Below are positions 1 to 64,000 of a stretch of 64,000 nucleotides of DNA, in pieces. A model generated the notes under the pieces. That model had not been told where the DNA came from, searched no databases, and was given only the letters and a program-made list of their open reading frames with translations. A program made the translations under genes and the position numbers. Location: NCBI GenBank assembly GCA_039815375.1, contig JBCBZJ010000002.1, forward strand, positions 1 to 64,000. The letters run 5' to 3'. Source of the stretch: Verrucomicrobiota bacterium (GTDB lineage: Bacteria; Verrucomicrobiota; Verrucomicrobiia; Opitutales; Coraliomargaritaceae). The stretch's first letter is position 1. The number at the start of each line of letters is the position of its first letter.

Positions 1-308
1 AGTTGGAAGTTTTGAAAGACGAAACCGATGTGCTCGCCGCGAAATGCCGCACGATCATCTTCGCTCATCCCGACAATATCCGTCCCAAGTAGAACCGTTT
101 TCCCTTCTGTCGGAAGATCCAGCCCTGCGCATAGGCCCAGCAGAGTCGTCTTGCCACTGCCCGAGGGGCCGACGATGGCGAGACGCTCTCCCTGTGGTAC
201 CTCAAGATTGATATCGGCGAGCACAGTGAGATTGCTGTGACCGGACTGGTAGGTGCGGGATAGACGCTCGAGTCGTAGAGCAGCAGGTTTTTCGGCGGTG
301 GCTTGCAT
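1..308 (-). CDS. ABC transporter ATP-binding protein (YbbA/LolD-like), runs off window start
   Basis: Manual minus-strand translation from ATG 308: MQATAEK...[15 protein letters not shown] (Walker A)...[11 protein letters not shown]. Divergent from a GDSL esterase, as in the ybbA/tesA arrangement. Not in the ORF track because it is truncated. Confidence 0.9.
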
Positions 309-335
309 TAGCGGAGGAATCGTATGGATTAAAGT

Positions 336-992
336 ATGTCTTACAACCGACTTTCGAGTGCGTTCCTTCAAACCATTGTTATATGGTTGTTGCTATGGAT
401 CTCTTCTCTTTCTGCAGCGACTGCTGAAAATGGAGAAAGCTCGGTGCGAGTTCTTTTCTTTGGCGACAGTCTTACTGCGGGCTACGGGCTCGATCCGTCA
501 CAAGCTTATCCGTCGCTGGTTGAGCAAAAGATAGAAAAGGCCGGTTTGGATGCTACGGTCTCAGTCGGTGCCGTCAGTGGCGATACGAGTGCAGGCGGCT
601 TGCGTCGGATCGATTGGATGCTGCGCCAACGGATCGACGTCTTCGTGCTCGCGTTGGGTGCGAACGACGGTCTGCGTGGCTCTGACCTCGCTAAGACGGA
701 AAAAAATCTTCAGGCGATTATCGACCGTGTCCTTGTGAAATATCCTAATGCGAAAATTGTAATCGCAGGTATGCGCATGCCTCCGAGCCTGGGTGCCAAT
801 TATACAAAACGGTTCGCTGCCATTTATCCAAAACTTGCCAAAGCAAATGACGCCGCCCTTATTCCTTTCCTACTCGAGGGTGTAGCAGGAATCGCTCAGT
901 TCAATCTGCCCGACCGTATTCATCCTAACGCTCGCGGCCATAAACGGCTTGCTGAGAATGTTTGGGAGATCATAGAGCCCGAACTGAAGTAG
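336..992 (+). CDS. tesA: Arylesterase / acyl-CoA thioesterase I (SGNH/GDSL family), exported
   Basis: FFGDSLTAGYG, SGDTSAGG, LGANDGLRG and DRIHPN blocks; hydrophobic signal peptide. Confidence 0.88.
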   Translation: MSYNRLSSAFLQTIVIWLLLWISSLSAATAENGESSVRVLFFGDSLTAGYGLDPSQAYPSLVEQKIEKAGLDATVSVGAVSGDTSAGGLRRIDWMLRQRIDVFVLALGANDGLRGSDLAKTEKNLQAIIDRVLVKYPNAKIVIAGMRMPPSLGANYTKRFAAIYPKLAKANDAALIPFLLEGVAGIAQFNLPDRIHPNARGHKRLAENVWEIIEPELK

Positions 993-1154
993 AAGAGGAG
1001 GAATGAGCTGGTTTACCGACGCGAAAGAAGAAGGCTGATGTATTTTAGGGTGGAATCTTCTGGCGTTGCTTGAAGACAAAGGTTTAGTGCGAATATTGAT
1101 TATTTCCGCATTTTTCTCATCTGGCAGGTGGCACCTTAAATCTTCGAAACGATT

Positions 1155-1553
1155 ATGAAAATAAACAACATCATCTATTTCATCTCTACGGGAATACTGA
1201 CATTCTTTCTTGTTTTTGGTGGGCTGGTCTATCTTTCCGGTTCCGAGCGTATCCTCGTTGCCTTCAGTAATGAGATGGCGAATGGGCACAATGCGATTGG
1301 TTTCCCCGGTTGGTTGATCATTCCAATGGCTATTATGAAGATCAGCGGTGCTTTGGCGCTTTGGCTTCCCCTCGTGCCCAAATGGATCCGCGAGTGGGCT
1401 TATGCCGGTATTTTCTTTAACATGCTGCTGGCTATTGGTGCGCATGTTTTCAATCCGATCAATCCGAATGATACAGATCTTATTGCGATTCTCCCGTTTG
1501 TCATGGTCATTGTTTCCCGCGCGACACTCTTCCGGAAAGAAGCCAATGGTTGA
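1155..1553 (+). CDS. DoxX-like membrane protein
   Basis: About 4 TM segments; GFPGW...K..GALAL...REWAYAGIFF...AIGAH pattern of the DoxX_2 family. Confidence 0.8.
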   Translation: MKINNIIYFISTGILTFFLVFGGLVYLSGSERILVAFSNEMANGHNAIGFPGWLIIPMAIMKISGALALWLPLVPKWIREWAYAGIFFNMLLAIGAHVFNPINPNDTDLIAILPFVMVIVSRATLFRKEANG

Positions 1554-1664
1554 GTTTTGGGTCACTTCGGTTTCGGCTTAAAATTCGGTATTCGCATTTA
1601 AATTAGAGAAAAGTATTACAACCTGGGATCGACTAAAAATTACTACAAAAAGGTAAGGCAAGAT

Positions 1665-2351
1665 TCAGATATCTTCAGAGGGTCGCTTCCTGTACATTCC
1701 GATCTGTGTAGCAATTGCCAGCGCGAAGAGGATACCGTAGGTTTTTGGTTCCGGGATAGGCGTGTAATCATAGGTCCACGCTACCGTGCCGCCGTTGTAA
1801 TCGACAACGCCATTGGTGAGTCCAACACTGCTGATATCGAACTCGAAATCGCCTTCAAGAACCAGGTCGAAGGTTCCTGTTCCGGTGACCTCATCGACGA
1901 TTAGATCGAACTGAAAGGATGACAGCGATGGCTCATTTGGCGAAATACCTGCCATAATGTTGAACTCACTATCGGGTCCGCCACCTGTGCCATTGCCGGA
2001 CCCGTCGTTGGAAAAGAGGATATCGTTTGCAGAGAAGAATCCGCCAAAAGTTATGCTGATTCCGCCTCCCGAGTCGCCCGCCGTTCCCGTTGCCGTAAAA
2101 CTTAAGTCATAGAACAACTGGATGCCATTTAACGTGCCCAGCGACGGATCAAATTGATCGGGAGTCAGGCTAAGATACTCAAACGGATCAAGGGTGGTGC
2201 TGTCTCCGGTCGGACCGATGATTTGAGAATCTGCGGGGATGACGAAGTTCTGCGTAATCTGGATCGCCCCTCGAACCGTATGTGCCAGTCCCAGCGCCAA
2301 AGTTGTAATCGTGAGAATAATTTTAGGCGAAGAAGGGAGTCTACTTATCAT
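1665..2351 (-). CDS. PEP-CTERM surface protein (choice-of-anchor E-like FDPSLGTL motif)
   Basis: Signal peptide; C-terminal IPEP + hydrophobic helix + RKR; paralog of 2526-3236. Confidence 0.85.
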   Translation of the reverse strand: MISRLPSSPKIILTITTLALGLAHTVRGAIQITQNFVIPADSQIIGPTGDSTTLDPFEYLSLTPDQFDPSLGTLNGIQLFYDLSFTATGTAGDSGGGISITFGGFFSANDILFSNDGSGNGTGGGPDSEFNIMAGISPNEPSLSSFQFDLIVDEVTGTGTFDLVLEGDFEFDISSVGLTNGVVDYNGGTVAWTYDYTPIPEPKTYGILFALAIATQIGMYRKRPSEDI

Positions 2352-2525
2352 TGGTGAATACGATTTTTTAGGATTTCAACATGGATCATTGAGCCGAAAG
2401 GTGGGGATTTTCTAGCTTAGGCCATCCGTTCGGTAGTGAATTTCAGAAACGAGCTTCCGGAACGAAACGGGATTCAACAATTTGCTGTAGCTGTGGTGAC
2501 CACCAGGGCGCTTCGGGTTCAAATG

Positions 2526-3236
2526 TCAGCTCGACGAATTCGGGTGGAATGACTTCCTGCGCATATTTACCCAAGCAATAACCGTTAAACCGAAGAGGAT
2601 ACCGTAAGAGCTTGGCTCCGGGACCGGGGTGTAAGTATAGGATAAGGAAACGGTCCCGCCGTCAAAATCAGCGATGGCATCATTACTGTCCAGAGATCCG
2701 GCGTCTAAGAAAACGTTTCCGACCATGGTGAAATTATATGTTTCCGCTCCGGTGCCGTTGATGGCTCCTAGAATTGTAGAACTTAATCCCAGGTCGATCT
2801 CACCACTGCCCGAGAGTCCGGTTGAAATATTGATTGCCTCTCCCTCGTTGCCGCTAAATCCAGTGCCACCTCCAGTGCCGTCGAAGGCCTCGCCGTCAAC
2901 GCTGAACCCACCATCAAGGAGAAGAAGCAACAAGGCGCCGTCACTGCCCGCTGTTCCCGTTGCGGAGAGATCCATGTCGTAGGTGTAAGTCACAGACTCC
3001 AAGGTGCCGAGCGATGTATTGAAGGTATTGGCCGACACATTGAAATAAACGAAATTATTGATCACAGAAAGGCTGCCGGTTGGCCCAGCAATATTGGCTT
3101 GGGGGCCGATAACGAAATTCTGGGTTATGTTCAGTGCGGCTAAACTCCAAAGAGGTGCTGCAGCCAATGCAGCAATCACCGTGATCAAAGATTTTGCGGT
3201 ATGATTCATAGTATTCTGGATGTTGTACAGCTTCAT
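2526..3236 (-). CDS. PEP-CTERM surface protein, paralog of 1665-2351
   Basis: Shares ITQNFVI, SLGTL, ATGTAG and GGTV..Y.YTP with the neighbour; C-terminal VPEPSSYGILFG...RRK. Confidence 0.85.
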   Translation of the reverse strand: MKLYNIQNTMNHTAKSLITVIAALAAAPLWSLAALNITQNFVIGPQANIAGPTGSLSVINNFVYFNVSANTFNTSLGTLESVTYTYDMDLSATGTAGSDGALLLLLLDGGFSVDGEAFDGTGGGTGFSGNEGEAINISTGLSGSGEIDLGLSSTILGAINGTGAETYNFTMVGNVFLDAGSLDSNDAIADFDGGTVSLSYTYTPVPEPSSYGILFGLTVIAWVNMRRKSFHPNSSS

Positions 3237-3283
3237 TTTAATTTGCTAACGTGCTTGGAGAATCGTTCCAAAGTTTACGCCGA

Positions 3284-3420
3284 TCACCCATCCACGGTGA
3301 TTTCGACTCGGTTGAAATTGCGGTCGCTGACCAGATTGAATTCGAGGGTGACGAGCTCGTAGCGGCCCCGTCCCCGGGCGTATTGCATCGTGCTGGCGAG
3401 ACCTGTCTGGTGCGCGTGCG
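3284..3420 (-). pseudogene. Probable 3' remnant of a secreted-protein gene
   Basis: Frame ending at TGA 3284-3286 reads ...QTGLASTMQYARGRGRYELVTLEFNLVSDRNFNRVEITVDG* with GC-rich third positions; no plausible full gene; 5' boundary approximate. Confidence 0.35.
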
Positions 3421-3507
3421 ATCGGGGACCAACCTGCGCTATTTCTAATTTTGTTCTGATAGGACCTCTTGGTTGGAGTGAGCTCTTAAGTTTGAAGGGC
3501 CGCAGAA

Positions 3508-5178
3508 CTATCGCCGTCTGCGCCTAGCAGTGTAAAAAATTGAAAGAATGCCGAAAATAAATGTGCTGGAACTCGGTTCGGGAACTGCTCCAAATTCGAA
3601 GGCTCCGATGTCGGCTTGAGTGCCAGCCGGGCGAAGGAAACCGCGTTGGTCGGTTGGTTGTGGTGTGGAGCCAGCGTCGATCGCGTCGCTCAGGCTACTG
3701 AGTGCGTGAGTGGGAGTAGGTCCTCCGTTTTCAGCTAAAGGTTCAAGCCCGGCGAATGCATTGAATTGGTCTCCGGAGGCTGAAGCGACAATCCCACCGC
3801 CGTCGTCGTCGAAGAGGTTAAAACCATTAGAGGTTACCGGTCCGTTGACCGAGTCAGGTGCACCGTTTTGAGTATTGTCTGAGACGATGGAGTTTTCGAT
3901 TTCCAAGGTGTTTGTGCCATCATCACCGAAGCGGACTCCACTGCCGTCGCGACTTCCTGTCTCGTTGAATGCGATGGTGCTGTTTGTAATCACAGCGGAA
4001 ACTCCCTCGGCGATCAGAATTCCACCACCCCCTTCATCCGTCGTGTTGCCACTGATTGTGCTGTTTTCTACCAGGACATTGCCATCCCGCACGGCGATGA
4101 TTCCCCCACCGCTGCCTTCGGATGCAACGTTACCGCTGACGGTCGATTGCCGCACCGTAAGTTCTGAATCATCCGAGCGGATACCGCCGCCGTCGCTGGC
4201 TGCCTCGTTTCCGCTGACTGTTGAACGCTCGACGATTACAATGGATCCATCCTGAGACTGTATTCCTCCAGCATTTCCCTGGGAGGTGTTCTGATTAATC
4301 TCGCTATCGGTGATCGTCACTTCGGCACCGCCGAAAATGATAAGACCGCCGCCGTCTTCATCAGTCGTTTGCGCTTCGTTCTCGTTGATCGTTGAGTTAC
4401 TGATATTTACAGTTGCGCCATTTATGCGGATTCCCGCTCCAGAGCGCTCTCCAGTATTGTTCGATATATTCGAGTCGGTGATGTTTACGACGCCACCACT
4501 TAAGGACAGGGCTCCGCCAATTCCGCCAGCTGGATTTCCGCTAATCGTTGCTGTGTTATTGGTGAATTGGGAGCTGTTGATGTTGAGGTTGCTGCCTCCA
4601 GTTGTATTGAGTGCGCCTCCCTGAAGGCTATTGTTGCCGGAAAAGATGCTATTATCGATAGTTCCGGTTCCGCCGCCTCCCAAACGAACTGCGCCCCCTG
4701 TCAAGCCGCTGTTTCCAATGAATGAACTATTGTAAATGTTTAAATCACCTCCTCCGACAAAGATGGCACCCCCACTGCCTGAAGCGGTGAAATTCTGAAT
4801 CGTAAAATCGAGTAGTGAAAAGGTGCCGGAGGTCTGGACAAAGGCGCGGTCTCCGGCGGAGGTGCCGTCGAAGGTGACGCCAAAGCCATTGCTACTGATC
4901 GTTATATCGCTGGTGATCGTAGGTAGCGCGCTACCGAAGTTCAGCGTTCCCCCGACTTGAAAGCTGATTTGATCGAAGCCGGATGACTGCTCAGCCTCTG
5001 TAATTGCATCGCGTAAGGATCCGGTACCGCTATCAAAAAGGTTGGTAACAAAAAACACGTTCGCGTGAATGTGACTACTGATGAGTAATGCAGCCAGACT
5101 ACCGACGACTAGAGAGCGAAAACGATATGGAGAGCTCAGACCTGTGGAAGAGCGGTTACTGTTACTGGGTTCAGTCAT
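3508..5178 (-). CDS. PEP-CTERM protein with right-handed beta-helix repeats and choice-of-anchor Q domain
   Basis: N-terminal DSGTGSLRDAI; repeated STISGN..GGGI; LAENGGPTPTHAL..S.AIDAG..TDQRG..R...DIGAFE; C-terminal VPEP-TM-RRRR. Confidence 0.9.
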   Translation of the reverse strand: MTEPSNSNRSSTGLSSPYRFRSLVVGSLAALLISSHIHANVFFVTNLFDSGTGSLRDAITEAEQSSGFDQISFQVGGTLNFGSALPTITSDITISSNGFGVTFDGTSAGDRAFVQTSGTFSLLDFTIQNFTASGSGGAIFVGGGDLNIYNSSFIGNSGLTGGAVRLGGGGTGTIDNSIFSGNNSLQGGALNTTGGSNLNINSSQFTNNTATISGNPAGGIGGALSLSGGVVNITDSNISNNTGERSGAGIRINGATVNISNSTINENEAQTTDEDGGGLIIFGGAEVTITDSEINQNTSQGNAGGIQSQDGSIVIVERSTVSGNEAASDGGGIRSDDSELTVRQSTVSGNVASEGSGGGIIAVRDGNVLVENSTISGNTTDEGGGGILIAEGVSAVITNSTIAFNETGSRDGSGVRFGDDGTNTLEIENSIVSDNTQNGAPDSVNGPVTSNGFNLFDDDGGGIVASASGDQFNAFAGLEPLAENGGPTPTHALSSLSDAIDAGSTPQPTDQRGFLRPAGTQADIGAFEFGAVPEPSSSTFIFGILSIFYTARRRRR

Positions 5179-5248
5179 TACGGCTTTTCATGAGTTAGAA
5201 TTTGAGTGCGAGCTACTGAGTCCCGCGAAGCGTGCCTATTATTTTCAG

Positions 5249-5284
5249 AGGTTAGCATACCGAAGGTAAATGCACGGTGAATGA
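5249..5284 (-). promoter_or_regulatory. Putative OmpR-type tandem box plus extended -10 upstream of 3508-5178
   Basis: Minus strand TCATTCAC-cgtgca-TTTACCTT-cggta-TGCTAacct; same elements and spacing as 7679-7714. Confidence 0.7.
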
Positions 5285-5344
5285 AACGCGTAAATTTTCC
5301 CTTAATTGCCTTAGGCCTCGCTACTTTGACGCGGGAATACCGGA

Positions 5345-5508
5345 CCCTGGAACTGAATTCCGAGGCTACAAGGATGCCGATTTGTAGCCTCGATTCTCGG
5401 AATCGGGGAGTGTTCTGTCGGGAGGATCCGCGAAGCCCCGGAATTGAATTCCTAGGCTACGTCAATACCAGTAGTGCAGATAATCCCGGAACAGAATTCC
5501 TAGGCTAC
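5345..5508. repeat. GTAG-type REP cluster (4 x 25 bp units)
   Basis: Units at 5345-5369(-), 5384-5408(+), 5436-5460(-) and 5484-5508(-); consensus GTAG-CCTCGG-N9-CCGGGG hairpin. Confidence 0.85.
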
Positions 5509-6995
5509 GCCGAAGCAGGTGCGTTCGTCGGTATCCGAAATTCGAATACGGTCGAGCTTCCCGGTTGGCTCCTGACGTGGATCGTGCCACCATGCGCTTC
5601 GACGATGGCTTTTGAGATTGCCAGCCCTAGGCCCGAACTCGGTCCGAGTAGGGCGGCTCGACTACTCCAGACACTTTTCTGCTCCTGGAAGAAGCGGTCG
5701 AAAAGTTTTTCGCGTTGCTCGGCAGGAATTCCTACACCGCTGTCCTCGACCTCAACCACGGCCCAGCCGTCTTTCTCTTTTACACTCAAGTAAATATTTA
5801 CGACATCCGGGTTATGCTTCACGGCGTTCGTGATTAAATTGGCGATGACTTGTTCGATGCGGAAGGGATCACAATAAGCGCTGCAGCTCTGCGCCTGACA
5901 AAATAGTCGAGAGCCCTCGGCCTCAATCATCGGTCGGTAATCTTCGGTGATCGTCTTAATCAGTAGGTCTAGTGCCAAGTCTTCCCGATCCAGTTCAATT
6001 TGACCGGCATCATAACGCGAAAGCTCTAAAAGATCGTCGACGATGCGCTTAAGCCGGGCGAGTGAGCGATCGCAGATTTCAAAGATGTGCTGGTAGTCTG
6101 CTTCGGAGCGCTCGCCCGTCTGGCCGCGCTTGACTTGAGCAATCAATGCCGTGAGGGGAGTCCGCAGCTCATGAGAGGCATCTGCAGTAAATGCAATCTG
6201 GCGATCAAAGAGTTTCTCAAGCGAGGAAAAGGTCGCATTCAAGTCAGAAGTGAGTTCCGCGATTTCCAGCGAACTTCGTTCGTGGATCGGTTCGATGCGT
6301 TCGGAAAGCTTTCCGGAGGCAACATCTCTTGTCTTCTGTCTAATGTGGCCGAGGGGCCGAAGAGATCTAAAAACCAGAAAATTGCCGACCAAAATGGCAC
6401 CGCCTACGAGGATGGCACCGGCAGCGAGCAGTTGGGTCTTCAATCGATTAAGCTTTGTTTCAATACCTTCTGTATAGCGACCAACGATAGCGCTTTTATC
6501 GCGCACTCGTTGAAAGATCTCTCGCCGCTCGCCGGGGATTATTTTTTGCCATGCCCCCCGGGCACGGATGTTCGGGCGCTCAATCGCTGGTGCGTTTTCT
6601 GATTGAACGACCGGATCATCACCGGAGCTATCCCAGATAAGGAAATAGTATCCCTGCGTCTCCAGAACCGCTTTGAAAGTCTCGACGGGGCCACCATGTT
6701 TGGGACGTTTTTCCTCATTATAATCCGGCTGGAATCCGACGGGTTTCCATTCCGGTGGAATATCCTCCCATCCTACACCGGGGCGTTCGAGCTTCACCGA
6801 GGGATTGGCGCGCTCCATTTTCAAACGCTCCACATAGTGCATCAGCGTTTGGCGGGAGTGAATCAGCATCCAGTCGGTTTCTCGGATGATGATTTCGCGT
6901 TCATGTTGATAAAACAGAACACCAAGCACCAGCGCAAGGGTGACGAGGATCAAGCCATGCCAGAACTGAATTTTCCATTTAAGCGACCAACGCAT
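5505..6995 (-). CDS. Sensor histidine kinase (TM-periplasmic-TM-HAMP-HisKA-HATPase)
   Basis: ADASHELRTPL H-box, NLITNAVKH N-box, EDSGVGI, GLGLAI G-box. Confidence 0.95.
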   Translation of the reverse strand: MRWSLKWKIQFWHGLILVTLALVLGVLFYQHEREIIIRETDWMLIHSRQTLMHYVERLKMERANPSVKLERPGVGWEDIPPEWKPVGFQPDYNEEKRPKHGGPVETFKAVLETQGYYFLIWDSSGDDPVVQSENAPAIERPNIRARGAWQKIIPGERREIFQRVRDKSAIVGRYTEGIETKLNRLKTQLLAAGAILVGGAILVGNFLVFRSLRPLGHIRQKTRDVASGKLSERIEPIHERSSLEIAELTSDLNATFSSLEKLFDRQIAFTADASHELRTPLTALIAQVKRGQTGERSEADYQHIFEICDRSLARLKRIVDDLLELSRYDAGQIELDREDLALDLLIKTITEDYRPMIEAEGSRLFCQAQSCSAYCDPFRIEQVIANLITNAVKHNPDVVNIYLSVKEKDGWAVVEVEDSGVGIPAEQREKLFDRFFQEQKSVWSSRAALLGPSSGLGLAISKAIVEAHGGTIHVRSQPGSSTVFEFRIPTNAPASA

Positions 6996-6999
6996 AACT

Positions 7000-7656
7000 T
7001 CAGGGTTTATTAATCGTATAACCCAGGTTTCTCCGGTTCACGATTAAGTCTTTCCCCAGTTTCTTGCGCAATTGGTAAATCTGAACTTTGAGCACAGAAG
7101 TGTCTCCCTCGTTCTCATCGTCGTTTACGGCATCGATGATCTCGGATGAGCGAATGACCTGACCCTGTCGCTGTGCGAGATAGACGAGGATACGGTATTC
7201 TGCGGGAGTCAGTATGACGGTCGATTCATTTCGACGCACCTCTTTGGCCGCCAAATCGATCTGTACTGTTCCAAGGTCGATGTTGTTTTTACTTTGTGCG
7301 AAACGTCTTCGAGTCACTGCCCTGACCCGGGCTAGTAGCTCGGCCGGCTCGAAGGGTTTGACCATGAAATCATCCGCACCGCCATTCAGACCCTTCAGGC
7401 GATGGTCAAGTTCGCCCAACGCGGTCAGCATGATTACGGGCGTGTCACTCTTATCGCGGATAGTCCTCAAGGCCTCCCAACCGGTTACCTTTGGGAGCAT
7501 TACATCAAGTATGATGGCGTCATATTCCCAATTTTGCGCACGGTAGATACCTTCGATTCCATCACTCACCGCATCCACAAGGTATCCACCTTCGGTTAGT
7601 ATCTGCTCGAGGCTCACTCTAACATCCGGACTGTCTTCAATTACAAGAATCTTCAT
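7000..7656 (-). CDS. OmpR/PhoB-family response regulator
   Basis: MKILVIEDS...ILDVMLP...GADDFMVKPF receiver domain plus winged helix (LTPAEY..V.IYQLRKKL). ATG 7656 preferred over 7677 because the predicted -10 lies at 7679-7684. Confidence 0.93.
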   Translation of the reverse strand: MKILVIEDSPDVRVSLEQILTEGGYLVDAVSDGIEGIYRAQNWEYDAIILDVMLPKVTGWEALRTIRDKSDTPVIMLTALGELDHRLKGLNGGADDFMVKPFEPAELLARVRAVTRRRFAQSKNNIDLGTVQIDLAAKEVRRNESTVILTPAEYRILVYLAQRQGQVIRSSEIIDAVNDDENEGDTSVLKVQIYQLRKKLGKDLIVNRRNLGYTINKP

Positions 7657-7678
7657 GGCTGTCCCAGCGTTTCTCATG

Positions 7679-7714
7679 AAAGTAGCACAATAAAGGTAAA
7701 CGCTGAGTGAATGA
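7679..7714 (-). promoter_or_regulatory. Putative autoregulatory OmpR-type tandem box plus extended -10
   Basis: Minus strand TCATTCAC-tcagcg-TTTACCTT-tattg-TGCTActtt; matches 5249-5284. Confidence 0.7.
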
Positions 7715-7749
7715 CTTCGATAAAGCCAGAATTTCTGCTCGGTGTGAAT

Positions 7750-7819
7750 CCCCGAAACAGAGTTTCGAGGCTACGAGAGAGAGTTCGGAGGCATGTAGCC
7801 TCGGCTCTCAGAGCCGGGG
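7750..7819. repeat. Inverted GTAG-REP doublet downstream of RAYT
   Basis: 7750-7774(-) GTAGCCTCGAAACTCTGTTTCGGGG and 7795-7819(+) GTAGCCTCGGCTCTCAGAGCCGGGG. Confidence 0.85.
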
Positions 7820-7849
7820 TTAGCGTGATGATCGTTCGCAAACTCAGGT

Positions 7850-8380
7850 CTATTCGCCCGAAAAATCCAGAAGCGAGGTCCGATAGGCATTGAAGCATCG
7901 CCAAAAAGCATGAGCATCCCACGGATCAAGCTCGGGAAATCCGGGGACGAGACTAGCTGCATACGACCAATCTTCGATGGATTCGACAAGACCTGCACGA
8001 ACCGGATTTTCTCGTAGATATTGGCAGGCATCTGCAAAACGGTCGCCTTTGCGTTCCTCCTCTCGTAAAATATGATCATGGGCCTGTTTCTGCCAAGTGA
8101 TTGGCAAATGGCGTCTCAAAAATTTAGTCGCTTTGAGTTGATCACTTGATGGATGCGCGCCGACGAAGATAAGATGCAAGTGGTCCGGCATCAAAACATA
8201 GCGTGCACATCCGAGGTAATAACGTGTGCAGGTGTGTAAAAGCACTTCGCGAAAAAGGGCATGGAAAGTCGCATCTAACCAATCTGTTGTGCGATCCTGC
8301 GCAACGTAAGTCCAAAGCACATGGGCAGTCCCCTGATAGCATTCCGGGGCTAAGCGTGGGAGACGTCGCTGGGTCCACAT
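7850..8380 (-). mobile_element. REP-associated tyrosine transposase (RAYT, Y1/HUH, IS200/IS605 superfamily)
   Basis: YVLMPDHLH (HUH), WQ...HDHILR, QYLRENPVRAGLV (catalytic Tyr); REPs on both sides; no tnpB. Confidence 0.9.
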
Positions 8381-8432
8381 AGCTTGAAAAGGTCATGGAC
8401 GTTAGGATGATGCGAGGGTAAAATGCGCTGTA

Positions 8433-8676
8433 CCCCGGAACTGAGTTCCGAGGCCACGCGCTTGAGTTCCGAGGCTACGAGTTTGAGTTTGGAGGCATGT
8501 AGCCTCGGCTCTCGGAGCCGGGGAGCGTTGAATGGAGACCCCGGAAACCCCCGAACTGAGTTCGGAGGCTACATTTTGAGTTCTGCTACAAGTTTGAGTT
8601 CGGAGGCTACGAGTTTGAGTTTGGAGGCTATACGCCAGAATTCGGAGGGATGTAGCCTTGGCTCTCGGAGCCGGGG
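8433..8676. repeat. GTAG-REP cluster with tandem half-REP expansions upstream of RAYT
   Basis: Full units at 8433-8457(-), 8499-8523(+), 8548-8572(-) and 8652-8676(+), separated by about 21-bp repeats of TTTGAGTTYGGAGGCTAC. Confidence 0.85.
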
Positions 8677-8695
8677 TTAATACCCAAGAGACCTA

Positions 8696-11600
8696 CTACT
8701 CGTTCGGGCTGAGTGATAGAGCAATAAAGAGCTTTTCGGTATTTCCTCCGATGACCTCGGCTTCGAGTTCAACGATTTGAAAGCCAGTTCCGATTTCGAC
8801 GACTTCCTCCGAAAGAGCGATAGTGATGTCTCCATCCGTCTGGCCGGTGGTATACCAGTTGACCAGATCGGTTGACCAACTGCTCTGCGCATTCACTGCA
8901 GCTTGTACGGTGCTGCGGCGGAAGGTTGCGCTTAAGCTATTGTTGGTTGCTCCTACATTCTGAAAGCCAAAGCGATCGCTTGAATCGTTGCGGTCCGTGC
9001 CCTGGAAAATTTCGAGGATGTCGAGGTCACCGTCGCCATCGCTGTCGAGAGTAGCTTCGTCATTGGGCACATCCGGATTAAATCCGTTGGCGAGCTGCCA
9101 CGCATCGGAACCTTGATCGCGATCTTCGACGATCCGAAAGACGTAGACCGCGCCTTGGTCTTCAGAGGTGAAGCCGGAAGCGTTGAGCCCTTCGGCTTGG
9201 TCGACACCGATCAGGGCTGTGTCGCCGGAAACACTTACTGAGAAACCGAAGAAGTCATCCTCTGTTCCGTTGATTGCCGTGAGCTTTTGCTCCTCGGTCC
9301 AATCTGTCCCATCGCGCCGAAACACATACGCGCTTCCGGAAAATTCAGCATCGTCACTATCAAAATTGGCCCCGATGACCGCTAGACTGCCCGACACACT
9401 CACAGAAACCCCGAAGCCGTCACCTCGAACACCATCGCTAGCTGATAACTCCTTTTGCTGGCTCCAGTTGTTCGCTTCCCGCACAAAAACATAAGCGCTA
9501 CCTGTGTTATTTTCTATGCCATTGCCTGCACTGGCTCCGACCAGAGCAGTGTTTTCGCAAATGCTGACAGACCTACCGAAGCCGTCTCCACTTTCACCGT
9601 CGTTGGCAAGTAGCTTTTTTTTCTGACTCCAACTTGCTCCATCTCGGACGAAAACATAGGCACTTCCAGATCCAGAATCGCTATCGTTGTCTCCCGGAGC
9701 GCCGATCAGAGCCGTGTCGTTATCAATACTTACCGAGAAGCCGAAGTCATCCCCCTGATCGCCATCGTCCGCGATTAGCTTTTGCTGTGCGCTCCAACTC
9801 GTTCCGTCACGCAGGAAGACATAAGCGCTACCTGACCGACTTCCATGATTCTCGTCTTTAGGTGCCGCAATGAGAGCAGTCGCTCCTGAAACACTGACCG
9901 AGAATCCGAAAAGAGCTTCTTCTTCGGCGTCATTAGCTGTGAGCTTCTGCTCCTGTGTCCAGACTGTCCCTATTCGCGCGAAAGCATAAGCGCTTCCGGA
10001 GTTGTCTTTACCGTCGTCGTCGAGGTGGGCGCCAACCAATGCAATATTTCCCGAAACGCTTACGGAAACGCCAAATCGATCCCCCGCAGCGCCGTCGCTG
10101 GCAATCAATTTTGCCTGTTGATTCCATTCGTTCCCTGTTCGCTCGAAAACATAAGCGCATCCGGAGTCCGAGCCCGCTTCATTGTCCCCCGGAACGCCGA
10201 TCAAGGCCGTGTCGCCGTCAAGGCTGACGGAAAATCCAAATTGATCGTCTTCGGCGTTATCACCCGAAATAAATTTCTCATCCTGACTCCAACTGGTTCC
10301 GTCCCGAATGAGGATGTAGGCGCTGCCCGCATTGTTGTGACCGTCATCATCTCTGGGCGCACCAATCATGGCGGTATCTCCTGAGACGCTGACCGAAGAA
10401 CCGAATCGATCGCCGGCTGACGTGTCATCAGCGATCAGTTTTTGCTCTTCGCTCCAGTTGGTCCCGCTGCGCACAAAAACATACGCGCTGCCCGTGGACG
10501 TGCCGAGGTCGTCGTCTCGGGGAGCGCCGACTAGCGCGATTTCTTCGGACACACTGACCGACCAGCCAAAGCGGTCATCTTCCGCACCGTCGTCTGCGGT
10601 CAGTTTTTGCTGTTCACTCCAGTTCACTCCCTCGCGAACGAAGACATAGGCGCTACCGGAATCGCTGCCTTTGGCGTCGTCTTGGTAGGCTCCGATGAGC
10701 GCCGTATTCTCCGAGAGGCTAACGGCATAACCGAAGCGATCATTTGGCGCAGCGTCAATGGCCGTCAGCTTATGTTGTTCGCTCCAAGTCGTCCCGGTCC
10801 GAACAAAGACGTAGGCACTGCCAGATTCCGAACCATTAGCATCGTCCTGGTAGGCGCCGATCAGAGCGGTATCACTTGACAGGCTCACGGCATGACCAAA
10901 GCGAGCATCTGCCGCAGCGTTGGTTACGGTGAGTTTTTGCTGTTCGCTCCAACTGGAGCCGCTTCGCGCAAACACATAAGCGCTACCGGAACCATCCCCC
11001 CGTGCGCCGACCAAGGCGGTCTCCCCGGAAATGCTGACGGAAATTCCAAATTCGTCGCCTTCGGCTGCATCGTTGGCAGTGAGCTTTTGCTGCTCGCTCC
11101 AAACTTCGCCGTTGCGCACGAAAATGTAGGCGCTCCCTGAGCTGGAGCCGCCGTCGTCGTTTCGATCTGCCCCGATTAAAGCAGTATTTCCGGAAACGCT
11201 TACGGAAATTCCAAAACGGTCGAAACTAGCGCCATCACTCGCTCGTAGCTTTTGTTCAAAGCTCCAGTTTCCGCCATTGCGCACAAAAACGTATGCGGCT
11301 CCAGAGGACGAGCCGTTGTCATCGTCGTTTAATGCTCCGACCAGGGCAATGTCGCCCGCGACACTGACCGATAAACCAAACTCGTCGCTTGGGCCACCGT
11401 CCCCCGTTACCTCGGGGCCCAGCTTTTGTTCCAGAGACGCAATAAGGGGGTCGATTGTAATCGGGTAAACTGCGCCGCTATCTGCCACGAGTATTTCCAA
11501 GCCCTCTGTAGTCGGTTGCATCGCGCTTTCCAGAATCTGTCCGTTTGCATCCCAAGCCATCAGCCCTGTGTAGGAGAGCACTGGCTCACCAGCAGCGTTT

Positions 11601-12313
11601 ATAAACTGAAAGCCGGAGGAGTCCGAATCGTTGGATTCTAATTGCTCTACCGTCAGACCGGTGACCGAGACGGGCAAACGCATTTGCGTATCATTGCTTT
11701 CTATCGGTCGTCCTTCAAGTACCCAGCCTTGACGGAAACCTTCCGGCCGATTCTCGATCCATTCAACGATTCCGTTGTAATGGTATTCGAGCACGGTTCC
11801 TTCGTGACGGATTTCATGAGGAATCAATCCCGATAGCGAGAGTGCGCCCGTCCATTCGCGGCCCGCGTAGCCAGAGCTAAACTGCACGCCATCGTCCATG
11901 AAACGTGCGACCACCTCCTGGCCGGGATTTTGGGCAAAGAAATAAGCTCCGGCATTTTCCGCTAATTCGCGCTGCCGATCAGTCAGTGGATAAATTGTGC
12001 GACGCGCTTCGGAAAATGCATACCAGAGTGATTCCCGCTCGGACTTTGGTAATGGGTTTGGGCTATCGGCTACAATTGAAAGTGAACCCTCAAGCAGAGT
12101 AGGGAGATGTTTAGATTCTCGAGGTATCCCATGTAATCCATTTGCCTGTTGGATACTGACTTTCGATGAAATATGCTGATCACTGAGGAGCACAGGAGAC
12201 TTTTGGATCGGACCGTTTTCTGTGCCGCCTCGTGCGAGAAGTCGATCAATTAGAAAAAGACTTGAGATCGATATGACGACGGCAAAAGCCAGAATCCAAA
12301 AATGTGCTTTCAT
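8696..12313 (-). CDS. Large secreted FG-GAP (integrin alpha-like) repeat protein, 14 repeats
   Basis: 14 counted copies of FG.SVS.SG.TALVGA..DD.G..SGSAYVF.R.G..W.EQQKL; N-terminal hydrophobic anchor; C-terminal DSDGDG...STDLVNW domain. Confidence 0.92.
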   Translation of the reverse strand: MKAHFWILAFAVVISISSLFLIDRLLARGGTENGPIQKSPVLLSDQHISSKVSIQQANGLHGIPRESKHLPTLLEGSLSIVADSPNPLPKSERESLWYAFSEARRTIYPLTDRQRELAENAGAYFFAQNPGQEVVARFMDDGVQFSSGYAGREWTGALSLSGLIPHEIRHEGTVLEYHYNGIVEWIENRPEGFRQGWVLEGRPIESNDTQMRLPVSVTGLTVEQLESNDSDSSGFQFINAAGEPVLSYTGLMAWDANGQILESAMQPTTEGLEILVADSGAVYPITIDPLIASLEQKLGPEVTGDGGPSDEFGLSVSVAGDIALVGALNDDDNGSSSGAAYVFVRNGGNWSFEQKLRASDGASFDRFGISVSVSGNTALIGADRNDDGGSSSGSAYIFVRNGEVWSEQQKLTANDAAEGDEFGISVSISGETALVGARGDGSGSAYVFARSGSSWSEQQKLTVTNAAADARFGHAVSLSSDTALIGAYQDDANGSESGSAYVFVRTGTTWSEQHKLTAIDAAPNDRFGYAVSLSENTALIGAYQDDAKGSDSGSAYVFVREGVNWSEQQKLTADDGAEDDRFGWSVSVSEEIALVGAPRDDDLGTSTGSAYVFVRSGTNWSEEQKLIADDTSAGDRFGSSVSVSGDTAMIGAPRDDDGHNNAGSAYILIRDGTSWSQDEKFISGDNAEDDQFGFSVSLDGDTALIGVPGDNEAGSDSGCAYVFERTGNEWNQQAKLIASDGAAGDRFGVSVSVSGNIALVGAHLDDDGKDNSGSAYAFARIGTVWTQEQKLTANDAEEEALFGFSVSVSGATALIAAPKDENHGSRSGSAYVFLRDGTSWSAQQKLIADDGDQGDDFGFSVSIDNDTALIGAPGDNDSDSGSGSAYVFVRDGASWSQKKKLLANDGESGDGFGRSVSICENTALVGASAGNGIENNTGSAYVFVREANNWSQQKELSASDGVRGDGFGVSVSVSGSLAVIGANFDSDDAEFSGSAYVFRRDGTDWTEEQKLTAINGTEDDFFGFSVSVSGDTALIGVDQAEGLNASGFTSEDQGAVYVFRIVEDRDQGSDAWQLANGFNPDVPNDEATLDSDGDGDLDILEIFQGTDRNDSSDRFGFQNVGATNNSLSATFRRSTVQAAVNAQSSWSTDLVNWYTTGQTDGDITIALSEEVVEIGTGFQIVELEAEVIGGNTEKLFIALSLSPNE

Positions 12314-12408
12314 CTGAGCTGGGGTTGTCTCTCAGGCCAAAGGTAAATCGACGACGGTGCCGATCTTGGAAGGCCGTCCATCAGCTCTGGAAACCAGCGA
12401 TTCATTGA

Positions 12409-14058
12409 CTATCTTCTTTTCCGACGGAATAGGGCAATGAGGCTTAGCAGACTCATTAACAACACGGTGTTGGATGGTTCGGGAACGGCGCCGAATTCAA
12501 ACGCGCCAATATCTGATTGGCTTCCGGCGGGTCGAAGAAATCCGCGCTGATCGGTGGCTTGATTCGACGATCCGGAATCAATGGCGTCGCTGGATGCGCC
12601 GAGTGCATGGGTAAAGGTCGCGCCTCCGTTATCGGCGAGGGCTTGCAGGTCTGGTGAGCCGTTCAGTTGATCGGTTAGCGTAGATCCCACAATACTGCCG
12701 CCATCGTCGTCGAAGAGGTTGAATCCGCTCGAGTCGACGGATCCGCCAATTGAATTCAACACACCTGAATTTCGATTCTCGCTAAAGATTGTGTTTGAAG
12801 CGGTAAAGGTGCTCCCGGAGTCTGTGCTAAAGCGTATGCCTGCACCTCCAGCTCCGGAGTTATTGAAAGCGATGGTGCTGCTCTCGACTGTAGCACTGGC
12901 GCCAGTGGACACAACGATACCGCCGCCGCCTCCACTTGCTTCGTTTCCACTAACCGTACTATTCTCCACGGTTAGTTGATCCCCGCGGGTGGCGTTGATT
13001 CCTCCACCTTCTCCGTCCGTCGCTTCATTTCCGCTTATGGTTGATTCTATGACTGTGACGTTACCTTCGTCGGAACGAATACCGCCGCCGGCTTCTGCTG
13101 AATTCCCGCTGATTGTCGTTCGCTCTACGGTCACGCTGGAACCACTATTCTGGATCTGAATGGCACCACCATTTCCCTCGGAAGTATTCTCATTGACCTC
13201 GCTATTGGTAATGATCACCTGTGCGCCCCCGGAAATGGTTAGACCGCCTCCGTCTTCGCTGACACCCTGGGCCTCGTTCTGGTTGATTGTGCTGTTTTCG
13301 ATGTCCACGGTTGTCGTTGAATTGTTGATGCGGATACCACCGCCAGCGACTTCGCCGACGTTGTTATCGATATTCGAATTTCGAATTGTTGCGTTGCTTC
13401 CGCTTGAAAACGAAAGTGCGCCACCGATACCCGCTCCACCTGGAGCCCCGGTCGGGGCGATGGCAGTGTTTCCAGTCAGTTGACTATTCACGATATCAAT
13501 GGTTGTTCCGGAGGCCGAAATAGCACCTCCCTGAAGGCCCCGGTTCCCAGAAAAGGTCGAGTCTTGTATGAGAACGGAACCACCGCTCGAGAAAAAGGCA
13601 CCGCCCGTGAAACCGGTGTTGTCGATAAAGCTACTGCCAAAAATATTCAGGTTGCCGCTCTGGGTTCGGATCGCTCCACCGCTACTGCTTCCTTCGAAGA
13701 AATTTTGAACAGTGAAATTCGAAAGGCTCAGACTGCCGCCAGACTCGACGAAGAAGCCTCGTCCACCCGCGCTTGCACCATCGAAGGTGACCCCGAAACC
13801 ATTGCTGTTGATCGAAATATCACTGGTGATGGTGGGAAGGACACTTGAGAAATTCACCGTTCCACTGATTTGGAAGTTAATTTGATCGGCGCCAGCGGAT
13901 GACTCAGCCTGTGTGATTGCGTCACGTAAGGAGCCCGCGCCGCTATCGAGCAGGTTAGTGACATTGATCGCGTTGGCAGAAACTGGTACCGTTATGAGCG
14001 TTGCGATTCTTCCGAAGAGCAGGAGAGTGTTGGCGTTCAGTGTTCTTCTTTGGGTCAT
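12409..14058 (-). CDS. PEP-CTERM beta-helix / choice-of-anchor Q protein, paralog of 3508-5178
   Basis: DSGAGSLRDAI, LADNGG.T.THAL, TDQRGFLRPAG.Q.DIGAFEFGAVPEP shared with 3508-5178. Confidence 0.9.
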   Translation of the reverse strand: MTQRRTLNANTLLLFGRIATLITVPVSANAINVTNLLDSGAGSLRDAITQAESSAGADQINFQISGTVNFSSVLPTITSDISINSNGFGVTFDGASAGGRGFFVESGGSLSLSNFTVQNFFEGSSSGGAIRTQSGNLNIFGSSFIDNTGFTGGAFFSSGGSVLIQDSTFSGNRGLQGGAISASGTTIDIVNSQLTGNTAIAPTGAPGGAGIGGALSFSSGSNATIRNSNIDNNVGEVAGGGIRINNSTTTVDIENSTINQNEAQGVSEDGGGLTISGGAQVIITNSEVNENTSEGNGGAIQIQNSGSSVTVERTTISGNSAEAGGGIRSDEGNVTVIESTISGNEATDGEGGGINATRGDQLTVENSTVSGNEASGGGGGIVVSTGASATVESSTIAFNNSGAGGAGIRFSTDSGSTFTASNTIFSENRNSGVLNSIGGSVDSSGFNLFDDDGGSIVGSTLTDQLNGSPDLQALADNGGATFTHALGASSDAIDSGSSNQATDQRGFLRPAGSQSDIGAFEFGAVPEPSNTVLLMSLLSLIALFRRKRR

Positions 14059-14323
14059 TTTAGGTCGGTTGCGTGGTTTGTGTTAATTTCAGCTTAGCCG
14101 AATTGAAAATTTGTGAAGCGGACTGATTTATAGTTTTGGAGATATTGAGCTGCTGGCTCGTGCACTTCCTATCTTTAAGCTGCGTTCCGCGTGGTGAATC
14201 ACGGTGCATTTATTTTTCCTAAGTCTGGTTGGTGATTGTTGACGGACTTCTGCACGATGCCGAAGTCCGTTGTTCACGGATCTTTCAATCATCGAAAATG
14301 AAAATGGAGCGAAGAGTTTCTGC

Positions 14324-14355
14324 AATTAAAAAAACCGAATTCGGTTTTTTTAATT
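14324..14355. promoter_or_regulatory. Perfect 32-bp palindrome, probable TetR operator
   Basis: AATTAAAAAAACCGAA|TTCGGTTTTTTTAATT, 43 bp upstream of tetR in a divergent intergenic region. Confidence 0.6.
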
Positions 14356-14398
14356 TTTCTTAACAAGGCTTCAAGATTGTCTTTCGATCTCTCGGAAT

Positions 14399-15019
14399 AT
14401 GAGTCTCGAAGACAAAAAAGGCAGGAGCCATACCCCGAAGGGAAAAGACAGCAAAGGGAAGATTCTCGATATGGCGGAGAAGGTCTTTGCCCAGAAGGGC
14501 TTCGCCGCCGCCAGTATCAGCGACGTTGTTGGCAAGCTTGGGATCTCAGCTGGAGCGCTCTACCATCACTTTCCGAGCAAGAAGGATTTGTTGGGGGGAA
14601 TCGCCAAACGCAGCATGCGGCGCATGGGGGAACTGATGGATGACTGGCTGGATGATGAAAGTATAAGCCCGGGAGAGAAGATGGATCTATTTCTTAAAGC
14701 TGTCGACGAGCGCCGCCAGTTGAAGAAGAAGCTCTTCCGAATCGATCTTGGGACTGTTAGCGAGGACGGTGATGTTCACGAGATGGTAATTCAAGCCGGG
14801 CTCGAACCAATAGGTGAGCGCCTGACTCGGATGATCGGACTTGGGAATGCGACGGGTGAGTTTCAGGTGGAGTATCCCCGCGCGACCGCAATCTTCATGT
14901 TTTTAATGCTCGCTGACTTTATGCACCGCTCCAAGCGGCTCGAGGAAGTCGCTCCGGTGGAGCAGCTCGATCGCGCGATGCACGATGCCATGAATCAGCT
15001 CCTGCGGCGGAAAAGTTAG
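14399..15019 (+). CDS. TetR/AcrR family transcriptional regulator
   Basis: ILDMAEKVFAQKGF...SISDV...LGISAGALYHHFPSKKDL HTH. Confidence 0.93.
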   Translation: MSLEDKKGRSHTPKGKDSKGKILDMAEKVFAQKGFAAASISDVVGKLGISAGALYHHFPSKKDLLGGIAKRSMRRMGELMDDWLDDESISPGEKMDLFLKAVDERRQLKKKLFRIDLGTVSEDGDVHEMVIQAGLEPIGERLTRMIGLGNATGEFQVEYPRATAIFMFLMLADFMHRSKRLEEVAPVEQLDRAMHDAMNQLLRRKS

Positions 15020-15092
15020 GCTATGGAGCTGCCGATTCTTAATTTATGATGTTGTTTTTTGCGTTTCTCAGATTCTTCGAGAGAATAAAGTC

Positions 15093-15620
15093 ATGATTCG
15101 CAAAAATGCTCTTTGGATTTCATTTGGCCTAGCCGCCCTGGTGGGAGTTTCCGAGGCCAACATCAACTGGGCGTGGAGCTGGATTGGGATCGCTGGAACC
15201 GAAGCGGGCTTTTTTGAGACGGACGGTGATTTGAGCGGAGGCAATGCTCCGGCAGGAACTTACACGTTTGTTGATTTTTTAGTGACGGAGTCCGCCAACG
15301 GTTCTCCGTTGGGCTCGGTTAGCGGAGGGCAGTATTCTATCGGGCAGCCAAGTGCGGGATTTGTTTGGGATGGTTCTTCAGCAACGCAGTGGTTTCGTAG
15401 TAGCGGTAGTCGGACCAATGGTGCCAATCTTTCCATAGAAGTTGATACCACTTTCTTCTATGCTTTCAGCGTGGGCTTATATGAATTGAGAGACGCTCTT
15501 TTTCAGGACCCGATCGACAGTGGGTTGACTCTCACGCTGGCGCCGGTTCCTGAACCGAGTAGCTATGTCGCTATCTTCGGTGTGATTGCACTTGGATTTG
15601 TCGCTCTTCGTCGACGATAG
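15093..15620 (+). CDS. PEP-CTERM surface protein
   Basis: Signal peptide; C-terminal VPEPSSYVAIFGVIALGFVALRRR. Confidence 0.9.
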   Translation: MIRKNALWISFGLAALVGVSEANINWAWSWIGIAGTEAGFFETDGDLSGGNAPAGTYTFVDFLVTESANGSPLGSVSGGQYSIGQPSAGFVWDGSSATQWFRSSGSRTNGANLSIEVDTTFFYAFSVGLYELRDALFQDPIDSGLTLTLAPVPEPSSYVAIFGVIALGFVALRRR

Positions 15621-15784
15621 TCCCGCAATCATTTTTTTGGGTTTTGGAATACTGGACCCTAAAACACCTTCGGTAGGCTCACGTCAGGATAGTTTCGAGG
15701 CCGCGAATACCCTTCGGAGGCAATGGCCCGAATCAGCTTGTAATGCTCGCCTCTGCGGAGCGATTGCTTTTGGTGGATTCTTTA

Positions 15785-16501
15785 ATGGAAAAACCGACGT
15801 CTAATCCGGGGGCTTCTTTACTCACAAGAAAGCCCTGTGCTCTGCAAGTATCTGACCTGCGCAAGTCCTACGGTGCGGTTGAGGTGCTCCACGGGGTGAA
15901 CCTTGAGGTGAGCTCTGGCGAGCGGGTCGCACTCATGGGCCGGAGCGGGAGCGGTAAATCCACTCTACTGAATTGTATATGCGGGATTGAACCTTTTGGG
16001 GCGGGAGAGATTCACGTGAGTGGTGAACCGCTCAGTCAGATGGAAGGCGAGCAGTTGGAATACATGCGGCGTGCACGCATCGGTTATGTCTTTCAGAGTT
16101 ACCACTTGTTGCCGACGCTCACGGCTTTGGAGAACGTTGAGTTTCCGGGACAGTTGGTTCAGGTCGCGGCGAAGGAACGGATCGAGCGTGCGCATCGCTT
16201 GCTCGAGATGGTAGGAATGGTTCATCGAAAAGATCACCGACCCGATGCGCTTAGTGGTGGCGAGCGCCAACGTGTTGCGCTTGCTCGTGCAGTCATGAAT
16301 CGCCCACACCTTATTTTGGCTGACGAGCCAACAGGAAGTTTGGACTCGATCAGTGGTGACCTGGTGTTGGATTTGATTGAGCAAGTCTCTATCGAAGAAG
16401 GCATCGCGGTGCTCCTGGTTACGCACGACCGCAACACAGCCCGAATTTGCGATCGTGTCGTCCGCATGCAGGATGGCAGAATTATGGGAGATGACGCATG
16501 A
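15785..16501 (+). CDS. ABC transporter ATP-binding protein (LolD/MacB/AttE-like)
   Basis: [31 protein letters not shown] overlap with the next gene; ATG 15785 preferred. Confidence 0.93.
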
Positions 16502-19092
16502 CTCTCCGCGCGCCGCAACAAGACAGGCGAATCGCATGGGTTTTGCTCCGTCGCTCCACGCTGCGGCACTGGCTCGAATCGAAATGGAGCTACTTGCTTA
16601 TCATTGCGATCGTCGCGATCGGAGTTGGTTCGCTAAATGGGATCCGGCAAGCCAGCCGTGCAGCCACGGCAAATTTTGGTCTTTTCAACGAAGCAGTATC
16701 CGGGCGGAGCGAGTTTCTGATCGAGGCACCGGTTGGATCGATTCAGGAAAAGCAGCTCTTCGAACTTTCGGCAGTCAGCCGGTCTGTGGATTGGCATCTG
16801 TTTCCAGTTATTGAGGGCCCGCTAACCCAACTTAACTCCAGCGGTATACCCGAGCGACAGCTGCGTTTGATTGGTCTGGATCTGATCTCGGTCGCAAATC
16901 TTCCGAACTTTATCGAACAGGATTTTTCCATCGGTGAGGACCAGAGCGAATGGTATGAGTGGGTCGGGGTCTCCAACAAAGTTTGGGTGAGTCATGATTT
17001 TCTTGATGTTTCGGGTCTTCGTGTTGGCGAGGAATTTACTGCTTCGGTTGCCGGTCGAGTCCATCAAATCGTGATTGCAGGTGCTTTGGGTGCTGATGAT
17101 GCAGCGCTGCCTGCGGATCTTGTCATTGCCGACCTGCCAGCGGTGCAGCAGCTTCTTGCTCGAGCGAGCGAGATCGACCGTGTTGAGGTGATCGCTAACG
17201 ACCGTGCGATTGCATCCAATCCGAAGGCGCTGTCTTTGCTGGAGCGGGAGATTCGTTCGGAATTGCCTGAAGGTCTCCTGCTGCGCGCTTCGGCTGAGCG
17301 TGCGGCTGATCGTGCGGGTATGACTGAGGCGTTTAGATTAAACCTCATGATCCTCTCTCTAATCGCGATGCTGGTGGGCGCATACCTGATCCTTCAGGCC
17401 CTTGACGCAGCCGTCGTTCGTCGTCGTAACGAGATCGCGACGCTCAAGAGTCTTGGCGTGAGTGGGCGTTCGATTTTGATCTGCCTCCTGTTTGAAGCGG
17501 GGTTGATCGGCATGCTTGGGTCTGTCGCTGGTATCGGTGTCGGTATGCTACTGGCTGCTGGAGCGGTGCATGTGTTGGCAGATACGGTCAATGCGCTCTA
17601 TTTCGCCACGTCGGTTGAATCGATTCGGTTGACTGCCGGGGATGTTTTTATTGGCGCAGGAATTGGTTTTTTCTTCAGCCTCATAGCTGGATGGCTTCCG
17701 GCTCGAGATGCGATGTTCACGCCTCCGGCGCAAGTTCTTGCCCGGGGAGATTGGTCGCCGGGCTTTAGCTGGTTGCGCTCGCCTTTGGTTGGGATAGCCG
17801 CACTCGTGCTCGGGTGCTTATCCCTATTTCTGCCGACACCAGTGATGGAAGGAGGCTCTCGGCTGCCTTTGGGCGGGTTTATCGCCGCTGGTCTTTGGAT
17901 CTTCGGGGCGGCTCTGCTCTCTGGCGCAGTGCTTGTCGGGCTAAGTCGGTTGCTTGCCCATGTTTCAGGTGGGGCGATCTTTCGTCTTGCCTTGAGCCGC
18001 CTTGCTGACGGTTCAAGCCGACATCGCCTGGCGGTTGCCGGTTTAGTGGTTGCGGTTGGAATGGTAACCGGGATGTTGCAAATGGTGGGGAGCTTTCGAG
18101 GAACGATTGAGCGTTGGTTCGATGTTCGTTTTCAGGCAGAGCTCTATGTCTCTGAACGTGGTGCGGGTGGTGCCGCTGGGATCAATGGAATTCAGCCGGA
18201 GATTATTGAGGAACTCACTCGCAATCCTGCTGTTGAGTATGCGGATACACTCTACGTAAGTTATGTCGGTGCGCCTCGTGGAAAGACGGTCTTAGCGGGG
18301 GTGAATTTTGATGCCTGGTCCGAAAAAATCGACCAGATCTGGCATACGATGCCGGGTCAGTTGGATAGGTTCGCGGGTGCGGAGCCAGCCTTGGTCAGCG
18401 AAACATTTGCCAGACGTTTTGGAGTGCTTGAGGGAGGTGTCGTTGAATTGGAAACGCCGGCAGGAATGAAGCGCGTTAGCCCAGTGGGTATTTATTCTGA
18501 CTACGGTAATGAATTTGGTGCTGCAGCCGTCGATCTAAAGGTCTGGCGTGATTGGACCGGTAGCGAGCGCCCGATTAACACGAGCCTCTTTCTGGAAAAA
18601 TCGGCTGATGTGAATGCTGTGCGTGACGCACTTCGGCTGGAGTTTCCGGGATTGGATATTCGAAATGCGAAAGAGCTACGTGCGGTTGCGCTGGGGGTTT
18701 TCAACCAGACCTTTCGAGTGACTTCCGCACTCAACGGGATCGGTATCACCGTTGCGATGGCGGGGCTGGTCCTTGGCTTACTCGCAATTTTTGCAGAATC
18801 ATCCTCGACTTGGCAGACCTTGCGCCATCTGGGATTCCCGGCTCGCGGGTTTATCTGGACTGCGGGTCTGGAGGGTGCAGGGATTGCGTTGAGTGCTTGG
18901 ATCAGCGGGACTTTGGTCGGTTTGGCATTGGGCTGGTTGTTGATTTATGTGATTAACGTTCAGTCCTTTGGTTGGACGCTGGTTTGGGAGTTGCCGTTTG
19001 GAGCGATGGTTCTGTTCGGTTTTGTCATGGTAATATGTGGACTGCTCAGTGGGCTTTCTTCGGGGGCGTGGTGGCACGCGCGAGCGCGATGA
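16498..19092 (+). CDS. FtsX/MacB-family ABC permease (AttF/G-like, duplicated halves)
   Basis: 864 aa, two sets of TM clusters; [12 protein letters not shown]tsX motif; [13 protein letters not shown]-terminal motif. Confidence 0.88.
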
Positions 19093-20225
19093 GATTGTTT
19101 TTTCCGATTTTCATTCTGATTTCTTTTATTGTATCCGCTGAATGGATACATCCGCCTCTTCATACAGATTCAGGCTACCCGGTTCCCCAGCCGAATGTCA
19201 GCCCTGAGATGCCCAGGGCACACGGTGCTCATCCCGGTTACGGGATCGAATGGTGGTATTGGGTCGGGCACCTTCGCTCTTTGGATGGTAAACGGGAATT
19301 CGGTTTTCAGTCGACAGTGTTTCGCTTGGAAGGAGCTGCGGGTGTAGCGCGGGTAGGTCTGATGCCTGCGTTTGGAGATCAACAACTGTTCATGGCACAC
19401 GCGGCATTGAGTGATTTGAACAATCGTGAGTATGTTCACACAGAACGGATATTCCGGGAAGGGTGGCAGGCAAAAGCCTCGGACCAAAAGCTCGATTTGG
19501 TCGTTGGCGGGATCAGGGCCTGGATGCGTGAAGAAGATGAAACGATTAAAATGACGATGGAGTTGCCTGAAGGACATCGCCTGAAGTTAACGATGACTCC
19601 AGAGAAGCCTTTGGTCGCGTTTGGTGAGCGTGGCCTGAGCCGTAAGGGAGTGGACCCTGCGGCGGTGAGTTGGTATTGGACCTATCCAAGATTGGCACTG
19701 AAAGGACAAGTTGTGATAGACGATGAGATTATCGAAGTTGAGGGTATGGGTTGGATGGATCACGAAATTTCATCGAGCCAGCTTGGTAGTGAGCTGGCGG
19801 GCTGGGATTGGACGGCGATTCAGCTTGACGATGGAACAGAGGTGAAGGCCTACCGTCTGCGAACAAATGAAGGTGGAGCCGATCCTTGGTCAGCCGTCTA
19901 CTGGATCGATTCGGATGGAGGTGTGAGCAATGTCTATGCGGAGAACTTTACTTGGGACCATGACCGCAAATGGACAAGTGATGTGACTGGAAACCAATAT
20001 CCAAATACAATTACTATATCGGCAGTTCATCCTGATACGGGGGAGAGACTAGACTACAGTTTACGTCCTTTTTTTATGGGCCAGGAATTTGTAGGGAACC
20101 GAGGTGACAATGCTTATTGGGAAGGTGCATGTGAGGTGTTTGACGCGGATGGAAATAAAATTGGGCGTGCCTATCTCGAACTAGCTGGTTATGGCGGTGG
20201 ACTAGGTGACCGTTTGACAAAATAA
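19089..20225 (+). CDS. AttH / CrtC-like lipocalin-fold secreted protein
   Basis: HGAHP...EWWYW.GHL, GWMDHE.SS, GWDW, YWEG motifs; signal peptide from ATG 19089 (ATGA overlap). Confidence 0.85.
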
Positions 20226-20253
20226 TAAAGAAAAAAGCTGAACTTTTTGATCT

Positions 20254-20880
20254 ATGGAGCGCATCATCGAGCCCGAGATACTCGACCATCTGGACCCTCT
20301 GGATCCGGAGGCTCAGCGTAGCCGTGCTGATCTAAATTGGATTAACCGACTTATGGCGACTAGAGGCTGGATGCTTCGAAAGCTGGATGCCATCAGCCCG
20401 GAAGTCGATGCGGTGATCGAGCTAGGCCCTGGGGATGGTCTTTTGCTGAATGCAGTGCATCAACGCTTTCCCGAAATACGATGTATTGGCTACGATTTTG
20501 TCGAGCGGCCTGATTCAGTTGCACCGGGAATCGAGTGGGTGAGTGGCGATTTCATGGATAAGCTCGACACCATGCCTGTTAATCAAGGCACTGTGATTCT
20601 AGCGAATCTGATTCTACACCACTTGCATAGAGATCAACTGGAACAACTTCGTGACTCAATATCCAAGGCGGCGATGCTCATCGCAGTTGAGCCGGACCGG
20701 TCAAGGACCTCGCTCTGGCTAGGCCAAATCCTGAGGCCTTTTGTTGGGAGAGTCACTCGCTCGGATATGATGGTGAGCATTTGTGCGGGCTTTGGTCGCG
20801 GCGAGCTCGCAGAAATTTTCCAGAGGACCTCGCAGATGGAGTCGGTTTGGTTGGGAGGGCGCAGGGTGGTTCTACGATGA
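20254..20880 (+). CDS. SAM-dependent methyltransferase of type III PKS clusters
   Basis: EILD...DL.WINR N-terminus, VIELGPGDG motif I, NLILHH. Confidence 0.82.
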   Translation: MERIIEPEILDHLDPLDPEAQRSRADLNWINRLMATRGWMLRKLDAISPEVDAVIELGPGDGLLLNAVHQRFPEIRCIGYDFVERPDSVAPGIEWVSGDFMDKLDTMPVNQGTVILANLILHHLHRDQLEQLRDSISKAAMLIAVEPDRSRTSLWLGQILRPFVGRVTRSDMMVSICAGFGRGELAEIFQRTSQMESVWLGGRRVVLR

Positions 20881-21887
20881 GTCCTAACATCACAATTGTC
20901 GGCGGCGGGCTGGCCGGACTTTCCCTGGCGGTTGCGCTTCGAAATGAGGGAATCGAAGTCGAGCTCTTTGAGAAACGGCATTACCCATTCCACCGAGTCT
21001 GCGGTGAATTCATTTCCGGTGTTTCGGAGCAGGTCCTAATTGATTTGGGGATTCGTGACTGTTTTGAGGGCAGGGCTGAAGTCGATTCAATGGTATGGTT
21101 CATTAAAGATCGCGTTGTGCTCGAAGAATGTTTGCCCAAACCCGCTCTCGGTATTTCCAGATATACTTTGGATCAGCGCCTTGCCGAGTTGGCCAAGCAT
21201 CTGGGTGCCGATGTCCACCAGGGCAAAGCCTATCGTGAGAAGGATGCTCAGGGCACCGTTTGGGCGAGTGGCAAGAGTCTGGATCGCAAGAGTGTATGGG
21301 TTGGACTGAGTGCTCATTTTGAAGATATTGGTGTGGACCGCCTTGAGATGCATTGTGGCTCGACCGGATATCTTGGTCTAAGCCCAATTGAGAATGGCCG
21401 AGTCAACGTGACCGGCTTGTTTCGCAAGCAGCCCCGGATAAAGGCACGCGGCGTCGATCTTATGTATGCTTACCTGGAGGCCAATGGCTCGCATATACTT
21501 TCGCGCCGCCTTCAGGAGGGGTTCTTAGTTAAGGGTAGCTTCGCCGCCATTGCCGGATTTGAATTCGGTTCGCAACCGAGTCGGGGATTTACACTCGGAG
21601 ACCGCAGTTTGCTGATTCCACCATTAGCAGGAAACGGTATGAGTATGGCTCTGGAAGCCGCCTCGGGCGCAGTCTCTAGCTTGAGGCCTTATTGTGAAGG
21701 CGTATGTAGCTGGGAGCAGGCGATCGCTTTGCAAAAAGATTTTCTCCGGCAGTCGTTTCAACTCCGGATGAATGTCGCGACGCGGCTCCATCCCATTCTC
21801 CTTTCCAGCTTGGGTCTAAAAACTCTTAGTTTCTTTGCGGGGACAGGACTGCTGCCAACCCGCCAACTCTATCAGGCGCTTCGTTAA
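20877..21887 (+). CDS. FAD-dependent oxidoreductase/monooxygenase (geranylgeranyl-reductase-like)
   Basis: IVGGGLAGL, HRVCGEFIS, GD...IPPLAGNGMSMA; ATGA overlap with the methyltransferase. Confidence 0.85.
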   Translation: MSPNITIVGGGLAGLSLAVALRNEGIEVELFEKRHYPFHRVCGEFISGVSEQVLIDLGIRDCFEGRAEVDSMVWFIKDRVVLEECLPKPALGISRYTLDQRLAELAKHLGADVHQGKAYREKDAQGTVWASGKSLDRKSVWVGLSAHFEDIGVDRLEMHCGSTGYLGLSPIENGRVNVTGLFRKQPRIKARGVDLMYAYLEANGSHILSRRLQEGFLVKGSFAAIAGFEFGSQPSRGFTLGDRSLLIPPLAGNGMSMALEAASGAVSSLRPYCEGVCSWEQAIALQKDFLRQSFQLRMNVATRLHPILLSSLGLKTLSFFAGTGLLPTRQLYQALR

Positions 21888-21891
21888 TTTC

Positions 21892-22920
21892 ATGCAATTG
21901 CTCTCGCTATCTTCTGCTTTTCCCGAGCCTGTCTTTTCTCAGAGTGATTGCCTTGCTGCGCTTCAGGTTTCCCATTTCTGGAAAACTCTCTCCTCGCGCT
22001 CGCTCCGAATTCTCGATAAAGTCCTCAACGGTGATAATGGTATCGACCAGCGGCACTTTGCAGTCCGTTCTCTCGAAGAAGCGTGGAGTCGGGATACGCA
22101 GCAACTCAGTGAGTCTTTCGAGCGGGAAGCTCCGCAACTTGGGGCTCGGGCGGTGTCGCAGGCAATCGAACGTGCCGGTCTGCTTCCCAATCAAGTAGAT
22201 ATCCTTCTGGTTAGCACGTGCACCGGGAATCTCTGTCCTGGTTTATCGACCCATATCGGCGAGAAACTTGGACTGCGGCAGGACTGTGTGCTTCAGGATC
22301 TTACAGGCCACGGCTGTGGGGCAGCAGTTCCGCTGATTCATCTCGCAGCTGCTTATTCGAAACTCTATCCGCAGGCAAGAATCGTCACAGCAGAGGTCGA
22401 GGTTTGTTCGGCCGCTTTCTATCTTGACGACGATGTGGGTGTGTTGATCAGCGCTTGTTTGTTTGGTGATGGTGCATCCGCTCAAGTCTGGTCCGGCGAA
22501 GAAGGAAAGTGGAAGATCAGCGATTTCAATTCTGTTCAGCTGCCACAGCACCGCGAAGATCTCCGCTTTCTCAATCATAAGGGACGTCTAAAGAACCGAC
22601 TTCGGAAGACGGTGCCCTCCATTGTTTCGAAGTCGGTTGCCGGGCTTGTCGCACAGAAAGAGATCAAAGCTTTTGAACTGCCTGTTTTACATGGTGGCGG
22701 CCGAGATGTTTTGGATGCTCTCGAGCCTGTCTTTCCGGAGTATTCATTAGAAGTAAGTCGTCAGGTTTTACGCAAATATGGTAATCTAAGCAGCCCATCA
22801 CTTTTTATTGCGCTTGAGTCGATACTCACTTCGAGATCAAACGAGGATGCAACTTTCTGGTTGTGCGGCTTTGGGGCTGGTTTCTCTGCACACAGCGCGC
22901 GGTTGCGAACTTTTATTTAA
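21892..22920 (+). CDS. Type III polyketide synthase (chalcone/stilbene synthase family)
   Basis: Triad Cys (GHGCGAA), His (LHGGG), Asn (YGNLSS); LFGDGA; GFGAGFS. Confidence 0.92.
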   Translation: MQLLSLSSAFPEPVFSQSDCLAALQVSHFWKTLSSRSLRILDKVLNGDNGIDQRHFAVRSLEEAWSRDTQQLSESFEREAPQLGARAVSQAIERAGLLPNQVDILLVSTCTGNLCPGLSTHIGEKLGLRQDCVLQDLTGHGCGAAVPLIHLAAAYSKLYPQARIVTAEVEVCSAAFYLDDDVGVLISACLFGDGASAQVWSGEEGKWKISDFNSVQLPQHREDLRFLNHKGRLKNRLRKTVPSIVSKSVAGLVAQKEIKAFELPVLHGGGRDVLDALEPVFPEYSLEVSRQVLRKYGNLSSPSLFIALESILTSRSNEDATFWLCGFGAGFSAHSARLRTFI

Positions 22921-22988
22921 GTTTGCTGTCTGAAAAAAGCTCCCGTAACTGTTCTGCATAAATCAGTTTCAGCCGTCTGTTCAGAGTT

Positions 22989-24206
22989 GTGTACAAACAC
23001 CCCAAAGCATTATTAATAACAGGAATTTTTTCCGCATTCTTACTTAACGGGCTCCTCGCAGGAGACGATTGTCCTGATACAATTACCCCGGATCTAGGAC
23101 CGGAGGGTATGGTTTTCATCCCGAGCGGGACTTTTTCCATGGGCGGCGATCCAGGTTTGATGGGTGGCGGCTCGCAGTCGCACAATTCTTCCTATCCGAT
23201 TCACGAGGTTACATTAGACGCGTTCTGGATGGATGAGGCGGAAGTTACGAATCAACAGTTCGCTGATTTCGTCGAGGCAACCGGCTATGTCACTTTTGCT
23301 GAGCGACCGTTACCGGAGGCGTTTATCAACGAGGTAAAACGCATATCCAACGAGCGGATACGCCAAATGAAACTTGTTCTCTCACGGAGCAGCGGTTCTG
23401 AACGTGAAGCCATTGAGGAAGAGATCGCAAATATTGAGAAATCACTCGAATTCGGAGATTCTGCCGGATCTATCGTCTTTACTCCGCCGGAGGATCAAAT
23501 CTCCAGTAGATATGACTACACCCAATGGTGGCAGATCTTGCCGGGGGCGACATGGCGTTCACCCGAAGGGCCTGGCTCGACTTGGATAGGTCGTGAAGAC
23601 CACCCGGTGGTCAATGTGAATTCCGAAGACGCTGCCACCTATGCAAAGTGGGCTGGAAAGCGTTTGCCGACTGAAGCCGAGTGGGAACGGGCTGCACGTG
23701 GCGGATTGTCAAGAAAGCCCTATACTTGGGGCAAAGATTTTGCGCCGCTTGGAGAGGGCACCTGGATGGCAAATATCTGGCAGGGCGTCTGGCCTTATGA
23801 GAATACGGGTGAAGATGGTTTTGTCTTAACAGCGCCGGTTAAGGCTTTTCCGCCGAATGCCTTCGGGCTCTATGATATATCGGGTAATGTTTGGGAGATC
23901 GTGGCGGATCGCTATCACCCGCAGACTTATGCTCACAGGGCAGAAGAAGTTTCCATCAACCCTACTGGGCCCAGTGCGGCTTTGATCTCCGGTCGAGCGA
24001 TTGATCCCGAACGATTTGTGATTCGAGGGGGCTCATTCCTTTGTTCAGATAGCTGGTGCCGCGGCTACCAACCGGGTTCAAGGCAGGCGCAGGAATCCGA
24101 CTCGCCGGCCAATCACACGGGCTTCCGTTGCGCCCGGGATTATGAGGCTACAGAAATTAGCTTAAGCAGCACGTCGCAGACACCGAGTTTGAGAATTGAT
24201 GAATAG
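22989..24206 (+). CDS. Formylglycine-generating enzyme family protein (SUMF1/FGE)
   Basis: EVTN.QF..FV..TGYVT.AE, RLPTEAEWE.AARGG, GNVWE, RGGSFLCSDSWC..Y, GFRC. Confidence 0.9.
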   Translation: MYKHPKALLITGIFSAFLLNGLLAGDDCPDTITPDLGPEGMVFIPSGTFSMGGDPGLMGGGSQSHNSSYPIHEVTLDAFWMDEAEVTNQQFADFVEATGYVTFAERPLPEAFINEVKRISNERIRQMKLVLSRSSGSEREAIEEEIANIEKSLEFGDSAGSIVFTPPEDQISSRYDYTQWWQILPGATWRSPEGPGSTWIGREDHPVVNVNSEDAATYAKWAGKRLPTEAEWERAARGGLSRKPYTWGKDFAPLGEGTWMANIWQGVWPYENTGEDGFVLTAPVKAFPPNAFGLYDISGNVWEIVADRYHPQTYAHRAEEVSINPTGPSAALISGRAIDPERFVIRGGSFLCSDSWCRGYQPGSRQAQESDSPANHTGFRCARDYEATEISLSSTSQTPSLRIDE

Positions 24207-25467
24207 TTCTCAACCGTGCTCTTTTCAGCCGGTAGTCATCGTAGGGGCAGGAATGGCAGGGCTGTCCTGTGCACTTCACCTCCATAAGTCAGGATTTCCT
24301 GTTCGTTTATTCGAAGCCAGCGATGATGTGGGTGGTCGAGTTCGAACGGATGTGGTTGATGGTTTTCTTTTGGATCGAGGATTTCAGGTCTATTTGGATG
24401 CGTATCCGGAAACGAGTGAACTTTTAGATCTGAAAGCGCTCGAGTTGAGGGCTTTTGAGCCGGGTGCCCTGGTTTACAAGGATGGGAAACTGCATCGTTT
24501 GATGGACATCTTCAGGCGTCCTTCTTCGACGCTTTCAAGCGTATTGGCATCGGTTGGTTCATTGCTCGACAAGCTCCGGGTTGGACTGATGCGACGTCGC
24601 ATTCTACGGCGTTCCTTAAAAGAGATAGCCACAGGCTCTGATCAAACTACGGAGAGTTACCTTCGCAGTCTGGGCTTTTCAGAGGGTATGCTCGATAGCT
24701 TTTTCCGCTCCTTCTACGGTGGTATCTTTCTTGAGCGTGAGCTGCAGACATCAAGCCGGATGTTTGAGTTCACATTCAAGATGTTCGGTCTCGGAAGTGC
24801 AACTTTACCGGCAAAAGGCATGGGCGAGATACCCAGGCAAATTGCAGCACAGCTTCCGGGTGGAGTGGTTGAGCTGAATAAACCTGCGAGAGGTGTCTTT
24901 CGCGATGGACTTGAACTTGATGATGGCACCTGGGTCGATGCCAGTGCAGTCGTCGTTGCTACGAACGTGACTCAGGCTAAGGCGTTACTGCCTGAAAGCC
25001 AATTTGTTGAGCCTGGATGGCGCTCGGTTACAAATATCTATTTTGCTGCCGCCGAGTCACCCGTTAAGGAGCCGATAATTTGTCTCAATGGAAGTGGCAG
25101 TGGCCTCGTCAATAATGTCTGCGCACTGACAGATGCTGTTCCCGGTTATAGTCCGGACGGGCGTGCGCTCCTGTCGGTTTCGGTTCTTGGTGTCCATGAA
25201 GTGGACACTTTAATTGAAGCTGTGAAACAAGAGCTGAGTGATTGGTTTGGCGAAGCTGTTTTCTCCTGGCAGCACCTTCGCACAGATACGATTCGGCAAG
25301 CGCTACCCGATCAGCCTCCGGGGCAGGAGAGCCCTGGTTATTCGGAAGCCTCGGGAGTCTATATTTGTGGAGACCACTGCCTGAGCGCTTCCATTGAAGG
25401 TGCTGTCGTTTCAGGGAAGCGTGTAGCCTCAGCTGTCGTAAATGATATTTTGAGCAGCCATGTGTGA
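24199..25467 (+). CDS. FAD-dependent oxidoreductase (amine oxidase / phytoene dehydrogenase-like)
   Basis: IVGAGMAGL, EASDDVGGRVRTD..DGFLLDRGFQV, CGDH...SIEGA..SG. Confidence 0.85.
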   Translation: MNSSQPCSFQPVVIVGAGMAGLSCALHLHKSGFPVRLFEASDDVGGRVRTDVVDGFLLDRGFQVYLDAYPETSELLDLKALELRAFEPGALVYKDGKLHRLMDIFRRPSSTLSSVLASVGSLLDKLRVGLMRRRILRRSLKEIATGSDQTTESYLRSLGFSEGMLDSFFRSFYGGIFLERELQTSSRMFEFTFKMFGLGSATLPAKGMGEIPRQIAAQLPGGVVELNKPARGVFRDGLELDDGTWVDASAVVVATNVTQAKALLPESQFVEPGWRSVTNIYFAAAESPVKEPIICLNGSGSGLVNNVCALTDAVPGYSPDGRALLSVSVLGVHEVDTLIEAVKQELSDWFGEAVFSWQHLRTDTIRQALPDQPPGQESPGYSEASGVYICGDHCLSASIEGAVVSGKRVASAVVNDILSSHV

Positions 25468-25493
25468 GTTGTGCCTCACTGCAACAACTGCTC

Positions 25494-25970
25494 TTATTCT
25501 TCGATGATCAAGTATGGACGGCCGCCTCCAAATGGAAGCCAGCGGAAATCTCCGGTCACGATATTACCATCGTCGATTGCGAAGTCGATTCGCACGATAA
25601 GTTCGATATCAGGACTACTCAAATTGCCGACACCGACCGCAGCAGCATATCCTGCTCCCGAAGCAATATCGATATCCCAAAGTCCGCCGATTGGCGTAAC
25701 TTTGTCCATAAATCCAGTCGGCAAATAAGTTTTCAGCGTTTCATTGGCTTTGCCGGGTGCGGCGTCAGGCGGATACTGGCCTTGCTCCATTGCATATGTG
25801 TTAACGGCGCTGCTGAACTGCCGAATATCATTGGCAAAGGATGCTACCAGGGAGTTGTCCCGTGCTCTTTGCAATGCTGGCATCGACAACACGGAAAGAA
25901 TGCCGATTATCATGACGGCAATCAGAATCTCAATAATCGAGAATCCCTTATCGTAGCTAGGACTATTCAC
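25494..25970 (-). CDS. Prepilin-type N-terminal cleavage/methylation protein (GspG/pilin-like)
   Basis: KG|FSIIEILIAVMIIGIL class III signal. Confidence 0.88.
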   Translation of the reverse strand: MNSPSYDKGFSIIEILIAVMIIGILSVLSMPALQRARDNSLVASFANDIRQFSSAVNTYAMEQGQYPPDAAPGKANETLKTYLPTGFMDKVTPIGGLWDIDIASGAGYAAAVGVGNLSSPDIELIVRIDFAIDDGNIVTGDFRWLPFGGGRPYLIIEE

Positions 25971-26292
25971 GATTTACAGACTAGGTATATTCATTGATAT
26001 TCCAAGTCCTGACTTGCTAAAGAACTTGTAAAAGAAACAAGTTCCAGCTTCTAAAGTCACCGAATCATTGGTTTCACCGGAGGAGAGAGAAAAGTCTGAA
26101 AATGAACCGTGACTCACTTCTGAGGCTAGACGTAGCAACTATAATTTAATCGTCCGTTCCCTGAATTGCCCAAAGTGTTGGATGCAGCTCGAAAAGAAAT
26201 TCATGTGGTTCTATTTTCGGTTCATTTCCCCAAAAGCCTGAATAGATACGTTTGGCTGGATCTATTAGACTTCCTTTCATTAAGATATGAAC

Positions 26293-26321
26293 GACCCCGG
26301 GTGTCTAGGACACACGGGGTC
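26293..26321 (-). terminator. Stem-loop downstream of 26352-26663
   Basis: GACCCCG-G-GTGTC-TAG-GACAC-A-CGGGGTC; weak U-tract. Confidence 0.55.
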
Positions 26322-26351
26322 TTGAACAGTTTGGCAACTACAGTTGGGGGA

Positions 26352-26663
26352 CTAGCTGTTGCGGTTGTTTTTGAAGGGTGTTACAACGCGGTTGATATCT
26401 TCAGAAACGCTGGTCGCCATAGCCGAGTTGACTTCATTGCGAAGGGCTTCGCGTTGAGAAGCTGTGCGGCTGTGGCGGTTAATTGTGTGCGCTGTAGCCT
26501 TTTGACCATAGACGGTTGTGAACTGGGTCGCTTTAGCATCGGCAGCACCGTTACCGCGTGTGATCTGGCGGTTTTGCTCTTGTGGGTTGGCACCGGCGAA
26601 GGCTGATCCAGCTAAAGTAAGAGCGAGTGTAGCGATGAGGGTGGTGTTCTTGAGTGTGTTCAT
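26352..26663 (-). CDS. Small secreted hypothetical protein
   Basis: Signal peptide MNTLKNTTLIATLALTLAGSAFA; AGGA upstream; own downstream hairpin. Confidence 0.8.
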   Translation of the reverse strand: MNTLKNTTLIATLALTLAGSAFAGANPQEQNRQITRGNGAADAKATQFTTVYGQKATAHTINRHSRTASQREALRNEVNSAMATSVSEDINRVVTPFKNNRNS

Positions 26664-26983
26664 GTGATTATTCCTTTCGTGTATGATTTGTGTTATTGTA
26701 AGTGTGTTATGTGTTTCACTCAGTTCAGTATACCGAACTGTATACTTAAGACGTACGAACAGATTTTCTATTCCGAATATCTCACCTTTTTTATGAATAA
26801 CAGCTTAAATGATTTTCAAGTATTTGAAAATCAGCAGTTTATGTAATAAAAAATATCTTTTATCTTCTTTGCTACGTCTCTTGCGATTGAGCTAAGAGCA
26901 TAGCACACGTGCTATTACAGACTTCGGATGCAGGAAAAATGGTTTGGTTGACAAAAATTGTGAGCAGGGCTAAAACACTATTC

Positions 26984-27763
26984 ATGCATACACTACTAAC
27001 TCTCAAGCTTCCTGTCATCGCTGCATGCAGCCTTTTCGTTTTATTAAGTCAGGCTGCTTCGAACATAGTCGCAGGTGAAGTCAGGGCCGTTGCTGAGATA
27101 GATGTCGCAGAGCTGGCTAAGGCCGAATTACTCCAATCGCCCGCCCGGCCATTAGGCTTGGAGATTGCTGCACCTGTGCAGGCCAACCCTAATGATGAAG
27201 CCTATTTGAATTTTATGGAATATGGCTTGGGGCCTGTAATGAGCTTTATTGACGGAGTCTATGCAGAGAAAGAAAACATTACTGAAGTAACGCAAAACTT
27301 CGATCTAAGCCAGTTGCAATTAGACAAGGATTCCAATGTGCGTGTTTATTTCCTGAAAGAAGGCACAACGCATCGGAACACACTAGGCATTGACATTGAA
27401 GGCGAACAAAAGCTGATCTTTCCGAATGCCTCCTCGGCCCACTCCTATTTTCGAGATGGTGATACGAAAAGCGAATACACGAGCAAAGCGATACCTTTAC
27501 TTCCCGGTGACTATGTTGATGTCGGTCAATTGCGAGCAGGTAGTCTGGTCGACTTTTTCCTGATACAAAATGGTGCCAGTAATGAGAACGGAGTTGTTTT
27601 CTGGTGTGATGCAGCGATGAATTCTGACTTGCAGAACCACGTCAAGCTCTTGGCGGTCTACGAGCAAAATACTTACATCATCGGTTTCGAGGATCTTCCC
27701 GGTGGTGGCGATAAAGATTTTAATGATTTAGTGATTGCTGTCAAAATAGACCCGATTTCCTAG
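26984..27763 (+). CDS. DUF4114 domain secreted protein
   Basis: C-terminal IGFEDLPGGGDKDFNDLVI; signal peptide from ATG 26984. Confidence 0.8.
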   Translation: MHTLLTLKLPVIAACSLFVLLSQAASNIVAGEVRAVAEIDVAELAKAELLQSPARPLGLEIAAPVQANPNDEAYLNFMEYGLGPVMSFIDGVYAEKENITEVTQNFDLSQLQLDKDSNVRVYFLKEGTTHRNTLGIDIEGEQKLIFPNASSAHSYFRDGDTKSEYTSKAIPLLPGDYVDVGQLRAGSLVDFFLIQNGASNENGVVFWCDAAMNSDLQNHVKLLAVYEQNTYIIGFEDLPGGGDKDFNDLVIAVKIDPIS

Positions 27764-27767
27764 GCCG

Positions 27768-27783
27768 TGGCATATCGCATGCT
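27768..27783 (+). promoter_or_regulatory. Putative sigma54 -24/-12 promoter
   Basis: TGGCATATCGCATGCT (GG-N10-GC); ATG begins 13 nt after the conserved C. Confidence 0.65.
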
Positions 27784-27794
27784 TCCTAGGTTGC

Positions 27795-28913
27795 ATGCTA
27801 TTTTTGAAAGGCTCTCAGGGCATCTATGGTCTGCTCCAAACTGCGGTCCTCTTTTTGCTTTTGTTGAGTCCGACGCTTGCGCAGGTGGAGAAGCGCAAGG
27901 TCATCATCGATGACGATTCCTTCAGTTTGATGCATCTCATGCTTCTCGGGGCTGAGGATGTCGAGGTGCTCGGTATTGCGTCTGTCACAGGCAACACTTG
28001 GTCGGAGCGTATCGTAGCCTATGTTCTGCGCGGCCTCGAGTTGACGGATAGAACTGATGTTCCAGTTGTTAAAGGCGCGACTTATCCGCTCCTTAATACA
28101 GAGGCTCAGACTGAAGTTTGGGAAAAGCTCTATGGTCGACTAACCTGGAAGGGGGTTTGGATGAAAGCCTGGGTCGAGCCCACGATCCAAAATCTGCCTG
28201 AATACTATGAAGTCGACGATCCCATTGAGATTCCATGGGGGAATCCTGAGGTGAAGCCGGACTCGAGAATCGCTGCTAACTTTTTGATCGAAATGGTGCG
28301 CGCGCATCCAGGCGAGATCACGATCATCTGTGGTGGTCCTCTCACGAATCTTGCGCTCGCACAACGGCTCGACCCTGAATTCGCCAGTCTTGCCAAAGAA
28401 CTCGTCTATATGGGTGCGAGTTTTAACCCACAGCAGGTCCTTGATAATCAGGTGGCCGCCGATTTTGCCCGCGAATTTGCTAATTCACCCCGGCGCGAGT
28501 TCAACATTAGGCTCGATCCTGAAGCGGCGAGTATTGTGTCCCGGAGTCCTTGGCCCAAGATCACTATTGTCCCAGTCGACCCTTCAACCGGCACCCAGCT
28601 TACGCCAGGGCTGCTCGCCCAAGCGACTGAGGCTGTTCCGGCTGAGATGGGGGAGGTTCTCGCCACTTGGGAGCCCGGCTTCCCCCTTTGGGACGAAATT
28701 GCGGCTGCGGTATGGCTCGAACCAGAACTTATCGTTGAGCAGGAGAAGCTCTATGTAGACTACAACACCCACTTCGGCCCCGGCTACGGGGACACGCTTT
28801 CCTGGCGGGAGCATTACCAGCCCGGTTTGGGCGAGCAGCCCGCAATGGTGATTCGAAAAATTGATCGGGCTCGCTTAGAAGCGCTTCTTTTGAAGCAACT
28901 GGGTAATCTTTAA
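27795..28913 (+). CDS. Nucleoside hydrolase (IU-NH family), exported
   Basis: KVIIDDD, VTGN, GGPLTNLALA, EFNIRLDPEAA, PLWDE; signal peptide ending PTLA|Q. Confidence 0.88.
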   Translation: MLFLKGSQGIYGLLQTAVLFLLLLSPTLAQVEKRKVIIDDDSFSLMHLMLLGAEDVEVLGIASVTGNTWSERIVAYVLRGLELTDRTDVPVVKGATYPLLNTEAQTEVWEKLYGRLTWKGVWMKAWVEPTIQNLPEYYEVDDPIEIPWGNPEVKPDSRIAANFLIEMVRAHPGEITIICGGPLTNLALAQRLDPEFASLAKELVYMGASFNPQQVLDNQVAADFAREFANSPRREFNIRLDPEAASIVSRSPWPKITIVPVDPSTGTQLTPGLLAQATEAVPAEMGEVLATWEPGFPLWDEIAAAVWLEPELIVEQEKLYVDYNTHFGPGYGDTLSWREHYQPGLGEQPAMVIRKIDRARLEALLLKQLGNL

Positions 28914-28926
28914 GCCACCGCTGAAT

Positions 28927-28942
28927 CGGTCTATTCTATGCT
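28927..28942 (+). promoter_or_regulatory. Putative sigma54 -24/-12 promoter
   Basis: CGGTCTATTCTATGCT (GG-N10-GC); ATG 14 nt after the C. Confidence 0.5.
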
Positions 28943-28954
28943 TCGCATGGATGC

Positions 28955-29917
28955 ATGCAAAAGATAACTCTGACACTCTCACTTTGTTTCACGGCGCTTC
29001 TATTATCTACAGTCCACACTCTTGCTAAGGAAGAAAAGATCTTTATCGCCGTCATTGGTGGCACCTCTTTCGGTGCACCTGAGAAATTTGGCCAGGGCCT
29101 CGTTGAAAACGAAGGCTACATTCAGATCGAGACGCCCGTTGGTCTCGGACCAAAGCTCTACAAGATGCGCTACAAAGGGGTCCCCTTCTACTATGTGCGC
29201 ATGTATGGCTACGAAACCAAGATTTCTGGCGAGAATGATGGTAATGTCCATGTCCGCACCTGGTATTCGCTTTACAAGGCCGGTGTGACACACGCCCTAG
29301 GTGGCGCGAGTTCGGGTGCGATCCGCACTGACTGGGATTACGATGACCTTGTTATCATCGATGACTTCATGATCATGGAGAATCAACGCCCTCAAAACAT
29401 TCTGGATTATGCCGGGATTGATCGGCCTGGGATTTTTCCCAACTTTGCCCATCCTTTCAGTCCGTCTTTGCGGAAGCTCTTGATCGATGAGGCCCGGAAG
29501 GCCCAGCCTGGCTATACTGGCAAGCTCTGGGAGCACGGTGTCTTCTTTCAAAACAATCCCGGACGTTTCGAGACCGCAGCCGAGATCCGTGCCATGCGTA
29601 TCCTCGGTGGTGAAATCACGAGCTTGAATGTTGGAACCTGCACGGAATATGCGCGCCAGCTCGGCATCCGCTGGGCCACGATCTGCTCGATCGCCAATCC
29701 GGCCGTAGGCGTTCGCCCATTCAGTTTCAAGGACATGCAGGGCAGTGTGCAACGTATCGCGGCTCAGGCCATTCCTATCGTGCTTGAGACTATAGCCCGC
29801 ATTCCCGAAGAAGCAATGAATCCCGAGCCAATCAGCACCGGCGAGGTCTTCACCGGGTCCTATACCGATCCGGATGCAGAGTCGTCCAACATTATTGACT
29901 CGGACCGTTCAGAATAG
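28955..29917 (+). CDS. MTAP/MTIP-family purine nucleoside phosphorylase, exported, divergent
   Basis: IAVIGGT, ETPVG, PF...LR..L, PGRFETAAEIR, IANPAVG; signal peptide. Confidence 0.8.
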   Translation: MQKITLTLSLCFTALLLSTVHTLAKEEKIFIAVIGGTSFGAPEKFGQGLVENEGYIQIETPVGLGPKLYKMRYKGVPFYYVRMYGYETKISGENDGNVHVRTWYSLYKAGVTHALGGASSGAIRTDWDYDDLVIIDDFMIMENQRPQNILDYAGIDRPGIFPNFAHPFSPSLRKLLIDEARKAQPGYTGKLWEHGVFFQNNPGRFETAAEIRAMRILGGEITSLNVGTCTEYARQLGIRWATICSIANPAVGVRPFSFKDMQGSVQRIAAQAIPIVLETIARIPEEAMNPEPISTGEVFTGSYTDPDAESSNIIDSDRSE

Positions 29918-29931
29918 GTTCTGGCTAAAGT

Positions 29932-30933
29932 CTAGTCACCAATCATCGCCAACAGGCAATCGATACAGGCATTCTTTTCCGGTGCATTCCAGAGGGCCAG
30001 CTCGAATCCATTGAGTGCGATCCGGGCCAATTCGCTTCGGGTAAAACCGAGGTCGGCAGCCAGTGCGTAGTATTCCTCCGAAAGTGTATTGCCGAACATT
30101 AGAGGGTCATCGGTATTGATCGTGCAACGAATGCCGGAATCGTGTAGCTGACGGATCGGATGGTCTCGCATTCTTGATATGCCTTCGACTTGGAGTTTGA
30201 GATTGCTGATCGGGCAAATATCGAGACCGATATTTCGATCCCGAAGCATGTCGACAACACGGGGGTCCTCGACAGACCGAACGCCATGCTGAATACGTTG
30301 CGCGCCTAACTCTTCGATGCACTTTTGAACGAAACTTGCCGGCATGAATTCGCCGGCATGAGCTTTTAGGAATTTCCCTGCAGCACCTGCTTTCGCCCAG
30401 ATATCGGCCGTCCACGGCTCTAGTGGTAGGTCCTCAGGCCCGTGCAGATCGATACCTGCTAAATTGGACCAATTCACACAGTCGTCGATAACCGGTTGTG
30501 TTACCTCATCGTAGCTATTGTGCCGCATGCCGGCAAAAACACGGACTTCGAGCTCGTCAGGCGCGGCATCAAGAATTGCGTCGATGACTTCGGGGCCGTG
30601 CATTCCTTTTTGGGTGAGGAGGCCAATATGGAAACTGCACTCGACGTAGCGAACATTCTGGGCGGCGCAGTTTGTGAATGCCACTTTTGCACATTCATGA
30701 AATATTTGAGGAGTCTTGAAGACTGTCGTGGCGACTTGGGCGAAGATTTCCGTAAAATGGGTAAAATTTTCGTATCGAAAATCATCGTCCCACATGTAGG
30801 GGACTTTGCCGAACAGCCCCGGCGCATAACGTTCGATGAGTTCCAGCGGGCAGGAGCCTTCGAGATGCAGGTGGGTTTCAGTTTTCGGGAGACTCTGGAC
30901 ATAGTCTGCCAGTTCATCACTTACCTCATACAT
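29932..30933 (-). CDS. add: Adenosine/adenine deaminase family
   Basis: LPKTETHLHLEG, AHAGE, RIQHGV, ICPISN, INTDDP. Confidence 0.88.
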   Translation of the reverse strand: MYEVSDELADYVQSLPKTETHLHLEGSCPLELIERYAPGLFGKVPYMWDDDFRYENFTHFTEIFAQVATTVFKTPQIFHECAKVAFTNCAAQNVRYVECSFHIGLLTQKGMHGPEVIDAILDAAPDELEVRVFAGMRHNSYDEVTQPVIDDCVNWSNLAGIDLHGPEDLPLEPWTADIWAKAGAAGKFLKAHAGEFMPASFVQKCIEELGAQRIQHGVRSVEDPRVVDMLRDRNIGLDICPISNLKLQVEGISRMRDHPIRQLHDSGIRCTINTDDPLMFGNTLSEEYYALAADLGFTRSELARIALNGFELALWNAPEKNACIDCLLAMIGD

Positions 30934-30938
30934 CGCAG

Positions 30939-31817
30939 TTATTCGTAAGCCTTGATAACCGCATGCGTGCCTTTGTCTTCCAGACCATCCTCTACAATCT
31001 GATCAAATTTTACTTTCGCCAGCTTCAAGCCCGGCACGTCGATGCCCATTGTCTCGGCGGAGTCGATCGCAATCTGCATGTCTTTGACAAAATGCTTCAC
31101 ATAGAATCCGGGCTCGAAATCTCCTCGCAGGACACGAGGAGCAAGATTCGCTAAGGTCCAGCTTCCGGCCGCTCCCTTGCTGATGCTGGCAAGAACGGTC
31201 TCTGGATCGAGCCCGGCTGCCTTTGCATAGGTCAGGCTTTCACACATGGCTAACATGGTGGAGGCGATGGCAATCTGGTTTGACATCTTGGTGTGCTGCC
31301 CACTTCCGGCAGGGCCTTGAAAAACGATGTTGCTACCCATCAGTTTCAAGAGGGGGAGAATGGTTTCAAATGCGCTTTGTTCGCCACCGACCATGATCGA
31401 TAATCGACCGCTCTTTGCTCCGACGTCGCCGCCTGAAACCGGTGCATCAAGCGAATGCACCCCTCTTACGCTTGCAGCTGCAGCAATGCGTTGCGCTAGT
31501 TCCGGCTTCGAAGTTGTCATGTCGACTATGATCGACCCAGGTTTTGCTTCGCTGACGATCCCCGGTTCCCCGAGAAAGACCGACTCTACGTCGGGCGGAA
31601 AACCTACGATTGCGAAGATCACATCGCATTGTGCCGCGACCTCTCCCGGGCTATAACAAAGCTTCGCACCTTCGTTGACCAGTGCTTCTGCCTTTGCCTC
31701 GGTGCGGTTGAAAACAAACAGCTTGTAGCCAGCGGTCATGAGATGCGCAGCCATGGGCGCTCCCATCACTCCAGTGCCAACAAAACCAATCTTGGTTGTT
31801 TTTGAATCTACAATCAT
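30939..31817 (-). CDS. NAD(P)-dependent beta-hydroxyacid dehydrogenase (3-hydroxyisobutyrate DH / tartronate semialdehyde reductase family)
   Basis: IGFVGTGVMG, LDAPVSGGDVGA, GQHTKMSNQ, FVKDM; ATG 31817 follows the Rieske stop. Confidence 0.9.
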   Translation of the reverse strand: MIVDSKTTKIGFVGTGVMGAPMAAHLMTAGYKLFVFNRTEAKAEALVNEGAKLCYSPGEVAAQCDVIFAIVGFPPDVESVFLGEPGIVSEAKPGSIIVDMTTSKPELAQRIAAAASVRGVHSLDAPVSGGDVGAKSGRLSIMVGGEQSAFETILPLLKLMGSNIVFQGPAGSGQHTKMSNQIAIASTMLAMCESLTYAKAAGLDPETVLASISKGAAGSWTLANLAPRVLRGDFEPGFYVKHFVKDMQIAIDSAETMGIDVPGLKLAKVKFDQIVEDGLEDKGTHAVIKAYE

Positions 31818-31819
31818 TT

Positions 31820-32866
31820 TTAGGAAGTAAAGCTCTTGCCGAGACCGATCTTTTTCAACCAACGGCGAAAGGCAATCGACGCTTTGTCTGCCTTTGCATG
31901 AATCTCAAGGGACACTTCTAGCGGGATTTCCTCGGGCTTCTGCTTCTCTATCATGGCTCGATCCTCTCCCAGGATTTTACGTTCCCAGGCCAGCAGTTCT
32001 TCCACAGGCACGTCTTTGTCGAAATTTCGAGTGAAGACGACGATCAATTGCGAACGCCTGGCCGAGACTGGCGTGATGTTAATATGGATGATATGCTCGC
32101 GGCCACCCGGGTATCCGATGGATGTGCGTGTGCAGAAAGGAAGAAAGAGCGTGCGGTGCATGTGCCGTTGGAGCTGGTTCGTGTCTTCAATCGGCGAGTC
32201 ATCCGGATTGTGCGCTAAATAGTCGAACTCCATCGTCATCTCGTAATCGTTCTCGCTGAACGCATATTCCGCGCCTTGAGTCGCGCTCGATTCTTGCCCG
32301 AATGTGTTGCGATGTACGTAGGAGAAGTGTGCGTTGTCGATAAAGTTCTCGATCGCTCGACCGGCTGAGCAATCCCAAAGCTCGGGTCCCATCGTGAAGC
32401 GCAGGTAGTCCGGGTTGCCTGCTTCGGGTTCCCACGTGGGTAAACGGTTTTTGGGCTCGCCACTGAGACAGACCCAAATGAGTCCATACTTCACTTCATG
32501 CAGGTAGGTCTCCAGCCGGATACGTGAAGGTATTTTCCAGTTTGGATCGCTCGGGACTTTGCTACAACGGCCATCAGCTTCGTATTCGTATCCGTGATAC
32601 GGGCAGACAATACAACTGCCCTTGATCCAACCCGCTGTCATCGGGGCTCCACGATGCACACAGAGGTCCTTGGCGACGATGTAGCGATCGCCCAGTCTTG
32701 CGACGACCAGGTTTACATCAAGCAACTGCTTTGTGATCGGTTCATCCGAGATTTCCTCCTCCAGCGCAACCGGATGCCATTGGCCAGCAAGCGCCAACCA
32801 ATCCGATTCCGAGAAGGTGCATTCTTTCGGATATCTTGCGGTAGCGAGTGCCAGCGAGGACAACAT
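31820..32866 (-). CDS. Rieske non-heme iron oxygenase alpha subunit, VanA / methylxanthine N-demethylase (NdmA/B)-like
   Basis: CVHRG...CPYHG Rieske ligands; ENFIDNAHFSYVH iron motif; ED..IEKQKPEEIPL...EIH..ADK.SIAFRR C-terminus. Confidence 0.88.
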   Translation of the reverse strand: MLSSLALATARYPKECTFSESDWLALAGQWHPVALEEEISDEPITKQLLDVNLVVARLGDRYIVAKDLCVHRGAPMTAGWIKGSCIVCPYHGYEYEADGRCSKVPSDPNWKIPSRIRLETYLHEVKYGLIWVCLSGEPKNRLPTWEPEAGNPDYLRFTMGPELWDCSAGRAIENFIDNAHFSYVHRNTFGQESSATQGAEYAFSENDYEMTMEFDYLAHNPDDSPIEDTNQLQRHMHRTLFLPFCTRTSIGYPGGREHIIHINITPVSARRSQLIVVFTRNFDKDVPVEELLAWERKILGEDRAMIEKQKPEEIPLEVSLEIHAKADKASIAFRRWLKKIGLGKSFTS

Positions 32867-32877
32867 GGGTTGTTGAG

Positions 32878-32893
32878 AGCAATGTCTGTTCCA
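32878..32893 (-). promoter_or_regulatory. Putative sigma54 promoter for the Rieske-dehydrogenase-deaminase operon
   Basis: Minus strand TGGAACAGACATTGCT; ATG (32866) 13 nt after the C. Confidence 0.7.
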
Positions 32894-32909
32894 GATTTTC
32901 TCTTCAAAG

Positions 32910-32925
32910 TGGCACGTATGCGGCT
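32910..32925 (+). promoter_or_regulatory. Putative sigma54 promoter for the symporter
   Basis: TGGCACGTATGCGGCT (perfect -24, weak -12); ATG (32936) 12 nt after the C. Confidence 0.6.
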
Positions 32926-32935
32926 CAACAGCCTT

Positions 32936-34369
32936 ATGTCCGCATATGTCATCTGGGCTGGGTTGTTTTTGGCCCTCTATATTCTCTGGTTGGTTTCGCT
33001 GACCTTCAGATCCTGGGTGAGCAAGCCAGGGAGTTTGCGCGACTATTTCCTGGCGGGAAATGATGTGGGTTTTATTCCTTCTGTTCTAACCTTTTGGGCC
33101 ACTTATTTTAGCGCGGCCGCTCTGATTGGTGCCTCAGGCTATTACTATATCCACGGGATCGGTAACTTCTACTTTGCTTCGCTCGGATACTTCATACTTG
33201 CTGGTATCACCGGCACCGTGGGCGTGCGCCTGTTTCGCCTTTCTCGAGCGTATCCTGAGATTCGGTCACCTATTCAGCTTTATCTCCGGTCTTTCCGGTC
33301 GCCTGCGCTTGAGATGCTCTTTCTCGTCGTGACGTTGCTTTGCCTAGTGCCTTACATGGCGGCACAAATCACCGGGTTTGCTTGGTTAATCGAAAGTGCG
33401 ATTGGCCTGCCTTACCTTTGGACGGCGGCGGGAGCACTCGTGATAATCTTCCTCTATTCGGAATCAGGTGGTTTGAAGAATATCGTTCGCACCGACGTGG
33501 TCCAATCGTTGATGACGATTGTGGGCTGCATCGGGCTTATGGTGGCCTTTCTCTGGATTTACTGGGACTTTGATTTCGGCCGATTTCTCGAAGATGTGGA
33601 TGCGCTTCATGAACCTTCGCTTTTGGGACTTCCGGGGCCGAGGAATTTTTATACGCCCATCATCATCGTGAGTCTTGCCGTTTTGATCTCTGCAGGTGCA
33701 GTGCCGATGGCCCACAACGCACAGCGCTATATGATCGTTCGGGAGCTCAAGTATTTGAAGCGCCTGGTCTGGATGTTTCCTTTCATGGGTATCTTTGTGA
33801 CCTTTGTGGCGATGGTTCTCGGCTTGGGTGGGGCAGTGCAATTTCCGGGCCTCGAAACCGGAGACCAGGTAATTGGCAAGGTGACCGCCGCGGTTCCGGC
33901 TGTGATTGGGGCTCTGGCAACGATTGGTATTGTTGCGTCCACCATGTCGACAGCCGATTCGATTCTTCTAAGTGTTGGATTCATCGTGAGTGAGCAAAAG
34001 TATCGCGATCGTGCTCAGCAGGACGCTAAAAGCGTCCGTTCCTTAAACCGATGGTGCACGGGTGCAGTTGCGATCTTTTCGTTTGCCGCAAGTATTCAGC
34101 CGGGATTAGTGACAGAGTTTGCTTTCAACGCCTTCGGGGGCATGCTTCAGCTCGCTCCGGTCATGTTTGCCGGGGTTTACGAGCTTAGGATCTCGAGGCA
34201 ATGGGCTTTTGGCAGTAGCTTGCTTGGGCTGGGCATAGTTATTCTAGGTAACACACCGATTTACGGTCAGTTGCCAATTGCACCTGTCCCGCATTACTTT
34301 ACCGGATTTGTTCTGGCGACCGTGGTTCTACTGGTCGGCTGGGTTAGGGGGCGAACACAGCCCGTCTGA
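32936..34369 (+). CDS. Sodium:solute symporter (SSS) family
   Basis: DYFLAG, ATYFSA, GGLKNIVRTDVVQ, STMSTADS; about 13 TM segments. The 32594 start overlaps the Rieske gene and is rejected. Confidence 0.9.
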   Translation: MSAYVIWAGLFLALYILWLVSLTFRSWVSKPGSLRDYFLAGNDVGFIPSVLTFWATYFSAAALIGASGYYYIHGIGNFYFASLGYFILAGITGTVGVRLFRLSRAYPEIRSPIQLYLRSFRSPALEMLFLVVTLLCLVPYMAAQITGFAWLIESAIGLPYLWTAAGALVIIFLYSESGGLKNIVRTDVVQSLMTIVGCIGLMVAFLWIYWDFDFGRFLEDVDALHEPSLLGLPGPRNFYTPIIIVSLAVLISAGAVPMAHNAQRYMIVRELKYLKRLVWMFPFMGIFVTFVAMVLGLGGAVQFPGLETGDQVIGKVTAAVPAVIGALATIGIVASTMSTADSILLSVGFIVSEQKYRDRAQQDAKSVRSLNRWCTGAVAIFSFAASIQPGLVTEFAFNAFGGMLQLAPVMFAGVYELRISRQWAFGSSLLGLGIVILGNTPIYGQLPIAPVPHYFTGFVLATVVLLVGWVRGRTQPV

Positions 34370-34412
34370 TTGGAGCTGCTCAATAGCTAGAAGAGTTCAT
34401 CGATAGATTGAA

Positions 34413-34428
34413 TGGAATATGATATGCT
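34413..34428 (+). promoter_or_regulatory. Putative sigma54 promoter
   Basis: TGGAATATGATATGCT; ATG (34439) 12 nt after the C. Confidence 0.65.
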
Positions 34429-34438
34429 GTTGGAACCT

Positions 34439-34906
34439 ATGTTCAAAATAATCAAGCGAGTTATAACTCTCAACCTTCTTGGCTTTTCGGCAGTGCTCAT
34501 AGGCACTGGCTGTGCGACTCGAACGGTTGATCCCGTAGTCGACATTCGCGCGTCAGCGGAGGCGAACCAGTGGATGGAAACCTCGCTCTACTTCGGGCTA
34601 CGTCGTGTTGGTGGAAATGCGCCCTTTAAAGGTATTACCGAAGAGCGATGGGTTCAGTTTCTCGACGAAGAAGTTTCTCCGCGTTTTCCAGCCGGGTTCA
34701 CTGTGGTCGATGGATACGGTCAATGGATTCATATGGAGAATCCTGACAAGACGCCAAACCGTCTGGTCTCTAAGGTGATTATTCTGCTTCACCCTTCGAC
34801 GGAGGAATACCGGGCCAGAATCGAAGAAGTGCGGGATGTTTTTAAGGAGCAGTTTGGCCAGGAGTCCGTCCTTCGCGTTACTTTGGCTGCAGAAGTGTCC
34901 TTCTAA
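34439..34906 (+). CDS. DUF3574 family lipoprotein
   Basis: Lipobox-like IGTGC; LYFG, W..FLDEEVSPRFP.GFTV.DGYGQW, F.QESVLRV. Confidence 0.85.
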   Translation: MFKIIKRVITLNLLGFSAVLIGTGCATRTVDPVVDIRASAEANQWMETSLYFGLRRVGGNAPFKGITEERWVQFLDEEVSPRFPAGFTVVDGYGQWIHMENPDKTPNRLVSKVIILLHPSTEEYRARIEEVRDVFKEQFGQESVLRVTLAAEVSF

Positions 34907-35013
34907 GAGAGAACATTCCATGAAGGCCACCAAGTGTTTACGGTGTGCATCCTTCGTGTTTCTCGAAGGTAAGTCACGGTGTAAGCTGCTTCTTTTTCGG
35001 GCGATATCTATCT

Positions 35014-35538
35014 ATGCATTTATCTACCGTATACTTCCGTCGTTTTTTTATCTTTCTTTTCTCGCTGCACCTCGCGGCATTTGCATTTGGAGCAGGCTCA
35101 CCTTCGAAAAAGTCTACAGTGAGTGCGGCGGATCGTGAAAAAGAGGCAATCGAGCTCTACAACTCTGGAACTCAACTCCTTTTCGAGTCGAATTACGAGG
35201 CTGCTGAAAAAGCGCTAAAAAAAGCACTGAAGAAGAATAAGAAACTAGCCGAGGCTCACAACAACCTTGCTTTTGCTCTTCGCAAACAGGGAGCCAAGCA
35301 ATTCAAGCAAGCTTTGAAGCACTACAACACCGCTATCGAAATTGATTCCGAGATTGCCGAGGCGCGAATGTATCGAGGTGTTCTTTATGTCGCGATGGGT
35401 GAGGAAGCGCTTGCGAAAAATGATTTGAAGTGGCTCCAGTCGAACTCGCAAAAATTGGCAGTGGAGCTCGAGTGGGTGATTGAAAACGGCAAGGAAAAAG
35501 AGCCCGCTCAGTTCTTTGGTGTGTCGCAAAGAATCTAA
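35014..35538 (+). CDS. Tetratricopeptide repeat protein, exported
   Basis: AEAHNNLAFALRK...ALKHY..AI.ID...AEA.MYRG; signal peptide. Confidence 0.85.
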   Translation: MHLSTVYFRRFFIFLFSLHLAAFAFGAGSPSKKSTVSAADREKEAIELYNSGTQLLFESNYEAAEKALKKALKKNKKLAEAHNNLAFALRKQGAKQFKQALKHYNTAIEIDSEIAEARMYRGVLYVAMGEEALAKNDLKWLQSNSQKLAVELEWVIENGKEKEPAQFFGVSQRI

Positions 35539-35670
35539 GCGGATGTAACGCTTTCCGGTGATGGTAAGAAGTTGATCAGGGTGTCCTTGGTATTTCTCCT
35601 TACTCGTGTCTCCTTTGGTCTAAGGATTCCTGCAGCCTTAAGTCAGACCATAGGGAAGTGATCATATATA

Positions 35671-36228
35671 ATGGTGTTACGTCATCTCGCGATTCTTGTT
35701 TTGTTTCTCTGGTCCGCTGTCGCCGAGCAAATGATGAAACCACTTTTCCAGTTTACGGGCGATGCTCCAGCGAAGCCGTGGCATGCTACGAACGATGATG
35801 TGATGGGCGGGCTGTCGAGGGGCGAAGCAAAGCTCGTTGAGGATGGCATGCTCTTCAGCGGTGTCCTCTCTCTCGAAAATAATGGTGGTTTTTCCTCGGT
35901 CTATGCAGGTGGCCTTTTCGATCTTTCAGATTACACAGGTCTACGCTTTAGCGTCATGGGCGACGGCCGAACCTACGAGCTGCGGCTCAACAGTGATGCG
36001 ATGTTCCGCTCACGCAGCCCCGTTTCTTTTCGTCAAACCTTTGATACGATAGATGGTGAATGGATCGAAGTGTTTATACCCTTCAATGAGCTCAAGCAAA
36101 GTTGGCGTGGTCGCCAGCTCTCAGGTTACATTTTCAATCCCGAGAAGATCAGCCGCATCGGCTTCATGCTGACCGACAAGAAGCCCGGTGAATTCGCGCT
36201 TAGGGTCCGTTGGTTGGGTGCAGAGTAA
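35671..36228 (+). CDS. CIA30 family protein
   Basis: W...NDDVMGGLS, F.G.LSLENNGGFSS, GDGRTY. Confidence 0.9.
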   Translation: MVLRHLAILVLFLWSAVAEQMMKPLFQFTGDAPAKPWHATNDDVMGGLSRGEAKLVEDGMLFSGVLSLENNGGFSSVYAGGLFDLSDYTGLRFSVMGDGRTYELRLNSDAMFRSRSPVSFRQTFDTIDGEWIEVFIPFNELKQSWRGRQLSGYIFNPEKISRIGFMLTDKKPGEFALRVRWLGAE

Positions 36229-36274
36229 AAGAGAGTGTTTAATTGCTTCAAAAGCGACTGATTGAGTCCTATTC

Positions 36275-36290
36275 TGGTTCAATTCCTGCA
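36275..36290 (+). promoter_or_regulatory. Putative sigma54 promoter
   Basis: TGGTTCAATTCCTGCA; ATG (36302) 13 nt after the C. Confidence 0.55.
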
Positions 36291-36301
36291 TGATACCCGG
36301 T

Positions 36302-37345
36302 ATGTGCCGGATACTGGTCTTTTTTCTCTCGCTGTCATTCGTGCCGCTCTTCGGAGTTGAGCTGCATGAGGGATCTCTCAAAGGTGCTCCCTACCGTGTG
36401 GCGGTTCCGGAAAAATGGGAGACGGGTAAAGTATTCTTTCATGTCCATGGCTGGCGACCGGATGACGCCCTCCATCAGGCGGACCTCGACTTGAAAGATC
36501 CTTTTTACCAGAGTCTTTTGAAGCAGGGTTGGATTATCGGACGCACAGCATTTTTAAAGAACGGGGTCGATCACGACGCACACACAGTTGCACTGCGGGA
36601 CCTGAAATCGTGGATTGAGGAAAAGTTCGGCCCAATTAAGATGCTTATTCTGGAGGGCGAATCGACCGCTGGAACCCTTGTGCTTCGGATTGCTGAGCAG
36701 GATGTAGATCTCGCGGACGGTGTCATAGCGATGGGTGCCTACATCGACCTGAATGACCCGAGCGTGGATTCTTATCTTTCGGCTACACCTATGTTGCCTT
36801 CGATTTTGATGAGTAACATGACCGAGATCGCAGATCCACTAAAGTATGCAGTCAAAGCCGAGAGCGCTGTAATTCAGCCTTCTTTATGGCCTTTACTGCG
36901 GCCTGGACATGTCAATGTGAACTGGGTCGAACGGAAGGAAGCTTTAACGATGATGGTGCAAGCTATCGAGACTGGTGTGCCTTTGCCGCTTTTGACCGAT
37001 GGCACGCGTGCGGTGCCAACACGTGATACGGGAACATCGAAGGAGGACGGTGCAATCGTAAATGTTGTTACGGCAATCAATCCGTTTTACGGTAACGCCT
37101 TCCTGGGATTTCATCCGGACGAGCTTCTCTCTGCTGGACTGGTAAAAGGTAAGTCTTTTGAGATCGAGATTGCCGGGAATAGCTGGCCCGTTCTCTTTGG
37201 TGATTCCTATGGCGACGTGCCTCTGGGTGAGTGGGTCGCATTTCCGACTGCCGACGAGTTTATTCTTCTTGTCCGGAATCACAAAAGTGCGGTTGAGACA
37301 GCCGGACTCGAAGTGGGAGACCAGGTCCGTATCAGCTTGGAATAG
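36302..37345 (+). CDS. Exported alpha/beta-hydrolase-like domain fused to SAM hydroxide adenosyltransferase (DUF62/fluorinase) C-terminal domain
   Basis: HVHGW, LEGESTAG elbow, GH; C-terminal I.PFYGNA...SYGDVPLGE.VA......L.RN..SA....GLEVGDQV.I. Confidence 0.7.
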   Translation: MCRILVFFLSLSFVPLFGVELHEGSLKGAPYRVAVPEKWETGKVFFHVHGWRPDDALHQADLDLKDPFYQSLLKQGWIIGRTAFLKNGVDHDAHTVALRDLKSWIEEKFGPIKMLILEGESTAGTLVLRIAEQDVDLADGVIAMGAYIDLNDPSVDSYLSATPMLPSILMSNMTEIADPLKYAVKAESAVIQPSLWPLLRPGHVNVNWVERKEALTMMVQAIETGVPLPLLTDGTRAVPTRDTGTSKEDGAIVNVVTAINPFYGNAFLGFHPDELLSAGLVKGKSFEIEIAGNSWPVLFGDSYGDVPLGEWVAFPTADEFILLVRNHKSAVETAGLEVGDQVRISLE

Positions 37346-37517
37346 GCAATTTTCTGAGATTTGATGTTCTTTGCGTGCAAGTAGAAGTGACTTTGCGCGA
37401 AGGAGTTGAGCAAGAGATTTAATCGAAGTGACGAGTGAATACGTCCAGAATTGACTACGTTAATAATGCACCTTGGGAAATAGAATTTGCCGTGGTGTCC
37501 CCGATGATTCAATAACT

Positions 37518-39113
37518 ATGGCCATGTCCAAAACCATTCATACTCTTATTCTCCTTGGTTCATTACTTACGTGGAATATTACGGCCCATGCTTCTGAAAG
37601 CAGCGCTCCGCTCTTGACGGTTTGTATCGAGAGTTACGAAGAGCTTATCGCCAGTGTGAACGAGCTTTCTGCAGCGATTGGGCAACCCGGGCTTGGTTCG
37701 ACACTGCCAATGATGATCGGACCTGGTGTCGTGAAGCTGGTGGATGAGGCGAAACCATGGCATGCTGCGGTATGGATGGAGTCGATGGTATCGCCTCCAA
37801 TCATCGCAGTTTTCCTTCCAATTACAGACTTCGAAGCATTTGAGGCTGCGATGCCATCGACTATAATTGGGCAGAGTGGGGCGAGTTTTTTCGATGCCGG
37901 CGATTCGGTTTTGGCATTGACGAGCAGTCCAGGTGTTCCAGTGCCGGAAGTCTGGTCGGAAAAGGCTCTGGCTTACACCTCAAATTTGGCAGTTCAGCCG
38001 AAGGAAACGATCGAGGTGAGTTTTGTTTTTAATGAGCAGATTCGGGCGGCTGCAATAGGCATGCTGGCAGCTTCGGAGCAGCAGTTACTCGCAAGCTTTG
38101 ACCAGTCGGATTATGAGGCAACGGGGATGGCTCCGGAGGAGATGAAAGGCCTGATGCAGGGTTACCTGGACTTCTATAAAACCGGGCTCAAGGAGACTAA
38201 GAGTATCCGTGTCGGATTGGGTATTCAGAATGAAGCGCTTGGTTATACTTTTGGCATTACCCCGAATGAGGGAAGTAGTTTGGCGGATCTTGCCCAATCA
38301 CAAAACGTGGACATCTCGTCGTTGGCTACCATGGTCGACTGGGACTCGGACCTTGCGATTGTTATGGGCATGGCGGATTTGCCTGTATCCTTGCAGACTT
38401 GGTCGAAGACATTGATGGAGGCGACAATGCCCTTTTACGGTTTGGAAACGAATGATGCAGCTGAGTGGGTTCAGGTCATCGAGAATACTACACCATTCCG
38501 TAGTGCCATGAGTGTGGATTTCGACGATGGCATGACCTTTTCAGGGTTCTATGAGATTTTGGATTCGCCTGCTGGTGAGGTTTACGAGAATTGGATCAAG
38601 CTGACTGAGTCTTTGAATTCAGAGGAGCAGGGAACCTCATCCTACTATTCTAAGATGGAGATAAAACGCGGGTATCGCAAAATGGATGGCCACGAGATCG
38701 ATCTGGTGGAGACCAGTCTTAATCAGGGTCATCCCATGTTTCAACTACCTGAGCAAAAGGAGGCTATGGATCATTTCTTTAAGGACGGCAGATTTGTCTA
38801 TGAAATGGCTCTGGTCGAGAATCGCATATATATTGCAACTGAGGGTAAATTGAATTTATCCGGAAAAGTTGATTCAGCGATGCCGGCCTGGCTATCCATC
38901 GGTCCAAAAACGCGTATGGTTTTCTCGATGGATTTCGGGGCGATCATGAAGATGGCTATGAGCATGTCGGGCGAACCGATCCCCGCCGTTTTTTCTGCTA
39001 TCGAGTCTGGTCAAGCACTGTCCACCAGTATTGTTGAGATCGATGGAACGGAGATCATTGTGAGAAGTGCTTTTCCGCTCTCTATATTGGAAGCAATGAC
39101 GGCGATCGAATAA
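37518..39113 (+). CDS. Hypothetical exported protein
   Basis: Long ORF with signal peptide (...WNITAHA|S); no recognised motif. Confidence 0.75.
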   Translation: MAMSKTIHTLILLGSLLTWNITAHASESSAPLLTVCIESYEELIASVNELSAAIGQPGLGSTLPMMIGPGVVKLVDEAKPWHAAVWMESMVSPPIIAVFLPITDFEAFEAAMPSTIIGQSGASFFDAGDSVLALTSSPGVPVPEVWSEKALAYTSNLAVQPKETIEVSFVFNEQIRAAAIGMLAASEQQLLASFDQSDYEATGMAPEEMKGLMQGYLDFYKTGLKETKSIRVGLGIQNEALGYTFGITPNEGSSLADLAQSQNVDISSLATMVDWDSDLAIVMGMADLPVSLQTWSKTLMEATMPFYGLETNDAAEWVQVIENTTPFRSAMSVDFDDGMTFSGFYEILDSPAGEVYENWIKLTESLNSEEQGTSSYYSKMEIKRGYRKMDGHEIDLVETSLNQGHPMFQLPEQKEAMDHFFKDGRFVYEMALVENRIYIATEGKLNLSGKVDSAMPAWLSIGPKTRMVFSMDFGAIMKMAMSMSGEPIPAVFSAIESGQALSTSIVEIDGTEIIVRSAFPLSILEAMTAIE

Positions 39114-39152
39114 GGTAAGCAGCTACCTTTTACAGTTGTGTTCTGGAGCCAG

Positions 39153-40172
39153 TTAATGCGCCGCGTCCAGATGCTCCCGAAGCAGGTCTCGGCCAAAGTC
39201 GTTTTCGAAGTCGCGCCATACTGTGTGCGAATGGTTGCCGCTGGTCTGCACGTTTGCGTATTCCATCAAAAACGTTGGTCCTTGCAGGCGATAATACATC
39301 GGCTTGCCTAACTTGCCGTCTCCAGACCATACAAAATAGACTGCCTCGATTCCTGCTGCGTCAATCTTTGCCCAGTCATCGTGGGCATAGTGAGCACGGT
39401 AGCGGTCAATATACTCGGCCAGCAGGCGACGAAGCTGGTCCCTCTGAGATTCACTCATTTCACGGGCGGGAAGTCCTTCGATTGGCAGTGGCTCGACTTG
39501 ACGTTCGGCGCGGGTGATTATCTCCCTCGGCATTTTTCCGATAACTGCCTTCGAGCGCTGTGTGGGGTCCAGCATTTGGAACAGCTTCAAGGCCTCTTCC
39601 GCCTCACCTTTCAGAGGATGAAATCCTGCGTGCTCGCCTTCATTAATATGGTCCGGGTTGGAGCCGAAAAATGATGGAGTGACCGCGACTTTTTTTCCAT
39701 CAATCACGGTTAGGTTGATCGAAAGATGGTGCCCTTCCAGACTCGCGCCCCAGCTTGCACCCGGTGCGGGTTCACCGAAAATGGTGACGTTATACTTTTT
39801 AGGGTCTCGGCGGTCCGACCGATTCGAGCGTTCCCATAAAATTCTTTCTGCATCGACAATACCTTCGGCCTTTGTGACGCCTGAGTTGCTTAGCGCTACA
39901 TGAAAGATCGCCCAGGATAATGCTTCTTGCTTCCCCTTCATATCAGCCCAAGCCAGCCCTTTGCGTTGCTTGGGGAAATAGTGCCAGTCCTCGCGATCCG
40001 GCGTATTGAATGGCAGCTGTGCGGTTTTGCGTTGCGCCTCGTCTAAAGAATCGAGAAAGGCCTGCGCCGCTTCGATTAGCGGTTCAACTCCGATGTGGTG
40101 CTTTCCAACTAAATTGGAGGAAGAGAGTAATAGTGAAGTCAGAGCTATCAGTGTGATCAGGGTAGAGCGCAT
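39153..40172 (-). CDS. DUF3500 domain protein, exported
   Basis: AQAFLDSL, R.DWHY.P, Y.VTIFGEP...WG...EGHHLS.N, YYR.QGP.F..EY...NH.HTVWRD..NDFG. Confidence 0.88.
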   Translation of the reverse strand: MRSTLITLIALTSLLLSSSNLVGKHHIGVEPLIEAAQAFLDSLDEAQRKTAQLPFNTPDREDWHYFPKQRKGLAWADMKGKQEALSWAIFHVALSNSGVTKAEGIVDAERILWERSNRSDRRDPKKYNVTIFGEPAPGASWGASLEGHHLSINLTVIDGKKVAVTPSFFGSNPDHINEGEHAGFHPLKGEAEEALKLFQMLDPTQRSKAVIGKMPREIITRAERQVEPLPIEGLPAREMSESQRDQLRRLLAEYIDRYRAHYAHDDWAKIDAAGIEAVYFVWSGDGKLGKPMYYRLQGPTFLMEYANVQTSGNHSHTVWRDFENDFGRDLLREHLDAAH

Positions 40173-40307
40173 GTATTATTCTGCTTAATTTTGAGTCCTT
40201 AGAACAAGCACATTACTAGCTATGCTGTAGAAAATACCACTTTTCCTTTCCGACAGCACTGTTGGCCAGCCTAAGATACTGGCGATGAGAAGAGTGCCGG
40301 TGATACG

Positions 40308-40841
40308 TCAAGGTTTTTGCTCAGGGTGATGGAGTAAGAAGCGGTATTCCACTTTTGACCAATAGGGCCCGGCGTAATCGATTCCAATACGGGGTGTTCG
40401 GGTGATGTCTTCTGCGCTCGAAATGAAGTTCTCATTCGGCTCGATCCAGAGGCCATTTTCCTGGCCGAGACGCAGGCTATTGAAGCGACCATCGATGCCG
40501 AGGCCACGGGTTAGCTTTCCTGGGCCGTCATAGTGTCCGGCACCTCTAATAAGAACCGCAGCAGGGTAGCCCTCGGCTCCGGTGACGATATTCAGAAGCC
40601 AGTGTATTCCGTAGCAGAGATAAACGTAGTTGCAGCCTCCGCGCTGAAACATCACTTCGGTGCGCTTTGTTCGACGATTCATATGGGCATGACAAGCTCC
40701 GTCCTCGGGGCCGTCGTAAGCTTCTGTTTCGTTGATCATCAACCGCTGAATTTCGCCCGCTGAATTTCGCAGGCAAAGAAACTGGCCGATTAAGTTCTCA
40801 GCGATGGAAATAGTATCAGAACTCTCGAAATCGATTATCAT
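40308..40841 (-). CDS. mpg: DNA-3-methyladenine glycosylase (MPG/AAG family)
   Basis: ETEAYDG.ED.ACH, YVYLCYGIHWLLNIV, AVLIR, GPGKL, TPRIGI. Confidence 0.93.
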   Translation of the reverse strand: MIIDFESSDTISIAENLIGQFLCLRNSAGEIQRLMINETEAYDGPEDGACHAHMNRRTKRTEVMFQRGGCNYVYLCYGIHWLLNIVTGAEGYPAAVLIRGAGHYDGPGKLTRGLGIDGRFNSLRLGQENGLWIEPNENFISSAEDITRTPRIGIDYAGPYWSKVEYRFLLHHPEQKP

Positions 40842-40961
40842 TTGCTTGAGTGAGTTTTTTGAGCATTCGTGAAAATCGCAATTAAGCGCAATCGATTATT
40901 TATACACCCTGCAATGATACTCTGAATGCGCCGTGGGTAAGAGCTCCTGCCTTGTGAAACG

Positions 40962-42089
40962 GTGATTGAGCTGTTCTATATGGTTATGTCTCAACTGAAA
41001 TTGGAGCTGGCCGAGGGGTGGGCAGAAGTGGCACCGCGTTCGGATGCGCCTGAGTTCGTGGCTGAGGTTGATGGACGTTTGGTGCACCTTGGGTCCGACT
41101 TCAGCTGCAGGCGAGACTTTGGTCCAGTCGGTCCGGTGGAATGCCCATTGGCGATCGATCAACTTAACCTTCGCGTTTTTCGATATGTATCTAAAGCAGG
41201 CTTCGGAAGTGGTCAGGACTACAGCCATATACGCGCTTTTGATCTAAGAACGGGTAAGAGCTTTCCGGTCATAGAGCTTCCGTTGAATCAGTGGGTGCTT
41301 TGGATGCTCGAGTGGATTGGTGGCAGCGAGGGGAAAGTTGGGCAGCTCATTGGCCTGGTTGCCAGTGACCGCACGAATGCACGGGGCGTTACTATTGAGC
41401 ACCAGTTGTTTGCACTTACTCCGGGAGAGCCCGCCATCCGTCGTAGGCCGCTTTGTCGGGATGCATACCGCCCGCTGGCCTTTAGCCGAAGGCGGCGCGA
41501 GTTGGTCTTCTCAGGAGCGGAGGGAACCTACCTCCTCGGACTTAATGGTGAGCGTAAGCAATCGCTATTCAAGGGGCGCTGCACAACAGCAGAAGGTGCC
41601 TCCTTCGATCCCTTGGGTGCTGCACGAGTTGTTTTAGCTGGGGGAGGAATTCACATCTGGGATACTGAATCCGGTCGCTGCAATCAATTGGCGGCAAAGG
41701 GCCGCCACCCGGTTTGGTCGAGTGACGGCCATCGGATCTACTTCAGGGAGAGCAGTTCGGATTTGCATTATATCGATCTTTCAAACGGGGAGCGGACTTG
41801 TCTTCTCTCAGTAGCAGGACAACAGGCGCGCGAGCTTTGGTTTGCCCAGCCGATTTGCTTTAGTCCGTGCAGTCGCTATGCTGCGGCTCCTGTCTCATCA
41901 AGGAGGCTGCGTGGTGTGCAACAAAACGCGAGTTCCGGTGGTGAGCGTGAGCGGGTCTATCGCTACGCGCATGCCACAGTGATCATGGATTTTGAAAAGT
42001 GCGAACTCTGGCTATGCGAAGGTATGGCCTCTCGGATCGAATGGTTGGGAGGTGCTCGTAAAAAAGTTCCCGCTTCAGCTGTTTGCTGA
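40962..42089 (+). CDS. Hypothetical protein with TolB/WD40-like beta-propeller segments
   Basis: P.WSSDG..IYF, ASFDP.G and FSP.SRY repeats; start uncertain. Confidence 0.6.
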   Translation: MIELFYMVMSQLKLELAEGWAEVAPRSDAPEFVAEVDGRLVHLGSDFSCRRDFGPVGPVECPLAIDQLNLRVFRYVSKAGFGSGQDYSHIRAFDLRTGKSFPVIELPLNQWVLWMLEWIGGSEGKVGQLIGLVASDRTNARGVTIEHQLFALTPGEPAIRRRPLCRDAYRPLAFSRRRRELVFSGAEGTYLLGLNGERKQSLFKGRCTTAEGASFDPLGAARVVLAGGGIHIWDTESGRCNQLAAKGRHPVWSSDGHRIYFRESSSDLHYIDLSNGERTCLLSVAGQQARELWFAQPICFSPCSRYAAAPVSSRRLRGVQQNASSGGERERVYRYAHATVIMDFEKCELWLCEGMASRIEWLGGARKKVPASAVC

Positions 42090-42125
42090 AAGGGGTAGCT
42101 CAGCGAGCAAGTCGTCATTCGTATG

Positions 42126-42320
42126 CTACCCGATGTCGACCGCACGTGCAATTTGAAGCCTCATGACGAATGCCTGCTTAATGAAGTCCTTGTTCTTCTG
42201 CCTAAAAGCTGCAATCGTATCGTGATCAGGATGATGATCTGCCGTAAGATAACGAACGGATACGTTCTAGTAAGTTGCTCGCCTAATCTTACGTGAAACT
42301 CTGACTGTAGTAATGTAAGA
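42126..42320 (-). pseudogene. Degenerate IS1182-family transposase fragment (DUF772 region)
   Basis: Manual translation SRKIRRATY*NVSVRYLTADHHPDHDTIAAFRQKN...AFV; in-frame TAG at 42267-42269; no DDE domain. Confidence 0.8.
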
Positions 42321-42469
42321 ACGGAGCCAACTTAGAAATCTATCTTAAATGGTTTTTAGTTTTTGGTTTGTTTCACGCCTCCTTTAGAGATTGAAACCAG
42401 TATCTTCCTGTCGCAAAGGCTTTTGAATTGAGTTGATTGTAGGTTTTGGTAAACTTGCAGTTAGGTTTT

Positions 42470-43603
42470 ATGCCACGTATACAATCTCTTATCTGGTTGC
42501 TCTTACTGTTGCTAACCACACTTCAACTCTCGGCTAAGTGGGAAACACTCGAGGGTTGCCGATTGGTTTCCAGCTCTAAAAATGATGGGGATTCCTTTGT
42601 CGTTAAGCACGATGGAGAGACTTACACCTTTCGCTTATACTTTGTGGATACGCCGGAAACCGGGCTCTTCTATCCGGATCGAGTTGAAGAGCAGGCCGAG
42701 TATTTTCGAGCGAATTTGGATGAGATGCTCCATATCGGTAGAAAATCGAAAGATTTTGCCCGGCAATTTCTTTCCGGGCGTTTTACCGTTCATACGCAGT
42801 GGAGTGATGCTCTGGGGTACGGAAAACGTTATTCAGCCATCTTGTATAATCAAAAAGGGGAGAGTTTGATCGAAGCCTTGGTGTCTGAAGGCTTTGCGCG
42901 GATCAAAGGTTTTAAGCCCGGCTCCGCCTGGCCCGGAGGTGTGGACTCGGATGATTACGGCCAGCTTCTCGAAAGACTGGAACGCGAGGCAAAGCGCGAT
43001 AAGGAGGGAGCGTGGCGTAAGGGTGGAGGCATGGCCAGTGAATCTGACGAAAAAGCAAAACCTGCTCCATACGATCGGACGAATACAGAAAGTCCGGTCG
43101 AGACGCTGGGTGATGATTTAATTGACCTTAATCAGGCGAATGAGATTGAGCTCGCCGAGCTTCCGGGGATTGGGCCCGCATATGCTAAGGGGATTGTCGA
43201 AAATCGGCCCTTCTTCCATGTTGACGATGTAGTTCGAGTTCACGGGATTGGGCCGACTACACTTGAACGCTTGAGGCCGCTGGCAAAGGTGACGCTCCCA
43301 TCGAGCTTCCAGAACACAGCACGTTTCTACCTTCAAGACCCTCAGCGGTGGTCCAACAGTGAGGTGCAGTTGCGCGTTGCAGGATTGACTGTAACTGAAG
43401 CTGAGGCTCCCGATGGCTTTAGTCTTTTTAAGGCCGAAACGGGTTCGGCTGAAATTGATGGCGGATTGTTGCCGCTCTATTTACCGGAATCGCGAATACA
43501 GAATGCTCTTGCATACTTCGAGCGAAGCAATGAATCGGTAATGCTCTCGGTCTACTTCTTCGAGTATGCTGATGAGTGGGTGGCGGTGTTACGCCAGAAT
43601 TAG
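42470..43603 (+). CDS. Exported thermonuclease (SNase) plus ComEA-like helix-hairpin-helix protein
   Basis: DGDSF, RLYFVDTPE, LVSEGFAR; IDLNQA...L.ELPGIGP..A..I...RPF..VDD..RV.GIG. Confidence 0.85.
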   Translation: MPRIQSLIWLLLLLLTTLQLSAKWETLEGCRLVSSSKNDGDSFVVKHDGETYTFRLYFVDTPETGLFYPDRVEEQAEYFRANLDEMLHIGRKSKDFARQFLSGRFTVHTQWSDALGYGKRYSAILYNQKGESLIEALVSEGFARIKGFKPGSAWPGGVDSDDYGQLLERLEREAKRDKEGAWRKGGGMASESDEKAKPAPYDRTNTESPVETLGDDLIDLNQANEIELAELPGIGPAYAKGIVENRPFFHVDDVVRVHGIGPTTLERLRPLAKVTLPSSFQNTARFYLQDPQRWSNSEVQLRVAGLTVTEAEAPDGFSLFKAETGSAEIDGGLLPLYLPESRIQNALAYFERSNESVMLSVYFFEYADEWVAVLRQN

Positions 43604-43658
43604 GCTTTCAGCACTTGGTAAAAATGATGCGACTTGCGGAGTGATCTCAGGAACGTTT

Positions 43659-44450
43659 CTAAGTTTCCCTTCTCCGGCCATTTGTAAAGCTTCGACCGAC
43701 TTGCGCGATTTCACGCCAGAGCTGAATCGTGCTTGCGATTGCAAAACTCAGTATCATCACGGCTAGGCAGATTTTTCCGGTATTTTGGTAGCTTGAGATG
43801 ATATCTGCGGCCGACCAGCCGGCTGCACGCAGGTAGTTCATATCGCCACCTTCGTCTTCGTGCCCATGTAGCATCGTGCCCCATGGTATATCCGCAGCCG
43901 ACTGTGCATTTTGCCAAAAAGTGAAAGTTTCCGCGAAGGTAGAAGTGCCTAAGAAGAGGAAAAGATACTTGCAGTATTGCCATTTGAACTTCTCCGGGAA
44001 ATCCATGAAGTAGGCTATGATCATCAAAGCGCTGAGAATATACTCGCCGCCAATACCTCCCCAATAACTCCACAATTCATATTCATGATGAGGCCAGAAC
44101 CAAGTCATGTAGGCCTGTAGCGGGGCAATCATCACTGCGAGAATCATTGCCCACGGCTTACGCTCGTTCCAGCCCGTGTAGAAAAGCACACCGAGTAGAA
44201 ATATGATTCCGAAGTAGACGAAGTTCGATTTAGTCTCTTCGATGTTTGCCCATCCGATCGGCAGTGGCAGCGCCCGGTAGCCACTAAGCCAAGCGACCGT
44301 AGCATGCCCGAATTCGTGAATCCAGATATGAAACCCTACTAAAAGATTTACAAAGAAGGTTTGGTTGATTCCCACCGTAATCGAGATTACTATAGGAAAC
44401 GCGATGATTTCAGCACGTTTCGATATGGCAGATTGATCGGTGGAAGTCAT
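43659..44450 (-). CDS. Membrane zinc metallopeptidase-like protein (M50-like)
   Basis: IHEFGH within a TM segment, several TMs, distal GD. Confidence 0.65.
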   Translation of the reverse strand: MTSTDQSAISKRAEIIAFPIVISITVGINQTFFVNLLVGFHIWIHEFGHATVAWLSGYRALPLPIGWANIEETKSNFVYFGIIFLLGVLFYTGWNERKPWAMILAVMIAPLQAYMTWFWPHHEYELWSYWGGIGGEYILSALMIIAYFMDFPEKFKWQYCKYLFLFLGTSTFAETFTFWQNAQSAADIPWGTMLHGHEDEGGDMNYLRAAGWSAADIISSYQNTGKICLAVMILSFAIASTIQLWREIAQVGRSFTNGRRRET

Positions 44451-44740
44451 TCAATTGGAGAGTTTTCTGCTATTTCGATTCGATAGATGAATGAATCTCT
44501 AGTTTCATAGTAGATAATTGTTTATCACCTATAGGCTACAGGAAAAGAACTCCCGAATATGTCCTAAGCTCGCCGATAGATCCCTAACTGATTAGATAAC
44601 TGAATGTTGGGTTCTAAATAAGAGACTGTTTCCTTTTTCCAGAGGTTAGAGGCGAGTCCTTAAAGATTGCGTCTGACTGGTTTTTCTCCTGTTAAAATAA
44701 GGCCGATTCAGACAAGTCGTTAGTAAAATCTTGTGTGATT

Positions 44741-45139
44741 ATGAAATGGCTCAACAGACCCCTAAAAGTCGGAAAACTTCGCGTCAGCACAATGGACCTT
44801 GTTTCCAGTGTTGCAGCTGCTCTGGGCTATGGAGGCTGGGCTGTTTTTGTTAACTATGAAGTTTCTCCTATGTCCGGGTGGCGTGCTGGTTGTGTCCAGG
44901 GAAGCTATGCCTTCTGCTCAACTCTTTTTCTGACCATTGCGATTCGAAAAATTTACTATCTCGGGGGCTCGGGTAAGCGAGGCAGGCTTATCGCATTTGC
45001 CGTTGGAATAGTGATTATTATTAGCCTGCCTGCCACTTTGAACCTGATCGCTCAAACGCCTAATGTGATTATGACAATCCTTCCCGGGATTTTAATCGGC
45101 AGCGTATACGTGGGTATGTTTGCATATTTGTTGGAATAA
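44741..45139 (+). CDS. Small membrane hypothetical protein
   Basis: 4 TM segments; first gene of a co-oriented run. Confidence 0.7.
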   Translation: MKWLNRPLKVGKLRVSTMDLVSSVAAALGYGGWAVFVNYEVSPMSGWRAGCVQGSYAFCSTLFLTIAIRKIYYLGGSGKRGRLIAFAVGIVIIISLPATLNLIAQTPNVIMTILPGILIGSVYVGMFAYLLE

Positions 45140-45185
45140 CTTGAGAGGCTGCTCTTTCCAAAGCAAAACCCAATATCTCCAAAGC

Positions 45186-45656
45186 ATGATTCTTCTGAAA
45201 CAGATTCTCTCGATTCTAGCCCTTCTTTCTGTTGGCCTTATTGCGAATGCGAAAGAACCCATTTATACCGGCACTTTTAGCAATATTGCGCTCGGTGGAT
45301 ACGACTCTGTATCTTATTTTGACAGCAAGGGTAAACCTTTGAAAGGCAGCAAGGCCCATACTCTCGAATGGCGTGGTGCCAAATGGCGATTCATCAGCGA
45401 AGCAAACTTGAAAAAGTTTGAAGCGAACCCCGAAGCATTCGCGCCAAGCTATGGAGGCTACTGTGCCTGGGCGATCTCTCAAGGCAAACTTGCCAAAGGT
45501 GATCCCAGTGTTTTTGCTCTGGTCGATGGCAAATTATTTCTTAACTACAATGCTGAGATTGAGGAACGTTGGCAGGCAAATCGCGATGCTTTTATCGAAG
45601 AAGCTGAAGTTAAATACCCCAAACTAGTTACCCTGGGAGAACCTCCTAAAAACTGA
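45186..45656 (+). CDS. YHS domain-containing (seleno)protein family, Cys form, exported
   Basis: GYDSVSYF, W.F.SEAN..KF..NPE..AP.YGGYCAWA, DP......DGKLFLNY. Confidence 0.9.
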   Translation: MILLKQILSILALLSVGLIANAKEPIYTGTFSNIALGGYDSVSYFDSKGKPLKGSKAHTLEWRGAKWRFISEANLKKFEANPEAFAPSYGGYCAWAISQGKLAKGDPSVFALVDGKLFLNYNAEIEERWQANRDAFIEEAEVKYPKLVTLGEPPKN

Positions 45657-46784
45657 ATGGCATCAATTAAAGAGAGCTGGATTCTAGAAGAACATTTTAG
45701 TCGTCCGGACGATGCTTCATCGAGCAAGCATGGGGAGACTTCATTGTTCGAGTTTTGGCCTATGTGGTTGATGTATGCACCTGTGGCTCTGCAGTGGATA
45801 GGACTTACACTGAAGTATCGTTCGTTCACCCTTCCGTTTGTGGCCAATCCAAAGCTGACTCTTTCAGGTATGGTAGGGATGCCTAAGAGTGAATTGCTGG
45901 CTCAGGCAACCGGCACACTGAATGATCGTATTCTGCCTTGGATTGTATATGCGAAAACAGAAGCATCTCCCGAAGGTCAGGTGAGCCAAATGCTGGAGCT
46001 TGCGGAGGAATCAGGAATTCATCTTCCCTTCGTCTGTAAGCCTGATATCGGTTGCCGAGGAGTTGGCGTAAAGCGTGTGGAATCCAAGCAGCAACTCGAA
46101 GCTATTTTGAAAAGCTATCCGGTGGGCGCAGGCCTCTTGATTCAGCGCTTGGCAAGTCATGAGCCCGAAGCCGGAGTCTTTTTCGTTAAGGATCCCGATA
46201 CAGGAAGTGTCAGTATCCCGTCCATGACTTTCAAGTTTACGCCTTCTATAGTTGGAGACGGGCGACATACCTTTGGACAACTTGTGGAAAAAGATCCGCG
46301 AGCTGGTCGACTTATTCACCTTTACAAAGCAAGGCATGAGGATCGCTGGAATGAGGTTCTCAGGTTCAACGAAACGGTGAAACTTGTATTCTCTGCAAGT
46401 CATAGTAAGGGGGCTATTTTCAAAGATGCACGTGATTTTGTGACACCTACTTTAGTTCAAGAACTAGGCCACCTTATGGAGGGCCTTCCAGAGTTTTACT
46501 ACGGGCGCTTGGACGTAAAATTTCCTGATATTGCATCCCTTCAGTGTGGGGAGGGGCTCGAGATCGTCGAAATCAACGGTGCCAGTTCCGAATCAATACA
46601 TATTTGGGATAAGGACGCACAATTGAAAGACGCAGTTAAACAACTTCTTTGGCAGTACCGGACCTTATTTCGAATCGGAGCCAGTCATCGTAAACGCGGT
46701 ATACGTCCTCCAGGCATGCGGAAATTCCTTCAGCGCTTAGGGGCCGAACGACGCCTAACCCGGAGCTACCCCGTAACGGATTAG
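45657..46784 (+). CDS. ATP-grasp ligase (D-Ala-D-Ala ligase-like, uncharacterised subfamily)
   Basis: FEFWP, ANP, KPDIGCRGVGV, EAGVF, GR.DVK, VEING..SE..HIWD. Confidence 0.85.
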   Translation: MASIKESWILEEHFSRPDDASSSKHGETSLFEFWPMWLMYAPVALQWIGLTLKYRSFTLPFVANPKLTLSGMVGMPKSELLAQATGTLNDRILPWIVYAKTEASPEGQVSQMLELAEESGIHLPFVCKPDIGCRGVGVKRVESKQQLEAILKSYPVGAGLLIQRLASHEPEAGVFFVKDPDTGSVSIPSMTFKFTPSIVGDGRHTFGQLVEKDPRAGRLIHLYKARHEDRWNEVLRFNETVKLVFSASHSKGAIFKDARDFVTPTLVQELGHLMEGLPEFYYGRLDVKFPDIASLQCGEGLEIVEINGASSESIHIWDKDAQLKDAVKQLLWQYRTLFRIGASHRKRGIRPPGMRKFLQRLGAERRLTRSYPVTD

Positions 46785-46788
46785 ACCT

Positions 46789-48576
46789 ATGATGCAGTTA
46801 AACAACCCTTTGCAGGTCTGGAAAAAGCAGTCACTTCCAGTTCGTCTTATCCTCAGATATCTTTCGCGCGTAGACCGTGTCGAAGATATTTATGAACGCT
46901 GGATTCGGGATGAGAAGAATGCTCATGGCGAACCAGGGCCATTTCTTGATTTCTCGCTTCGAATGCTTGGTGCGAACGTGCGATTGCACAACGAACAATT
47001 GCTTGAGCGTATTCCCAAGGAAGGACCGCTGATTGTCGTGGCCAATCACCCGCTTGGTTGCATCGAAGGCATGCTTCTTACGCAGCTGCTACTAAAGTAC
47101 AGGCCAGACACTCGTGTGCTGGCCAACCAACTACTTAAGATTTTCCCTGAGTTTGAGGACATTTTTATTGGAGTGGACGTCCTGAATCCCGGTAAGCAGT
47201 TTGAGAATGGGAAGAGTATTCGTGAAGTTATCAAAACTCTTAGAAACAATGGCGTCGTCCTGATTTTTCCTGCCGGAACTGTATCCGAAATGAAGTTGCC
47301 AGGGATGCATATTGCAGACCCAGATTGGTATTCTACGGTCGGAAGACTCGCGGTGCGGTGCGACACACCGGTTCTCCCTCTCTACATTGATGCACGCAAT
47401 CCCACATTGTTTTATCTTTCGAGCTACATTCACAAGCGTCTACGCACACTATTGCTGCCGCGTGTGATGCTTAAAAAGCGCACGAAACCTATCGACATTC
47501 ATGTTGGCCGAATTGTGCCGGCCTATGATCTCACCAGCTTCGATACTCCCGAAACGGCGACCGGCTTTCTACGCCTTACCTGCGAGCTTCTGAAAAAAGA
47601 CCCTAGTCCTCCTGCAAGTCCGGAAGTTCGCAATTCGAGTGACCTGACGACTAAAGCTCTAGTGCCTCAATCTGATTCCCTGAAAGCCCATGTTGAGGAC
47701 AATAGAGAGGCGTGCCTGATTCAGCGTGAGGACTTCTCAGTACTTTGTCTGCCTTACGATAGAATGGGGCCGCTGATGCCAGCCTTGGCGCTGGAGCGCG
47801 AGCAAACCTTCCGTGCGGTCAAGGAAGGTTCCGGTAAAGTCTTTGATACAGACCGTTTTGATCTCCATTACGACCATCTGATTCTTTGGGATGAAAAAGC
47901 AGGCCGAATTGCCGGCGGCTATCGATTGGGTCGCGTAGACTGCGTCGTCGAAAAAGCAGGCCTTTCCGGCCTCTACAGTCACTCTTTGTTTGAGTATGAC
48001 CACCGGTTTATCAATTCGATTGGCAAAGGCATCGAGGCAGGACGGTCCTTTGTTTCGATAGAATACCAGCGTAACCCCAAGGCACTTGATCTTCTATGGA
48101 AAGGGATAGGTCGATACACTTTGCAAAAGCCGGGATACCACACGCTCTTCGGCTGTGTAAGCGTATCTCCGCAATATAATATGCTAGCGCGTGCTCTGTT
48201 GCGAGATTCGCTACTCACTTATTATGGTTCCGATGCGGATCTGCAAAGTATCGTTAAAGCGCGACACCCGATGAATCTAAACAGTCGGCCATGGTCAGAC
48301 GAAGACCTGCACCAACTGGGAACACTTCCGGTTCTTAACAAGCTGCTCGGGTGCGTCGATGTGCGCACCAAAGTGCCAGTGCTCATTCGGCACTACCTTG
48401 CTCTCAATGGAAAATTTGTCTCCTTTACCGTGAACAAAGGTTTTAACAGCTCGCTCGACGGCTTGATCGTTCTCGATCTGAGAGAATCACCCTCACGATA
48501 CTTAAAACGATTTTTCGACCTCTCTGGTCCCGAAGCATTTGAACCAACCAACTCCAAAACTGCCCATGTTGCATAA
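46789..48576 (+). CDS. Bifunctional PlsC-type acyltransferase plus GNAT N-acyltransferase (OlsF-like)
   Basis: N-terminal VVANHPLG.IEG and LIFPAG; C-terminal RE.TFR.V.EG, DRFD..Y.HL.LWD, YR.G, E.GRSFV..EYQ, LWKGI. Confidence 0.85.
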   Translation: MMQLNNPLQVWKKQSLPVRLILRYLSRVDRVEDIYERWIRDEKNAHGEPGPFLDFSLRMLGANVRLHNEQLLERIPKEGPLIVVANHPLGCIEGMLLTQLLLKYRPDTRVLANQLLKIFPEFEDIFIGVDVLNPGKQFENGKSIREVIKTLRNNGVVLIFPAGTVSEMKLPGMHIADPDWYSTVGRLAVRCDTPVLPLYIDARNPTLFYLSSYIHKRLRTLLLPRVMLKKRTKPIDIHVGRIVPAYDLTSFDTPETATGFLRLTCELLKKDPSPPASPEVRNSSDLTTKALVPQSDSLKAHVEDNREACLIQREDFSVLCLPYDRMGPLMPALALEREQTFRAVKEGSGKVFDTDRFDLHYDHLILWDEKAGRIAGGYRLGRVDCVVEKAGLSGLYSHSLFEYDHRFINSIGKGIEAGRSFVSIEYQRNPKALDLLWKGIGRYTLQKPGYHTLFGCVSVSPQYNMLARALLRDSLLTYYGSDADLQSIVKARHPMNLNSRPWSDEDLHQLGTLPVLNKLLGCVDVRTKVPVLIRHYLALNGKFVSFTVNKGFNSSLDGLIVLDLRESPSRYLKRFFDLSGPEAFEPTNSKTAHVA

Positions 48577-49066
48577 CTCGCTCAAAAAATCTCTCCTTCA
48601 AGTAGAGACGATCCTCGCTGGTATCGCCGAGCTACCAGCTCTGGAAGCTCATGAAGCCTATGTCGGCAAACGGATTGGAAGCCATGTCCGTCATGTCGTG
48701 GATCACTTCCTCGCGCTTCTCAAACTCACTGCGTCAGATACGGTGGACTACAATTTACGCAGTCGCAACAGCCCCACAGAGACTGATATTGCATACGCTC
48801 GAAATCAAGTCGCTGGCATTATAGATAGCCTTGAAAGCGTGATTTTTGGCTCTCGGGAAGTGGTTTGTCTGTCCGAAATTGACATTTCTGAATCAAAGAC
48901 TGCGGCCTTTAATTCGACAGCCGATAGGGAAGCGCTTTGGGTTTTGAATCATACGATACACCACATCGCTTTGATTAAGCTAATTGCGGAACAATCCGGC
49001 CTCAGTCTTAGTTCAGATCTGGGTGTAGCTCCAGCAACCGCAAGCTTTCAACGCGCAAGTAGTTAG
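48566..49066 (+). CDS. DinB family protein
   Basis: IG.HVRH, YD/N.R.R, RE....HTIHH metal-binding His pattern. Confidence 0.85.
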   Translation: MLHNSLKKSLLQVETILAGIAELPALEAHEAYVGKRIGSHVRHVVDHFLALLKLTASDTVDYNLRSRNSPTETDIAYARNQVAGIIDSLESVIFGSREVVCLSEIDISESKTAAFNSTADREALWVLNHTIHHIALIKLIAEQSGLSLSSDLGVAPATASFQRASS

Positions 49067-49074
49067 ATTTTTTT

Positions 49075-49824
49075 ATGTGCACGGTATCTATTTTTTCAAA
49101 AAATCAGGGTGTATTACTGACCATGAACCGCGATGAGCGGCGAACACGTTTGGAATCGCCAAGTCCGAACAATACCGACGACTGCTTTTTTCCCACCGAT
49201 TCTATCTCAGCGGGAACATGGTGCGGGCTTCATCGAAAGGGTTATGCTTTAACGCTACTTAATCGCTACGAATCAGAGTCGGAGTATCAGGGTAGTGATT
49301 CGAGAGGGCGGATCATCCCGGAAATCCTTGAGCTGGAGAAGATTTCTGAGATTACGCGCTATATGGCGACGCCAAATCTGTATCGATTTAGCCCGTTTGA
49401 TCTCCTTGTTACTGACAGTGTCTCGGTCAGGCATTTCTCCTGGAATGGTGAGGCATGCCAATTCAAAGAGTCATGCATTGATCAAGCACCCTTTTTCTAT
49501 ACTTCCTCTTCGGAACGGACCGCTGAAGTTGTTGCTTACCGTGAAGCACTATTCGAAAATTTCAAAGTCGAGTACCCGATTCCCAATCCCCGGGAAGTTC
49601 TCAGTCGGTTTCATGGAGTTCGAGATACAAATCTCCCACGAGACGGCATTCTTGTCGACCGCCCCGAAGTTCACACCATGAGTATTTGTCAGATTCAGAT
49701 CAGCGATGAATCGGCTACTTTAGAATACTGGCCAGAGTCCGATCTTGGTAACTGCCTTAAGGGTGAAAAGGCGAAGGCTGGATTTCATAAAACTTTTTGC
49801 CGAAACCTCGAAATGGCAAAGTAG
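49075..49824 (+). CDS. NRDE / TANGO2 family (Ntn-hydrolase fold)
   Basis: N-terminal MCT, NRDE, GTW, SRG. Confidence 0.9.
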   Translation: MCTVSIFSKNQGVLLTMNRDERRTRLESPSPNNTDDCFFPTDSISAGTWCGLHRKGYALTLLNRYESESEYQGSDSRGRIIPEILELEKISEITRYMATPNLYRFSPFDLLVTDSVSVRHFSWNGEACQFKESCIDQAPFFYTSSSERTAEVVAYREALFENFKVEYPIPNPREVLSRFHGVRDTNLPRDGILVDRPEVHTMSICQIQISDESATLEYWPESDLGNCLKGEKAKAGFHKTFCRNLEMAK

Positions 49825-49872
49825 TTGAGAGCCTTTCAAAATTACATTTGAAAAGCAGGATCGAGAAGTTTC

Positions 49873-50304
49873 TTAAAGTTTCTCTCCTATAATGGGGATA
49901 GTTTTCCGACGGAGAAAGAGAATCATTAAAGAAGCAATGAATACGACTACTGCTAAAGCAAACAGCACTCCACCGTCACCGTTCACCTCAATTCCCAGTC
50001 CTCCAAATAGGTGAAAGAAGATTGCGCCACTGATCACTCCAGCGGCCAGCGAAGATCCAATCCAGATTGTTGCGGGCGTTAAGACAAGCACACTGGCAAT
50101 CAGTTCTGCAATGCCACTACCAATCCGTCCGAATGGCTCCATTCCGACTGTTTCAAAGATGTAGATGGAATCGGGATGCCCGGTAAATTTGAAGAATAGG
50201 GTCTGGATAAGAATCGCTGCAACTGCGATTTGGAGAACCCAAGAGAGGATAACGAGCGGTTTTGATAAACCTGTCGAATCAGAGATGTTGTTTGCGCTTT
50301 CCAT
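49873..50304 (-). CDS. DoxX family membrane protein
   Basis: A.IL.QTLFFKFTG...S.YIF...GMEP.GRIG.G..EL, GAIFFHL. Confidence 0.85.
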   Translation of the reverse strand: MESANNISDSTGLSKPLVILSWVLQIAVAAILIQTLFFKFTGHPDSIYIFETVGMEPFGRIGSGIAELIASVLVLTPATIWIGSSLAAGVISGAIFFHLFGGLGIEVNGDGGVLFALAVVVFIASLMILFLRRKTIPIIGEKL

Positions 50305-50676
50305 GCAGGCCAGAATGTCGAGGCAAAGGCCTCATACAAAAAATATTTTAGTAGAGGTAAAAAGATTAGCCTCTATGATTTGATATCAGATTTGTTTAGT
50401 GGTCAAACATACCTGTATGTGACGGTTCTGAGTGCATCCAAGCCTAAAAAAATATAGCTCATGATACGAAGGATGTTTTGTAGAAGTCTTCTGAGGACAC
50501 TCATGTCGAATCATCGTATAATTGAGATTACTTGGTTGGGATATAGTTTGTAATATTTCTTCAGGCTAGGCTATCTAGACGCGCTTCGTTCTTTGCTGTC
50601 CTATGGGAACTATGCTTGAACGTTGTATAGTCGCTAATTTGTTTGTTTATGGCACATTTTAAAGAGTTTTTCTAGT

Positions 50677-51345
50677 TTGGCGTATAGGGTGAGGTTTTCC
50701 AATACAGCCAGTTACTACCATCTGCTTGAAGATTTTCTGATTGGGTCGGCCCTACAGCGGACTCGTCTTGCACAGCTCAACATTCCGTTGCTTGATGAAA
50801 CGAAAGCTCATGTGCTGATTGTGGGTGAGGGAAATGGCCGCTTCCTCTCAGTGCTCCTGCGGCAATATCCGAGACTTTGCATTACTGTCATCGATGAGAG
50901 CGCTGCGATGTTGGATCGAGCTCAGGCGCGCCTCGAAATGGCAGGGCTCAATTGTGACAATGTGACCTTTCGGGTAGCAGACTTCCTTGCTGTGGAACTG
51001 CCCAGTACTCACTTCAGCCTGATTGTCACGCATTTCTTCTTTTCGAACTTTATAGAGGCTGATGTAGAACGGATGGTTCGCAAGCTATCTGATGCTGCAT
51101 CACAAAACGTTCAGTGGTTGCTTGGTGATTTTGTCTTGCCGGGCGGGGGTATCTACCGGCTTCGGGCGAAGATCTGGTTGTGGATTTTGTATCGCTTTTT
51201 TGGGTGGACGGCTGCAGTGCCCGTCCGTGTGTTGCCTAATGTGGAATCGCATCTCACTCGTTGCGGCTTTGAATGTCGCGCAGAAGCATTCTACTGTGGG
51301 AGGTTGCTGCGAAGTGCCTGTTACAGAAGAATTCCTGGGTATTAG
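50677..51345 (+). CDS. Class I SAM-dependent methyltransferase
   Basis: VLIVGEGNGRFL, IDES..ML, THFF, WL..DF; start uncertain. Confidence 0.8.
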   Translation: MAYRVRFSNTASYYHLLEDFLIGSALQRTRLAQLNIPLLDETKAHVLIVGEGNGRFLSVLLRQYPRLCITVIDESAAMLDRAQARLEMAGLNCDNVTFRVADFLAVELPSTHFSLIVTHFFFSNFIEADVERMVRKLSDAASQNVQWLLGDFVLPGGGIYRLRAKIWLWILYRFFGWTAAVPVRVLPNVESHLTRCGFECRAEAFYCGRLLRSACYRRIPGY

Positions 51346-51426
51346 AGTAAGGTTTAGGACTATTCTTGAAGGTTCCTTTTCCGCATCGCTTCACTATGCA
51401 GCCGGATCCAAGATGAATTTGCTTTA

Positions 51427-51957
51427 TTAGGACTTGGGGCGGAAGATTTGAATCTTGCTGGAGTCGACTTCGATAAAAGGACCTTCGATCAGATCAATGC
51501 AGTAGGGTATCGCAGGGAAGATTGCTTCGAGGCACTCACGGATGGCTTTTGGTTTGCCCGGGAGGTTGACGATAAGACAGTTGCCCCGGATGCCTGCGGT
51601 TTGCCGAGAAAGTATTGCGGTTGGTACATACTTCAGCGATGTCGCGCGCATGAGCTCGCCGAACCCCGGCAGCATCTTCTGGCAGACGGCTTCGGTTGAT
51701 TCTGGAGTGACGTCCCGCACTGCTGGGCCGGTTCCTCCAGTGGTAATGATTAAAGAGCAGCCTTTCTCATCGGCGAACTGTCGCAATTGTTCTTCGATTT
51801 GGTCCTGTTCGTCAGCGACGACGGCATAGGCGGTTTGAAATGGTGTAGTGATCCACTCTTCGAGAAGGGCAACTGCAGACTTGCCCGGGATGTCTTCATA
51901 GATGCCAGCACTGGCCCGATCCGATACGTTGATCACTCCTAGTTTCATTGCGGGCAA
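51427..51957 (-). CDS. mog: Molybdopterin adenylyltransferase
   Basis: SDRASAG.YED, TTGGTGPA.RDVTPE, LSRQTAGIR, NLPGKPKAI.ECL, IPYCIDL. Confidence 0.95.
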   Translation of the reverse strand: MPAMKLGVINVSDRASAGIYEDIPGKSAVALLEEWITTPFQTAYAVVADEQDQIEEQLRQFADEKGCSLIITTGGTGPAVRDVTPESTEAVCQKMLPGFGELMRATSLKYVPTAILSRQTAGIRGNCLIVNLPGKPKAIRECLEAIFPAIPYCIDLIEGPFIEVDSSKIQIFRPKS

Positions 51958-52142
51958 TAATTAGCTGCAAGAAGGCAAGAAGAACACAAAATTATCAGCG
52001 GCTTAAACCGTCGGCATGATTTTCATTTTGTTTCTTTAGCCAGAAAATTGTTTCCTGAGTCTCTAAAATCGCGTTGACGCCTTTTTCGTGAGCCGATTTT
52101 ATTTGGGTTTAACGACGAAAAAGCATACAAAACCTGCTTCCA

Positions 52143-52274
52143 ATGAATCGAATAATGACTGCATATTCCCATCTTGGCATAGATCCAGAGACATGCGGTT
52201 GTCGCCACCTCGGTTGGCTCCTTCTTATCTCCATTGGCTTTCACCTTCCGGGTTCCCGTCGACGCATCGATTAG
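52143..52274 (+). other. Putative 43-aa leader peptide (uORF)
   Basis: MNRIMTAYSHLGIDPETCGCRHLGWLLLISIGFHLPGSRRRID*, ending 29 nt before a terminator in the ABC gene leader. Confidence 0.45.
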
Positions 52275-52303
52275 CGCGCATTTCGCAATGCCACTGTTTT
52301 GCT

Positions 52304-52340
52304 GCCCCGGGGACCAAAAACCCTGGGCTTTTTTGTTTTT
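52304..52340 (+). terminator. Intrinsic terminator in 5' leader (attenuator-like)
   Basis: GCCC-C-GGG...CCC-T-GGGC stem followed by TTTTTTGTTTTT, 28 nt upstream of ATG 52369. Confidence 0.7.
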
Positions 52341-52368
52341 GTATCCTGACCTTTCAACGAAGACTGCC

Positions 52369-54657
52369 ATGAATACTGGGACCAGAGAACGTGTCCTCAA
52401 GGACCAATCCATCATCGAATCCTACGCCGACCAGCCTGGAAGCCTACCCGAGGCGCTTCAGGCACGAGCCTATACATTTAACGCCCATCGTGCACCCTTG
52501 CTTTACGCTATGGTTGATCTCGATACTGCAGGCCAGCTACAGGAAGGCTGGCTGGTGCTGGGTCATGATGAGGTCTTTCTCTTCTCTAGTGTTGATGATG
52601 AGGATCCTGCGCGCGTGGCTCGCAGTGAATTGAAGTATGTTCGTGAATTGCCAGGGTTGAGTTCGAGTGCGCTGCTACTAATGGATGATGCCTCGCAGTT
52701 GCCTCGCCTGCAAGCTAACTACTCGCACCGGCAAAAGCAAAGCATGGAGAATATCCGCTTCGTGATCGACCAGCAGATCCAAGGACATGACATCCATCCG
52801 CGTGATGCGGACGAGGTTTACGCTGAGGCAGTCAGCGCAAAAATTAAGGATGCTCAGTCTTCCGTCATGTCGAGCCAATTCAAGATCATCCTACGTTTGT
52901 TGAGCTACTTCCGCCCCTATAAGAGGCAGGTTGCCATTGGCTTTGCTGCAGCACTGGTCATGACGGTGCTCAATCTGGTTCCGCCATTTGTCACCGGCTA
53001 CGTAATTGACAAGATTCTTAGGCCGCTTGAAGGCGGGCAACTGACATCCGGCACCGGGGTGCAAGTTACCTTCGCGGTCGTCGGTGGCCTAGCGCTTCTC
53101 TATATCATTCGAGAGCTATGCGTCTGGATTCGCCTGAAGAAGCTCGCTTACCTTGGGGAAAATGTTGCGCACGACCTGCGTCGCGACCTCTACACGCACC
53201 TGCAACAGCTTAGTCTTGGCTTTTTCTCCAAGAAGCAAACGGGAAGCATTATCAGCCGAGTCAGCTCAGACACTGATCGTCTCTGGGACTTTATTGCCTT
53301 TGGTGTGGTGGAAGCGACGTTATCGATCCTGATGCTTTTTAGCCTTGGCGTCGTATTGACCCTCATGGACTGGCAGCTTGGTCTTGTGCTGATGTTGCCG
53401 ATTCCTCTGTTTCTCTATGCGTTCTATCGGCATGGTAAGCACATCAACCGCCACTTTCTCAAGGCTTGGCGCAAGTGGTCAGACGTGACCGCTGTTTTGT
53501 CGGACACGATTCCCGGTATGCGCGTGGTTAAAGCTTTCAGCCAGGAAAAACGTGAAGTGAACCGTTTTGGGAGCAGAAATGATCAGGCTCTTGACAGTTT
53601 TAACTCGGTTCACGACGTCTGGACCAAGTTCTGGCCACTGCTGATGGGCAGCTTCCATTTATTGACGCTTGCTGTTTGGGGGATGGCCTTACCTCGAGTA
53701 TTTGGAGAGTGGGGCCAGCCGCTGAGCGTTGGTACATTCGTAGCGTTTCTGCTCTATATGGGTATGTTCTTTTATCCGCTTGAAGTGATTGGTCAAATCA
53801 CCCGGATACTGAACCGGGCCGTCAGCTCGGCGCACCGCGTCTTTGAGATCATGGATACTGATCCCGATCCGACACTAGCGGGCGATCGTCCTCAGGTGAA
53901 AGAGCTGCGAGGTGAAATCGCTTTCGAGAATGTGAGCTTCTCCTATAACGGGGTGCACGAAACCCTGCGCAACATTTCCTTTCGCATAAAGCCAGGCGAA
54001 ATGATCGGGCTTGTTGGGCCTTCAGGTGCGGGTAAAAGCACGGTGACCAATCTAGTAGCTGGCTTCCATCAAGCTACCGGAGGTCGCGTGCTGGTTGACG
54101 GCCGAAACCTCGCTGACCTTGATGTCAGTAGCTATCGGGAGCATCTGGGCATGGTTTTACAGGAACCTTTCCTTTTCCATGGAACCTTGCTTGAGAATAT
54201 TCGCTACGGACAGCGTGATGCTGGCCTGAGCGACGTGATCGCTGCTGCTCGGGCCGCCAATGCCCACGATTTCATCTGTCGTCTGCCGCTAGGTTACGAT
54301 ACGGTTGTTGGTGAACGCGGCCACACCCTGTCCGGAGGTGAGCGCCAGCGAATATCCATCGCTCGCGCAATACTTCACAATCCGCAATTACTCATTTTTG
54401 ACGAAGCAACTAGCAACGTCGACACGGAGACCGAGCGCAATATTCAGGCCGCGCTCAACCGACTTGTGCAAGGCCGTACGGTCATCGCCATTGCACACCG
54501 CCTGTCTACGCTTAAGCAGGCGGACCGCTTGCTCGTCATGAAGGAAGGATGCTTGGTCGAGGAGGGCACCCATCAGCAGCTGCTACAACTGCCTAACGGC
54601 GTTTACCGTAAACTCCACGATCTACAGGTTGAGCTCCATCACCAGCTTGTGGTATAG
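52369..54657 (+). CDS. ABC exporter-type transporter (TMD+NBD) with N-terminal extension, DUF1854-associated subfamily
   Basis: [36 protein letters not shown] domain; about 170-aa soluble N-terminal extension. Confidence 0.92.
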   Translation: MNTGTRERVLKDQSIIESYADQPGSLPEALQARAYTFNAHRAPLLYAMVDLDTAGQLQEGWLVLGHDEVFLFSSVDDEDPARVARSELKYVRELPGLSSSALLLMDDASQLPRLQANYSHRQKQSMENIRFVIDQQIQGHDIHPRDADEVYAEAVSAKIKDAQSSVMSSQFKIILRLLSYFRPYKRQVAIGFAAALVMTVLNLVPPFVTGYVIDKILRPLEGGQLTSGTGVQVTFAVVGGLALLYIIRELCVWIRLKKLAYLGENVAHDLRRDLYTHLQQLSLGFFSKKQTGSIISRVSSDTDRLWDFIAFGVVEATLSILMLFSLGVVLTLMDWQLGLVLMLPIPLFLYAFYRHGKHINRHFLKAWRKWSDVTAVLSDTIPGMRVVKAFSQEKREVNRFGSRNDQALDSFNSVHDVWTKFWPLLMGSFHLLTLAVWGMALPRVFGEWGQPLSVGTFVAFLLYMGMFFYPLEVIGQITRILNRAVSSAHRVFEIMDTDPDPTLAGDRPQVKELRGEIAFENVSFSYNGVHETLRNISFRIKPGEMIGLVGPSGAGKSTVTNLVAGFHQATGGRVLVDGRNLADLDVSSYREHLGMVLQEPFLFHGTLLENIRYGQRDAGLSDVIAAARAANAHDFICRLPLGYDTVVGERGHTLSGGERQRISIARAILHNPQLLIFDEATSNVDTETERNIQAALNRLVQGRTVIAIAHRLSTLKQADRLLVMKEGCLVEEGTHQQLLQLPNGVYRKLHDLQVELHHQLVV

Positions 54658-54706
54658 CTTGAGATGTAAAATCGATCCTAATCGTAAACCTGAAAATTTT
54701 GTTTTT

Positions 54707-55183
54707 ATGACTAATTCGAGTTCCAATCTTCGACTTGCTTCCTGTGGAGCAGGCCGTCTGACCGTTTTGGGTAAGGGTGAAAACGCCTTACTTGTCCGTC
54801 CTGTGAAATGCTTCCCGCTCTCCGAACCCGGACGTTACCTCTCACTGCGCGACGAGAACAGTAAGGAAATCGCCTTCGTTGAAGATCACCGACAGCTTGA
54901 TGATGCCTCGGCTCAAGCCCTCAATGAGGCCTTGGCGGCAAGTGGCTTTACCTTTGAGGTCATTGGCATCGAGTCTATTACACAGGACTTCGAGTTGCGC
55001 GTCTGGCAGGTGCAGACGGAGTCTGGCAACCGGAAATTTCAGACCGCACTCGACGCTTGGCCTCGCACGTTGAGTGATGGCAGCTATCTCGTCGAAGATG
55101 TCTTTGGCGACCTTTATCGCTTCCCGCCGCTTAATCAGCTGAATGAAGGCAGTGCTCAAATGCTCTGGTCGCTTGTCGGTTAG
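54707..55183 (+). CDS. DUF1854 domain protein
   Basis: V.PV.CFPLSEP..YLSL.D...EI...L...AL, W.VQT..G...F, ED..G..Y.....L...S. Confidence 0.8.
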   Translation: MTNSSSNLRLASCGAGRLTVLGKGENALLVRPVKCFPLSEPGRYLSLRDENSKEIAFVEDHRQLDDASAQALNEALAASGFTFEVIGIESITQDFELRVWQVQTESGNRKFQTALDAWPRTLSDGSYLVEDVFGDLYRFPPLNQLNEGSAQMLWSLVG

Positions 55184-55357
55184 TCAACTTTTCTGCGATC
55201 GGTGCCTTACCTAATTCAATCAATGTTAGACTCTTTTAAAATCTGACTTCCCGGTCATCAAAAATTGTATAATTTGAGTCATTAAATACTTGCAAAACGG
55301 ATTATTTAATAGTTTTTTCTACGTGTTTTCATCAATCTAACCTCGATTAAAATTACT

Positions 55358-56002
55358 ATGAAATTAAATACTCTATCGATCACAGCGTTGGCGCTTTTGT
55401 CAGCTGTTAGCACACAAGCTCAAGTATTGGCAGAATGGGCATTTACTGGTGATACTGATGCAGCAACTACAGTTGCAACAAGCGTGACTGCAGGTGACGT
55501 AACAGTAAACAACATCACTTTTAATGCTTTCGGTGGTCAGGGCGATACTCCTCCAACCAGAACTTTTAATGGTTGGTCGCTCAACAGTACTCTTACTGTT
55601 GCTGATGAGGAATATGTATCGTTTACATTGCAGGCGGATACAGGATTTGAACTAAATCTCACAGAGTTCAGCTTTGATTCGAGCAGAAATGCTAATGGAC
55701 CAGAGACTTATGATGTGCGATACAGCATTGACAACTTCGCGACAACCATTGGCACAGGAGCTACCACTAACAATGCGGTAACTCTTACCACAAATTCTAT
55801 TGTTCTTAGTGATACTGGTATTACGGATCTAGTGGAATTCCGTATTTATGGCACAGGTGCTACTGGTAACGCTTTTGGTGCACTTCGCTTGGATGACATT
55901 GCTGTATCAGGCACAGTCACCGTTCCTGAGCTTTCGTCTGCCAGTCTTATTGCTGGCCTACTGGGTGTAGCTGCTTGCACGCTTAGACGCCGCCGCAGTT
56001 AA
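55358..56002 (+). CDS. PEP-CTERM-type surface protein (VPEL variant)
   Basis: Signal peptide; C-terminal VPELSSASLIAGLLGVAACTLRRRRS. Confidence 0.85.
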   Translation: MKLNTLSITALALLSAVSTQAQVLAEWAFTGDTDAATTVATSVTAGDVTVNNITFNAFGGQGDTPPTRTFNGWSLNSTLTVADEEYVSFTLQADTGFELNLTEFSFDSSRNANGPETYDVRYSIDNFATTIGTGATTNNAVTLTTNSIVLSDTGITDLVEFRIYGTGATGNAFGALRLDDIAVSGTVTVPELSSASLIAGLLGVAACTLRRRRS

Positions 56003-56012
56003 ATAGCCAAGC

Positions 56013-56070
56013 AAAGGTGCCGAAACGGTTTTGCTCTTAGAGCATTTCTGTTTCGGCACCTTTTCTTTTT
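56013..56070 (+). terminator. Intrinsic terminator
   Basis: AAAGGTGCCGAAAC...GTTTCGGCACCTTT inverted repeat followed by a T-rich tract. Confidence 0.8.
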
Positions 56071-56851
56071 TACTTTAGGTTAAACGTAGAAATTTATTGA
56101 TATGCCACTAATTCTTTACCGCTAGAATAGTGCATGTTACAAATAGCTACTACTTTGATTTTTAATCCTCTCGTTGCATAATGCGTCAATTCTGCCGCTT
56201 TGCTCACAAGGAAAAAACTTCAAAACTGTAAACCTAATTGCGACTGCTGTAGTGTGGTCAATTCACGACTTTTCAGTTTGAAATTTTGAAGATCAGCGGC
56301 TCAATAATTTAGGCAATCAATCCAGCCTTTTATCGAGTCGCTGAATTTTTCTTTTAAGACTCCTAGCAGTGCATCCGTGTGCAATCACACACACACAAAG
56401 TAATCTAAGATTGCTGCACACAAAACCGTCAAAAGCTTTATTATAACACTAAAGCATTGAGGTAATCTGTTTTACCGCTTTCCAGTTCATCCGAATTTTG
56501 TGATGAATAGTTGTATTAGCCGCTTGTGATAGGTATAAGATATCTGTCAAAACCACGCCGAGTAAAACAAAGCCTTTGTTTGCTCGCTTTGTTTAGCTAG
56601 AAATCGTATTAACTTTTTTAAGATTTATCTTCCGTGTTGCCTGAAGTTTGGCTCCGCCGACAGGCCCGGACGTATGGTAAAGTTATGTTTGTAGATCAAT
56701 CCCCAGCTTTATCGTTTCGTAACAATTCGCGTTATTAAAGATAACTGGTGGAGTTGCTCATACGTGATTTTATGATTTCTTCTGTATGCGCCATCTGTCG
56801 ATAAGCGCAGCTTTTTTGCGATGCTTCCTCTCACTATTTTATAAAGTTACT

Positions 56852-59800
56852 ATGAGATTTGTAATACCTCTCAAAGCACTGATTCTGATTTCATTCGCAG
56901 TCCAGACGGCTCCAGCAGATATTGTCGAGCGCGATAGCTTCGAAAATGGATCTGTTGCCGACAGTGATTCTTCGTCCTATTTCTGGACACCTTTATCCTC
57001 CTCGACACTAGCGACGACCCATACCGAATCTGCGGGGCAGATGGAACTCACGGCGGGTGACAGTAGCGACAACTCCGCTCCTTCTCAATCAACCGCGCTG
57101 GTCAGCGATCCATCAACAGAATTTGATATCTTTACGGAAACTAGACAGTTCCGGGTGCGAGGTTTGTCGTTTACCGATAATGGGTCGGGCTTTCCAATGG
57201 ATAAGGCCCTTTTTAGTTTTGCCCTGATATCGGACGGTGATTCATCGGCTATGGCTGATGATGCTATTATTTTTGAAATCAGGGGTGATCTTAGCAATGT
57301 TTCACTTGGCTATAAGATTAACGGCGGTGCTACTACCGAAGTGACGTTGGTCAGTGATCCGGTCCGTCTCGTCGCAGGTGGTGATCCGGTTAATTCACCC
57401 GATGCGAGCTTTCACCCGCTGATGAATCCGCATGATAAACTCATGGTCGTTCCCTCAGAATTTGACTTGAGCCTGGAACCCGGGGAGGTAGCTGGCCAGA
57501 TCGACTATTACCTGCGCCTCAGTGGCTTAAAGGGAAACGGAGAGCGCGTGCAGGTGATACATACTGGTTCCTTTCCTTTGGAAGTCGCGGATTGGAGTGG
57601 TAATGGGACCGCACGGGTCTGTCTCACGGCGCTAGAAGACGACGTTGCGGCAGTAAACCAGAATTTCACTGTTTCGATGGATAGTTTCGAGACACTCAAG
57701 CCTGGAGCGGCGGCTTCAGTGGTAAAGAATGTCTTAATGATCGTCTGCGACGACTTCCGCCCACAGATTCTGACCTATAATCATAACTTAAGCGGTATGT
57801 CTGCGATGCATACGCCACATCTTGATCTTCTTGCTGCGGAAGGGACAGTCTTTGAGCGGGCCTACAACAATATTCCATTGTGCGGACCATCACGCCTGAG
57901 TTTCATGTCCGGTGCGCGCCCCTACAAGGAACCCGGCCAAAACTATGGTCGCTACTGGGATAACAGTTCTTTATTGAGAGTAGGATCTTCTTCTTCTGAT
58001 GGCACCGCAAACTATAACTACGCAGGCGAGACGATTCCTCAACACTTCAAGAACCATGGATATGCCACCCGCTCCTGGGGCAAGATTTACCATGAAGTAA
58101 ATAGTGACTGGACGGCTGTTTCATATCCACTCAATCAGGGAGAAAGTTACGGCCACTACGCTGAACCCGCCTGGGATTTAGCCTCCCGTATCAAGACGGG
58201 GTGGAATACTTCAAAGTTTGTCGGCACCGGTGCAAAGAATCCGGGCTATGCTTACGAAATTGGTGACGGTAGTGCCTTCCTCACACGTGCCGACGTGACT
58301 GATGTTAACGTGGTTTATTATAGTGATGAACGCCGTTACAACCCGGATGCGGTTCGCTTGGACAAAGTTATTACCGATCTGCGAGACCTTGAAGATGAGC
58401 GGTTGCTGCTCGCGGTTGGTTTAACTTCAGCACACCTTCCTTTCAAACAAAGACAGGAGTTCTGGGACTTGTATCCTGCTGATAATATTGTGATCCCGCA
58501 CAATGACGGTGAATCAGTAAATGCGCCATCCGCGTCTTTTCATAGCTCTGATCCATCCAGTCGGAGCCCGGAATACCGTAGTTACGCTGGAGTTCCCGGC
58601 AGAAATTCTTCCACCACGATCGAAGAGACCGACGGGCGCTACGGGCAATCGTTACGTCATGAAACTATTCGCGGTTACTACGCAGCAGCGTCCTACATTG
58701 ATGCCGAGATTGGTCGCTTAGTGGAAAGCCTGAAATATACTTACGATGGCGAAGGTAATCGCTACTATGACAACACGGTCATTGCGCTCTGGGGCGATCA
58801 TGGGTTTCACATTGGCGAACACACGTCATGGGGCAAGAAGACGAATTATCGCGTCTCAAATCAGGTCCCGCTCCTTGTTCGCTCACCGGATATGAAGGGC
58901 GGCCAGCGCGTTAAGCGTCTCGTCGAATTGGTGGACGTATATCCCACTCTCTGTGACCTTTCCGGCACTGGCTTACCGTCAACCGGCCATCTTGAAGGCA
59001 GCAGCATGGTGCCCCTGATGCAGAATCCTGAAAGACCATGGAAACCGGCAGTTTTCTCACGTTACATGAAGGGTGACAATATCCAGACCGAGCGATTCAG
59101 CTATACGGAGTATGTCAATAACAACGACAATGTTGTCGCGAATATGCTCTACGATCTTCTCCTCGATCCGGACGAGACCTATAACATTGCTCCTTCCAAT
59201 CCGACCCTTGTGTCAGAGTTAAGTGCCTATCTCGGTGTCGGGGCAATTGGCAAACGAGATGCATGGAAGGCTTTCGTGGACGAAAGCAATAGTAATTTGC
59301 CGGACGTCACTTCGCTCACTCTCTCCGAGCCGGTTTACCCATCCGACTACTTTGACAAGCTGGCTTCGCGCACACCGCAGTTTCCGGTTGAAGTTAGTTA
59401 CGATGTGCGTCGTACGGCTAGTAGCACAAACTTCGACCTGCATCTGGCTGGAATCAGCGACAACCCCTACGACAGCTACAGCATCTACTATACGACAGAC
59501 GGATCCAGTCCGCTTTTGGATTACTCGGTCTCCGAAGAAATCATTGGAATCGATAGCGGTAGTTTCACTTATGTGCAGAATTTCGATTCACTCCCGATAC
59601 ACGACACAGGAGCAGACGGTGGCGACGACGTAAACCGTGACCCGCTGGCTTGGACCAATGGTATCACGCTCACTGGCTGGGCTCGGGAAATAAATCCTCT
59701 TGCGGTTACAGACGGCCAAAATGATTATTCAGGTAACAACGGCTTCTTGGGTGCGGAGGACAACTCAGGCTTCCACAATGTTGGAGCAGACGGAGACAGT

Positions 59801-62002
59801 GAACGTGCGCTCGGATTCATCGGGCGCGATGACGATTCTTACCCTGCCGCATTAACGCTCACCTTTCGCAACATTTCCGGTGCAACTATTGATTCCTTTG
59901 ACTTAAGCTACACTGGCGAGCAATGGTTCCGGAGCGCTTACCCGGTAAATCTCGAATTCCAGTATGCCATCGGGAGCGCTGTATCAGCATCTCCACTGGA
60001 TGAAACTCCCTCTTGGGTCGACGTGAATGCTCTGGACTTCGTCCCCTTGGAAACGGGCAATAATCGGGAAATGAACGGTAACGAGGCCGCGAATCAAAGC
60101 CTCCTTTCAGTTAGCAACATAGCGATCAGTCTGCCCCCGGAAGACTTTATAACCTTCCGCTGGAGCTACCCTGGTCCCATCGGTATTACTGGCACCGGTA
60201 TGTTTGTTGACGACGTTAGCGTGAACTTTTCCGGGAGTGGTTCAGGTTCAGAGGTAACCGACGGAATTGTGTATACGGGCCCACTCGCTCTCGCGCTTGA
60301 TAGCGCTCACACAATCAATGCAATGGCCATTAATGCCTCTGGTGAGGTGTCAGCTGTGAAGACTATTTCGCTCAATGTTTCTGGTTCTACACCGACCAGT
60401 CCGCCCGATATCAAATGGCTTTCTCCCTCCGATGGAGCCGTTCTCACACCCGGAGGAACAACTACTTTACGGGCGCTCGTGACCGATGGCGACGCGTTGG
60501 TGAATAGCGTCAAGTTCTTCGCGGCGGACACCGAACTCGGAGAAGATACCCTGCCACCTTATACGTTTGATTGGACACCAGTACCGATCGGGCAGTACCC
60601 ATTACATGCTCGTGCTTACGACGCAAACGGATTTGAGGTCTTGTCAACGACGGTTCAGGTGTTGGTGGACACCGATTCAATCAACCTCCTTAGCAATAGT
60701 GGGTTCGAATTGGGCAATCTATCGGATTGGGATACGATTGGTTCCGGAGCCGAAGGAGTCGCAGTGGGAGTTGCTCGTAGCGGCGGTTTTGCCTGGCTGA
60801 ACTCGAGCTCGACCGATCTTATAGTTAATCCTGGTTTTGAGTTGGGAAACAAGACCGGCTGGATAGAAAATGGCGGACAAACCTCTTCCATCGTAAGCGA
60901 CCCGGTCCATACTGGAGATTATGCATGGCTTACGGACCAGAAAACTGTAACTTGGGCAGGGCCTACCATCGAACTCGATCAGATTATGGTAGACGGACAA
61001 ACTTATACTGTTGCTGTCCAAGCCCGTCTTAAGGAAGGAGTGGCCGCGACTGATGTGAATTTGAGGGTCAACAAAAAGTATGAAGGCGAAGAAAATGAGA
61101 GTACGATCATCGAAACAGCATCGGTCACCGACGCTGAATGGGTAGAGTTGGCAGGCAATTACACACTCAGTCTGGACCCGGGGAAAACCCTCGAAAATCT
61201 CTTTTTCTTGGTTAATGCCAATGAGAGCACGGATAAGTCTTTTTACATTGATGATGCAGTTGTTCGTAACCAAGAAGCCGTTAGTGGTAATGCAAGCCTT
61301 AGCCGGAACCTCATCAATGTTATGCTTCCAGGGAAATCCTATTCGCTCAGTGCCTGGATCAATCTTGGAAAATCTCCCGGCGGTGAAGTCACTATGAGCG
61401 TCGTCAAGAAATATGTCTCGGGAACTGTAGAGACCACATCCCTTGGGACCATTGACTTGACTGATTTCGGCTATCAGGAGTTGACTGGCACCTACACCCT
61501 CCAAGTATCCAGCGGAGAGACTCTTGAGCAACTTGACTTACTTATCGAGGCTCCGGGGGGAGCCATCATTGTGGTTGATGATGTGACGGTACGCGAGGTT
61601 GTGGCAACCAGCAGAGGTGTCTCAATTGACTGGCTAGAGTTACAGGGCATTCCAGGAGACCCGGAAGTTAATCAGGATCTGGATCATGACTTTGATGGAG
61701 TTCCAACTTGGCTCGAGTTCGCTACCGGCACCTTGCCGCTTGATCCAGACTCGTTCTTTCGCATCACGGAGTTTACTCTAAATTCGTCCGGACAGAACGT
61801 CCTGACATGGAGTGGATCACGTGAAAGTGGCGGATTGCTAGGCTGGAATGTGTGGTCCAGTACAGACCTCGAAAATTGGTATTTGCTAGAAGAAAACATT
61901 GTGCGTGACCCTTTATCAACGGGGCTCAATACCTTTACTGAACCGTTCTCTGAAAGCTCTCCGAGAGTGTTCTACCGTATCGAACTCCCTTGGCGGCAAT
62001 AG
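56852..62002 (+). CDS. Multidomain exported sulfatase (iduronate/choline-sulfatase-like) with Fn3/chitobiase-like, Ig-like (Big) and CBM4/9-like modules
   Basis: NVLMIVCDD.RP, LCGPSR (Cys-type FGly motif), GKIYH, GDHGFH.GEH, ELVDVYPT; IYYTTDG...YTGP; V.F.....LG.D...PY...W; N.GFE...W repeats; ATG 56852 gives a signal peptide. Confidence 0.92.
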   Translation: MRFVIPLKALILISFAVQTAPADIVERDSFENGSVADSDSSSYFWTPLSSSTLATTHTESAGQMELTAGDSSDNSAPSQSTALVSDPSTEFDIFTETRQFRVRGLSFTDNGSGFPMDKALFSFALISDGDSSAMADDAIIFEIRGDLSNVSLGYKINGGATTEVTLVSDPVRLVAGGDPVNSPDASFHPLMNPHDKLMVVPSEFDLSLEPGEVAGQIDYYLRLSGLKGNGERVQVIHTGSFPLEVADWSGNGTARVCLTALEDDVAAVNQNFTVSMDSFETLKPGAAASVVKNVLMIVCDDFRPQILTYNHNLSGMSAMHTPHLDLLAAEGTVFERAYNNIPLCGPSRLSFMSGARPYKEPGQNYGRYWDNSSLLRVGSSSSDGTANYNYAGETIPQHFKNHGYATRSWGKIYHEVNSDWTAVSYPLNQGESYGHYAEPAWDLASRIKTGWNTSKFVGTGAKNPGYAYEIGDGSAFLTRADVTDVNVVYYSDERRYNPDAVRLDKVITDLRDLEDERLLLAVGLTSAHLPFKQRQEFWDLYPADNIVIPHNDGESVNAPSASFHSSDPSSRSPEYRSYAGVPGRNSSTTIEETDGRYGQSLRHETIRGYYAAASYIDAEIGRLVESLKYTYDGEGNRYYDNTVIALWGDHGFHIGEHTSWGKKTNYRVSNQVPLLVRSPDMKGGQRVKRLVELVDVYPTLCDLSGTGLPSTGHLEGSSMVPLMQNPERPWKPAVFSRYMKGDNIQTERFSYTEYVNNNDNVVANMLYDLLLDPDETYNIAPSNPTLVSELSAYLGVGAIGKRDAWKAFVDESNSNLPDVTSLTLSEPVYPSDYFDKLASRTPQFPVEVSYDVRRTASSTNFDLHLAGISDNPYDSYSIYYTTDGSSPLLDYSVSEEIIGIDSGSFTYVQNFDSLPIHDTGADGGDDVNRDPLAWTNGITLTGWAREINPLAVTDGQNDYSGNNGFLGAEDNSGFHNVGADGDSERALGFIGRDDDSYPAALTLTFRNISGATIDSFDLSYTGEQWFRSAYPVNLEFQYAIGSAVSASPLDETPSWVDVNALDFVPLETGNNREMNGNEAANQSLLSVSNIAISLPPEDFITFRWSYPGPIGITGTGMFVDDVSVNFSGSGSGSEVTDGIVYTGPLALALDSAHTINAMAINASGEVSAVKTISLNVSGSTPTSPPDIKWLSPSDGAVLTPGGTTTLRALVTDGDALVNSVKFFAADTELGEDTLPPYTFDWTPVPIGQYPLHARAYDANGFEVLSTTVQVLVDTDSINLLSNSGFELGNLSDWDTIGSGAEGVAVGVARSGGFAWLNSSSTDLIVNPGFELGNKTGWIENGGQTSSIVSDPVHTGDYAWLTDQKTVTWAGPTIELDQIMVDGQTYTVAVQARLKEGVAATDVNLRVNKKYEGEENESTIIETASVTDAEWVELAGNYTLSLDPGKTLENLFFLVNANESTDKSFYIDDAVVRNQEAVSGNASLSRNLINVMLPGKSYSLSAWINLGKSPGGEVTMSVVKKYVSGTVETTSLGTIDLTDFGYQELTGTYTLQVSSGETLEQLDLLIEAPGGAIIVVDDVTVREVVATSRGVSIDWLELQGIPGDPEVNQDLDHDFDGVPTWLEFATGTLPLDPDSFFRITEFTLNSSGQNVLTWSGSRESGGLLGWNVWSSTDLENWYLLEENIVRDPLSTGLNTFTEPFSESSPRVFYRIELPWRQ

Positions 62003-62700
62003 CTTAATAAAAAAAACGAGTCATGTTGAGTTTACTTGATGTGATCCGCTTGAAAAGGTTCGCCTGGCTTAGATCAGCCCTTCGATTGCTTTGGTTGTAT
62101 TCAACCAGCAAAAGAATTACTTGCATGCTTTGCGCTGACTTCAAACCGAACAATGCAAACGAACTTTGCGAGTATTACATAGAGTAGGGTGAGTCTTTTG
62201 ATTGGGCACATTTTTTATGCATGGCATCACAATGTGCCCGCCTAAATAGTATTCGGAAATTCTTTAGGCGATCTAAACATAGGGATACCTGTTAGGCTGG
62301 CGGTCAAATATGTCTATACGCTCCTCCGGCATTTAGTCGCCAAGCACTTTGTTTACCCTGTCGCATAATACGGGCTAAGCTCATCTTTGGTAGTGAGAGA
62401 ATAGCTACGATTCGCGTTCACATAAATAAGGTAGAGCTCGAGTTTTTGATAGGCTTAGGTTTCTCGAAATCCCTTTGCGGCATGTTGTGAATCTTTATAC
62501 AGTTATCGATTCGAGAAGCATGGAGTGGATCACGCGTGTACTGGATTCCCTTTTTGCATGGTTAAAACAAAGCAGGATTCAAAAAATCGAAAATTTCTGA
62601 ATCCAAATCCCAATTTTGTGCGTATTCCATCATAGAGCTCAATCACCATGTGGCCGCATGTTTATCTCACTTAATCTTAAATCTAAAACATTTTATTATC

Positions 62701-64000
62701 ATGAATTATCGAAAGTATAGTATGAATATCGCCGCCATTTCGGCGATTGCGTTTACCACTCAGTTCTCACCTGTTTCTGCAAGCGGCATGAGTACTTTTA
62801 CGATTGCATCAACAGCTAAGATGGAATCAGTGAAGCCAAACTTGGTTGAAGTTGCTGCTGAAGCAGGAAGTTTTCAAACTCTGCTGACTGCTGCAAAAGC
62901 CGCCGGGTTGGCAGACGTGTTGCAATCCAAAGGACCTTTTACCGTGCTTGCTCCAAGTGATGAGGCCTTTTCCAAATTGCTGCCGGAAGGTTCGGTTGAT
63001 CGGTTACTTCGGCCCGAGAATAAAGAAGAACTGGTTAACATTCTAAAGTATCATGTTTTGCCAGGCAGATTGAATGCTCAGGATGTTGCAAGTTTGCCTG
63101 CAGCTACGACGGTGAATGGTCAATCTGTATCTATCACTAAAAACGGCAGTAATTTGAGGTTCAATGCCGCACTGGTCAAAAAGGCAGATATTCACGCATC
63201 AAATGGTGTTATACATGTGATTGATCGAGTGCTAACTCCATCTTCCAAAACTATCGTGGATGTAGCAGAAAATGCTAATGAATTTGTATCCTTAATTGCT
63301 GCCCTGAAAGCGACCGGTCTGGATACTGCCCTGATGGGAGAGGGGCCGTTAACAGTTCTGGCACCGACGGACAGAGCCTTTTCGGCACTTCCTAAAGGAA
63401 CGGTCAGTTCCTTGCTCAAAGAAGAAAACCTTCCCAAGTTGAAGGAAATTCTTAAGTATCACGTAATTCCAGGTAGGATCTTGTCGTCCGAATTGTCAAA
63501 AAAGCCCTCTATCAAAACACTGAATGGGCAGACACTTCCAATTGTTGCTAGTGCCAGAGGTATCAGATTAGGTACTGCCCGAGTTATTAATGGTGATTTG
63601 AATACGTCTAACGGTATTGTCCATATTATTGATTCGGTTCTGATTCCATCAGTTGAAGATCATGCGCAGAGGGATGCTCATGTAGTTAAAACTCATTCGA
63701 CGGAGAAAATGTCTTTCCAGGCATCGACTGAAAGCATTATCCACAAGGCAATCGAAGTGGGAGCACCTCTTTATAATCAGCACAATGCTAAAGCATGTGC
63801 AGATGTATATTCTCTCGCCGCTGAGTCTCTTGTAAACATGAAGATACCTTCTCAATTCAAAGTCGAGTTGAGCCGAGCAATCCAAAAAGCCAACCGGCAA
63901 TCGAAAGCGTCCGACCGAGCATGGACGTATCGGCATGCATTTGATAAAGTCCTGCTTCTCTCGAAGGAAATGACATCTGCTACTTCTATGATTGAATCAC
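62701..64000 (+). CDS. Fasciclin (2 x FAS1) domain protein, runs off window end
   Basis: Manual translation open from ATG 62701 to the end: GPFTVLAPSDEAF, ILKYHV, NGVIHVID.VL and a second copy GPLTVLAPTD.AF...NGIVHIIDSVL; C-terminal AIEVGAPLYN..ACADVY helical module. Confidence 0.92.
   Translation, partial: MNYRKYSMNIAAISAIAFTTQFSPVSASGMSTFTIASTAKMESVKPNLVEVAAEAGSFQTLLTAAKAAGLADVLQSKGPFTVLAPSDEAFSKLLPEGSVDRLLRPENKEELVNILKYHVLPGRLNAQDVASLPAATTVNGQSVSITKNGSNLRFNAALVKKADIHASNGVIHVIDRVLTPSSKTIVDVAENANEFVSLIAALKATGLDTALMGEGPLTVLAPTDRAFSALPKGTVSSLLKEENLPKLKEILKYHVIPGRILSSELSKKPSIKTLNGQTLPIVASARGIRLGTARVINGDLNTSNGIVHIIDSVLIPSVEDHAQRDAHVVKTHSTEKMSFQASTESIIHKAIEVGAPLYNQHNAKACADVYSLAAESLVNMKIPSQFKVELSRAIQKANRQSKASDRAWTYRHAFDKVLLLSKEMTSATSMIES

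Follow-up and report, generated by a model that had tools for sequence, protein, structure and literature searches.

The core of the gene block at 27768..37345, comprising a sodium:solute symporter, a Rieske oxygenase, a beta-hydroxyacid dehydrogenase and an adenosine deaminase (ADA)-family enzyme, is probably a module for the conversion of purine bases. Only this core recurs, and the full block is not one conserved pathway.

A conserved core within a mixed block

The window, by which we mean the whole 64,000-nt stretch analyzed, had been read in a first-pass annotation as carrying eight genes of a single nucleoside pathway in this block. All eight gene families are found there by Pfam search, each in its expected place. 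The block, which is carried by a marine Opitutales genome, also contains genes for a TPR protein and a CIA30 protein that the earlier list lacks. The genes are as follows.

27795..28913, forward strand: secreted IU-nucleoside-hydrolase-family protein of a non-canonical subfamily (Pfam IU_nuc_hydro, 170.9 bits); loosely linked extracellular set
28955..29917, forward strand: secreted PNP/MTAP-fold protein (Pfam PNP_UDP_1, 43.7 bits); loosely linked extracellular set
29932..30933, reverse strand: ADA-family (cog1816-type) metal hydrolase/deaminase (Pfam A_deaminase, 189.9 bits); core
30939..31817, reverse strand: beta-hydroxyacid dehydrogenase, HIBADH/TSR family (Pfam NAD_binding_2 and NAD_binding_11); optional part of the core
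31820..32866, reverse strand: Rieske [2Fe-2S] non-haem-iron oxygenase, VanA_C type, of the Glu295 type that we call clade A (Pfam Rieske and VanA_C); core
32936..34369 (start 32936 or 32919), forward strand: SSS-family sodium:solute symporter (Pfam SSF, 77 bits); core
34412-34906, forward strand: DUF3574 lipoprotein (Pfam); bystander
34945-35538, forward strand: TPR protein (Pfam); bystander
35671-36228, forward strand: CIA30-domain protein (Pfam); bystander
36290..37345, forward strand: secreted alpha/beta-hydrolase fused to SAM_HAT_C (Pfam SAM_HAT_C, 31.2 bits, residues 267-347); loosely linked extracellular set

The Rieske, dehydrogenase and ADA-family genes are tightly packed in that order (stop, 2 nt, ATG; then stop, 5 nt, ATG), and 52-69 nt separate the Rieske gene from the divergent symporter gene. 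The symporter reading frame as listed starts at 32594 and overlaps the Rieske gene in antisense; because homology begins only at about residue 110-115, we place the real start at 32919 or 32936.

We surveyed the Rieske clade at 21 loci in related genomes and 21 in metagenomes, calling neighboring genes with a crude longest-ORF caller, and compared the window's own genome (G000) with 120 other genomes across the order. Across these roughly 40 loci, what recurs is a core in which the symporter diverges from the Rieske oxygenase, which is followed by the dehydrogenase, the ADA-family gene or both. Symporter orthologues (51-78% identity) divergently adjoin the Rieske orthologue in 15 of the 21 genome loci, two others not being assessable and the four that lack the symporter belonging to a 59-60% subclade, and the pair is present in 16/16 assessable metagenome loci (5/21 were too short upstream). 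This recurrence exceeds chance. One genome (G077) has a symporter orthologue with no adjoining Rieske gene. An ADA gene adjoins the Rieske gene in 6/21 genome loci and 6/17 assessable metagenome loci, and the dehydrogenase gene follows it with the same frequencies (6/21 and 6/17), with truncated remnants in 2 more metagenome loci. As each is found in about a third of loci and two dehydrogenases have decayed, neither is obligatory.

The rest of the block behaves differently. By tblastn (E <= 1e-8), the nucleoside hydrolase, the MTAP-like gene and the DUF3574, TPR and CIA30 genes are each found in 0/21 genome loci, and the fusion gene in 1/21. Thus, the proposal of one co-conserved eight-gene system fails, while a smaller system made of the symporter, the Rieske gene and the dehydrogenase and/or ADA gene survives. 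The DUF3574, TPR and CIA30 genes lie outside it, and the DUF3574 protein, which has a lipobox-like ...GTGC read by eye, gains none of the functional context once hoped for.

Phylogeny and active-site pocket of the Rieske oxygenase

The Rieske protein retains its metal ligands (C69, H71, C88 and H91, with H180, H185 and D302). Its best PDB match is NdmA (157 bits, 6.5e-45, full length), bearing out a likeness noticed in the first pass, although HpxD, the best annotated homologue (37-38.6% identity over 96%, E 3e-72), is closer still. The top solved structures (NdmA, SxtDIOX/SxtT and NdmB) are of enzymes whose substrates are purines or purine-like rings. In a 70-row tree, clade A forms a separate clade of 35 rows (100% SH-aLRT, stem 1.06) that adjoins the HpxD-containing group and is nearer to HpxD than to the N-demethylases NdmA/B, from which it is separated by a branch length of 3.7-4.5 changes per site. 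The enzyme falls in the purine-oxidizing branch with HpxD, NdmA/B and SxtT and not among the aromatic O-demethylases, but it does not group with NdmA/B, which leaves N-demethylation as one of two candidate chemistries. When the tree is rooted on Ndm, the Glu295 lineages form a basal grade, so parsimony leaves the chemistry unfixed.

In NdmA, seven residues contact caffeine, including the stacking Phe168 and Phe174, and Asn282 (10.1101/2021.12.17.472166). The two phenylalanines are kept in the window's protein as F175 and F181, and Asn282 corresponds to Glu295. Clade A differs from the HpxD group at 13/13 pocket-signature positions examined and has its own invariant residues, with Glu295 replacing Asn; the HpxD group is uniform at these positions across Proteobacteria, Firmicutes and cyanobacteria. 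A second Glu295-type clade (clade B, 42-43% identity) has an adjoining ADA gene in 3/3 loci and an adjoining multi-pass permease in 2 of 3.

Partner enzymes and purine catabolic context

The ADA-family protein has the motifs HLH at 21-23, HAGE at 192, QHG at 215 and TDD at 274, scores 193.5 bits on TIGR01430 against a cut-off of 216.55, and best matches 3ou8 in the PDB. The Rieske-adjacent ADAs, including that of the window, fall together in a single clade (96% support) that is distant from E. coli Add. One member of the ADA family accepts N6-substituted adenines and not adenine or adenosine (PMC13296781).

The dehydrogenase is the sole member of its family found in G000 by tblastn. It scores 256 bits on TIGR01505 against a cut-off of 340.75, and in the PDB it matches 3w6u best (244 bits), ahead of 1vpd, a tartronate semialdehyde reductase (202 bits). 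The link to glyoxylate or tartronate semialdehyde drawn in the first pass is unsupported, as no glyoxylate carboligase reaches the cut-off in G000 (258 vs 711 bits) and the gene is instead coupled to the Rieske gene. This close translational coupling fits an aldehyde or alcohol by-product of the oxygenase. Among NCBIfam models, PanF fits the symporter best, at 95 bits and far under its cut-off. SSS transporters are not known as nucleobase carriers.

In two genomes (G142 and G143), the module shares a single supercluster with the genes for XdhA/B, urate oxidase, HIUase and OHCU decarboxylase, together with those for an M20 amidohydrolase, an enzyme resembling allantoinase, a xanthine/uracil permease and an adenine deaminase of the Ade type, which amounts to a complete purine-to-allantoin set. 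The same pathway is carried by G000 on contig C27. Xanthine dehydrogenase (XDH)-type genes are present in 5/5 Rieske-bearing genomes tested and co-clustered with the module in 2, which indicates that the oxygenase supplements XDH and does not replace it. Further neighbors at module loci include NUP, Vut_1, a CDA-fold deaminase and a xanthine/uracil permease. The purine role of the core is well supported by its kinship to HpxD, the separate clade, the coexistence with XDH, the superclusters and the pairing of a second Glu295 clade with ADA. The purine theme of the earlier annotation is thus upheld by the oxygenase phylogeny, the co-conserved transporter and ADA, the two superclusters and the C27 pathway.

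Candidate chemistry of the core

Glu295 and the coupling to ADA suggest that the substrate is quite possibly an aminopurine. The oxygenase reaction could be N-dealkylation, an assignment that we make with some reserve, and we propose the following chain tentatively, including the transported molecule and the order of steps. The substrate would enter through the Na+ symporter as a modified adenine-type (6-amino) base of a kind that adenine deaminase and XDH could not take directly. The Rieske monooxygenase would then hydroxylate an N-linked alkyl group, which would leave as an aldehyde, as with NdmA/B, and the dehydrogenase, where present, would remove the resulting aldehyde or semialdehyde. 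Finally, the ADA-family enzyme would hydrolyze the 6-amino group, and the hypoxanthine-level product would enter the XDH/urate oxidase/allantoin route of the genome for nitrogen.

Several observations count against this chain: the oxygenase is nearer to HpxD than to NdmA/B, ADA and the dehydrogenase are not obligatory, the symporter is missing from the subclade loci and stands without the Rieske gene in G077, and SSS transporters are not known to carry nucleobases. In addition, no formaldehyde or S-formylglutathione gene was found near the module at 25 loci examined. Folate genes at two loci were considered for C1 handling and rejected, being purN and a housekeeping MTHFR pair. Nor did searches of G000 identify an electron-donating reductase: tblastn (E <= 1e-3) returned no homologue of HpxE or NdmD, and its sole NAD_binding_1 genes are three diflavin reductases.

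Some of the same evidence would suit a different reaction of the same module, in which the oxygenase hydroxylates C2 or C8 in the ring of an aminopurine by HpxD-type chemistry and ADA then deaminates the product (e.g., isoguanine to xanthine, or 8-oxoadenine to 6,8-dihydroxypurine). HpxD is the closest annotated relative (38% identity), clade A adjoins its group on the tree, C1-handling genes were not found near the 25 loci, and Glu295, at the position where HpxD and NdmA have Asn, would suit an amino over an oxo group. We nevertheless regard ring hydroxylation as unlikely, as it leaves the Rieske-coupled dehydrogenase without a role and plain adenine is already served by the adenine deaminases and XDH of the same clusters; the basal position of the Glu295 lineages does not fix the chemistry in its favor.

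It is improbable that the oxygenase is simply an isofunctional HpxD, that is, a molybdenum-independent hypoxanthine/xanthine hydroxylase that backs up XDH. HpxDE converts hypoxanthine to xanthine and urate (PMC7373994). The best annotated match and the purine catabolic surroundings agree with such a role, and PGAP-type annotation would probably transfer the HpxD name. However, clade A lies outside the HpxD clade, all 13 signature positions differ, and XDH is present in every carrier genome tested. Moreover, among 59 metagenome loci at 35-40% identity, 15 have a homologue of the reductase HpxE 12-83 nt away from the Rieske gene, whereas none lies beside it in the 21 clade-A metagenome loci or the 21 genome loci.

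A loosely linked set of secreted proteins

The hydrolase, the MTAP-like protein and the esterase-SAM_HAT_C fusion form a second set, separate from the core and loosely linked. Signal-like N-termini can be read by eye in all three, in line with the signal peptides first noted for the hydrolase and the phosphorylase-like protein. The N-terminal Asp cluster of the hydrolase reads IIDDDSFSLMH in the window protein and in its orthologue (79%) in G100, the one genome of the 120 with an orthologue, where it adjoins two esterase-SAM_HAT_C genes. The PNP/MTAP-fold protein scores highest on the MTAP model of NCBIfam (76.6 bits, far under the cut-off of 274.85). All 11 aligned sequences keep Asn248 of its NPA motif. 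Arg60/His61 of MTAP align with Met83/Tyr84. Its orthologues (at least 49% identity) occur in 9/120 other genomes of the order, and purine genes adjoin the MTAP-like orthologue in 4/11 loci. The fusion protein has the motifs GESTAG at 123 and GHVN at 206. In its AlphaFold model (pLDDT 82), the N-terminal part matches alpha/beta esterases by Foldseek (6z68, 6sxp) and the C-terminal part matches DUF62/fluorinase/chlorinase chains (2zbu, 5b6i, 7ccg), so the fusion first read from the sequence is valid at the fold level.

These genes recur with one another and with ADA genes: the MTAP-like gene lies ~3-5 kb from two fusion genes in one cluster (G008), an ADA paralogue adjoins a fusion paralogue (G000:C40), a fusion homologue lies beside the Rieske module (L018), a hydrolase fragment adjoins the module (L123), and G100 has orthologues of the hydrolase, MTAP-like, Rieske, symporter and ADA genes, though spread over three contigs. 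The set might free bases from extracellular nucleosides or adenosyl compounds. These links, together with the confirmed gene content and NdmA as the best solved-structure match, are what favor the first-pass scheme in full, in which N-methylated nucleosides released by RNA turnover are cleaved outside the cytoplasm, the bases are imported, N-demethylated by an Ndm-like enzyme and deaminated, the dehydrogenase acts on purine-derived glyoxylate products, and DUF3574 participates. We consider that scheme very doubtful, as the hydrolase, MTAP-like and DUF3574 genes are missing from all 21 genome loci, NdmA/B are distant on the tree, glyoxylate carboligase falls short of the cut-off in G000, formaldehyde genes were not found nearby, and the locus of the closest relative (L119, 82% identity) keeps the core with different flanking genes.

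That the Rieske enzyme acts on a non-purine solute delivered by the symporter, for example an N-methylated osmolyte or aromatic acid, and has purine neighbors by accident accords with the pantothenate symporter as the nearest curated model and with six loci lacking a purine gene beside the pair (L020, L021, L023, L129, L130 and L133), but it is highly improbable given the ADA adjacency in two separate Rieske clades, the purine superclusters, the other neighbors (NUP, Vut_1, the CDA-fold deaminase and the permease) and characterized relatives that all act on purine-type rings. If the proposed dealkylation and deamination chain is correct, the core would bring in an unusual adenine-type base and convert it as a nitrogen source.

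Results

Gene content of the block

The window lies on contig C37 of a 3.56 Mb genome that is 99.9% complete, and the block under study (27768-37345) encodes the proteins listed here.

Genes of the block (coordinates, strand, product)
27795-28913, plus strand: secreted protein of the IU-nucleoside hydrolase family (Pfam, 170.9 bits)
28955-29917, plus strand: secreted protein of the PNP/MTAP fold (MTAP-like)
29932-30933, minus strand: ADA-family protein (Pfam A_deaminase, 189.9 bits)
30939-31817, minus strand: beta-hydroxyacid dehydrogenase
31820-32866, minus strand: Rieske/VanA_C oxygenase
True start at 32919 or 32936 (ORF as listed from 32594), plus strand: SSS symporter
34412-34906, plus strand: DUF3574 lipoprotein
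34945-35538, plus strand: TPR protein
35671-36228, plus strand: CIA30-domain protein
36290-37345, plus strand: secreted protein with a C-terminal SAM_HAT_C domain

All of the families named in the first-pass annotation are present at their places, and we add the TPR and CIA30 genes, which its list omitted. Signal peptides of the secreted proteins were assigned by eye. The Rieske, dehydrogenase, and ADA-family genes form a minus-strand operon with intergenic gaps of 2 and 5 nt, and the symporter diverges from the Rieske gene across an intergenic region of 52-69 nt. The symporter ORF is apparently about 110 codons too long, as its 32594-32935 part runs antisense over the Rieske gene, whose antisense strand is free of stop codons and thus allows the extension. 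This long antisense frame recurs at several orthologous loci, where it is a source of spurious tblastn matches. For riboswitches and other RNA elements, no Rfam family reaches its gathering score within the window.

Conservation of the block and its carriers

The 15 proteins of the window were searched by tblastn (E <= 1e-8) against 21 Opitutales genome loci (L010 and L012-L031) that carry a Rieske gene of the same clade as that of the window, hereafter clade A, with 56-81% identity; the distant L032 and L033 were excluded. In 15 of these loci, the symporter gene stands next to the Rieske gene in divergent orientation; two others are cut by contig ends, and four are without it. The dehydrogenase is found 3' of the Rieske gene in 6/21 loci, and an ADA-family gene adjoins it in 6/21. 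The gene for the C-terminal SAM_HAT_C protein, an esterase-SAM_HAT_C fusion, appears in a single locus (L018), and the nucleoside hydrolase, MTAP-like, DUF3574, TPR, CIA30, and downstream genes appear in none of the 21 at this threshold. Neighboring genes were called with a simple longest-ORF caller, and many contigs are short.

A metagenome scan yielded 80 loci, 21 of which belong to clade A (at least 58% identity). The symporter is present in all 16 of the clade-A loci with sufficient upstream sequence, and where sufficient downstream sequence is available, the ADA-family gene is present in 6/17 loci and the dehydrogenase likewise in 6/17, with truncated remnants of the latter in two (L123 and L124). 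The genome and metagenome sets are not fully independent because some contigs are duplicated (L131 = L024). In the closest relative, L119 (82% identity), the symporter, Rieske, dehydrogenase, and ADA-family genes occur in identical order with different flanks. From these counts and the gene order in L119, the conserved unit is a four-gene core, in which the dehydrogenase and ADA-family genes are frequent yet optional. The proposal that all eight originally named genes form one co-conserved pathway for scavenging and demethylating modified purines is thus not supported by the neighborhood search, with the hydrolase, MTAP-like, and DUF3574 genes found in none of the 21 genome loci; its purine reading holds for the core and fails for the block as a unit.

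The remnants in L123 (6359-6571) and L124 (2066-2278) retain only dehydrogenase residues 8-78, placed between the Rieske and ADA-family genes, which suggests ongoing decay of the dehydrogenase gene in this lineage. Of the nucleoside hydrolase, L123 has a C-terminal fragment only (3003-3302).

The loci nearest to that of the window are from Puniceicoccaceae, Coraliomargarita, or Opitutales, and the DNA is present in marine metagenome runs. The cultured Coraliomargarita parva has an orthologue of the Rieske protein at 74-75% identity. The Rieske gene is accessory, being found in 0/8 other genomes of the genus and 2/24 other genomes of the family, and a clade-A Rieske protein (at least 59% identity) is found in 3/120 other genomes of an order-wide sample. 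Within the genus, divergence at the DNA level is too high for synteny to place insertion borders. Literature searches found no paper on this module in Verrucomicrobiota.

The surroundings of the block contain further genes. Upstream (20781-25467) are genes for a FAD-binding protein, a type III polyketide-synthase-like protein, an FGE-sulfatase-domain protein, and a flavin amine oxidase, which are unrelated to the module. A methylpurine-DNA glycosylase gene (40308-40841) and a SNase + HhH gene (42446-43603) follow the block at a distance of 3-5 kb. A search of the 21 genome loci, with the glycosylase but not the SNase protein among the queries, did not find the glycosylase, and its proximity is therefore probably due to chance.

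The secreted proteins

The MTAP-like protein has orthologues in 9/120 other genomes of the order, in varied contexts; 4 of 11 such loci adjoin NUP, ADA-family, nucleoside hydrolase, or full SAM hydroxide adenosyltransferase genes. It scores 76.6 bits against the MTAP model, whose cut-off is 274.85. R60 and H61 of human MTAP, which we take to be the phosphate-binding Arg-His dyad, align to M83 and Y84, with an Arg one position earlier. With Met-Tyr in place of the dyad, phosphorolysis by this protein is uncertain. The residue that contacts the base is Asp in MTAP and Asn in PNP/MTIP. Asn248, in an 'NPA' motif, is invariant in 11 sequences and aligns with 'VNPAAG' of 3ozb; this likeness to PNP and methylthioinosine phosphorylase suggests 6-oxopurine nucleosides as substrates.

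IU-nucleoside hydrolases carry an N-terminal DxDxxxDD calcium-binding and catalytic motif. The corresponding motif of the window's hydrolase is DDDSFSLM, without the canonical end of the Asp motif, whereas two other hydrolases of the order keep D.D...DD. Its sole close orthologue in the order sample (79% identity) is in genome G100, where it adjoins two esterase-SAM_HAT_C genes. The two sequences (window 27795-28913, residues 37-47, and L116 8057-9175 of G100) read IIDDD(S/G)FS(L/M)MH, and catalytic competence or metal binding may differ in this pair. G100 also has orthologues of the Rieske, symporter, ADA, and MTAP-like genes, all on contigs other than that of the hydrolase.

The AlphaFold model of the fusion protein (pLDDT 82) resembles alpha/beta esterases in its N-terminal part and DUF62/fluorinase/chlorinase chains in its C-terminal part. 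The protein has a GESTAG nucleophile elbow and a conserved GHVN, and in one paralogue the nucleophile Ser is Thr. Genes of this family often stand as tandem pairs and recur beside nucleoside hydrolase and ADA genes.

Members of the esterase-SAM_HAT_C family (locus, coordinates)
Window: 36290-37345
L046: 8351-9541
L018: 6429-7508
L044: 11490-12578 and 13409-14461
L116: 5708-6799 and 6893-7966

On contig C40 of the window's own genome, an ADA paralogue precedes a paralogue of the esterase-SAM_HAT_C gene. In G008, a genome without the Rieske gene, the MTAP-like orthologue is clustered with two esterase-SAM_HAT_C genes 3-5 kb away, together with NUP, Vut_1, CDA-fold deaminase, and ADA genes. We read the secreted genes as a recurrent extracellular set that would act on nucleosides or adenosyl compounds and that flanks the core here by happenstance.

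Kinship and active site of the Rieske oxygenase

Among solved structures, NdmA is the best match to the Rieske protein (6.5e-45, 157 bits), followed by SxtDIOX/SxtT and then NdmB (117.5 bits); the match to the aromatic O-demethylase DdmC is confined to the Rieske domain. The closest annotated homologue in a search of annotated plasmid proteins is HpxD (37-38.6% identity over 96% of the length), which the plasmid records annotate as 'molybdenum cofactor-independent xanthine hydroxylase subunit'. Klebsiella HpxDE is described, in the part of PMC7373994 that deals with it, as converting hypoxanthine to xanthine and xanthine to urate.

For phylogenies, annotated Klebsiella and Acinetobacter records served as HpxD references, and orthologues on a Paraburkholderia caffeinilytica plasmid (L094; 649 and 689 bits to solved NdmA and NdmB) as Ndm references. 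In a 70-row maximum-likelihood tree, the Opitutales Rieske sequences form a single clade (35 rows, 100% SH-aLRT, stem 1.06). Clade A neighbors a group of HpxD, Firmicute, and cyanobacterial sequences and lies outside the clade that holds HpxD. When an 80-row tree is rooted on Ndm, clade A falls within a basal grade of weak resolution, and HpxD takes a derived position; clade A and a second Opitutales clade, clade B, both belong to this poorly supported grade. These trees were made by quick search, with SH-aLRT as the only support measure. In both trees, NdmA/B are separated from clade A by a branch of 3.7-4.5 changes per site. The NdmA/B resemblance noted in the first-pass annotation is thus borne out by the structure matches, and the phylogeny places these enzymes at a distance.

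The Rieske ligands C69, H71, C88, and H91 and the iron site H180, H185, and D302 are invariant. The seven caffeine contacts of NdmA given in 10.1101/2021.12.17.472166 (F168, F174, F223, L248, N282, V285, F286) map to F175, F181, M236, I260, E295, I298, and L299, with two of seven identical (F175 and F181). We defined a pocket signature of 13 positions that are uniform in the HpxD group over three phyla (in window-protein numbering, G174, V178, Y214, S216, V218, W234, R236, F238, L258, F294, N295, V298, F299). Clade A matches at 0/13 positions and has an invariant set of its own (N N F Y A R M R H W E I L/I). As all 13 positions are changed, we read the clade-A oxygenase as having a different substrate or regiochemistry from the HpxD group. 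Purine nucleoside phosphorylases have an Asn/Asp specificity switch. By analogy with it, Glu295, at a position occupied by Asn in HpxD and NdmA and by Gln in NdmB, suggests that the enzyme recognizes an amino group in place of an oxo group. We read the oxygenase as neither HpxD nor Ndm but a distinct, uncharacterized specificity class within their branch.

Coupling to ADA-family proteins and permease-like neighbors

The ADA-family protein of the core has all of the expected motifs (HxH 21-23, HAGE 192, HG 215, TDD 274) and 3ou8 as its nearest solved structure. It scores 193.5 bits against the adenosine deaminase equivalog TIGR01430, below the cut-off of 216.55, and on the tree branches of 2.2 + 1.9 lie between it and E. 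coli Add. The ADA proteins encoded next to Rieske genes group with two MatE-adjacent paralogues in a single clade (96% support), at a large distance from E. coli Add.

The clade-B Rieske proteins (L107, L108, and L109, from other Opitutales) are 42-43% identical to that of the window and have N174, F175, F181, Y216, A218, R234, M236, H258, W294, E295, I298, and L299 in common with clade A. An ADA-family gene (50-54% identity to the window's) adjoins the Rieske gene in 3/3 clade-B loci. Rieske paralogues that have Gln295 or an HpxD-like signature stand beside different genes, namely those for an NMT1-type binding protein, a SnoaL protein, a TonB receptor, or HpxE.

A multi-pass membrane protein of about 530 residues is encoded in two of the three clade-B loci and between the Rieske and ADA genes in genome G018. 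It has no Pfam match at E <= 1e-3. An Atlas lead connects it to xanthine/uracil permeases (0.89, 172-174 shared features), and a profile comparison with these permeases is weak (E 8e-4, probability 24%). The protein is a probable permease, and the family may be a new one of nucleobase carriers. Members also occur beside an MTAP-like gene.

Members of the multi-pass family (locus, coordinates)
L010: 1448-3034
L044: 8870-10504
L107: 7034-8755 and 11021-12691
L108: 8066-9640
Window's genome: contigs C10 and C40

The window's genome contains five ADA-family genes (contigs C37, C40, C50, C63, and C27). Four belong to an Opitutales-specific radiation far from E. coli Add, and the fifth, whose product is long and probably secreted, lies within the xanthine dehydrogenase (XDH) cluster. 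On C63 (L053 3601-11046), an ADA paralogue 42% identical to that of the window precedes a cytochrome P450 gene, which looks like a second 'oxygenase + ADA' unit. Genes for an ABC importer (NMT1/THI5-type binding protein), DUF1152, and an aldo-keto reductase run divergently from this unit, and the same importer set adjoins an ADA gene in G008 (L044). In Proteobacteria, NMT1-type binding proteins are part of purine-degradation gene sets, according to the relevant portion of PMC7373994.

The dehydrogenase and the one-carbon question

The dehydrogenase is the sole member of its family found in the genome and carries GSGQHTK, the lysine motif typical of beta-hydroxyacid dehydrogenases. Its nearest PDB entry is 3w6u, which we take to be L-serine 3-dehydrogenase, with tartronate semialdehyde reductases next. 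Against the tartronate semialdehyde reductase model TIGR01505 it scores 256.1 bits (cut-off 340.75), and the best glyoxylate carboligase match in the genome reaches 257.8 bits against a cut-off of 711.2. With no carboligase at cut-off, a sub-cut-off score, and 3w6u closer, the earlier link to purine-derived glyoxylate, with this protein as the tartronate semialdehyde reductase, is left unsupported. The tight coupling of its gene to the Rieske gene suggests that the dehydrogenase acts on an alcohol or aldehyde product of the oxygenase; a precedent is set by the dehydrogenases that reportedly act after the Rieske enzyme TsaM.

Homologues of NdmD, FrmA, and FghA were not found in the genome or in the surroundings of 25 loci. 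Two candidate signs of demethylation were rejected, as the Formyl_trans_N gene of L015 reads as a frameshifted purN and the MTHFR/DUF971 pair of L014 also occurs elsewhere in the window's genome.

Purine route and electron supply

The window's genome encodes a canonical purine route on C27, comprising a nucleoside hydrolase, an Ade-type adenine deaminase, NUP, the long ADA-family gene, a xanthine/uracil permease, XdhC/A/B, a membrane urate oxidase, a class-V aminotransferase, and an allantoinase-like amidohydrolase, with HIUase and OHCU decarboxylase on C40. In G142 (Candidatus Pelagisphaera) and G143, the core is embedded in a supercluster that spans about 35 kb and encodes every one of these functions as well as Vut_1 and a CDA-fold deaminase. 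XDH-type genes are present in all five carrier genomes tested and co-clustered with the module in two. The oxygenase is therefore not a replacement for a missing xanthine dehydrogenase, and most likely it feeds the xanthine dehydrogenase route.

An HpxE-type reductase gene lies 12-83 nt from the Rieske gene in 15/59 HpxD-like metagenome loci and beside it in 0/42 clade-A loci (21 genome and 21 metagenome). A tblastn search of the window's genome (E <= 1e-3) found no HpxE or NdmD homologue, and three diflavin reductases are its only NAD_binding_1 proteins.

Discussion

Comparison with known systems

HpxDE occurs in Klebsiella and is also annotated in Pantoea, Erwinia, and Acinetobacter. The window's oxygenase has the Rieske + VanA_C architecture and metal ligands in common with HpxD, and HpxD clusters, which are purine catabolic and adjoin a permease, uraH, and uraD, resemble the setting of the module in G142 and G143. 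Unlike HpxD, clade A is phylogenetically separate and differs at all 13 signature positions, including Asn295 to Glu. No HpxE reductase adjoins the oxygenase or was found in the genome, its partner genes encode an SSS symporter, an ADA-family protein, and a beta-hydroxyacid dehydrogenase, and it coexists with xanthine dehydrogenase.

With NdmA/NdmB and NdmD (Pseudomonas putida CBB5; orthologues on L094), clade A has in common the purine-stacking Phe168 and Phe174, and the pocket position of NdmA Asn282 and NdmB Gln289 holds another polar residue, Glu295. However, identity to NdmA/NdmB is only about 30%, and the module is without the NdmD, NdmC, NdmE, or nearby formaldehyde dehydrogenase of the ndm cluster on L094. 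By analogy, the clade-A substrate may be an aminopurine rather than a xanthine. L093, a conjugative Pseudomonas putida plasmid, carries an HpxD-like gene beside hpxO and, within several kb, genes that are NdmC-like, split NdmD-like, and GST (8980-18689), in what looks like a mixed cluster for purine hydroxylation and demethylation.

The ADA-family protein shares its Pfam family and catalytic motifs with the cog1816 base deaminases, such as the cytokinin deaminase Patl2390, which accepts N6-substituted adenines. The family includes a deaminase that acts on N6-methyl-, N6,N6-dimethyl-, and cytokinin-type adenines and not on adenine or adenosine, as stated in PMC13296781. In the sections of PMC7373994 on xanthine (NMT1-motif) riboswitches of Proteobacteria, uncharacterized Rieske and 2-oxoglutarate dioxygenases are grouped for purine degradation with NMT1/THI5-like binding proteins, deaminases, and nucleoside transporters. 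NMT1-type binding proteins likewise adjoin Rieske and ADA paralogues in the Opitutales genomes studied here. Relative to those sets, the present module belongs to another phylum, has an SSS transporter and an oxygenase of another clade, and lies in a window where no Rfam family was found.

Proposed function

Taken together, the core probably converts an imported purine base. That this base is an aminopurine, as the analogy at Glu295 would have it, is plausible, at somewhat short of an even prospect. For the oxygenase, N-dealkylation is a tentative choice at less than even odds, favored over ring hydroxylation mainly because the dehydrogenase is tightly coupled to the Rieske gene. Two observations weigh against N-dealkylation, namely the lack of FrmA, FghA, or any other formaldehyde-handling gene near any of 25 loci and the dehydrogenase being absent or decayed at many loci. 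Ring hydroxylation is rather unlikely and ranks below it. Plain HpxD activity, for all the annotated homology, is very improbable for an oxygenase that lies outside the HpxD-holding clade, matches none of the HpxD signature, and has no adjacent HpxE.

At its most ambitious, the proposal is that reductase-less Rieske proteins of the Glu295 type are a new enzyme class opening an undescribed branch of purine catabolism in marine Opitutales, represented by two clades. Such enzymes would remove N-linked alkyl groups from, or hydroxylate, adenine-type bases intractable to deaminases and XDH, and would act alongside an importer of their own and an ADA-family hydrolase dedicated to the task. We regard this full picture as rather doubtful.

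Significance

In the sea, purines serve as a major nitrogen currency, and we know of few bacterial sinks for the modified purines that stem from RNA, DNA repair, and algal or sponge metabolites. To our knowledge, only two Rieske purine systems, HpxDE and NdmABCDE, have been characterized. Clade A would represent a third Rieske purine specificity, recognizable by its invariant Glu in place of Asn/Gln, its transporter company, a frequent ADA-family hydrolase, and no cognate reductase. Automatic annotation now calls such proteins vanillate demethylase or ring-hydroxylating dioxygenase, and a mislabel as HpxD is easily possible. If found, the clade-A substrate would refine this annotation, give a function to an uncharacterized SSS subfamily, and explain in part the unusual expansion of the ADA family, with five members in 3.56 Mb.
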